Shown: positions 1 through 35,641 of the stretch, piece by piece
Numbering within the stretch: position 1 is the first letter of the stretch
Layout: each line of letters begins with the position of its first letter
Assembly: GCA_002335405.1 (NCBI GenBank)
Contig: DCWM01000056.1
Coordinates: 1 to 35,641, forward strand
Direction of reading: 5' to 3'
Origin: Dehalococcoidia bacterium UBA2162
GTDB lineage: Bacteria > Chloroflexota > Dehalococcoidia > Dehalococcoidales > UBA2162
DNA: 35,641 nt
Notes under the pieces: model-generated
Seen by the model: only the letters and a program-made list of their open reading frames with translations
Database searches by the model: none
Told to the model about the DNA's origin: nothing
Position numbers and translations under genes: made by a program

Positions 1-612
1 CTTTATGTTATCATCGACACCGAAGCGTTAAAAGGACGTAAGCATGTTGAAGTCGCTCGTCAGGTAATTCGTGGTGGTGCGGCAACAATCCAACTACGGG
101 ATAAAATTCTGAGTCGGAAAGAACTGCTGCCTATTGCCCGGCAGCTAAAAACTCTCTGTATCGAGCATAAGGTACTTTTTATCGTTAATGATTACCTTGA
201 TATTGCTTTGGAGACCGATGCTGACGGAGTGCACGTGGGACAGGATGACCTGCCTGTGAGGGTTGTCCGTAAATGGCTGCCGCCGGACAAGATTTTGGGT
301 AGTTCAGCTAGAACCGTCGAACTGGCGCTCGCCGCTCAATCTGATGGTGCCGATTATCTTGGTGTTGGCGCGATGTATCCGACTTTATCTAAAAAAGTGA
401 AGACTGTCCTTGTTGGGCTGGAAAGGCTGAGCCATATTAAGCAAGCCGTATCGTTACCGTTGGTGGCTATCGGTGGCATTAGCGAAGACAACGTGGCTGA
501 TGTTATCGAGGCTGGCGCTGTCTCGGTCGCCGTCATTAATGCCGTATGGGGTGCTGAGTCGCCGGAAGAAGCCGCCCGACAAATCGTAGCTAGACTAGAG
601 CATTTATCCTGA
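1..612 (+). CDS. thiE: Thiamine-phosphate synthase, 5' end truncated by the window edge
   Basis: Frame 1 is open from base 1 (LYVIIDTEALKGRKHVEVARQVIRGGAATIQLRDK...DADGVHVGQDDLP...GADYLGVGAMYPT.SK...PLVAIGGI). These are canonical ThiE motifs. The TTG at 208 in the ORF track is internal. Stop TGA at 610-612. Confidence 0.9.
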   Translation, partial: LYVIIDTEALKGRKHVEVARQVIRGGAATIQLRDKILSRKELLPIARQLKTLCIEHKVLFIVNDYLDIALETDADGVHVGQDDLPVRVVRKWLPPDKILGSSARTVELALAAQSDGADYLGVGAMYPTLSKKVKTVLVGLERLSHIKQAVSLPLVAIGGISEDNVADVIEAGAVSVAVINAVWGAESPEEAARQIVARLEHLS

Positions 613-706
613 GCGGAATTGAAGGAGAAATGCGTGGATTAACCGATAATTTAGAGCCGATGGTTATCCAGCCTTAAGGTTTGGGATAGAGATTAGAGGA
701 GCTATG

Positions 707-735
707 TTGACTTCCATCGCTAAATACGCTAAACT
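707..735 (+). promoter_or_regulatory. Candidate sigma70-type promoter upstream of hppA
   Basis: TTGACT (707-712), 17-nt spacer, TAAACT (730-735). This is a hexamer pattern match only. It overlaps a 43-codon ORF (704-835), so the two readings compete. Confidence 0.2.
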
Positions 736-798
736 CACTGGCTTAGTGAAGGGCATAGTTTTGGGTTTCTATGATCTTGGAAGTTACCCGATGGAAAA

Positions 799-827
799 GG
801 CGGGGGGGAAACCAACCGCCATTTTTT
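799..827 (+). terminator. Weak GC hairpin plus T-run (possible thiE-distal terminator or hppA leader attenuator)
   Basis: GGCGG (799-803) pairs with CCGCC (816-820), with a 12-nt loop, followed by ATTTTTT (821-827). The stem is only 5 bp. It lies about 190 nt after the thiE stop and 77 nt before the hppA ATG. Confidence 0.2.
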
Positions 828-903
828 GTGGATAGTAATTATTCTACTCTAATTGAGCCAGTATCATAGCCTCAGCGTTTATGTTACTGGAAAGGAGAAC
901 AGT

Positions 904-2973
904 ATGGACTTGGTCTGGATCGCCGTAATCTGCGGTATTCTCGGGGTGGTGGTGGTGGGTTATTTTACGCGCTATGTCTTACGGCAAAGCCCGGGTACGG
1001 AAAAAATCAGGGAGATTTCAAATGCCGTTCAAGAAGGCGCGATGGCTTTTATCCATCGGGAATATCGTACCGAGATTATTGTCGTTGTTATCGTTGCCAT
1101 CATCTTGGCTCTACTTGGTCTAACTAGCCCTGATTTAGGCTTAAAAGCGGCCGCCGCCTTCATTTTTGGTGCTGCTTGCTCGATGGGTGCCGGCTATGCT
1201 GGTATGAGTATGGCGGTAAGGGCCAACGGACGGACGACGGCGGCTGCCGAGAAAAGTCTGAACCAGGGGTTACGTGTTGCCTTCCGGGGTGGTGCCGTTA
1301 TGGGACTAACCGTCGTTAGTATTGGTATCCTCGGTATATCCATTCTCTATTTCGTCTGGCATAATGACCCTAAATTTATCGTTATTATACCCGCTTACGC
1401 TACCGGAGCTTCACTGGTGGCTCTCTTCGCCAGAGTCGGCGGGGGTATTTTTACTAAGGGGGCTGACGCTGGCTCTGATCTTGTTGGTAAAGTCGAAGCT
1501 AATATCCCAGAAGATGATCCGAGAAATGCCGCTGTAGTTGCTGATCTGGTCGGTGATAATGTTGGCGATGTTTGCGGTATGGGAGCCGATCTTTTTGAAT
1601 CTTATGTCGAGGCAATCATTGCCGCCATGACCTTGTCTGCCCTGGCCGTCGGTATCGGTGTTGTGACCGATATTCAGACTGCCTGGTATTTACCGATATT
1701 GATTGCCGCTGGCGGTATCATCGCTTCAATAATCGGTAGTTTCCTGGTCAGAGTAGGCGAAAAGCCGGAAATGAGAGCGCTACTGGGGGCGCTGCGGCGC
1801 GGTACACTCAGCGCCTCGATCTTAACTGCCACCTTCGCCTTTCTTGCTATCTTCTTCCTTAAAGTTGACATCGGACTATTCTGGGCCGTACTTGGTGGGC
1901 TGGTGGCCGGTGTTCTTATAGGTGAGGCTACTGGCTACTATACCTCGTACAGTTTCAAGCCAACGAAAGGAATTGCAGAGGATTCTCAATTTGGCGCTGG
2001 TGGTACTATCATTCGTGGTCTGGCGGTTGGGTTGGAGAGTTGCTGGCCTTCGGTGATTCTTGTTGCTATTGCGACAATGGTTGCCTATAAATTCGGAGGG
2101 TTTTACGGAGTCGCTATTGCTGCCACTGGTATGCTCTCAACCCTTGGCGTAACCCTGGCAACCGATGCCTATGGGCCAATAGCGGATAACGCTGGTGGTC
2201 TTAGCACCATGGCGGGATTACCCCCGGAAGTACGCGAGAAAACTGACGCTCTTGATTCTCTGGGCAACACTACCGCCGCTACGGGTAAGGGTTTTGCCAT
2301 TGGAGCGGCAGTACTTAATGCCCTGGGTCTAACTCTTTCCTACGGTATGGCCGCCGGACTGGTCTCGGTTTCTTCTAATGGACAAATTGTGGCCGCACCG
2401 GAACTAAACCTGATGAGTGTTCAGGTTATCGTTGGCGTCCTTCTTGGTGCTCTCCTGCCGACTATCTTCGTCGCTATGACGATGAACTCTGTTGGTGTCG
2501 CTACGGGCCTAATTGTAAGTGAAGTACGTCGTCAGTGGCGTGAGATACCTGGTTTAAGGGAAGGTACGGCTCGAGCCCAATATGGCCGGTGCGTGGATAT
2601 CTGTACCCGGGCGGCTCTAAAACAGATGTTGGCTCCATCTATCATGACCATCATCGCTCCAGTTTTGGTTGGTATCGTGTTCGGTAAATTCGCTCTCGGT
2701 GGTTTTCTTGTTGGTGCTTTAGCTGCAGGTTTTGTCATTGCCCTCACTTTCAATAATGCTGGGGGTGCTTGGGACAACGCTAAGAAATATATTGAAGCGG
2801 GTAATTTTGGCGGTAAAGGGTCCGATGCCCATCATGCCGCCGTCGTCGGTGATACTACCGGTGACCCGATGAAAGACACGTCTGGACCTTCACTGAATAT
2901 CATGCTCAAGCTGATGGCGGTGATATCGTTATTGCTGGCTCCGGTATTGACTAGATTCACGGGGCTACTCTAA
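904..2973 (+). CDS. hppA: Membrane-bound pyrophosphate-energised cation pump (H+/Na+-PPase), K+-dependent type
   Basis: Polytopic 689-aa protein with PPase signatures GGGIFTKGADAGSDLVGKVE, EDDPRNAAVVADLVGDNVGD, DAYGPIADNAGG, GNTTAATGKGFAIG and GDTTGDPMKDTSGPSLNI. ATG 904 follows AGGAG (893-897) with a 6-nt spacer. The TTG at 853 would add 17 non-conserved residues. Ala after GNTT (codon 2275-2277) is the K+-dependent-type residue; K+-independent enzymes have Lys there. Confidence 0.95.
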   Translation: MDLVWIAVICGILGVVVVGYFTRYVLRQSPGTEKIREISNAVQEGAMAFIHREYRTEIIVVVIVAIILALLGLTSPDLGLKAAAAFIFGAACSMGAGYAGMSMAVRANGRTTAAAEKSLNQGLRVAFRGGAVMGLTVVSIGILGISILYFVWHNDPKFIVIIPAYATGASLVALFARVGGGIFTKGADAGSDLVGKVEANIPEDDPRNAAVVADLVGDNVGDVCGMGADLFESYVEAIIAAMTLSALAVGIGVVTDIQTAWYLPILIAAGGIIASIIGSFLVRVGEKPEMRALLGALRRGTLSASILTATFAFLAIFFLKVDIGLFWAVLGGLVAGVLIGEATGYYTSYSFKPTKGIAEDSQFGAGGTIIRGLAVGLESCWPSVILVAIATMVAYKFGGFYGVAIAATGMLSTLGVTLATDAYGPIADNAGGLSTMAGLPPEVREKTDALDSLGNTTAATGKGFAIGAAVLNALGLTLSYGMAAGLVSVSSNGQIVAAPELNLMSVQVIVGVLLGALLPTIFVAMTMNSVGVATGLIVSEVRRQWREIPGLREGTARAQYGRCVDICTRAALKQMLAPSIMTIIAPVLVGIVFGKFALGGFLVGALAAGFVIALTFNNAGGAWDNAKKYIEAGNFGGKGSDAHHAAVVGDTTGDPMKDTSGPSLNIMLKLMAVISLLLAPVLTRFTGLL

Positions 2974-2995
2974 GGTGGCTAGCTGAGAGGCAGTA

Positions 2996-4012
2996 GTGAA
3001 ATCGATAAAAGTGACCAGCCCAATCGTTTTTTCGGTATGTCGAGGCGATATCCCGAAGGAGCTCCTACGGGAATTTTATCGGACGATGTTCTGGATACAA
3101 AAGGTGGAGCTTAAGATTAATGAGCTCTACCATGAGGATGAAATGAAAACTCCTGTCCATCTTTGTCTCGGTCAGGAGGCGGTGGCCGCTGGAGTTTGTC
3201 TCAATCTTAATGCCAATGACTATGTTTTTACTAATCATCGGGGACACGGCCATTATATCGCTAAGGGAGGTAATATTAAGGCGATGGTTGCCGAATTTTA
3301 CAACCGTGAGACCGGTTGTTCACGCGGTCGTGGTGGCTCAATGCATCTTGTTGACACGGCTGTTGGCCTACTTGGCTCATCTTCTATTGTCGGAGGCGGT
3401 ATCCCGCTCGCTACCGGTGCGGCACTAGCCTCTGTTCTGCGTAAGGACAATCGTGTCTCGCTGGCTTTTTTTGGCGACGCCGCTATCGAAGAGGGCGTTA
3501 TATACGAAAGTATTAATTTTGCCATGCTTAAGAAGCTGCCGGTGGTCTATGTATGCGAAAACAACCTGTATTCCGTTTTTTCCCATCTAAGTAAGAGACA
3601 AGCCCAGGATGATATCTACCGTCGCTTTATCGGTTTAGATATCCCGATCTATCGGGTTGATGGTAATAATGTCGTTGCAGTTTACCGTGCGGCGAAGAAA
3701 GCAATTGCTCAGGCGCGTGATGGGGGTGGACCGTCATTTATCGAATGCCGGACCTACCGGTTAAAAGACCACCACGGTACTGGTTCTGGCGTAGAAGTCG
3801 GCTACCGTTCGCAAGAGGAAGTGGATGAGTGGGTTGCAAGGTGCCCGGTGAAGAACTATGAACGTTTTCTTTTGGAGCAGAGACTATTAACGGCGGTTGA
3901 GATTAAGCAGTTCACTGATGCTGTTGATCGTGAAGTTGAGGGGGTCTTCAACTTCGCCCACGCTAGTCCATTACCTAGGGAAGATGAAGTCTTGGACTAT
4001 TTGTATCAGTAA
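2996..4012 (+). CDS. ThDP-dependent 2-oxoacid dehydrogenase E1 component, alpha subunit (pyruvate/acetoin dehydrogenase E1-alpha family)
   Basis: ThDP-binding motif GDAAIEEGVIYESINFAMLKKLPVVYVCENN, plus HLCLGQEA, HRGHGH and GGSMH blocks typical of E1 alpha. GTG start lies 22 nt after the hppA stop. Confidence 0.85.
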   Translation: MKSIKVTSPIVFSVCRGDIPKELLREFYRTMFWIQKVELKINELYHEDEMKTPVHLCLGQEAVAAGVCLNLNANDYVFTNHRGHGHYIAKGGNIKAMVAEFYNRETGCSRGRGGSMHLVDTAVGLLGSSSIVGGGIPLATGAALASVLRKDNRVSLAFFGDAAIEEGVIYESINFAMLKKLPVVYVCENNLYSVFSHLSKRQAQDDIYRRFIGLDIPIYRVDGNNVVAVYRAAKKAIAQARDGGGPSFIECRTYRLKDHHGTGSGVEVGYRSQEEVDEWVARCPVKNYERFLLEQRLLTAVEIKQFTDAVDREVEGVFNFAHASPLPREDEVLDYLYQ

Positions 4013-4046
4013 CGGATTTGTGCTGAGTGGAGTTGCAGGGAAATTA

Positions 4047-5093
4047 ATGGATTGGTCAAAGACCCTGGTAAAAGAAGAAATTAATTTTGAGGCGGATAAA
4101 AAGGGAAGGAAGCTCTCTTATGCCGCCGCAATTAGGGAAGCTCTGGAACTAGCCATGACTAGTGACGAGCGTGTTTTTATCATGGGGCAGGGGGTTGACG
4201 ATCCTGTAGGTATGTTTGGGATTACCTTAGATCTGCATAAAAAGTATGGTCAAGAACGAGTTTTTGACACGCCTTTATCAGAGAATGCGTTAACTGGTGT
4301 CGCTATCGGGGCGGCTGTGGCTGGTATGCGGCCGGTTTACATGCATAATCGTCCCGATTTCTTGTTGCTGGCGATGGACCAAATTGTTAATCATGCCGCT
4401 AAGTGGAGCTATATGTTTGGTGGAAGTGTCCGAGCACCGCTTGTTATCTGGGCCTGCGTCGGGCGGGGTTGGGGTGGTGCGGCCCAGCATACCCAAACTT
4501 TGCAGGGGTTATTTATGCATATCCCTGGATTACGTCTGGTCATGCCGACTACTCCCTATGATGCTAAAGGTCTACTTATTACTGGTATTGCCGACAATAA
4601 TCCGGTGATTATTCTCGAACACCGTTGGCTTCTCCGGCAAAGCGGTTACGTGCCCGAAGGATTGTATTCTATTCCCTTTGGCTGTGGTGTGGTCCGAAGA
4701 CAAGGGAAAGATATTACCATTGTGGCGATTTCCTATATGGTGGTCGAAGCTCTGGGAGCGGCTCGGGAGTTAGAAAAACAGGGCATCGATGCTGAAGTAA
4801 TCGATCCAAGAACTTTGAGGCCATTGGATGAGGCTATTATCTTAGAGTCTGTCAAGAAAACGGGTAGACTAGTTGTTGCCGATACCGGATGGAAAACGGG
4901 TGGCGTCGGAGCTGAAATTACGGCTCTAGTGGCGGAAAAGGGGTTTGAGTATCTGAAGGCACCAGTCAGGCGTGTTACTACGCTCGATATACCAACACCG
5001 GCAAGTGATGTGCTTGAGGCGAAGTTCTATACGGGTAAGGCGGATATCATCGTCAGTTGTTCGGAAATTATGGAGAAGAAGGTGACGAAATAA
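4047..5093 (+). CDS. ThDP-dependent 2-oxoacid dehydrogenase E1 component, beta subunit
   Basis: LSYAAAIREALELAMTSDERVFIMGQGV, FDTPLSENALTGVAIGAAVAGMRPV and the C-terminal transketolase-like domain (DPRTLRPLD) are typical of E1 beta. I chose ATG 4047 because the longer ORF from 3897 overlaps the E1-alpha 3' end in another frame. Confidence 0.85.
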   Translation: MDWSKTLVKEEINFEADKKGRKLSYAAAIREALELAMTSDERVFIMGQGVDDPVGMFGITLDLHKKYGQERVFDTPLSENALTGVAIGAAVAGMRPVYMHNRPDFLLLAMDQIVNHAAKWSYMFGGSVRAPLVIWACVGRGWGGAAQHTQTLQGLFMHIPGLRLVMPTTPYDAKGLLITGIADNNPVIILEHRWLLRQSGYVPEGLYSIPFGCGVVRRQGKDITIVAISYMVVEALGAARELEKQGIDAEVIDPRTLRPLDEAIILESVKKTGRLVVADTGWKTGGVGAEITALVAEKGFEYLKAPVRRVTTLDIPTPASDVLEAKFYTGKADIIVSCSEIMEKKVTK

Positions 5094-5131
5094 TCCGATC
5101 TAATCCCTACGAGTCGGGACGGTAAGTTTTG

Positions 5132-6079
5132 ATGGAAAGGAACAGGAGGATTTTCGTTGCCGGTCATGAAGCTATGGCGGGCGCGGCGGTATTACACCGT
5201 TTGGAGGCGGCTGGTTACACTAATCTGATATCACCGGATTCTGCCAGACTGGACCTGACTGACCAGAAAATGGTCTTTGATTTCTTTATGACGGAGAGGC
5301 CGAACTATGTTTTTCTGGCGTCAGCTAAAGTCGGCGGTATCTTAGCTAACAGCCGGTTCCCCGCCGAGTTTATTTATACTAATATCCAAAGTCAGTCGAA
5401 TGTTATTCATGCTGCTTGGAAATCAGGCGTGAGGAAATTACTTTTCTTGGCTAGCTCTTGTGTATATCCTAAGGATTGTCCACAACCGATGAAGGAAGAA
5501 TACTTGTTATCGGGTAAGCTTGAGCCTACCAGTGAGCCGTACGCCGTTGCCAAGATTGCCGGTGTTAGGATGTGTCAGTCCTATCGCGAACAATATGGCG
5601 TAAACTTTATTTCAGCCGTGCCTGCCGATCTTTATGGGCCCATGGATGATTTTAATCCGGAAACCGGTCATGTCCTGGCGTCATTACTTGCTAAAATGTA
5701 TCAGGCCAAGACTAGTGACCAGACGGAGGTGATGGTCTGGGGTACCGGCTCACCACGGCGCGAGTGTCTTCATGTCGATGATCTGGCCGATGCTTGCCTT
5801 TTTTTGATGGATAATTATGACGACCCGGGGGTGATTAATATCGGTTCGGGACAGGATGTGTCTATCAGGGAATTGGCTGGGTTGATAAAGGAGATAGTTG
5901 GTTTCGAGGGTGATATAATCTTTGATAAATCTAAGCCGGATGGAGCACCACGGAAGCTTTTGGATGCTAATAAAATTAGTAAGCTGGGTTGGTCACTCCG
6001 GATTAGTCTGGAGAATGGTATTCGACAAACTTATGAGTGGTATGTTAGTCTCATGCATAGGAAAGAGAAACTATATTGA
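5132..6079 (+). CDS. fcl: GDP-L-fucose synthase family (Fcl/WcaG/ColC-type GDP-4-keto-6-deoxy-sugar epimerase/reductase)
   Basis: IFVAGHEAMAGAAV Rossmann start and ASSCVYPKDCPQPMKEEYLLSGKLEPTSEPYAVAKIAGVRMCQSYREQYG (Ser plus YxxxK catalytic block) closely match Fcl-type enzymes. ATG 5132 is the second codon of the 5129 TTG ORF. The exact substrate (fucose, colitose or heptose series) is not determinable. Confidence 0.85.
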   Translation: MERNRRIFVAGHEAMAGAAVLHRLEAAGYTNLISPDSARLDLTDQKMVFDFFMTERPNYVFLASAKVGGILANSRFPAEFIYTNIQSQSNVIHAAWKSGVRKLLFLASSCVYPKDCPQPMKEEYLLSGKLEPTSEPYAVAKIAGVRMCQSYREQYGVNFISAVPADLYGPMDDFNPETGHVLASLLAKMYQAKTSDQTEVMVWGTGSPRRECLHVDDLADACLFLMDNYDDPGVINIGSGQDVSIRELAGLIKEIVGFEGDIIFDKSKPDGAPRKLLDANKISKLGWSLRISLENGIRQTYEWYVSLMHRKEKLY

Positions 6080-7008
6080 AGATACTAGTTACTGGGGCTG
6101 CGGGGTATATTGGTTCGATATTGGTGCCGACATTACTGCAACGGGGATATGAGGTTGTGGCACTTGATAATTTCATGTATAACCAGTCGTCCCTTTTGGA
6201 TTGTTGTTACGATAAAAAGCTGACGGTCGTTCGTGGTGATGCTCGCGATGGGGATTTGATTTTAAAATACCTGAAGTCTACTGATGTTATTTTTCCTTTA
6301 GCGTGTTTAACCGGCGCTCCTATCTGCGCTAAAGACCCGGTTGGCGCTCATAGTACCAATCTCGATGCTATTAAGATGCTTCTTAAACACCGTAGTCGAG
6401 ACCATCTCATTATTTTCCCCAATACTAATAGTGGCTATGGCATTGGTGAGAAAGACATCCTTTGTACTGAGAAAACTCCCATGCGGCCAGTTACACTCTA
6501 CGGTCGGTTAAAGATGGAGGCGGAAAAGAGTGTTTTGGAGGCGGGTAATGCTATTGTCTTTCGCTTGGCAACGGTGTTTGGCGTCAGCCCTCGGATGCGT
6601 CTGGATTTATTGGTTAACGATTTTACCTATCGCGCTGTTACCGACCGTTTTGTCGTTCTTTTCGAAGCTCATTTCAAGAGGAATTACATCCACGTTCGAG
6701 ATGTGGCCAAGGCATTTCTACACTGCTTGGATAATTTTGCTCAGATGAAGAACGAACCATATAACGTTGGTTTGAGTGAGGCTAATTTGAGCAAGTGGGA
6801 GCTGTGCGAAGAGATTAAGAAGAAGGCACCCGATTTTTATTTTGTCCAAGCTAAGGTCGGTGAGGACCCGGACAAGCGGGATTATATTGTTAGTAATGCT
6901 AAGATTGAAGCTACCGGATTTAAACCAGATGTTTCGTTACAAATGGGTATTGCCGAACTGATTAAAGGTTATCAGGTCATCAGACGGAATCAGTTCAGTA
7001 ATGTCTGA
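6076..7008 (+). CDS. NAD-dependent epimerase/dehydratase family SDR
   Basis: MKILVTGAAGYIGS Rossmann motif and YGRLK (YxxxK). TTG start overlaps the fcl stop by 4 nt, suggesting translational coupling. It is a paralogue of the SDR at 19781-20728 (shared R.RLDL.VN block). Confidence 0.8.
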   Translation: MKILVTGAAGYIGSILVPTLLQRGYEVVALDNFMYNQSSLLDCCYDKKLTVVRGDARDGDLILKYLKSTDVIFPLACLTGAPICAKDPVGAHSTNLDAIKMLLKHRSRDHLIIFPNTNSGYGIGEKDILCTEKTPMRPVTLYGRLKMEAEKSVLEAGNAIVFRLATVFGVSPRMRLDLLVNDFTYRAVTDRFVVLFEAHFKRNYIHVRDVAKAFLHCLDNFAQMKNEPYNVGLSEANLSKWELCEEIKKKAPDFYFVQAKVGEDPDKRDYIVSNAKIEATGFKPDVSLQMGIAELIKGYQVIRRNQFSNV

Positions 7009-7124
7009 TTGGCCTTAAGTCCGTCTGCCAAGACTTGACGGGCAGGTTTGGGCAACGGTAAGATTAAGATAGAGATTGTTTGCTAACCTAACACCATGTA
7101 TTAAATACGGGGTTGAGGTATGGC

Positions 7125-8144
7125 ATGATTATTTGCCGGACACCATTTCGTATTTCCTTCTTTGGCGGTGGTACAGACTATCCGGTATGGTACCAGGAAA
7201 ACGGCGGTGCTGTACTGGGTACAACTATCGACAAGTATTGCTACATTACTGGTCGTTGCCTACCACCATTCTTTGAGCATAAGTACCGTATTGTCTATTC
7301 GCAGGCTGAGCATGTACGGAGTATCGGTGAAATTTGTCACCCGGCGGTGAGGGAAACTCTGCGTTATTCGAAAATTACTGACGGGATGGAAATTCACCAC
7401 GACGGTGATTTACCCGCCCGAACGGGGTTGGGTTCAAGCTCATCCTTTACCGTTGGGTTACTCCATACACTTTATGCTCTGAAAGGCATCATGCCATCTA
7501 AGATGCAATTGGCGAAAGAGGCTATAAATATTGAACAGAATGTACTTAAGGAGAACGTTGGCTGTCAAGACCAGGTTATGGCGGCGTTTGGTGGGTTTAA
7601 CCGGGTATTGTTTAGTGATGACGGTAATATCGAACTTAGACGGGTTACTGTGCAGCCGGAGCGGCTCGAGTTATTACAGGATCATTTACTTTTGGTCTTC
7701 ACGGGCTTTTCGCGAATGGCTTCAGACATTGCAGAGGAGCAGATACGGCAAACTCCCAATCGGAAGCATGAGTTGGCGGCAATGTACCAGATGGTAGATG
7801 CAGCTCTTGATATTCTTAATGGCGGTGGTGACATCACAGAATTTGGGAAATTACTCCATGAAAGTTGGCAACTAAAGCGTAGTCTGACTGACAAGATATC
7901 TACCCCGCATACCGATGATCTTTATGAGATGGCGATTAGGGCCGGGGCTACTGGTGGCAAACTTCTGGGGGCTGGTGGGGGTGGCTTCATGCTCTTCTTC
8001 GTTAAACCGGAACTACGGTCTGTGCTCAGAGAGGCTCTTGGTAGCCTCTTATGTGTTCCCTTCCGTTTTGAGAGTTCGGGTAGCCAGATTATTTTCTACG
8101 AACCGGATTTATTTTACGGGAAAACACGGGTGGTAGGAGAATAA
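7125..8144 (+). CDS. GHMP-family sugar kinase, HddA-like (D-glycero-D-manno-heptose 7-phosphate kinase family)
   Basis: MIICRTPFRISFFGGGTDYPVWY N-terminus, GHMP ATP motif PARTGLGSSSSFTVG and C-terminal GGKLLGAGGGGFMLFF. ATG 7125 follows GAGGT (7115-7119). The TTG at 7113 adds 4 residues. Confidence 0.8.
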   Translation: MIICRTPFRISFFGGGTDYPVWYQENGGAVLGTTIDKYCYITGRCLPPFFEHKYRIVYSQAEHVRSIGEICHPAVRETLRYSKITDGMEIHHDGDLPARTGLGSSSSFTVGLLHTLYALKGIMPSKMQLAKEAINIEQNVLKENVGCQDQVMAAFGGFNRVLFSDDGNIELRRVTVQPERLELLQDHLLLVFTGFSRMASDIAEEQIRQTPNRKHELAAMYQMVDAALDILNGGGDITEFGKLLHESWQLKRSLTDKISTPHTDDLYEMAIRAGATGGKLLGAGGGGFMLFFVKPELRSVLREALGSLLCVPFRFESSGSQIIFYEPDLFYGKTRVVGE

Positions 8145-8148
8145 CGGA

Positions 8149-9624
8149 GTGGTACAAAAGCTAGATCTTCTTTTGGTAAATCCGGGTAGTCGTTCTCAAG
8201 TATATGGCAAGCTTGCCTCCTCGCTTTCTGGTATTGAGCCGCCCATTTGGGCAGGATTGATTGCCGCCGTGGTTCGTCAGCAAGGTTTTTCGGTTAAGCT
8301 AATCGATGCCGAGGCGGAAAACTGGAGTCCGGAGTACACTGCTGAGAAAGTGGCCGAGGAGGATCCTTTCTTGACTGACATTGAGGTACTTGGTTCGAAC
8401 CCTTCGGCATCATCAACACCTAAAATGACGGCAGCGGGTGAAGTTGCTAGAGCCTTGAAGCATAAAGCACCACAGAGTAAGACGATTTTTAGTGGTCTTC
8501 ACCCATCGTCTCTTCCGCAACGGACCCTAAGAGAAGAAGCAGCTGATTTTGTTTGCCAGGGGGAGGGGTTTCATACTATTCCGCTCCTTTTAAAGGTACT
8601 TAAATCAAACTCCGACTTTAATTTGGGGCGAATCCCAGGTCTTTGGTATGCTGAGAAAGACCAGATAACTCCGATGGAGTCATGGGCACCACTGGTTAAT
8701 CCCGATGAGTTGCCGATGACGGCCTGGGATTTGTTGCCGATGGGTAGGTATCGGGCTCATAACTGGCATTGTTTCGATCGCATCGACCAGCGGCAGCCCT
8801 ATGCGGTTGTTTATACCAGCTTGGGTTGTCCTTTTAATTGTAGCTATTGTAATATCCATGCTATTTATGATGGTAAACCGGGTATACGTTTTCGTAGTCC
8901 GGAGAAGGTCGTTGAGGAAATAGACTTTTTAGTAAAAAACTACAAAGTGCGTAATATCAAGTTCCTCGATGAGTTGTTTGCTATTAACGAGGACCGTGTG
9001 ATGCGTATTTGTGACCTCATTATTCAGGGTGGTTATAATTTGAACATCTGGGCTTACGCTCGAGTGGATACGGTCAATGAAGGAATGCTAAGAAAAATGA
9101 AACAGGCTGGTATCAACTGGCTGGCATATGGGTTTGAGTCGGCTAGCGCTGAGGTTCGTCGAGGTGTATCCAAAAAATTCGAAGCGGATGTGGTCTCTAG
9201 GGTGGTGGCGATGACTCAGGCGGCTGGTATTTACATCATCGGTAATTTTATCTTCGGTCTGCCTGACGACGATCATGGAACGATGAGAGAGACACTCGAT
9301 ATGGCTAAAGAATTTAATTTTGAGTATGTAAATTTTTATACGGCAATGGCTTACCCCGGATCTCAGTTGTATGAGAATGCCGTTAAGCAAGGTGTTGCTT
9401 TACCGAAAGAGTGGTATGGGTATAGCCAATATGCCGAAGAAACTCTTCCCTTATCGACGAAGTACTTGTCTGCCGCCGAGGTATTGCGCTTTCGCGACAG
9501 GGCTTTTAAGGAATACTTCAGCAATCCGAGATATTTAGCTATGATTAAGGAAAAGTTTGGCTCGAAGGTAGTTGAGCATATCGAGGGGATGCTGAAACAC
9601 GAAATTCTTCGGAAGTTTGTTTAA
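8149..9624 (+). CDS. B12-binding-domain radical SAM enzyme (class B radical SAM)
   Basis: N-terminal Rossmann-like cobalamin-binding-type domain (LDLLLVNPG...IEPPIWAGLIAA...) followed by the CPFNCSYCN CxxxCxxC cluster motif at 8827-8853. GTG start lies 4 nt after the kinase stop. Confidence 0.8.
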   Translation: MVQKLDLLLVNPGSRSQVYGKLASSLSGIEPPIWAGLIAAVVRQQGFSVKLIDAEAENWSPEYTAEKVAEEDPFLTDIEVLGSNPSASSTPKMTAAGEVARALKHKAPQSKTIFSGLHPSSLPQRTLREEAADFVCQGEGFHTIPLLLKVLKSNSDFNLGRIPGLWYAEKDQITPMESWAPLVNPDELPMTAWDLLPMGRYRAHNWHCFDRIDQRQPYAVVYTSLGCPFNCSYCNIHAIYDGKPGIRFRSPEKVVEEIDFLVKNYKVRNIKFLDELFAINEDRVMRICDLIIQGGYNLNIWAYARVDTVNEGMLRKMKQAGINWLAYGFESASAEVRRGVSKKFEADVVSRVVAMTQAAGIYIIGNFIFGLPDDDHGTMRETLDMAKEFNFEYVNFYTAMAYPGSQLYENAVKQGVALPKEWYGYSQYAEETLPLSTKYLSAAEVLRFRDRAFKEYFSNPRYLAMIKEKFGSKVVEHIEGMLKHEILRKFV

Positions 9625-9645
9625 AGTGAGCTACGGAGGTATAAG

Positions 9646-10764
9646 TTGCGAGTATCGTTCGGTGAATTAAGAATCGGTGCTTCCGCTCGGAAATATGTGC
9701 AGAGGGCTCTGGATAAGAGCTGGGTTTCGGAAGGAGCGAATGTTGCCGAATTTGAAGAAAAGTTCGCTAGTAAATTCGGTTATAAGCATGCCATCGCGAC
9801 CAGTTCCGGGACAGACGCCGATATTTGCAGTTGCGCTATGCTCTATAATTTTGGGGCGAGAAGAGGCGATGAGATTATTCTGCCGGCCGCATGCTTTGTG
9901 TCGTGTGCTAATTCTATTCTAGCTGCTGGGTTTGTACCTAAATTCGTTGATATTGAGCTAAAAACTCTGAATATCGACCCGAAGAAAATCGAAGCAGCGA
10001 TTACGGGTAAGACCAGAGCCATCATGGCGGTTCATACTATGGGTAAACCGTGTGAGATGGACTCGATTATAAAAATTGCACGGGCGCATAATCTAATAGT
10101 TATCGAGGATAGCTGTGAAGCTCACGGTGCCACTTACAAAGGTAAGGTGGTTGGTAATATGGGTGATATGGGTACTTTTAGTTTCTACCCGGCTCATGTC
10201 GTTGTCGCGGGCGAAGGTGGTATGGTAGTGACCGATAATGATGAGATTGACTGTGTAGTCCGTTCGGTTAAATCTCATGGTCGTCCCTTTGGCAGTAACT
10301 ATTTTGATTTTCAGCGTATCGGTTTTAATTCAAGGATGAATGAGCTGACTGCCGCCGTCGGTCTAGAAGGTTTAGAGCACTTCGATGAGACTTTCAACCA
10401 GCGTAAAGATAATTTTTATAAACTTCTGGAGCTAACCACAGATTTATCTGAGTATGTTTACTTACCTGAGGAAGAAAGCTACGAAAAATTGAGCCCTCAT
10501 GCTTTTTCGCTGGTTTTGAAAGATAAGAAATACGGCGGCACCAGATTCTGCAAATACCTGGAATCCAAAGGGATTCAATGTAAGACTTTGTTCGGTAGTT
10601 TACCGACTCAACATCAGGCCTTCGCGTTCATGAATCAAAAATACGGTCAGTTCCCGGTGTCCGAATATGTCGGAGAAAACGGTCTGCACTTTGGTATGCA
10701 CCAGTATTTAACTGATGATGATTTAGTCTTTGTTGGCGACACCCTGAAGGGTTATTTCAAATAG
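9646..10764 (+). CDS. DegT/DnrJ/EryC1/StrS-family PLP/PMP enzyme with His at the Schiff-base Lys position (ColD/E1-type sugar 3-dehydratase-like)
   Basis: Fold-type I sugar aminotransferase blocks are present (GDEIILPA, IEDSCEAHGA, FSFYPAHVVVAGEGG). In the SF...K....GEGG block the Lys is replaced by His184 (CAT at 10195-10197). TTG start follows GGAGG (9635-9639). Confidence 0.8.
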   Translation: MRVSFGELRIGASARKYVQRALDKSWVSEGANVAEFEEKFASKFGYKHAIATSSGTDADICSCAMLYNFGARRGDEIILPAACFVSCANSILAAGFVPKFVDIELKTLNIDPKKIEAAITGKTRAIMAVHTMGKPCEMDSIIKIARAHNLIVIEDSCEAHGATYKGKVVGNMGDMGTFSFYPAHVVVAGEGGMVVTDNDEIDCVVRSVKSHGRPFGSNYFDFQRIGFNSRMNELTAAVGLEGLEHFDETFNQRKDNFYKLLELTTDLSEYVYLPEEESYEKLSPHAFSLVLKDKKYGGTRFCKYLESKGIQCKTLFGSLPTQHQAFAFMNQKYGQFPVSEYVGENGLHFGMHQYLTDDDLVFVGDTLKGYFK

Positions 10765-10783
10765 GCGGTATTCAGCGAGTACT

Positions 10784-12277
10784 TTGAATACTATCCAAAG
10801 AATCGCCAAGAACGTAGCCGTACTTACCATCGCTGAGATTACGACTGCGGTTATCGGTCTCTTCTTCATTATGTATGTTGCCCGCTATCTAGGGGCAGAG
10901 GGATTTGGTATTCTATCCTTTGCGCTGGCCTTTACTGCTATTTTTGGTGTATTTACCGATATTGGCTTAAACCCGCTAACGACAAGAGAGGTTGTTAGGA
11001 ATAAGGCCTTGGCCCCAAAATACTTAGGAAATATTACTGGCTTAAAAATAATCTTGACCACGGTTACCTTCGGGTTAATTGTCCTAGTAATAAACCTCTT
11101 AAGTTATCCAGACCAAACGAAAAACATCGTCTATCTTATCGCTCTATTTCTTGTTTTTAATGCTTTCAGTACGACGTTTTACTCAATCTTTCAGGCACAC
11201 GAGAGGATGGAGTTCGTCACCCTGGGGCGGATTTTCAATGGTGTTTTACTCTTAGCCGGAGCTTTATTTGCTGTCGGTCAAGGCTTGAGCATAGTCGTTC
11301 TTGCATCTGTGTATCTTCTGGCCAGCGCGATTACTTTAGTATTTAATGGTATTGTCTCAATCTGGAAATTTACTAAACCAAGGATAGAGATTGATTTTGG
11401 TTTTTGGAAAGAAACCATTAAGCAAGCGTGGCCTTTCGGCCTAGCTGGAGTCTTTACCGGCATCTACTTCTGGCTGGACTCGGTTATGCTTTCTTTTATG
11501 AAGGGAGATGAGGTGGTTGGCTGGTATAGTGCTGCCTACCGACTAGTTTTCGCTCTAACGGTTATTCCTGGTGTATATTTTACCTCTGTCTTTCCGGTCA
11601 TGTCCAGATATTATGTCACATCGAGAGAATCCTTGAGGCTTATCTATGAAAAATCCATTAAATACATGTTTATTCTTGCTGTTCCGATTGCTATTGGGAC
11701 AACTATTCTGGCAGATAAGGCGATAATGTTAATATTTGGTCTCGGATATTCCAATTCCATAATTGCTCTTCAAATACTCGTCTGGGCGGTGGCATTTTTC
11801 TTTATTGGTGCCGGTTTTGCACGGTTATTTGAGTCATCAAATAAGCAGGTAATAGTAACTATGGTAGCTGGAAGCTGTGCCTTGCTGAATGTAGTTCTAA
11901 ATCTAATCCTCATTCCGAAGTACAGCTATATAGGGGCGAGCATTGCTACGCTTGTGGCTGAGTTTGCTACTCTAGCTCTTCTCCTACTCTGGAGTTCTAA
12001 GATTGGGTATGGTATTTCCGGGAAAAAGCTTATAAATATCCTGACTAACACTCTGGCAGCCGGCCTCGTGATGTGTGGTTTTGTTTTTGTTTTGCAGGAT
12101 TTAACTGTATGGGCGCTGGTGCCACTATCAGCCTTACTCTACTTCATAGTGCTATTCATAATTAGAGGTATAGATGGAGAAGACATACTGTTACTTAAAC
12201 AGATGGTCCTCAAACAGCAAACCGAGACAGATATCACTGAAAAGGATAGTAAACCAAAGGATTTTACTGAAGGATAA
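10784..12277 (+). CDS. Wzx-like oligosaccharide flippase (MOP superfamily polysaccharide biosynthesis protein)
   Basis: 497-aa highly hydrophobic protein with many predicted TM segments. The N-terminus IAKNVAVLTIAEI... is typical of Wzx/RfbX-type flippases, and the gene sits in a glycan locus. Confidence 0.8.
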   Translation: MNTIQRIAKNVAVLTIAEITTAVIGLFFIMYVARYLGAEGFGILSFALAFTAIFGVFTDIGLNPLTTREVVRNKALAPKYLGNITGLKIILTTVTFGLIVLVINLLSYPDQTKNIVYLIALFLVFNAFSTTFYSIFQAHERMEFVTLGRIFNGVLLLAGALFAVGQGLSIVVLASVYLLASAITLVFNGIVSIWKFTKPRIEIDFGFWKETIKQAWPFGLAGVFTGIYFWLDSVMLSFMKGDEVVGWYSAAYRLVFALTVIPGVYFTSVFPVMSRYYVTSRESLRLIYEKSIKYMFILAVPIAIGTTILADKAIMLIFGLGYSNSIIALQILVWAVAFFFIGAGFARLFESSNKQVIVTMVAGSCALLNVVLNLILIPKYSYIGASIATLVAEFATLALLLLWSSKIGYGISGKKLINILTNTLAAGLVMCGFVFVLQDLTVWALVPLSALLYFIVLFIIRGIDGEDILLLKQMVLKQQTETDITEKDSKPKDFTEG

Positions 12278-12407
12278 GTACAATATAGTACCAGAAAAGA
12301 TGTATTGTCTTAGCTCCCGATAGCGGTGTATGGTCTTACATCAAGAGGAGAGACTCGCTTCTTCAAGCTAAGGTAGATTAGCGGCTTCGGTAAACAGGGA
12401 TATAGAT

Positions 12408-13316
12408 ATGAAAGATAACGTATTTCAACTTATAAGTCATGGTGAGAAGGAAGGTGTTGCCGATAAGCCATTGGTTAGCATTATTACCCCGGTTCTCAAC
12501 AGAGTTCAATATGTAGAGGAATGTATTCTGAATATATTCAATCAGACATACCCTAATATAGAGCATATCTTTGTTGATGGTAGTTCTACCGATGGTACGC
12601 TAGAAGTGTTATCCAGGTATCGAGCTAAAAACCCTGATCGAGTAAGGTATATTTCAGAATCTGATAATGGTTTAGGGGATGCGGTTAATAAAGGCTGGAG
12701 AATGGCGAAAGGAGAAATCTTAGGTTGGATTGATACAGGCGATACTTACGAGCTAGATGCTATTCAGGCAGTAGTAGATGCTTTTCGGACTTATCCAGAT
12801 GTCGGTGTTGTCTTTGGTGGTGGTCGCATGATAAATGATAATGGCGAATTTTTGAGAACATACATAACTAAGGACTTTAATTTAAAGGATACAATTAATG
12901 ATAGAAATCAGATGCATACGCCACCGTCAGCTTTTTATAGGCAAGGGGTTATCAGAGGAACAGACTGGTTATTACCTAACTCTGGGGATTCATTTGAACT
13001 GCACATAATGGCAGGAAAGTCATACAAAATACATCGAATTGATAAGTTAATATTTACTATAAGATTGCAAAGCGACAGCATAACCTACTCCAAAAGTGGT
13101 AGGGGATTGGTAAGGGAAAGTTTCCGGACTGGCTATCTTGTGTGCAGGAAGTATGGCGGTAGCATATTCGCGCCCCGCTGCAGAAGGTATTTTATCTTTA
13201 TGGTGCTGGACAGACTGCGGCTTTATGATTTCGTGGTTCTGGTAGTCTTAGTAAGACTACGACGTTATTCATTTATTAATAAACTGCTATCAAAACTAGG
13301 GATGGTTACTAATTGA
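12408..13316 (+). CDS. Family 2 glycosyltransferase (GT-A fold), paralogue 1
   Basis: PLVSIITPVLNRVQYVEECILNIFNQTYPNIEHIFVDGSSTDGT is a typical GT2 N-terminus. It contains the left copy of the 60-bp inverted repeat (residues 102-121). Confidence 0.85.
   Translation: MKDNVFQLISHGEKEGVADKPLVSIITPVLNRVQYVEECILNIFNQTYPNIEHIFVDGSSTDGTLEVLSRYRAKNPDRVRYISESDNGLGDAVNKGWRMAKGEILGWIDTGDTYELDAIQAVVDAFRTYPDVGVVFGGGRMINDNGEFLRTYITKDFNLKDTINDRNQMHTPPSAFYRQGVIRGTDWLLPNSGDSFELHIMAGKSYKIHRIDKLIFTIRLQSDSITYSKSGRGLVRESFRTGYLVCRKYGGSIFAPRCRRYFIFMVLDRLRLYDFVVLVVLVRLRRYSFINKLLSKLGMVTN
12711..12770. repeat. Left arm of the perfect 60-bp inverted repeat
   Basis: GGAGAAATCTTAGGTTGGATTGATACAGGCGATACTTACGAGCTAGATGCTATTCAGGCA is the exact reverse complement of 18711-18770. 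Identity ends abruptly at 12710 and 12771. Confidence 0.99.
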
Positions 13317-14218
13317 CGACTAGAAATAAACCATTGGTGAGTATCGTTACACCGGTTCTTAATGGTGTTAGATATTTGGAGGAATGTATTCAAAGTGTCT
13401 TGAACCAAAATTATCCTAACATCGAACATGTTTTTATCGATGGCGTTTCCACCGATGGGACTCTGGAGATGCTGGCTGACTACAAGGCAAAATATCCTGA
13501 CCGGATAAGGTTTATTTCGGAATCGGATAAGAGCGCCGGGGATGCATGGATTAAGGGCGTAAAAATAGCAAAAGGGGCGATTTTGGGTTGGTTGGGCGCA
13601 GATGATACCTATTGTCCGGATGCCATCCAGACGGTAGTAAAATTCTTTGAAACGAACCAGGATACCTATTTTATGTTCGGTGGCTGCAACTACATAAATG
13701 AAAGAGGTAAGCTAATTAAGCAAGTTGTAACCAAAGATTTTAATTTGGAGGAGGCAATCAACGATTCGTGCAGTATACCATGTACTTCGGCATTTTATAA
13801 ACAAGAAATAATCGAGAGGGTAAGTCCAGATATCATTGCGGAACAGGATAGCGAGCTAGAATATTGGATAATGGTTGGGGAGGTATTTAAGATTTACCGG
13901 ATTGACGATATACTTTCCAACTTTAGGTTATACAATGATAAAGCCCGCGCCCGTAATGACATATATAGTTTTGCACGCACGACTTTTATGATGGGAAGAC
14001 GACACGGAGCCGGTCTTTTTTCTCCTTGTGCGAGAAGATACTACATGGCTCTGGTAAGTCGCCCGTTACAGCCGCTTCTCGACCCCATTTTCCACTTTAT
14101 GAGTACTGGTGATACAGATAGGGGGGGCTTTTTGGTAAAGGTAACCCGCCCGCTCCATCCAATCTTAGGTTCCCTTTATCACTTTATAGTGGGCAGCAAA
14201 CCATCAGGGAAAAAATAA
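13313..14218 (+). CDS. Family 2 glycosyltransferase (GT-A fold), paralogue 2
   Basis: PLVSIVTPVLNGVRYLEECIQSVLNQNYPNIEHVFIDGVSTDGT is colinear with the upstream GT2. TTG start overlaps the upstream stop by 4 nt. Confidence 0.85.
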   Translation: MTTRNKPLVSIVTPVLNGVRYLEECIQSVLNQNYPNIEHVFIDGVSTDGTLEMLADYKAKYPDRIRFISESDKSAGDAWIKGVKIAKGAILGWLGADDTYCPDAIQTVVKFFETNQDTYFMFGGCNYINERGKLIKQVVTKDFNLEEAINDSCSIPCTSAFYKQEIIERVSPDIIAEQDSELEYWIMVGEVFKIYRIDDILSNFRLYNDKARARNDIYSFARTTFMMGRRHGAGLFSPCARRYYMALVSRPLQPLLDPIFHFMSTGDTDRGGFLVKVTRPLHPILGSLYHFIVGSKPSGKK

Positions 14219-14233
14219 GGGTTATCAAGTTAT

Positions 14234-14887
14234 TCATTCCTTCACTTTTATGACCTTTGCCGGTACTCCCACTGCGACTACCTTGGCGGGTATATCCTTA
14301 ATAACTACGGTACCCGCACCAACAGTAGTCCATTCTCCCACCGATACCTCGTGTATAAAGTTTGCACCTGTACCAACATAAACTCCTTCGCCCAGTTGGT
14401 CATTGCCATTTACTATTACCATAGGGAGTAATGAACAGTAGTTACCTATAATTGCATCATGCCCTATAGAGCAGTTTGCATTAATCTGAACATGGTTTCC
14501 CAGAACTATGTTTACTGTTAGTACTACTCCAGCACAGATAACAATATCTTCTCCTAGCTCCACAAATTCGGACATTATTACTGACGGATGTATAGCATTA
14601 TAGAATTTGATACCCATCGCTTGTAGTCTCTCAACTACTTGCTTTCGTATTTCACAATTACCTATGGCACAGATACAGCCCAGGTTGGTATTATTGTGTG
14701 CTTTTAGCCACTCTAATCCCCCAAGAACAGGATAACCATTCGTTTCCTTCCCGTGTAGTTTTTCGTTCTCATCAATAAACCCCAGAATATTCCAGACCAT
14801 GGATATTTGGTTCTGTGCTTTGAATATCTCCAAAACCTCTCTGCCAAAACCTCCGGCTCCTACGATGACTACTGAGTTCATTCCCAT
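14234..14887 (-). CDS. NeuD/PglD-family sugar N/O-acetyltransferase (left-handed beta-helix)
   Basis: N-terminal VVIVGAGGFGREVLEIF Rossmann-like domain followed by hexapeptide repeats (IGNYCSLLPMVIVNGNDQLGEGVYVGTGANF). Confidence 0.85.
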   Translation of the reverse strand: MGMNSVVIVGAGGFGREVLEIFKAQNQISMVWNILGFIDENEKLHGKETNGYPVLGGLEWLKAHNNTNLGCICAIGNCEIRKQVVERLQAMGIKFYNAIHPSVIMSEFVELGEDIVICAGVVLTVNIVLGNHVQINANCSIGHDAIIGNYCSLLPMVIVNGNDQLGEGVYVGTGANFIHEVSVGEWTTVGAGTVVIKDIPAKVVAVGVPAKVIKVKE

Positions 14888-14889
14888 AT

Positions 14890-16044
14890 TTAGTCTTCCT
14901 GTGCTGTACTTCCAGTAAAGAAATCTTGTATTTGCTCTACAATATAATCCATTTCTTCTCGAGTTAATGTGGCGTACATTGGTAATGTCAGAACTTCAGA
15001 TGCTATCTTTTCGGTCAAAGGCAAATGACCTTCTCGGTAGTCAAATTGCTGGCGGTAGAATTGCGTTAAGTGCACTGGGTTAAAATACACCCTAGACATG
15101 ACCCCATGCCTGGCTAAATATGCCTCAAGTTTGTCCCTGATACCTTCTCCCACATTCAGTCTGACGGTGTTTAGCTGATAGACATGAGTATAACCCTCCG
15201 GTATTTTAGAAACTCTAATCTCTTCTATCTCAGAAAGCCGGCTAGTGAGATACCTAGTATTTTCCCTTCTCATACGGATAATATCGTCTATTTTATCTAT
15301 CTGAGCTAATCCTAGAGCGGCAGTCATTGTGGACATCCTGAAGTTATATCCCAATGTTACATACTCCCCTGGCTTTGCTGAAGAAAAGTAATTGGTAGTG
15401 CCTGCTCTGCCTTGATTACTAATTAGTCTTGTTTTCTCGCATATTTCCTCAGAGTCTGTCAAAACCATACCACCTTCTCCTGTAGTGATTACCTTAGGGG
15501 CACAAAAACTCAGGATGGCAGAATCGCCGAAACTTCCGGTCTGCTTTCCGTTGACCGTAGCGCCAAGAGACTCGGCAGCATCTTCTAGTAGAACGAGGTT
15601 ATGCTTCTGGGCAATTTGTTTTAGTTTCTCGATATGGCATGGCAAGCCACCATAGTGGATAGGGATAATGGCTTTTGTCCTGGAGGTAATTTTCTTTTCT
15701 ACATCCTCTGGGTCAAGCCCATATGTTTCTTCTTCTATTTCAGCAAAGATAGGTTTAGCTCCAACAAAGAGAGGGGCATTAGCTGTGGCAATAAAAGTGA
15801 ATGATGGAACAATGACCTCATCTCCTGTTCCTATGCTATGTGCGGCGAGCGCAACATGTAAGGCGGAAGTACCGGAGTTTACCGCAATGGCATATCTCAC
15901 CCCAACATATTCACAGGTTCTTCTTTCGAATTCTGTAATCTCAGGTCCTATTGCCCAATAGTTCCCCTTTTCGATAACTGAGGTGACTTTCCTTACATCA
16001 TGTTCATCCCAGTATATTTTGAATAAGGGTATATTCCGAGTCAT
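14890..16044 (-). CDS. DegT/DnrJ/EryC1/StrS-family sugar aminotransferase (canonical Lys)
   Basis: AVNSGTSALHVAL, GDEVIVPSFTF, LLEDAAESLGA and LSFCAPKVITTGEGG blocks, with the Schiff-base Lys present. Confidence 0.9.
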   Translation of the reverse strand: MTRNIPLFKIYWDEHDVRKVTSVIEKGNYWAIGPEITEFERRTCEYVGVRYAIAVNSGTSALHVALAAHSIGTGDEVIVPSFTFIATANAPLFVGAKPIFAEIEEETYGLDPEDVEKKITSRTKAIIPIHYGGLPCHIEKLKQIAQKHNLVLLEDAAESLGATVNGKQTGSFGDSAILSFCAPKVITTGEGGMVLTDSEEICEKTRLISNQGRAGTTNYFSSAKPGEYVTLGYNFRMSTMTAALGLAQIDKIDDIIRMRRENTRYLTSRLSEIEEIRVSKIPEGYTHVYQLNTVRLNVGEGIRDKLEAYLARHGVMSRVYFNPVHLTQFYRQQFDYREGHLPLTEKIASEVLTLPMYATLTREEMDYIVEQIQDFFTGSTAQED

Positions 16045-16061
16045 TTCCCCTAAATCCTCTC

Positions 16062-17210
16062 TTATTTGTTCTGGGTTAAAGATTCATAAAGTTTCTCGTA
16101 TTTCTCGACTCCCGTTTGCCATGACAGGTTTGTCATTATATGTTGTCTCGTTTTCTGCGTTTTATTTCTTATGTCGGTGGGGTCATCGAGGATCTTTTGC
16201 ATTAAATCCATTAAGGCGGGTATATTACCATATTCTACTAAATACCCGCCATCTAGTTTACTTACAATTTCACCAGCGCCGGTATCTTTAGTGATTATGA
16301 CTGGAGTACCGGATAGGATTGCCTCAAAAGGGGAACCTGGCCCCCGCTCATACGTAGAGGTCTGAACTAGCATAACGGCATCTACGAGGGCAGATAGTTT
16401 ATCCATCCCGCTTAATAATCCCGTAAAGAGTACCTTTCCCGATAAACCTAATCTGTTGATTAGTTCTTCTAAGGTAGATTTATAACCCTGGTCAGGGCCT
16501 ACTATTGCCAGGATAATGTCTTCTCTTTGCTGTCTTAATTGGTGAAATGACTCAACTAAGAACCTAATCCCTTTTATTTGATGTATTCTACCCAAGAATA
16601 AAATTATATATTTCTCCTTAATGTTAAATTTGCGTCGGAATTGTCCTAAAGGTGGAAGTTGAGAAAATTCTTCAATGTTGTAGAAGGGAGGAATCAAAAC
16701 AATCTCAGGTTGCTTTATCCCCATTTCTTTATATTCACCAACTTCTGATTCAGTACCAGCAATGACTTTACTCGCTTTTCTTAATATTCTATAGCCAAAG
16801 AGCGTATCGAAGGTTCTTTTTAGATGCTGCTTTTGAAAAATAGGTAATACTCCACCATGAGCCTGCAAAATATAAGGCACACCGTATCTTGTGGCGTAAT
16901 ACTGAACTATTATATTTTGGAAGGTTCTATAGTTGTTCATGTGAATAGTATCGAAATATCTAATTTCTTCCTTTGCCCGCTTTATTATACCTGGCGTAAC
17001 TAAGAAATTGGCCAGACTCAGCCAAGTTTTGAAAGTATGAACCTTGACTTCAGGGATGGAACTTATGTATTTCTGACTTAGTTTGAAGTCGCTGGTATAA
17101 AGTGTGACTTCATGCCCCTTTTTGACCAGTTGATTTGTTAGTTGATACGTAGCTTCAGCTATACCACCGTGTACTGGCGCGAAAAGATTAGTCACTTGCA
17201 AAATTTTCAT
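16062..17210 (-). CDS. GT-B fold glycosyltransferase (GT4 / group 1 family)
   Basis: MKILQVTNLFAPVHGGIAE N-terminus and C-terminal E(x7)E-type region (YERGPGSPFEAILSGTPVI) are typical of GT4 enzymes. Confidence 0.85.
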   Translation of the reverse strand: MKILQVTNLFAPVHGGIAEATYQLTNQLVKKGHEVTLYTSDFKLSQKYISSIPEVKVHTFKTWLSLANFLVTPGIIKRAKEEIRYFDTIHMNNYRTFQNIIVQYYATRYGVPYILQAHGGVLPIFQKQHLKRTFDTLFGYRILRKASKVIAGTESEVGEYKEMGIKQPEIVLIPPFYNIEEFSQLPPLGQFRRKFNIKEKYIILFLGRIHQIKGIRFLVESFHQLRQQREDIILAIVGPDQGYKSTLEELINRLGLSGKVLFTGLLSGMDKLSALVDAVMLVQTSTYERGPGSPFEAILSGTPVIITKDTGAGEIVSKLDGGYLVEYGNIPALMDLMQKILDDPTDIRNKTQKTRQHIMTNLSWQTGVEKYEKLYESLTQNK

Positions 17211-18289
17211 TTATTACGATACCCAAGGAGTATTTTAACTACCTTGGATGATACATTTGTGACCAAATACTCCGCCGGCGGCGTCCATTCACGTGTTTCA
17301 TTTAGCACAACCTCTAGTGAGTTTAATATTAAATCTGGCGAAACACCGACAAGCATATTACTACCACTTTCTATAGTTTCAGGTCTCTCGGTTACATCTC
17401 TGATGGTAATATTAGGTACCTTGAAGATGCAGCATTCTTCCTGAACTGTGCCGCTGTCGGTGATAACACAGCGCGCGTTTTTTTCCAGGGAAATAAAATC
17501 GAAGAAGCCGAAGGGCTCGAGGAGATGGACGTTTTTGTTATTGATTTTCGGCCCGAATCGCTCTATCCTGTTTTTTGCCCTGGGGTGCAAACTAACGATG
17601 ACGGGGAGGGCGTATTTCTTGCTTATTTTATCTAGGGCTAGAAGCAGATTCGTCAGTCTCTCTTTGTGGTCAACGTTCTCGGCACGGTGCATAGTGACGA
17701 GGAAGTATTGACCGGCGGTTAACTTAAGAGTCGTTAGGATGGTAGATTGACAAATCTGCCGGTCATAGTGCTGGATTACTTCGTAGATGGGATTCCCCGT
17801 TACATAGATACGTTCGCCAGGGATACCTTCTTGTAGCAGGTTAGCCCGACTGCGCTCAGTGTAGGGTAGGAGCACATCGCTGCAGTGGTCGATAATACGT
17901 CGGTTAACTTCCTCCGGTACGCGGTCGTCGTAGCATCGATTACCAGCCTCCATGTGGTACACCGGGATGCCCAGCCGTTTTGCCATAATGGCGGCGAGAC
18001 TGCTGTTTGTGTCGCCCAGTACGAGGAACCGCTCCGGGGTTTCCGTTAGCATGATGGGCTCACTTTGTGCCAGAATCGTTCCGATTTGCTCACCGAAGTT
18101 ACCCCTAGCTCCCAGGTAGTGGTTAGGCTCTCGTACGCCCATCTGCTGGAAAAAAATTTTGTCCAGGTTGTAGTCATAGTTTTGTCCGGTATGAACCAAG
18201 ATTTGTTCACACAACGTATCTAGTTTTTCGATGATACGACTCAGGCGAATTATCTCCGGGCGTGTGCCCAGAACTGTCATAATCTTCAC
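17207..18289 (-). CDS. wecB: UDP-N-acetylglucosamine 2-epimerase family (non-hydrolysing WecB/FnlC type)
   Basis: KIMTVLGTRPEIIRLS, VLGDTNS, HMEAGNR and VTGNP blocks. I chose GTG 18289 because it follows AGGAGA with a 5-nt spacer and lies 17 nt after the upstream stop. The ORF-track start at 18331 would overlap the upstream gene. Confidence 0.85.
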   Translation of the reverse strand: MKIMTVLGTRPEIIRLSRIIEKLDTLCEQILVHTGQNYDYNLDKIFFQQMGVREPNHYLGARGNFGEQIGTILAQSEPIMLTETPERFLVLGDTNSSLAAIMAKRLGIPVYHMEAGNRCYDDRVPEEVNRRIIDHCSDVLLPYTERSRANLLQEGIPGERIYVTGNPIYEVIQHYDRQICQSTILTTLKLTAGQYFLVTMHRAENVDHKERLTNLLLALDKISKKYALPVIVSLHPRAKNRIERFGPKINNKNVHLLEPFGFFDFISLEKNARCVITDSGTVQEECCIFKVPNITIRDVTERPETIESGSNMLVGVSPDLILNSLEVVLNETREWTPPAEYLVTNVSSKVVKILLGYRNK

Positions 18290-18305
18290 GTATCTCTCCT
18301 CTTGC

Positions 18306-19289
18306 TCAGAGTCTACCAAGCTTATAATCAAAGCAAGCTAGTTCGGCAATCATCTCTGGTATTGAGAGTGGTTGCGAATAGCCGGCGGCTGCCCACAAGG
18401 CTTGATTCGATGGCTTGCTGGTCGTTTTTAGGGTTCGGTCAATGATAACGGTGGCCTTACCCGGCGTAATCGATATGTCTTCCCGTCGGAAATACTGGGC
18501 AAAACATTGGAGTAATTCGTATTTGGTGACTTCTCCAGCGGGCACAATATGTTGCCAATGGGGCAGATCAATATTTTGAGTAATAATGCCATGGCAGAGT
18601 TTGGCAAAATGGAGTGTGGTCACACCATTCCAACGGTGATTTATGTAGCCACTTACCGTAGTATTCTGTGGCTGACCCAAAAACCAAGCGAGTAAGAATT
18701 TGTGTTCTTTTGCCTGAATAGCATCTAGCTCGTAAGTATCGCCTGTATCAATCCAACCTAAGATTTCTCCCGGCTCGGGACCAATGATAGAACAGCGTAA
18801 GTGATGGACCTGGGGATGTGTGATTTCGCCCAGGCTCTTGGTCTTGCCGTAGGTGTCAAGGGCATCATGCGGGTCGCTTTCGAGATAGCCACCCCTACTT
18901 CCTGAATATACACAGTCGGTAGCAATCTGGATTACCTTTGCCTCGCTCTTGTGGGCTTGCTGCGCGATCTGATGAGGTAATAACGAGTTTATGAGAAGTG
19001 CCTGTTTAACTTCGGCGGCGTTATTGTCATGAATGAGTGGTTTGGTAATGCCGATGGCATTGATTACCCAGTCGTAGCCGTGAATAACACTCAGCGTTTC
19101 CCGTAACGTAGGTGAGTTAGCGTCAAAAGATAGCCAGTTTACCCCATGAAGTCGCTCTTGGTATTTTGTCGCCAGCACTTGAGTTCGGACCGTTGCGGCG
19201 ACTTCTAAAGTCGGATCGTTGGACAGATAATCCACGACCATAGAGCCCAGCATTCCCGAACCGCCGAGAACAATCACTTTCTTAGACAC
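18306..19289 (-). CDS. RmlD-like SDR (dTDP-4-dehydrorhamnose reductase family / nucleotide-sugar 4-reductase) carrying a 20-codon GT2-derived segment
   Basis: KVIVLGGSGMLGS Rossmann motif, YGKTK (YxxxK) and LRCSIIGPE...FLLAWFLGQ...WNGVTT blocks. GTG 19289 lies 25 nt after the upstream stop and follows GAGGT. Residues encoded by 18770-18711 are identical to GT2 residues 102-121. Confidence 0.75.
   Translation of the reverse strand: MSKKVIVLGGSGMLGSMVVDYLSNDPTLEVAATVRTQVLATKYQERLHGVNWLSFDANSPTLRETLSVIHGYDWVINAIGITKPLIHDNNAAEVKQALLINSLLPHQIAQQAHKSEAKVIQIATDCVYSGSRGGYLESDPHDALDTYGKTKSLGEITHPQVHHLRCSIIGPEPGEILGWIDTGDTYELDAIQAKEHKFLLAWFLGQPQNTTVSGYINHRWNGVTTLHFAKLCHGIITQNIDLPHWQHIVPAGEVTKYELLQCFAQYFRREDISITPGKATVIIDRTLKTTSKPSNQALWAAAGYSQPLSIPEMIAELACFDYKLGRL
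18711..18770. repeat. Right arm of the perfect 60-bp inverted repeat
   Basis: Exact reverse complement of 12711-12770. It is read in frame on the minus strand as GEILGWIDTGDTYELDAIQA. Confidence 0.99.
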
Positions 19290-19314
19290 TCTACCTCGCT
19301 GTCTTTCTGGTAAT

Positions 19315-19779
19315 CTAACGCTCGATGACCTGCCAGATATCCCAGTAATGGGCATCATAACGTACATCATCGCCGCGAGATTCTTCGAGCGTTGACGTCG
19401 AGAAAAAGACCAGAATCGTGCCTTCCACCAGCGTCATAAAGCCATTAGCATAGCCTGCCGGGATGTAAACGGCGGATGGTTTATTTGCCGACAGAATATA
19501 GCGGTCCACTTGGCTATTGTGAGACGGTTTTACCCAATCGTCAATCTTAACGGCTCCGATTATGGCCGCACCTCGCGAAACAGTGATGTACTTGGCTTCG
19601 AAGCGATGGGCGTGCCACGCACGAACGAAGCCAGTCTGGTGGTTGGTCACTGTATAGAAGCGTTTTATGCCACTGAAATTGAAATCGTTGATAAAACCGA
19701 CAGTTCCTCGGTCATCGACTGCCGATCCACCCTCAATGAGTCGTACGACATCTTGTCTCTTTTTATTTTGAGATGGCAT
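19315..19779 (-). CDS. RmlC-like cupin (nucleotide-sugar epimerase/ketoisomerase family)
   Basis: 154-aa protein with DDRGTVGFINDF...FVRAWHAH...KYITVSRGAAIIGAVKID, a pattern typical of small sugar-nucleotide cupin epimerases. Its exact activity (3,5-epimerase versus 3,4-ketoisomerase) is not determinable. Confidence 0.7.
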   Translation of the reverse strand: MPSQNKKRQDVVRLIEGGSAVDDRGTVGFINDFNFSGIKRFYTVTNHQTGFVRAWHAHRFEAKYITVSRGAAIIGAVKIDDWVKPSHNSQVDRYILSANKPSAVYIPAGYANGFMTLVEGTILVFFSTSTLEESRGDDVRYDAHYWDIWQVIER

Positions 19780-19780
19780 A

Positions 19781-20728
19781 TTACTTCTCCCGGATATGCG
19801 AATTGGAAATCGAAAGGAACTTTTGATTGGTATATCGGGGGTTGTCTACATCCTTCAACCGTCCGTAATCCAGGAGCGCCTTGATTTCCTCTATTCCTTC
19901 GTCAATCGAACGTGCCGGATTGAACGCTAATATGGTCTTAGCCTTGTCGCTACTTACTCGGTAGTTACGCGTGTCTTCGAATTTCCGCTCTTGCTGTTCA
20001 ATGACCAGATCAGGGAAATGACCGCGTACTTGATAGGCTAGGTCGATAATACGGATGTTTTGGTTGTGTAGGTTGAAGATACCAGTATGCTCAGTGACTA
20101 TGTTATCCACAATAGTCTGGGCGGCATCGCGTACGTGGAGTAATGGTCGGAACTGATCACCTCCGTAAACCTGAAGTTTGCCGGATTGATGTGCTTTTAC
20201 GGCGAGGGTGTTCACCACTAGGTCAAGTCGGATGCGGGAAAATAAGTCACCAACACCAAAGAGGGTACCGAGACGGAAAATGAGAGCATTGCTACCGGCT
20301 AAGTGGTGTTCGGCTTCTAATTTGGTGACGGCGTAAACTGAGAGTGGGTTAGTTGGTGCTGTTTCATCTAGAACACCGTCTCTGGCGCCATACACCGAGC
20401 AAGTAGATAGGAAAAATATACGGCCCTCAAAATTTTGCGCCAGCCACTTAATTGTTTCTTGGTTGATGTCGATGCTTACGTCTGGATTAAGAGCACAAGC
20501 TGCATCGCCGACGAGCGCTGCTAACCATATTACCACCTCAGCCCAATCCAGATGTGGCTTCAGTCTCTCTCGGTCACGCACATCTCCATAGACAAAATCT
20601 ACTGGCTTGCGGTAAGCTTCTTCGTAGAACAGCGCGTCATACACACGGATGTGGTGCTGACTCTGCAGTAGTAAATCCGTGACGGCTCCGCCTACATAAC
20701 CAGCCCCGCCAACTAGCAGGACCTTCAT
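19781..20728 (-). CDS. NAD-dependent epimerase/dehydratase family SDR
   Basis: MKVLLVGGAGYVGG Rossmann motif, STCSVYG and YAVTK (YxxxK). It is the first gene of the minus-strand string. Confidence 0.8.
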   Translation of the reverse strand: MKVLLVGGAGYVGGAVTDLLLQSQHHIRVYDALFYEEAYRKPVDFVYGDVRDRERLKPHLDWAEVVIWLAALVGDAACALNPDVSIDINQETIKWLAQNFEGRIFFLSTCSVYGARDGVLDETAPTNPLSVYAVTKLEAEHHLAGSNALIFRLGTLFGVGDLFSRIRLDLVVNTLAVKAHQSGKLQVYGGDQFRPLLHVRDAAQTIVDNIVTEHTGIFNLHNQNIRIIDLAYQVRGHFPDLVIEQQERKFEDTRNYRVSSDKAKTILAFNPARSIDEGIEEIKALLDYGRLKDVDNPRYTNQKFLSISNSHIREK

Positions 20729-20800
20729 AAAAAATTCTCCCTATCGGTAATAGTCTCCAGTTTCAACTTTCCCCAAAGTCAATAGAATCTTTCTTGCTAT

Positions 20801-20829
20801 ATCTTATCTTGTTACCTGTCCGTAGTCAA
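20801..20829 (-). promoter_or_regulatory. Candidate sigma70-type promoter for the minus-strand glycan operon
   Basis: On the minus strand: TTGACT (20829-20824), 17-nt spacer, TAAGAT (20806-20801). It lies about 70 nt upstream of the ATG at 20728. Pattern match only. Confidence 0.3.
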
Positions 20830-20863
20830 TTCCATCATGGGCGGTACTGTTCTGACGGTTGGC

Positions 20864-21490
20864 TTATTGTCTTTGTCGTTTTGGATATTGGTAGAGGTAG
20901 TAGCCGATAAGTACAATGACTAGAGTAATAATGATTGGGTCAAAGGGGCGCATCACAGTGCGTATTTGTTCCCAGTGTTCGCCCAGTTGGTAGCCGGCGT
21001 AGGCTAATCCGGTACACCAGATAAAAGAGCCAGTAAAGGTATAGATGAGAAATTTAAGAGGGTGCATTCGGGCAATTCCGGCGGGGAGACTGATAAGACT
21101 GCGGACCACCGGTAGCAGGCGGCAAATAAAGACTGCCCAGCTGCCTCTCTTCGCGAACCACTGGTCAGCTTGAGTCAGGTCAGAGCGAGAGATGAGGACA
21201 TACTTACCGTATTTCTCTAGAAGAGGGCGGCCGCCCCACACGCAGGTAATGTAGATAAGAATGGCCCCGATGGTAGAGCCCAAAGCTCCATAGCCACCAG
21301 CGACTAAAATATACGATATTGGCAGAGCCCTTTCTTTTATCAACATCCAGCCGGCAAGAGGCATCACTATTTCGCTGGGTAGGGGGACAAAGATAGTCTC
21401 GGTAGCCATGAGTGCTACGACTCCGGGCCATTGCATTGAGATGTAGATATTCTCGATGAAGTCGATGACGGCTTGTTCCGGCAACCCCAC
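20864..21490 (-). CDS. DedA-family (VTT/SNARE-associated domain) membrane protein
   Basis: ETIFVPLPSEIVMPLAGW, the ...R.LPVVRSLISLPAGIARM... block and multiple TM segments are typical of DedA. GTG start at 21490. Confidence 0.85.
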   Translation of the reverse strand: MGLPEQAVIDFIENIYISMQWPGVVALMATETIFVPLPSEIVMPLAGWMLIKERALPISYILVAGGYGALGSTIGAILIYITCVWGGRPLLEKYGKYVLISRSDLTQADQWFAKRGSWAVFICRLLPVVRSLISLPAGIARMHPLKFLIYTFTGSFIWCTGLAYAGYQLGEHWEQIRTVMRPFDPIIITLVIVLIGYYLYQYPKRQRQ

Positions 21491-21542
21491 TTTGGCAGTC
21501 TAACAAACGGGAGTAGTCGCGTCAAGCCACAACAAGTAAATC

Positions 21543-21570
21543 TTGTCTTCTACCGTACGGATAGCTATAA
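21543..21570 (+). promoter_or_regulatory. Candidate promoter giving a leaderless or near-leaderless GT2 transcript
   Basis: TTGTCT (21543-21548), 16-nt spacer, consensus TATAAT (21565-21570). The GT2 ATG at 21578 begins only 7 nt after the -10 box, and there is no SD in between. Confidence 0.3.
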
Positions 21571-21577
21571 TGTGATT

Positions 21578-22450
21578 ATGAAAATAATCGCGGCTATGCC
21601 TGCCTACAATGAAGCGAATTACATCGGTAGCGTGGTTTTGCAGGTCCGGCAGTATGCCGATGAAGTTATTGTCGCCGATGATGGCAGTAGGGATCGGACG
21701 GCTAAGATTGCTGAGCTTGCCGGGGCTACTGTTATCAGACATGAGCGAAACAAAGGCAAAGGGGCGGCTATCCGGAGTATACTAGCTGAAGTGCGGAAAA
21801 GGAATGCTGATATACTTGTGCTTCTGGATGCTGATTCCCAACACGATCCCGAAGAAATACCATTTTTTATCCGGGCAGTCTCCGAAGGTTCTGACCTCGT
21901 TATCGGTTCTAGAAAGATCGGGAGGCATAATGTTCCTCTTTACCGTAAAGTCGGGCAAAAAGTCCTATCATATTTAACCGGTGTCCTCTCGGAAGCAAAA
22001 GTTTCGGACACCGAATCCGGGTTTAGAGGGCTATCTAAGAAGGCGATATCCGTGATGCAATTTAAGGAGAGCGGATTCGCCATAGAAGCCGAGATGATAT
22101 CTGAGGCTACGTCCAAGGGGCTCAAGATTGTGGAAGTCCCAATATCAGCCATATACACGAAAGACGGTTCAACACTGAACCCGATAAGGCATGGCTTCGG
22201 TAATCTCAACCGAATAATGGTGCTGATTTCGGAGAGAAAGCCCATGCTATTCTTTGGGTTGCTTGGCAGTATTTTGATAGTACTTGGAATCATTCCCGGT
22301 ACCATAGTAGTCAAGACGTATTCCTCTTCGGGTGTGTTGCCTATGGGGACAGTACTAGTATTAATTCTCCTCATTACTATTGGGATACTGAGTGTCTCTA
22401 CGGGGATAATCTTAGGTGTGCTCGCAAAGCGGATTGGCAACCACTTATGA
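21578..22450 (+). CDS. Polyprenyl-phosphate glycosyltransferase (GT2; GtrB/DPM1/ArnC-like)
   Basis: MKIIAAMPAYNEANYIGSVV..DDGSRDRT..LDADSQHDPEEIP GT2 catalytic domain, followed by two C-terminal TM helices (MLFFGLLGSILIVLGIIPG and VLVLILLITIGILSVSTGIILGVL). This is the GtrB-type architecture. The ORF-track start at 21473 overlaps dedA and adds non-conserved residues. Confidence 0.85.
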   Translation: MKIIAAMPAYNEANYIGSVVLQVRQYADEVIVADDGSRDRTAKIAELAGATVIRHERNKGKGAAIRSILAEVRKRNADILVLLDADSQHDPEEIPFFIRAVSEGSDLVIGSRKIGRHNVPLYRKVGQKVLSYLTGVLSEAKVSDTESGFRGLSKKAISVMQFKESGFAIEAEMISEATSKGLKIVEVPISAIYTKDGSTLNPIRHGFGNLNRIMVLISERKPMLFFGLLGSILIVLGIIPGTIVVKTYSSSGVLPMGTVLVLILLITIGILSVSTGIILGVLAKRIGNHL

Positions 22451-22676
22451 TTTCGGTTGTCTCGACGAGTTGGGACTACCATGGTGTTTTGTAAATTGTT
22501 TACAGCCTGCCAAAGACGGTCTGTCACAAATCGGACATCCAAAGCGATAGACCGCGGATGCTCATTTGATAGGGGTGGGTATGGGTAAAGAGTGGTTCAT
22601 GTTGCTATATGGTAATTACACTAAATACATGGGTAGGACATAATGGTACTCAGCACTAGTTCTTGGGGCTAAATAT

Positions 22677-23339
22677 ATGTTGAATGGGCTACCACAACCC
22701 AAGAAAGCCTTAGGGGTCATACAGATTAATGAGAGACCCCTATTCCCAGTTAGTTGGTTATATAAGCAGGAGTATTGTGAATACCAAATCTACCTGGAGA
22801 ATATAGCTGGGATCAAAGTTAAACCCACCAAGCAAATGGTAGCAGGTAAGCAGGCACATGAGAACCTCTACCAAGGATTTAAGAAGGAAGCTGTCCCAGT
22901 TTCCTTTGACGGGATGCTTCTTGAGTCAAAGAAAGTTCAAATCTTTAGTCGGGAGTTATCGGTGAAGGACTTGGGGCATGGTATCTATGGTTTTATCGAT
23001 GAAGTCTTGATGACCCCTGAGACCTTTGTCGTCATAGATGATAAACCTGGTACTAAAACATACTTATCCAGTATAAATCAAGTGTTTGGTTATTGCTTAG
23101 CCTTCCAATCTGTAGTGGCACAGGATAATAGGCCGGTGGTGGCCGCATTACGTGAGAGAGGTACCGATAATATGTACTGGAGAGTGCCTTTTGATCTAGA
23201 GGCTGCAGGGTATATAACTGCCTTGATTGAACGTATTCATTTACTGCTTGTGGGAGAGTTGGAGTTTAATTCTTCCGATAACCCAAACAAGTGCCGTGCT
23301 TGCAGATTTAGAGAACGATGTGACCGTCTATGCTTATAG
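22677..23339 (+). CDS. Cas4-like PD-(D/E)XK nuclease with a 4-Cys Fe-S cluster motif (DUF83/RecB-family), stand-alone
   Basis: N-terminal Cys34 (YCEYQIYLE) and nuclease motifs GFID108...VVID121-D-K123. Q135-x3-Y139 (QVFGY) is also present. The C-terminal CRACRFRERC (C206-x2-C209-x5-C215, nt 23292-23321) completes the Cas4 signature set. Confidence 0.8.
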   Translation: MLNGLPQPKKALGVIQINERPLFPVSWLYKQEYCEYQIYLENIAGIKVKPTKQMVAGKQAHENLYQGFKKEAVPVSFDGMLLESKKVQIFSRELSVKDLGHGIYGFIDEVLMTPETFVVIDDKPGTKTYLSSINQVFGYCLAFQSVVAQDNRPVVAALRERGTDNMYWRVPFDLEAAGYITALIERIHLLLVGELEFNSSDNPNKCRACRFRERCDRLCL

Positions 23340-23552
23340 CACGTTAGGGTGGTACATGTGGGTGGTTCTATGGTTCTACTGACAAAATTTGGTAAGTCAA
23401 CGGCTCAGAGACCACAGACAGGAGTACAATAATGCTACTGAAACAATTAAGGATTGACTGGCGCACTTCAAGCTGTATAGGCGATACAGACAGATGGTTT
23501 GGGATGTTTATACCAGAACGGATTTTAGCTATCTGCTATAATGAGGTGAATT

Positions 23553-23936
23553 ATGGAAAACTTACTCAAATTATTCGAGGGTAGACTAGGTAGACTACAT
23601 TACTTCCTAGGGGTTATTTTTATTGAAGGAGTTTCGGCACTCATTTTGACTATTGCTCCTAGTATAGTTTTGTCTCTATTGCTTACTGCCTTGACTCTAC
23701 CAATAGCGGTTAGACGTATTCACGATATTGGTTTTCCAGGCTTTTGGGCAGTCGGAAGATTCTTAAGTTATTTCAGTTATTTTGGAGGAATTTATATTGC
23801 TATCGCTCTAGTCTTCGATTTATGTTTGTATATTATAAGAGGTACTCAGGGAGTAAATAAATATGGCGAGGCACCAAAGCCTGGACTTGGATTTATAGAT
23901 GCAATCTTGAACAAAACAGAAGCATCTGATGGATAG
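23553..23936 (+). CDS. DUF805-family small inner-membrane protein
   Basis: GRLGRLHYFLG, three TM segments, RRIHDIGFPGFW and the C-terminal NKYGEAP motif are typical of DUF805 (YhaH/YhaI-like). ATG follows GAGGTG. Confidence 0.8.
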   Translation: MENLLKLFEGRLGRLHYFLGVIFIEGVSALILTIAPSIVLSLLLTALTLPIAVRRIHDIGFPGFWAVGRFLSYFSYFGGIYIAIALVFDLCLYIIRGTQGVNKYGEAPKPGLGFIDAILNKTEASDG

Positions 23937-24220
23937 TGATATAGAGTAGAATCAGTACCTTAGGTGTAATGTCGGTTATTCTTGGGATGGAGTTCTGCGG
24001 TAGTTACGGAATTAGGCTAGGTTGGTTATCGGCCGCAGTGGTTTGGGCATAAATTTACCCAAGAGACATCAGCTCTTGTGGTGGAGTAAAAAGTCCGGGT
24101 ACATTGTAACGTTGCTAATCGGACGCTACGGATGGTATCTTCCTTAACGGTTATTCGGGGCATAAACACTTATTAATAATTTAGTTGGAAATAGTTTGTA
24201 ACCAGTTTGCGGTTGAATTG

Positions 24221-24297
24221 TGGCGTCCCTGGAGAGATTCGAACTCTCGACCCACTGCTTAGAAGGCAGTTGCTCTGTCCGGCTGAGCTACAGGGAC
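24221..24297 (-). tRNA. tRNA-Arg (anticodon TCT), CCA encoded
   Basis: The reverse complement folds as a cloverleaf. Acceptor stem GTCCCTG/CAGGGAC; D arm GCTC-AGCCGGACA-GAGC. Anticodon arm ACTGC-CTTCTAA-GCAGT; variable loop GGGTC. T arm GAGAG-TTCGAAT-CTCTC; discriminator G; CCA. Total 77 nt. Confidence 0.95.
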
Positions 24298-24314
24298 AAT
24301 TGGTGACTTATCCT

Positions 24315-24344
24315 AATTTAGCATGAGCCAGAATGTAGGGTCAA
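24315..24344 (-). promoter_or_regulatory. Candidate promoter for tRNA-Arg
   Basis: On the minus strand: TTGACC (24344-24339), 18-nt spacer, TAAATT (24320-24315). It lies about 17 nt upstream of the mature tRNA 5' end. Pattern match only. Confidence 0.25.
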
Positions 24345-24383
24345 CCCCGATACCAACGCTTTGTTATTCTCTAACCTTGCTGG

Positions 24384-24412
24384 TTGTCGTGGGTTAGATG
24401 TTGTGCTATACT
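24384..24412 (+). promoter_or_regulatory. Candidate promoter for the rpsB-tsf operon
   Basis: TTGTCG (24384-24389), 17-nt spacer, TATACT (24407-24412) with an extended -10 TG (24404-24405). It lies about 50 nt upstream of the rpsB start. Pattern match only. Confidence 0.3.
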
Positions 24413-24462
24413 CTCTGCAGTCGGTCAATCCCGATGGCATAGGAGAAAGGGGGGCGTGAACT

Positions 24463-25341
24463 TTGCTAGAGACTACCAGTACCAGTAGTACAACCCTTAA
24501 ACAACTTCTTGAAGCCGGGGCCCATTTTGGTCATCAGACTAGCCGCTGGCATCCGCGGATGAAGTCGTATATTTTCACAAAGCGTAATGGTATTCATATC
24601 ATCGACTTGGAGCAAACGGTCAGCGCTCTGGAAAAGGCCTGCGCTTTCATTCGGGAGATCATAGCCGATGGTGGTCACCTCATCTTCGTTGGTACCAAGA
24701 AACAGGCTCAGGAGACTGTCCAGGAAGAAGCTAGACGTTGTGGCGCATATTATGTCAACCAACGATGGATTGGCGGTATACTGACTAATTTCTCCACAAT
24801 TCAATCCCGTATTGACTACCTAGTCCGTTTGGAGGACCAGCAAGCCAAAGGGGAGTTTAGTCGCCTGCCGAAAAAAGAGGCTGTGAAACTCGGGGAAGAA
24901 ATTATCCGGCTTAATCGACATATGGGTGGCTTTAAAGAAATGACGAGTTTACCTTCGGCTTTATTTATCGTCGACATAATAAAAGAAAGGATTGCTTTGA
25001 TTGAAGCTAGGAAAGTCGGTGTTCCGGTAGTGGCGGTCACTGACACCAATACTAATCCGGATGAGATTGACTATCCTATTCCGGCTAATGATGATGCCAT
25101 TAGAGCGATTAGGTTGGTATGTGGTAAAATTGCCGATGCTGTTTTGAGTGGTAAAGCCGGTCGGATGGCGATGACTTCAACGGAAGACGCGGCGTCGGGA
25201 GAAGCATCCGCCGAAGCCGGAGACACGGCGCTGGAAGAAGTACACGCTGAAGCACCCGCCGAAGCTAAGGACGCGATGTCGGAAGAAATATCCGCTGAAG
25301 CCAAAGACGCGGGACCTACTAAACCGGCTATTTCCGCTTGA
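24463..25341 (+). CDS. rpsB: 30S ribosomal protein S2 with an acidic Ala/Glu-rich C-terminal extension
   Basis: LLEAGAHFGHQTSRWHPRMKSYIF..RNGIHIIDLEQT...FVGTKKQAQ...YYVNQRWIGGILTNF are canonical S2 blocks. TTG start follows AGGAGAAAGGGGGG. Confidence 0.95.
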   Translation: MLETTSTSSTTLKQLLEAGAHFGHQTSRWHPRMKSYIFTKRNGIHIIDLEQTVSALEKACAFIREIIADGGHLIFVGTKKQAQETVQEEARRCGAYYVNQRWIGGILTNFSTIQSRIDYLVRLEDQQAKGEFSRLPKKEAVKLGEEIIRLNRHMGGFKEMTSLPSALFIVDIIKERIALIEARKVGVPVVAVTDTNTNPDEIDYPIPANDDAIRAIRLVCGKIADAVLSGKAGRMAMTSTEDAASGEASAEAGDTALEEVHAEAPAEAKDAMSEEISAEAKDAGPTKPAISA

Positions 25342-25381
25342 GGTGAATAATCCAGACTTTCCTCGGGACCAGGGAGACAAG

Positions 25382-25888
25382 TTGAAGATTATCGTAGGTA
25401 ATGTCAAGATATTAAGAGAACAGTCAGGGGCTGGTGTCATGGAGTGTCGCAATGCTCTCGTGGAAACTGACGGGGATATAGAAAAAGCCGCCCAGGTTCT
25501 AAAGGAACGAAACCTCTTTAAGGCGGAGAAGAAGAAACAGAGAGCGACGACTCAAGGGCTGATCGATACCTATGTCCACACTGGTGGGCGCATCGGTGCC
25601 ATGGTTGAACTAAATTGCGAAACTGATTTTGTTGCCCGCACCGATGAATTCAAGCAATTGGCTCATGATCTGGCTATGCAGGTTGCTGCTATGTCTCCCC
25701 AGTTCATTTCGAAGGAAGAAATGTCGGCAGGTGTTGATATTACCGACCAAAGTGTCTGTCTGGCGCTCCAACCTTTCATTAAGTGTACCGATATGACTAT
25801 TCATGACCTTATCAATCAGACCATCGCAAAGCTTGGTGAGAACATCAAAGTAGGCCGATTTGTTAGATTCGAAGTAGGTGAGGCTTAA
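25382..25888 (+). CDS. tsf: Elongation factor Ts (short form)
   Basis: VKILREQSGAGVMECRNALVETDGDIEKAAQVLKE (UBA-like N-domain) and GRIGAMVELNCETDFVARTDEFKQLAHDLAMQVAA. I preferred TTG 25382, which follows AGGGAGA (25370-25376) with a 5-nt spacer. The in-frame GTG at 25343 is the alternative. Confidence 0.9.
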   Translation: MKIIVGNVKILREQSGAGVMECRNALVETDGDIEKAAQVLKERNLFKAEKKKQRATTQGLIDTYVHTGGRIGAMVELNCETDFVARTDEFKQLAHDLAMQVAAMSPQFISKEEMSAGVDITDQSVCLALQPFIKCTDMTIHDLINQTIAKLGENIKVGRFVRFEVGEA

Positions 25889-25909
25889 GTCGCGGGGAGA
25901 ATGCACTAA

Positions 25910-26641
<732 letters not shown>

Positions 26642-26645
26642 TAAG

Positions 26646-27203
26646 ATGGCTAGTCAGACTCTACGCGATATCCAAGACAAGATGAGTAAGACTACTGAGG
26701 GTTTGAAGATGGGGTTGGCTACCATCCGTACTGGACGGGCAACCCCGGCCATAATTGAGCATGTCAAAATAGACTATGCTGGGATATTAATGCCAATTCA
26801 TCAGCTGGCGGGCATTTCGGTGGTGGAGGCCAGACTTCTCGTTATTCAGCCATGGGACAAAGGTAGTATTCGTAGTATCGAAAAAGCAATTTTAGCCTCT
26901 GATTTGGGGCTAACGCCGATTAGCGATGGTAATGTGATTCGTCTCAATATCCCGCTACTCTCGGAAGAGCGGCGACAGGAATTGATCAAGTCCGTGCGCC
27001 GTCGTGTTGAAGAAAGAAAGATTGCTATCCGGAATCTGAGACGAGAAGCTCTTGAGGAATTAAAGGTTTCGGAGAAAAATAAAGAAATTTCTGAGGATCA
27101 GCATAAGCAATCTTTGACTCAATTGCAAAAATTGACCGATACCTTTATTGCCAGCGTTGAACAAATTGGACGAGAAAAAGAAGCCGAACTCAGGCAGGTC
27201 TAA
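26646..27203 (+). CDS. frr: Ribosome recycling factor
   Basis: GLATIRTGRATPAIIEHVKIDYAG...PWDK..I..IEKAI..SDLGL.P..DG..IRL.IP.L.EERR..L.K blocks. ATG 26646 lies 4 nt after the pyrH stop. Confidence 0.95.
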   Translation: MASQTLRDIQDKMSKTTEGLKMGLATIRTGRATPAIIEHVKIDYAGILMPIHQLAGISVVEARLLVIQPWDKGSIRSIEKAILASDLGLTPISDGNVIRLNIPLLSEERRQELIKSVRRRVEERKIAIRNLRREALEELKVSEKNKEISEDQHKQSLTQLQKLTDTFIASVEQIGREKEAELRQV

Positions 27204-27204
27204 G

Positions 27205-27963
27205 ATGAGTTCGAATAATAAACCGATGAACAAAGCAGCTACTACCGAGGAAATACTTTTGCTCCCAACCCACATTGCTTTGGTTCCCGATGGTAATGGC
27301 CGTTGGGCGGAACAGAATGGGTTGCCTCGGCTCGCCGGACATCACGCCGGAATCGAAAATATGCGTCGTATGCTTCGATACCTTAGTGAATACCCAATTA
27401 GATATGTCACTCTCTATGGTTTCTCTACGGAGAACTGGGGACGTCCCGAAGTTGAAATTGATGGGTTATTCGAGTTAGTCGAGAAATTTATAAATGACCA
27501 CCTTCAAGAAATTTATGAGCTGAACATCTGTCTCTGCTACTTGGGGCGGCTCAAGGAACTGCCGCGTGGTTTACAGCAAGCCATCAATGGAGCTATCGAA
27601 TTCACCAAGAATAATACCGGGATGATACTAAGTGTTGCTTTTAATTACGGGGGGCGTACCGAAATCATCGATGCTGTGCGCCGACTGGTTGTCGAGGGTG
27701 TAGCGCCACAGGAAATAGACGAAAAGTTATTTGAAAGCTACCTCTACACTGCCGGTTTACCTAATGTCGACCTACTGATTCGTACCAGTGACGCACTCCG
27801 TCTTAGTAATTTTCTTATCTGGCAAACCGTCTATAGCGAATACTACTTCACCAAAGTTCTCTGGCCTGACTTTACTAAAAAAGACCTAGACAAGGCGTTC
27901 CTGTCTTACAGTCAAAGGACACGGCGCTTCGGCCGATTGCAAAACCGGCAACAAACATGCTGA
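27205..27963 (+). CDS. uppS: Undecaprenyl (isoprenyl) diphosphate synthase, cis-prenyltransferase
   Basis: HIALVPDGNGRWA, TLYGFSTENW, FNYGGR and DLLIRTS...LSNFLIWQ..YSEYYF...WPDF blocks. ATG 27205 lies 1 nt after the frr stop. Confidence 0.9.
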   Translation: MSSNNKPMNKAATTEEILLLPTHIALVPDGNGRWAEQNGLPRLAGHHAGIENMRRMLRYLSEYPIRYVTLYGFSTENWGRPEVEIDGLFELVEKFINDHLQEIYELNICLCYLGRLKELPRGLQQAINGAIEFTKNNTGMILSVAFNYGGRTEIIDAVRRLVVEGVAPQEIDEKLFESYLYTAGLPNVDLLIRTSDALRLSNFLIWQTVYSEYYFTKVLWPDFTKKDLDKAFLSYSQRTRRFGRLQNRQQTC

Positions 27964-28793
27964 GAGAAAGGGTTACTACAGCATTAGCGATTGTTCCTGT
28001 GCTAGCCGCTGCCGTATGGTATGATGATTTCTTTCCCTGGTTTACCGTATTAGTGGCTATCTGGGGGTCATTGGCCGCTCTTGAATTCTATCGGTTGGTC
28101 AAGATATCCAAGACACCGCCGCTCACTTACTTCGGTCTAGTCTGGACTCTGCTCTTTGTTTTCAGTCGGGATTCGGATTTACTCGCTAGTTTGGTGCCCC
28201 ACCTTGATCTTAATCTGTTGGCACCACTACTGTTGACTTCCGCTGTAACACTATCTCTCGTCGGCCTCCTCGTGCAGAAACCAAAGGAACTAGCTTTTAA
28301 TAGTTGGGCCTGGACTATGGCCGGCATTCTCTATACTGGCTGGCTGCTCAGCTATTTAGTCGCGCTGAGAGGTGTCGACGACGGACGAAACTGGGTGTTA
28401 CTTGCCTTCTTCGCCACCTTCGCTTCGGATACGGCTGCTTTCTTTGTCGGCCGGACATGGGGACGACGTAAAATGGAGCCGAGTATCAGCCCAGCTAAGA
28501 CTTGGGAGGGCGCCTTCGCCGGCGTTTTTGGTGCCGTCATGGTGAGTCTATTCTTTATGCTGCCCACGCCGTTCCAAGTTAATCTGACCTACTTGCAAGC
28601 CATAATCCTTGGCTTGCTGGTCAGCGTTTTCGGGCAACTCGGCGATCTGGTTGAGTCTTTATTAAAGCGCAATATGGGTGCTAAGGACTCAAGCCGCCTA
28701 ATTCCGGGACACGGTGGTCTCCTTGACCGTATGGATAGCGTTGTCTTTGCTGGTGTGCTGGTATATTATTACGTGATATGGGTAGCTCAGTAA
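27957..28793 (+). CDS. cdsA: Phosphatidate cytidylyltransferase (CDP-diglyceride synthase)
   Basis: Polytopic membrane protein with the C-terminal signature SLLKRNMGAKDSSRLIPGHGGLLDRMDS. Confidence 0.9.
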   Translation: MLRERVTTALAIVPVLAAAVWYDDFFPWFTVLVAIWGSLAALEFYRLVKISKTPPLTYFGLVWTLLFVFSRDSDLLASLVPHLDLNLLAPLLLTSAVTLSLVGLLVQKPKELAFNSWAWTMAGILYTGWLLSYLVALRGVDDGRNWVLLAFFATFASDTAAFFVGRTWGRRKMEPSISPAKTWEGAFAGVFGAVMVSLFFMLPTPFQVNLTYLQAIILGLLVSVFGQLGDLVESLLKRNMGAKDSSRLIPGHGGLLDRMDSVVFAGVLVYYYVIWVAQ

Positions 28794-29923
28794 AAAAAAT
28801 AGTCATCCTTGGTTCAACGGGTTCCATTGGGCACCAAACATTGGATGTGGTTCGGAACTTCTCCCATCGGTTTCAGATAGTCGGGTTGGGCGCTGGGCAA
28901 AATACCGACTTATTGAGCAAGCAAATCAATGAATTTAAGCCTAGGTTTATTTGCCATGAAGACCGAAAGGTTCAGCTACCTGGTACCGGGTACGAGTGGC
29001 TGTCGCTCGAAGATATGGCCTGTCATCCTCAGGTTGATTTAGTGGTTATGGCCATTTCCGGTAAAGCCGGGTTAAACCCGACACTAGCTGCCATCAAGGC
29101 CGGCAAAACAGTAGCTCTGGCCAATAAAGAATCGCTGGTTACCGCCGGCGAGATTATTACCACTGAAGCCAAACGGAATGGTGCTCAAATTTTCCCCATC
29201 GACAGTGAACATAGTGCCATTTGGCAGTGTCTCCGGGGCGAAACCCAATCACCGGCCCAAATTATCCTGACGGCATCCGGCGGTCCTTTCCGTCGTTTTT
29301 CGCTTGCGGAACTGGAACGCGTTACTGTGGCACAAGCCCTCAAGCATCCATCATGGCAGATGGGGAAAAAAGTCACTATTGATTCGGCGACCCTGATGAA
29401 CAAGGGGCTTGAGGTCATTGAAGCCCATTGGCTCTTCGATATGCCATGCGATACTATGCGGGTCGTTATCCATCCTCAGAGCATCATTCATTCTATGGTT
29501 GAATTCGCCGATGGCTCGATTAAGGCACAGTTAGGTCATCCCGATATGCGTTTACCAATTCAGTATGCCTTGTTTTTCCCCGAGCGCTTGCCCAACCCGC
29601 AACTACCCAAACTCGACTGGGACAAAATCAAGGAGCTAACCTTTGAGGTCCCCAACTTTGCCAATTTTCCTTGCCTCCAGTTGGCTATGGAAGCGGAGCG
29701 GCAAGGAGGTACTTATCCAGCGGTACTATGCGCCGCTGATGAGGTTGCTGTTGAACTTTTCCTGTCGCAACGTATTAAATTTTCCGATATCGCCCGGCTG
29801 GTCGAACGGTCATTATCTGGACATCAAGTTATCGTCCATCCAACCATCGAGGAAATTATCGCCGCTGATGATTGGGCAAGGAAAACGACTAAAGAATTTG
29901 CCGCCGGAGCCAGTCGATGCTAG
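28778..29923 (+). CDS. dxr: 1-deoxy-D-xylulose 5-phosphate reductoisomerase
   Basis: KKIVILGSTGSIGHQTLDV, LANKESLV, PIDSEHSAIWQC, LTASGGPFR and NKGLEVIEAHWLF blocks. Confidence 0.95.
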   Translation: MGSSVKKIVILGSTGSIGHQTLDVVRNFSHRFQIVGLGAGQNTDLLSKQINEFKPRFICHEDRKVQLPGTGYEWLSLEDMACHPQVDLVVMAISGKAGLNPTLAAIKAGKTVALANKESLVTAGEIITTEAKRNGAQIFPIDSEHSAIWQCLRGETQSPAQIILTASGGPFRRFSLAELERVTVAQALKHPSWQMGKKVTIDSATLMNKGLEVIEAHWLFDMPCDTMRVVIHPQSIIHSMVEFADGSIKAQLGHPDMRLPIQYALFFPERLPNPQLPKLDWDKIKELTFEVPNFANFPCLQLAMEAERQGGTYPAVLCAADEVAVELFLSQRIKFSDIARLVERSLSGHQVIVHPTIEEIIAADDWARKTTKEFAAGASRC

Positions 29924-30975
29924 TCACGCTCATATCTTTCTTCATCGTTATTGCTGTGCTGGTTTTGACTCACGAACTGGGGCATTTCATTACTGCCCGC
30001 GTCTCCGGAGTGCACGTGCTGGAATTCGGTCTTGGCTTTCCTCCACGGTTATTGACGATAAAACGGGGCGAGACCACCTATTCTTTAAATGCTATTCCGC
30101 TCGGTGGTTTTGTTAAAATGGCCGGTGAAGAAGACCCTAAAATGCCGAGGAGCCTGGCCAGTAAAAGTATCGGCACCAGATTTCTGGTGCTCGGCTCTGG
30201 CTCGCTAATGAATTTTTTACTACCGTTATTGCTCTTCTCTGCTGTCTTTATGCTTCCACATAACCAGATTATTGGGCAGGTGACCGTCGTGGAAGTCATC
30301 TCCGATTCGCCCGCAGGCAGAGCGGGTGTTAAGCTTGGGGATACCATACTTCAGGCCGACGACACCGCGATCGACAATGGTGGCGGCCTGTACCGCTACC
30401 TCCAGCTTAATCTGGGTAAAGAGATTACCCTACTTGTCCAACATCCGGATACTACCACTGAAAAAATTAAAGTCGTCTCACGTTGGAAACCACCGGAGGG
30501 TCAGGGAGCTACTGGCATAGTGATTATGACTTCAAGCCCGGAAGTGATTCGTCAACATTATCCCTTCTGGCAGGCGATACCAATGGGCGTTAGTGCCTCT
30601 ATCGAAACCTTCGTTTTATTCAAGAATGGGATTGTTAGCATGATTATTGGGACGATACCGGCAGGGGTAACCGGCCCGGTGGGTATTGCCCAGATAACTG
30701 GGGAAGTTGCCAGGACAGGCATCGGCCCGTTATTGGAGTTCACCGCCTTTCTTAGTATTAATCTGGCTCTCATTAACATATTCCCCCTGCCTGCCCTGGA
30801 TGGTGGCCGGATGGCCTTCGTCCTGGTCGAGTGGTTGCGTCGGGGTAAGCGCATACCGGCCAAAACCGAAGGGCTGGTACATCTAATTGGTTTCGCGACG
30901 CTGATTACCTTTATGCTACTGGTCACCTATCGGGATATTATTCGCATTATTGGTGGCGATAGCCTGATACCATGA
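29917..30975 (+). CDS. rseP: RIP zinc metalloprotease (site-2 protease, M50 family) with PDZ domain
   Basis: HELGHF (HExxH) in the first TM region, a central PDZ-like segment (SPAGRAGVKLGDTIL) and C-terminal NIFPLPALDGG. Confidence 0.9.
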   Translation: MLVTLISFFIVIAVLVLTHELGHFITARVSGVHVLEFGLGFPPRLLTIKRGETTYSLNAIPLGGFVKMAGEEDPKMPRSLASKSIGTRFLVLGSGSLMNFLLPLLLFSAVFMLPHNQIIGQVTVVEVISDSPAGRAGVKLGDTILQADDTAIDNGGGLYRYLQLNLGKEITLLVQHPDTTTEKIKVVSRWKPPEGQGATGIVIMTSSPEVIRQHYPFWQAIPMGVSASIETFVLFKNGIVSMIIGTIPAGVTGPVGIAQITGEVARTGIGPLLEFTAFLSINLALINIFPLPALDGGRMAFVLVEWLRRGKRIPAKTEGLVHLIGFATLITFMLLVTYRDIIRIIGGDSLIP

Positions 30976-30997
30976 TACTCTGAACGGAATAGTAATT

Positions 30998-32044
30998 ATG
31001 GACCCACGACGCATATCTAAACCAATTAAAATCGGTGATGTGACTATCGGTGGCGGCGCTCGTATTATCGTACAGTCAATGACTAACACCGATACCTCCG
31101 ATACCAGGTCAACTATCTACCAGATAAAGCAATTGGAAGAGTGCGGCTGTGAGGTCATCCGCGTTGCTGTCCCGGATATGCAAGCCGCACAAGCTTTAGC
31201 AGAAATAAAAGAGAGAATCTCTATTCCTCTCATTGCCGATATTCACTTTGACTACCGTTTGGCGCTAGCCGCGCTCAAGGCGGGCGTTGATGGACTCCGC
31301 CTGAATCCAGGTAATATAGGTGAGCCAGAAAGGGTCAAGATGGTCGTCTTGGTCGCTAAAGAAAGAAAAGTGCCTATTCGTATTGGTCTGAATGCCGGTA
31401 GCCTGCCAAAAAACCTCGATCCGAAATTGACCACTACTCAGAAAATGGTCGCCGCCGCTTTAGAGCAGGTAAAGCTGCTGGAAAGTCTGGACTTTGATCT
31501 TATTAAGCTCTCGTTGAAAGCTTTCGATGTGCCGACGACTATTGAGGCGTATAGAGAGATTGCCGCAAGGACGTCTTACCCCTTGCATATTGGTATCACT
31601 GAAGCTGGCACACCGCGGACTGGCGTCTTTCGTAGTAGTATCGGTATCGGTACCTTACTGTATATGGGTATCGGTGATACCATTCGCGTCTCACTGACTG
31701 CCCATCCTCGGGAAGAGGTCTTCGCCGGCTACGAAATCTTAAAAAGTCTCAACTTGCGCCAGCATGGCCCTATTCTGGTTAGCTGCCCTTCCTGTGGGCG
31801 AACTGAGGTAAACATCATCGCTTTGGCGGAGATGGTGGAAAAAGAGCTAACAATGATTCTTAAGCCCATTAAAGTGGCCGTGATGGGTTGCATTGTTAAT
31901 GGTCCCGATGAAGCTAGGGATGCCGATATCGGTATTGCCTGCGGTAAGGGCCGTGGCGTCCTTTTCCGCAAAGGGGAAAAAATTGGAGTGGTGGAAGAAA
32001 AAGACTTTCTCACGGCGCTGATGCAAGAGGTGGACAAGCTGTAG
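30998..32044 (+). CDS. ispG: 4-hydroxy-3-methylbut-2-en-1-yl diphosphate synthase
   Basis: VQSMTNTDT, GCEVIRVAVPD, PLIADIHFD, LRLNPGNIG and CPSCGRT...MGCIVNGPDEA blocks. Confidence 0.95.
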   Translation: MDPRRISKPIKIGDVTIGGGARIIVQSMTNTDTSDTRSTIYQIKQLEECGCEVIRVAVPDMQAAQALAEIKERISIPLIADIHFDYRLALAALKAGVDGLRLNPGNIGEPERVKMVVLVAKERKVPIRIGLNAGSLPKNLDPKLTTTQKMVAAALEQVKLLESLDFDLIKLSLKAFDVPTTIEAYREIAARTSYPLHIGITEAGTPRTGVFRSSIGIGTLLYMGIGDTIRVSLTAHPREEVFAGYEILKSLNLRQHGPILVSCPSCGRTEVNIIALAEMVEKELTMILKPIKVAVMGCIVNGPDEARDADIGIACGKGRGVLFRKGEKIGVVEEKDFLTALMQEVDKL

Positions 32045-32145
32045 GGACGACAAGTAGTAAGATAAACCTATTGGCTATAAGGAAAAGTCAAGAGTGCCTT
32101 AGGAACAGAGAACTGGTTGTAGAGTTTAATAGTCTACTATGCGTT

Positions 32146-33021
32146 TCAGAAGGATTGCTCCAAGAGCTTTGCAGCCTCTCTTTTCATCAATTCGACTGGG
32201 GCTTTCCGACCAGTCCACATCTGAAAGGCTAAGGCTCCCTGCCAGGTCAGCATGTCTAGCCCGCCGATGGTTTTGGCGTTAATCATCTCCGCTTCTCTCA
32301 ATAATCTGGTCTTGCTCGGATTATAGACAATATCGTAGACCACCAATTCAGGTCTAAGTAAATCAGCGTCGACTGGGGTTTCCTCGGTGTTTGGGCTCAT
32401 GCCAGCATTAGTGGCATTGAGTAGAATATCGGCTTTGTTTAATACTTTAGCTAGATTTTCTCGGGTTAGTTCGAGGGCTTCTATCTTCTGACGGAAAGTC
32501 TGGGTGATTCGATTGGCCAGTTCTTTAGCCCAATCCAGTTCCTGTATTCGGTTAAGGATGACCAGACGAGCTTTTTTGTCTGCCAGGATGAAAGTGACAG
32601 CTCTTGAAGCTCCCCCAGCTCCGATGATGACAATGTTCTTATCTCTCGGCTCAATCCCATTTGTCCACATGCTCTGGAGGAGGCCGCTGGCATCGGTATT
32701 GTAGCCCCGTAAAACCCCGTCATTATTGACGATGGTGTTGACGGCGCCTATTTTCTCTGCTAAGGGGTCGAGTTCATCGAGTAGAGGGATGACGGCCACC
32801 TTATGGGGGATAGTGATATTTAGTCCGCGGAGATTCAGGGCTCTCATCCCGTCAATGGCTTTGCCTATCTCTTCTTTCTTCACGCGGAAAGGAACGTAGA
32901 GATAATCAAGGCCTAACTCGCGGAAGGCGGCATTGTGCATCACCGGTGACATCGAATGCTCTACCGGGTCACCAATCAGACCACAAACCTTTGTTTTAGC
33001 GGAGGTAATGAATTCTTTCAT
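32146..33021 (-). CDS. aroE: Shikimate 5-dehydrogenase
   Basis: GLIGDPVEHSMSPVMHNAAF, LNITIPHK, GAVNT, GYNTD and IIGAGGASRAV blocks. Confidence 0.9.
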   Translation of the reverse strand: MKEFITSAKTKVCGLIGDPVEHSMSPVMHNAAFRELGLDYLYVPFRVKKEEIGKAIDGMRALNLRGLNITIPHKVAVIPLLDELDPLAEKIGAVNTIVNNDGVLRGYNTDASGLLQSMWTNGIEPRDKNIVIIGAGGASRAVTFILADKKARLVILNRIQELDWAKELANRITQTFRQKIEALELTRENLAKVLNKADILLNATNAGMSPNTEETPVDADLLRPELVVYDIVYNPSKTRLLREAEMINAKTIGGLDMLTWQGALAFQMWTGRKAPVELMKREAAKLLEQSF

Positions 33022-33094
33022 CTTACTACTTTAGTTTTATCTCCATTTTTTGTGCAGAGTCACAAAAAGTATTAGAAACCATCACTAAAGTAAT

Positions 33095-33751
33095 TTAGGG
33101 AGCTATCATCTTATAGATCCTTCTCATTTCGCTAACGGTCATTTGCCCCTGGGCGGATTCTTTACCTTTCTCAATCGCGGCGTAAGTAAATTCGCCACCA
33201 ACCAGCGGGCAGAGTATCCGGCTCATTAAGCCTAAAGGCCTCATGGCGGAGGCGATTATTTTTATGTCTGGGAACTCCTGGATAAGTTGCAAGATGGTCA
33301 GATTGTCTTCAAACTCTCGGGCGGTGGTAATTACCTTGCAGATATCGGCTCCGGCCTTAAGTTGCTTCCGCACGATGTTTTTCATTTCGTTAAGGGAGGG
33401 CGTTCTTTCGAAATCGTGAAATGACAAAAGACATTTGGCTGTCTTCTTAATAATCTTAACGATATTCTCTAGGTTCTTTGTATTAAGCTCAATATCGATA
33501 GTACCTGCCCCCAGTTCCGTGGCTTGGAGCAGTGGCTCGATTCTTCGGGCTTCGTTCTCCCGCCATTGGCCGCCCTCTGCGATCGTACGGTTACAGGCAA
33601 TCCAAGGCTTGTTTAGTTGTCTCGGCAAGTGTTGCCAACCCTCATCGATGAGGTCAATGCGTACCTCGAAGAGGTCAACTGATGGCTCGGCTTCTTTTAT
33701 TGTTTTCAGATCATCATTGACGATGACGGCGCAAATTTTGGGTCTCTCCAT
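33095..33751 (-). CDS. aroD: 3-dehydroquinate dehydratase, type I
   Basis: ICAVIV, DLFEVRIDL, IDIEL, SFHDFERTP and ADICKVITTA (Schiff-base Lys region) blocks. The gene sits within the aro cluster. Confidence 0.85.
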   Translation of the reverse strand: MERPKICAVIVNDDLKTIKEAEPSVDLFEVRIDLIDEGWQHLPRQLNKPWIACNRTIAEGGQWRENEARRIEPLLQATELGAGTIDIELNTKNLENIVKIIKKTAKCLLSFHDFERTPSLNEMKNIVRKQLKAGADICKVITTAREFEDNLTILQLIQEFPDIKIIASAMRPLGLMSRILCPLVGGEFTYAAIEKGKESAQGQMTVSEMRRIYKMIAP

Positions 33752-34827
33752 TATCCCCCAAGCAATACTTGTTCTACTAGCGATATTGGTACTTCGTCGG
33801 TGATAAATACCTCTCCGATAATTCTGGGCAAGACGAACCGGATTCTCCCCAGCAAGACCTTCTTGTCATGCTTCATCGCCTGGGTCAGACCGGCTAATTC
33901 CAATCGGGGGAGTTCGGTGGGTAGACCGGTCCGGGCAATAAGATTTTTGAGTCTAGTTATATCTGCGTTTGGGAGCATGCCCAATCGATTTGAGATTTTA
34001 GCGGCGGCCACCATACCAATCGCGATCGCCTGACCATGGCTTATCCCAAAATTAGAGACCGATTCAATGGCATGCCCTATCGTGTGGCCGTAATTCAGAA
34101 TATTTCGCAAGCCTAAATCCGTCTCATCTTTAGCCACCACCTCGCCTTTAATTTTTGCCGAGCAAAACACAACGGTTTCCAGTATTCGCTCGTCAAACGC
34201 ATTTATCTTTTCGATATTCCGTTCTAGATAACTGAAGAATTCGGCATCCCGAATGACGCCGTATTTTATTGTTTCGGCCAATCCGTCACTGAGTGCGCTG
34301 TCACTAAGGGTTTTAAGGACGGCAATATCGGCAACAACTAACTTCGGCTGGTAAAATACCCCGATCTTGTTTTTTAATTGGCCGTGGTTTACCGCTACTT
34401 TACCGCCAATACTGCTATCGACCTGCGCCACGAGTGTGGTTGGTATTTGTACCAATGGTACGCCGCGCAAATAGGTGGCGGCGACAAAACCGCCCAGGTC
34501 GCCGATAACTCCGCCACCCAAGGCGAGGATCGGCGTTGTCCTTTCGGCAAAGCAGTTGGTTAATTCTCGGTATAATCTACCAGCCGTTTCTAGGGATTTT
34601 TGCTCTTCTCCTTCAGGAACCTCTAGAATGGAGACCTTAAAACTACAATCGTCGAGACCCTGAAGTAGAGTTTTACCATGTAGTCTGCGAAGAGTGGGGT
34701 TAGTGATAATTATCGCCCTGTCACTGAAGCCTAATTCCTGGAGAAGTAGTCCGGTCTGCTTAAGTAGACCGGACCCGATAAGGAGCGTGTAGCTGCGCTT
34801 TCCCAGCCTTACTCTGGCTTTTTTCAT
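33751..34827 (-). CDS. aroB: 3-dehydroquinate synthase
   Basis: LALGGGVIGDLGGFVAATYLRGVPLVQIPTTLVAQVDSSIGGKVAVN, LNYGHTIGHAIE and HGQAIAIGM blocks. Confidence 0.95.
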   Translation of the reverse strand: MKKARVRLGKRSYTLLIGSGLLKQTGLLLQELGFSDRAIIITNPTLRRLHGKTLLQGLDDCSFKVSILEVPEGEEQKSLETAGRLYRELTNCFAERTTPILALGGGVIGDLGGFVAATYLRGVPLVQIPTTLVAQVDSSIGGKVAVNHGQLKNKIGVFYQPKLVVADIAVLKTLSDSALSDGLAETIKYGVIRDAEFFSYLERNIEKINAFDERILETVVFCSAKIKGEVVAKDETDLGLRNILNYGHTIGHAIESVSNFGISHGQAIAIGMVAAAKISNRLGMLPNADITRLKNLIARTGLPTELPRLELAGLTQAMKHDKKVLLGRIRFVLPRIIGEVFITDEVPISLVEQVLLGG

Positions 34828-34831
34828 TAGC

Positions 34832-35641
34832 TTATGCCTTAGTTTTCACTCCGGGTCGGAGTACTTTATGGATTCGTTGACAGGCAATGATGGTTTCTTT
34901 TAGTTCGTCGGGGGTAATCATCTGCTGGCCATCAACCAGAGCTTCGGATGGATTGTAATGCGACTCAATCATTAATCCGCCGGCGCCCGCAGCAATGGCA
35001 GCGCAACTCATACTGAAGATGAGGTCACGACGACCGGCGGCATGGCTGGGGTCGACTATAATGGGTAGGAAGGTTTCCTTTTTGATGGCTGGAATTGCCC
35101 CTAGGTCGAGAATGTAGCGAGTATAGTTCTTGCCTTTCCCTACCGGCACGATACCCCTTTCACAGAGAATAATGTCCTTATTACCCTCGGCGGCGATATA
35201 CTCGGCAAAGGAGAGGAATTCCTCGATACCGGCGCCGAAATGCCTCTTGAGCAGGATCGGCTTGCCTTTTTTAGCTACTCCCACGAGTAAATCCTGATTA
35301 TACATATTTCTGGATCCAATCTGGATAATATCTACATATTCCGCGATTAAATTAACTTGGGATTCCCCCCTGATCTCGGTGACTACGGGCATTTCAAATT
35401 TATCCCCGGCTTCCCGTAACCAGGTTAGAGCTTCCATTGCCAAATCTCCACCATCGGCACCTAGTCCCTGCCATGAATGTACTGATGTTCTTGGCTTAAA
35501 GACGCCGCCTCTCAGGACGTGGGCTCCGGCCCTTTTTACCCCCTCGGCAATTTTGAATAACTGGGCCTTACTCTCTACGGCACACGGTCCCGCGATGTAA
35601 ACTGGCTCATTACCGCCGAACTCGATATCACCCACTTTGAC
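34832..35641 (-). CDS. 3-deoxy-7-phosphoheptulonate (DAHP) synthase, type I-beta (KDO8P-synthase-like), N-terminus cut by the window end
   Basis: IAGPCAVES, LRGGVFKPRTS, DIIQIGSRNMYN, PILLKR, ILCERG, DPSH and LMIESH blocks. The reading frame is still open at 35641 (..VKVGDIEFGG), so the GTG at 35635 is probably internal. Its position in the aro cluster favours DAHPS over KDO8PS. Confidence 0.85.
   Translation of the reverse strand, partial: VKVGDIEFGGNEPVYIAGPCAVESKAQLFKIAEGVKRAGAHVLRGGVFKPRTSVHSWQGLGADGGDLAMEALTWLREAGDKFEMPVVTEIRGESQVNLIAEYVDIIQIGSRNMYNQDLLVGVAKKGKPILLKRHFGAGIEEFLSFAEYIAAEGNKDIILCERGIVPVGKGKNYTRYILDLGAIPAIKKETFLPIIVDPSHAAGRRDLIFSMSCAAIAAGAGGLMIESHYNPSEALVDGQQMITPDELKETIIACQRIHKVLRPGVKTKA

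Follow-up and report, generated by a model that had tools for sequence, protein, structure and literature searches.

Organization of the glycan locus

The window, by which we mean the whole 35.6-kb stretch of Dehalococcoidales DNA analysed here, contains a surface-glycan gene cluster organized as two convergent operons, with housekeeping genes at the flanks. ORF calling and Pfam assignment placed a wzx-like Polysacc_synt gene, a GT2 glycosyltransferase and a GT2 paralogue on the + strand, and an epimerase, an RmlC-like cupin, an RmlD-like reductase, an Epimerase_2 gene, a GT4, a DegT aminotransferase and a PglD-like acetyltransferase on the − strand. Both the gene content and the convergent geometry match a preliminary description of this DNA, made from the sequence alone.

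The GT2 gene (12408-13316, + strand) encodes a 302-aa protein assigned to PF00535, and the exact protein is present in public collections. The RmlD-like sugar-nucleotide reductase (18306-19289, − strand, for the 327-aa form) is assigned to PF04321 and PF01370; alternative starts were called at 19250 and 19370, the longest ORF being 18306-19370 (−), and members of the public reductase cluster have 315, 327 or 354 aa. Between these two genes lie the GT2 paralogue (13313-14218, + strand) and, on the − strand, the PglD-like acetyltransferase (14234-14887), the DegT aminotransferase (14890-16044), the GT4 (16062-17210) and the Epimerase_2/WecB-like gene (17207-18289). Pfam searches with every gene in the 35.6 kb detected no recombinase family, in agreement with the earlier remark that the window encodes no invertase, and likewise no transposase or reverse transcriptase.

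A perfect inverted repeat in two unrelated genes

Positions 12711-12770 (+) and 18711-18770 (−) are exact reverse complements (60/60), with identity ending abruptly on both sides (a/g at 12710 and g/a at 12771). The two arms start exactly 6000 bp apart and enclose an interior of 5940 bp (12771-18710), which includes the 3' part of GT2 and the 3' part of the reductase. Both arms encode the same 20 residues in frame, GEILGWIDTGDTYELDAIQA, corresponding to residues 102-121 of GT2 in the left copy. All of these features had been reported in the preliminary description and were reproduced here. The numbers 60 and 6000 are round, a coincidence without explanation.

The pair is the sole long inverted repeat within the window, and shuffled controls gave 0 matches in 100 shuffles with 3 mismatches tolerated. 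A search of the window and of the public contigs of the locus revealed only two copies of the 60-mer. Just one of its six reading frames is free of stop codons, which accounts for the use of the same frame in both genes. Inversion of the interior through the arms would, as had been predicted, generate two in-frame chimeras, one of which consists of GT2(1-121) followed by 134 aa (255 aa in total), and would exchange the distal halves of the two operons with all genes still correctly oriented.

Occurrence of the repeat in public assemblies

Both arms were recovered exactly, and 6000 bp apart, in six independent contigs from ENA, JGI and NCBI (L001-L006), representing three haplotypes. These three haplotypes, with identities of at least 99.2%, were the only carriers of the insert observed. 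The assemblies containing both arms come from different samples and include MEGAHIT assemblies at k119 and k127, TARA scaffolds, a JGI assembly and an NCBI MAG. About 26 contigs are listed for the insert-bearing reductase cluster, and the insert-bearing protein is present in the JGI, NCBI, ENA and Tara collections. The insert is therefore natural and has spread in the population. Among MAGs, GCA_030746675.1 has the insert and GCA_030751715.1 is without it.

Logan contigs are assembled with k = 31. One of 6000 bp (L019/L025), found in 3 samples, corresponds to window positions 12741-18740, so that it covers the whole interior and extends 30 nt into each arm. Contigs ending inside the arms were all short-k contigs (Logan, and one early TARA contig). 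Such ends were considered as a sign of mixed orientation, a reading that was rejected because they are confined to short-k contigs.

The donor is GT2 and the acceptor site is empty in a sister lineage

The left arm (12711-12770, + strand) is native GT2 coding sequence. The corresponding block is conserved in 13/13 aligned GT2 orthologues and paralogues, and since this conservation extends across all GT2 relatives, GT2 was identified as the donor gene. GT2 protein fragments in the public cluster showed no break points at the arm. In the GT2 gene of a sister lineage (L012), the homologous 60 bp differ from the window at 3 positions, whereas the insert agrees with the GT2 allele of the window itself at 60/60 positions and not with the sister allele, demonstrating that the insertion event is recent.

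The right arm (18711-18770, − strand) repeats the donor sequence exactly, in inverted orientation. It sits in frame in the reductase, with the Pro codon of IIGPEP on one side and the Lys codon of KE on the other. In the longest reductase ORF it spans residues 201-220, equivalent to residues 174-193 of the 327-aa form. The insert is missing in 35/35 reductase homologues, in which IIGPEP/KE is conserved across the site. The preliminary description had called for a comparison with related loci, and the sister lineage (L010 and L012), with approximately 96-97% nucleotide identity and unchanged gene order, provides it: the right arm is missing and the acceptor site is empty and intact (GAGCCG^AAAGAA). 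The 60-bp gap is the sole large indel in 21 kb between the window lineage and the sister lineage. An identical donor in the same genome, native to its place, together with close relatives that lack the insert at the exact site and have the site otherwise intact, is the pattern expected of a templated insertion. In the sister lineage, too, 6000 bp separate the donor start from the empty site.

The reductase gene contains no stops and no frameshifts. Relative to the sister lineage it has 20 synonymous and 17 non-synonymous codon differences, the latter being the highest number among six genes compared. An AlphaFold2 model of the reductase showed a confident fold (pTM 0.85), with the insert forming a loop with pLDDT <50, and a PDB sequence search with the reductase gave no match at an E value of 1e-5 or better. 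The insert may be tolerated by the reductase.

Proposed origin by templated insertion

We propose that the repeat originated in a single recent templated insertion of 60 bp of GT2 into the reductase, and not as a recombinase-driven switch, with a probability of about 0.75. A recent illegitimate-recombination relic had been listed among the alternatives in the preliminary description, and the lineage-specific insert and the copying of the genome's own allele favour it. One mutation in one uncultured marine Dehalococcoidales lineage would have copied 60 bp of GT2 and placed the copy, inverted, into the RmlD-like reductase, which lies at a distance of 6 kb in the convergent operon of this glycan cluster. 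A template switch during replication or repair may have produced the copy, or a fragment may have been captured at a break.

Because the two genes converge, inversion of the copy preserves the GT2 sense of reading inside the reductase, and because the 60-mer has a single stop-free frame, only the observed version keeps the reductase and the downstream genes translatable. Selection would then have acted as a filter, the survivors being those with 20 extra residues in a loop following the conserved GPEP motif. The perfect inverted repeat would be a by-product of the insertion, and could occasionally be used for homologous (RecA-type) inversion, with chimera formation and the loss of both genes as the result.

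Microhomology, a feature of templated insertions, amounts to 0 nt at either junction, so that the junctions bear no direct signature of a template switch, and there is no target-site duplication at the CCG/AAA junction. A CGAAAG hexamer spans the acceptor site and also the left boundary of the donor; its register fails to reproduce the product. A transposable element or MITE was considered and rejected, given the lack of a target duplication, the presence of only two copies, and a sequence that is GT2 coding.

Alternative explanations

An origin of the repeat in assembly chimerism, or as an engineered or planted sequence, could be suspected from the exact values of 60 and 6000 and from the placement on a codon boundary, and an assembly or engineering artefact had been raised as an alternative in the preliminary description. 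For the repeat itself this is refuted by the six independent contigs with both arms, in which arms and spacing are identical across different assemblers, different samples and three haplotypes, and it also conflicts with the occurrence of the insert-bearing protein across the JGI, NCBI, ENA and Tara collections and with the Logan contig that stops 30 nt into each arm in 3 samples; its probability is negligible. The inverton- or shufflon-like switch put forward earlier, in which the glycan cluster would be toggled between two wirings by a site-specific recombinase from another part of the genome, is consistent with in-frame coding arms, with convergent operons in which no gene is misoriented after a flip, with a surface-glycan locus as the usual target of phase variation, and with an inverted junction (J1) found on one contig, described below. 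An inverted-repeat pair does flank a segment, with 60/60 arms and a 5940-bp interior, but the right arm is a recent, lineage-specific insertion lacking in the sister lineage, so that the repeat is not conserved in relatives as expected for an inverton; the 35.6 kb contain no recombinase, and the contigs that cross an arm with long k-mers are native, one orientation being dominant in every assembly of good coverage. The arms consist of plain coding sequence, seemingly without the sub-structure expected of a recombinase site. Furthermore, known gene-altering inversions exchange homologous alternative domains (bioRxiv 10.1101/2023.03.11.532203), whereas here half of a GT-A glycosyltransferase domain would be joined to the C-terminal part of an extended SDR, an unrelated fold. 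A programmed switch is thus unsupported, and we consider it very improbable.

The inverted junction J1 was detected on a 1106-bp contig, L011 (ENA ERZ840530, NODE_40358), with a SPAdes coverage of 2.3, which corresponds to window positions 12275-12770 joined to 18770-18101 in reverse complement. Its match to the predicted junction at 100% identity, and the presence of the exact predicted 255-aa chimera in a public protein collection (P0121), would be explained if homologous inversion of the 5.9-kb segment through the 60-bp arms already takes place in nature, producing cells with GT2-reductase chimeras and rewired operons as a glycan-loss or glycan-change variant. Such a polymorphism would have arisen by chance, without a dedicated recombinase, and would fit with the insertion origin; the arms are also long enough, as the minimum usually given for RecA-dependent recombination in E. 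coli lies below 60 bp. Against it, the junction comes from one contig in one sample. The largest default k of SPAdes is 55, below the length of the repeat, and at a coverage of 2.3 the true continuation can be interrupted, so that the wrong path is the only one left. The reciprocal junction J2 was absent from an exact look-up of 5 variants and from a junction-peptide search. Scans of a JGI metagenome contig collection that lacks this organism returned 0 hits for J1 and likewise for the 60-mer, and so carry no weight; JGI contigs of the locus are present in another index. The native orientation is seen in the long scaffolds, in every contig built with k of at least 119 that crosses an arm, and in the remaining contigs, and among the contigs shown only short-k ones break at the arm. 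L011 is probably a misjoin through the repeat, and a real inversion polymorphism is unlikely. A newborn flip-flop that is independent of a recombinase, with reversible homologous inversion through the 60-bp arms in part of the population, is more doubtful still; if true, GT2 and the reductase would be fused and the distal halves of the glycan operons exchanged, and L011 would be the first trace of an 'inverton caught at birth'.

Discussion

With the templated insertion as the preferred reading, the locus would offer a clean, dated example of an inverted micro-insertion copied from a template, in a marine bacterium that is abundant and uncultured; donor, empty site and product were all obtained from public data. 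It would illustrate how selection can give a random event a designed look, with the same frame occupied in two unrelated genes, and would show an origin for inverted repeats able to drive later operon-scale inversions. If the inversion itself is real, the locus would show an invertible element at the very first stage of its origin. The locus also carries a warning, since a perfect repeat just above the k-mer of an assembler can give rise to contigs, and to proteins in databases, that mimic the products of phase variation.

The proposed event resembles template-switch insertions (FoSTeS/MMBIR-type; PMC7954356), in which a short stretch is copied from close by on the same chromosome. As in templated insertions, where the copy is often inverted, there is no target duplication and close relatives are without the insert. 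The donor is 6 kb away, in contrast to the tens to hundreds of bp of short-range template switching. Unlike typical templated insertions, the junctions are blunt and without microhomology, and the product is a bacterial, lineage-fixed, in-frame gain of 20 aa in a conserved enzyme.

Coding inverted repeats are shared with programmed gene-altering systems such as shufflons and 'partial intergenic invertons' (Chanin et al., bioRxiv 10.1101/2023.03.11.532203), and a surface-glycan locus is common to gene-altering invertons and the window. The in-frame swap of 3' gene parts predicted on inversion is likewise a trait of these systems (Milman et al. 2023, as cited by Chanin et al.). In contrast to gene-altering invertons, the window has no recombinase nearby, the parts exchanged are not homologous alternatives, the repeat is limited to one lineage, and the existence of both orientations lacks solid support.

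A perfect inverted repeat is also the substrate for reciprocal exchange in RecA-dependent inversions between rrn operons or IS copies. The arms described here differ in being unique coding sequence rather than a repeated element, and since they are just 60 bp long, the expected rates of RecA inversion are very low.

The occurrence of a short coding sequence twice in close proximity, once within a target gene, is reminiscent of diversity-generating retroelements. This candidate was rejected, as the window contains no reverse transcriptase and the two copies agree at every position, adenines included; the inserted copy lies in the middle of an enzyme, whereas in those elements it occupies a C-terminal variable domain.

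The inverted repeat and its occurrence

The segments at 12711–12770 (+) and 18711–18770 (−) are identical at all 60 positions, identity ends abruptly on both sides, and the two arms start exactly 6000 bp apart, as the preliminary description had stated. A whole-window repeat search returned this pair as the sole long inverted repeat, and shuffled windows gave no match of its length even when three mismatches were allowed. The left arm encodes residues 102–121 of a 302-aa GT2 glycosyltransferase (12408–13316, +), and the right arm repeats these residues within the 327-aa form of an RmlD-like reductase (18306–19289, −); the Pfam families of the neighbouring genes and their convergent arrangement likewise agreed with that description. 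Gene callers differ on the reductase start (18306–19370, −), predicting 315, 327 or 354 aa. The GTG start at 19289 is favoured, since homologues begin at MSKKVIVLGGSG; the 315-aa call loses the glycine-rich NAD(P)-binding motif. Two weaker repeats, a 142-nt direct repeat (73%) between two tandem GT2 genes (12463–12604 and 13326–13467) and a 38-nt inverted match (76%) between two DegT-type aminotransferases (10210–10247 and 15443–15480), reflect paralogous genes.

The GT4 protein encoded midway between the arms occurs on at least 23 public contigs. Both arms were exact and 6000 bp apart in all six fetched loci that cover both, which comprise ENA MEGAHIT k119 and k127 contigs, two JGI metagenomes and the NCBI MAG GCA_030746675.1, and which represent three haplotypes (100%, 99.67% and 99.2% identity to the window). 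A 6000-bp Logan contig (SRR5322086_89), found in three samples, corresponds exactly to 12741–18740, the interval between the arms plus 30 nt of each arm. A k = 31 unitig flanked by a perfect repeat is expected to stop 30 nt inside each arm; since this is where the contig ends, and Logan assembles with k = 31, it is independent read-level evidence of both arms. The repeat is thus natural and not peculiar to the window, contrary to the assembly or engineering artefact considered earlier. An early TARA contig (NCBI CEPV01084228.1) begins 47 nt inside the right arm; the Logan and TARA ends look like repeat-induced ends of short-k assemblies.

Origin of the right arm

Alignment of 13 orthologous and paralogous GT2 proteins places the 20 residues in a conserved block (consensus GEILGWIDVGDTYKPDAVQA), so the left arm is native to GT2. 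In the reductase they form a clean insertion between conserved IIGPEP and KE, a point at which none of 35 homologues carries any residues. The nearest homologue cluster (P0002 and P0143, 307 aa) comes from a sister lineage (L010 and L012) with the same gene order and ~96–97% nucleotide identity, whose reductase reads ...GGTCCCGAGCCG^AAAGAACAC..., with ^ marking the insertion point. Across 21 kb aligned with this lineage, the 60-bp gap is the only large indel. In the sister GT2, the homologous 60 bp differ at three positions (12713, 12745 and 12759). The reductase copy matches the window's own GT2 allele at 60/60 positions, so it was made from the resident gene after the two lineages split. The insert is absent from every relative found outside the three haplotypes, each of at least 99.2% identity, and there is no hint that the repeat has been maintained over the long term. 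The absence of the insert from the 35 homologues and the sister lineage, together with its match to the resident allele, supports the earlier alternative of a recent illegitimate-recombination relic. The round values of 60 and 6000 are coincidental, because in the sister lineage, too, 6000 bp lie between the start of the donor and the empty site.

Of the six frames in which the 60-mer can be read, only that of GT2 lacks stop codons, so an insert in a gene needing translation can persist only when it lies in sense and in the same phase. The shared frame is a filter, not design, and the genomic orientation is inverted because the genes converge. Modelled with AlphaFold2, the reductase that carries the insert has a confident fold (pTM 0.85), with the insert (residues 173–194) as a loop of pLDDT <50. 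The gene contains no stops or frameshifts, and differs from the sister allele by 20 synonymous and 17 non-synonymous codons, the latter being the highest count among six genes compared with the sister lineage; these differences do not resemble a pseudogene pattern.

The best fit for the origin of the right arm is templated insertion. A template switch to the opposite strand during replication or repair would place a 60-bp GT2 copy in the reductase; alternatively, a copied GT2 fragment may have been captured at a break there. Microhomology, the usual mark of such events, is absent from the junctions, and a CGAAAG hexamer that crosses both the acceptor site and the left boundary of the donor is out of register with the product. 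By origin the insert falls among templated, template-switch insertions (e.g. PMC7954356), and it is unusual in its 6-kb donor distance, blunt junctions and fixed in-frame gain in a conserved enzyme. It is a neat natural case of a mutation type already known.

A mobile element was ruled out, because the insert has no target-site duplication or terminal structure, only two copies of the 60-mer were found, and its sequence is plain GT2 coding sequence. Pfam families of the genes in the 35.6-kb window include no reverse transcriptase, recombinase or transposase, in line with the earlier remark that no invertase is present. The flanks consist of housekeeping genes (H+-pyrophosphatase, E1 dehydrogenase, rpsB-tsf-pyrH-frr, shikimate pathway and others).

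Predicted inversion junctions

The two chimeras predicted from inversion were built and looked up by exact sequence in a public protein collection. GT2(1–121) fused to the C-terminal 134 aa of the reductase is present as P0121 (255 aa), on one contig only (ENA ERZ840530, NODE_40358_length_1106_cov_2.27878), whereas none of five variants of the reciprocal chimera was present. The contig joins window 12275–12770 to the reverse complement of 18770–18101 at 100% identity, exactly one of the two predicted junctions. Its name shows that it is a SPAdes contig of k-mer coverage 2.3. The default largest k of SPAdes is 55, below the repeat length, and where the true continuation has a gap at this coverage, the assembler may be left with a wrong exit from the repeat as its sole path. 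P0121 was the sole chimeric protein in homology searches with the two junction peptides, which gave none of the reciprocal type. Contigs retrieved for the GT2 paralogue and for the WecB-like protein, each of which inversion would place beside other genes, showed native arrangements only. Two scans of JGI metagenome contigs gave no hits, even for the arm itself, and so carry no weight for either orientation. Given the low coverage and short k, we consider a repeat-induced misjoin the likelier source (probability about 0.8), and a natural inversion variant unlikely. If a misjoin, P0121 illustrates how a repeat slightly longer than an assembler's k yields a false fusion protein in public collections.

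In its geometry the locus is like the gene-altering programmed inversions and the shufflon-like 'partial intergenic invertons' (bioRxiv 10.1101/2023.03.11.532203), the basis of the earlier reading as an invertible switch. In contrast to those systems, no site-specific recombinase lies nearby in the 35.6-kb window, the alternative segments are not homologous and the repeats are not conserved, and the switch reading was not upheld. Apart from the one low-coverage SPAdes contig, all contigs were native and the second junction was not seen among them. Like any short dispersed inverted repeat, the arms are at most a low-frequency substrate for homologous inversion, the products of which, half a GT-A domain joined to the SDR C-terminal part and vice versa, would almost certainly be a double knockout. 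There is a small probability that the locus is an inversion system only now arising.

Other features of the locus

Haplotypes were compared over 12400–23000 and 23000–27250. Five loci (L002, L003, L004, L008 and L009) are near-identical to the window over the glycan cluster (~1–4 differences per kb, 13 to 23 kb) but diverge sharply in the adjoining DUF805-rpsB-tsf region (up to 96 differences per kb), which in the diverged haplotypes also differs from that of sister-lineage locus L012. This contrast suggests that the cluster allele with the insert has passed from one background to another by recombination or a gene-specific sweep. Some 30 SNPs and one 1-bp indel separate haplotypes at 11500–12411, covering the 3' end of the wzx-like gene and the wzx-GT2 intergenic region, directly upstream of GT2, which is otherwise invariant. 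A Cas4/PD-(D/E)XK-like gene (22677–23339, +) stands alone beside the cluster, with neither CRISPR nor cas genes around it. Within the cluster, a B12-binding radical SAM enzyme (8149–9624, +) and a GHMP kinase hint at an unusual modified sugar.
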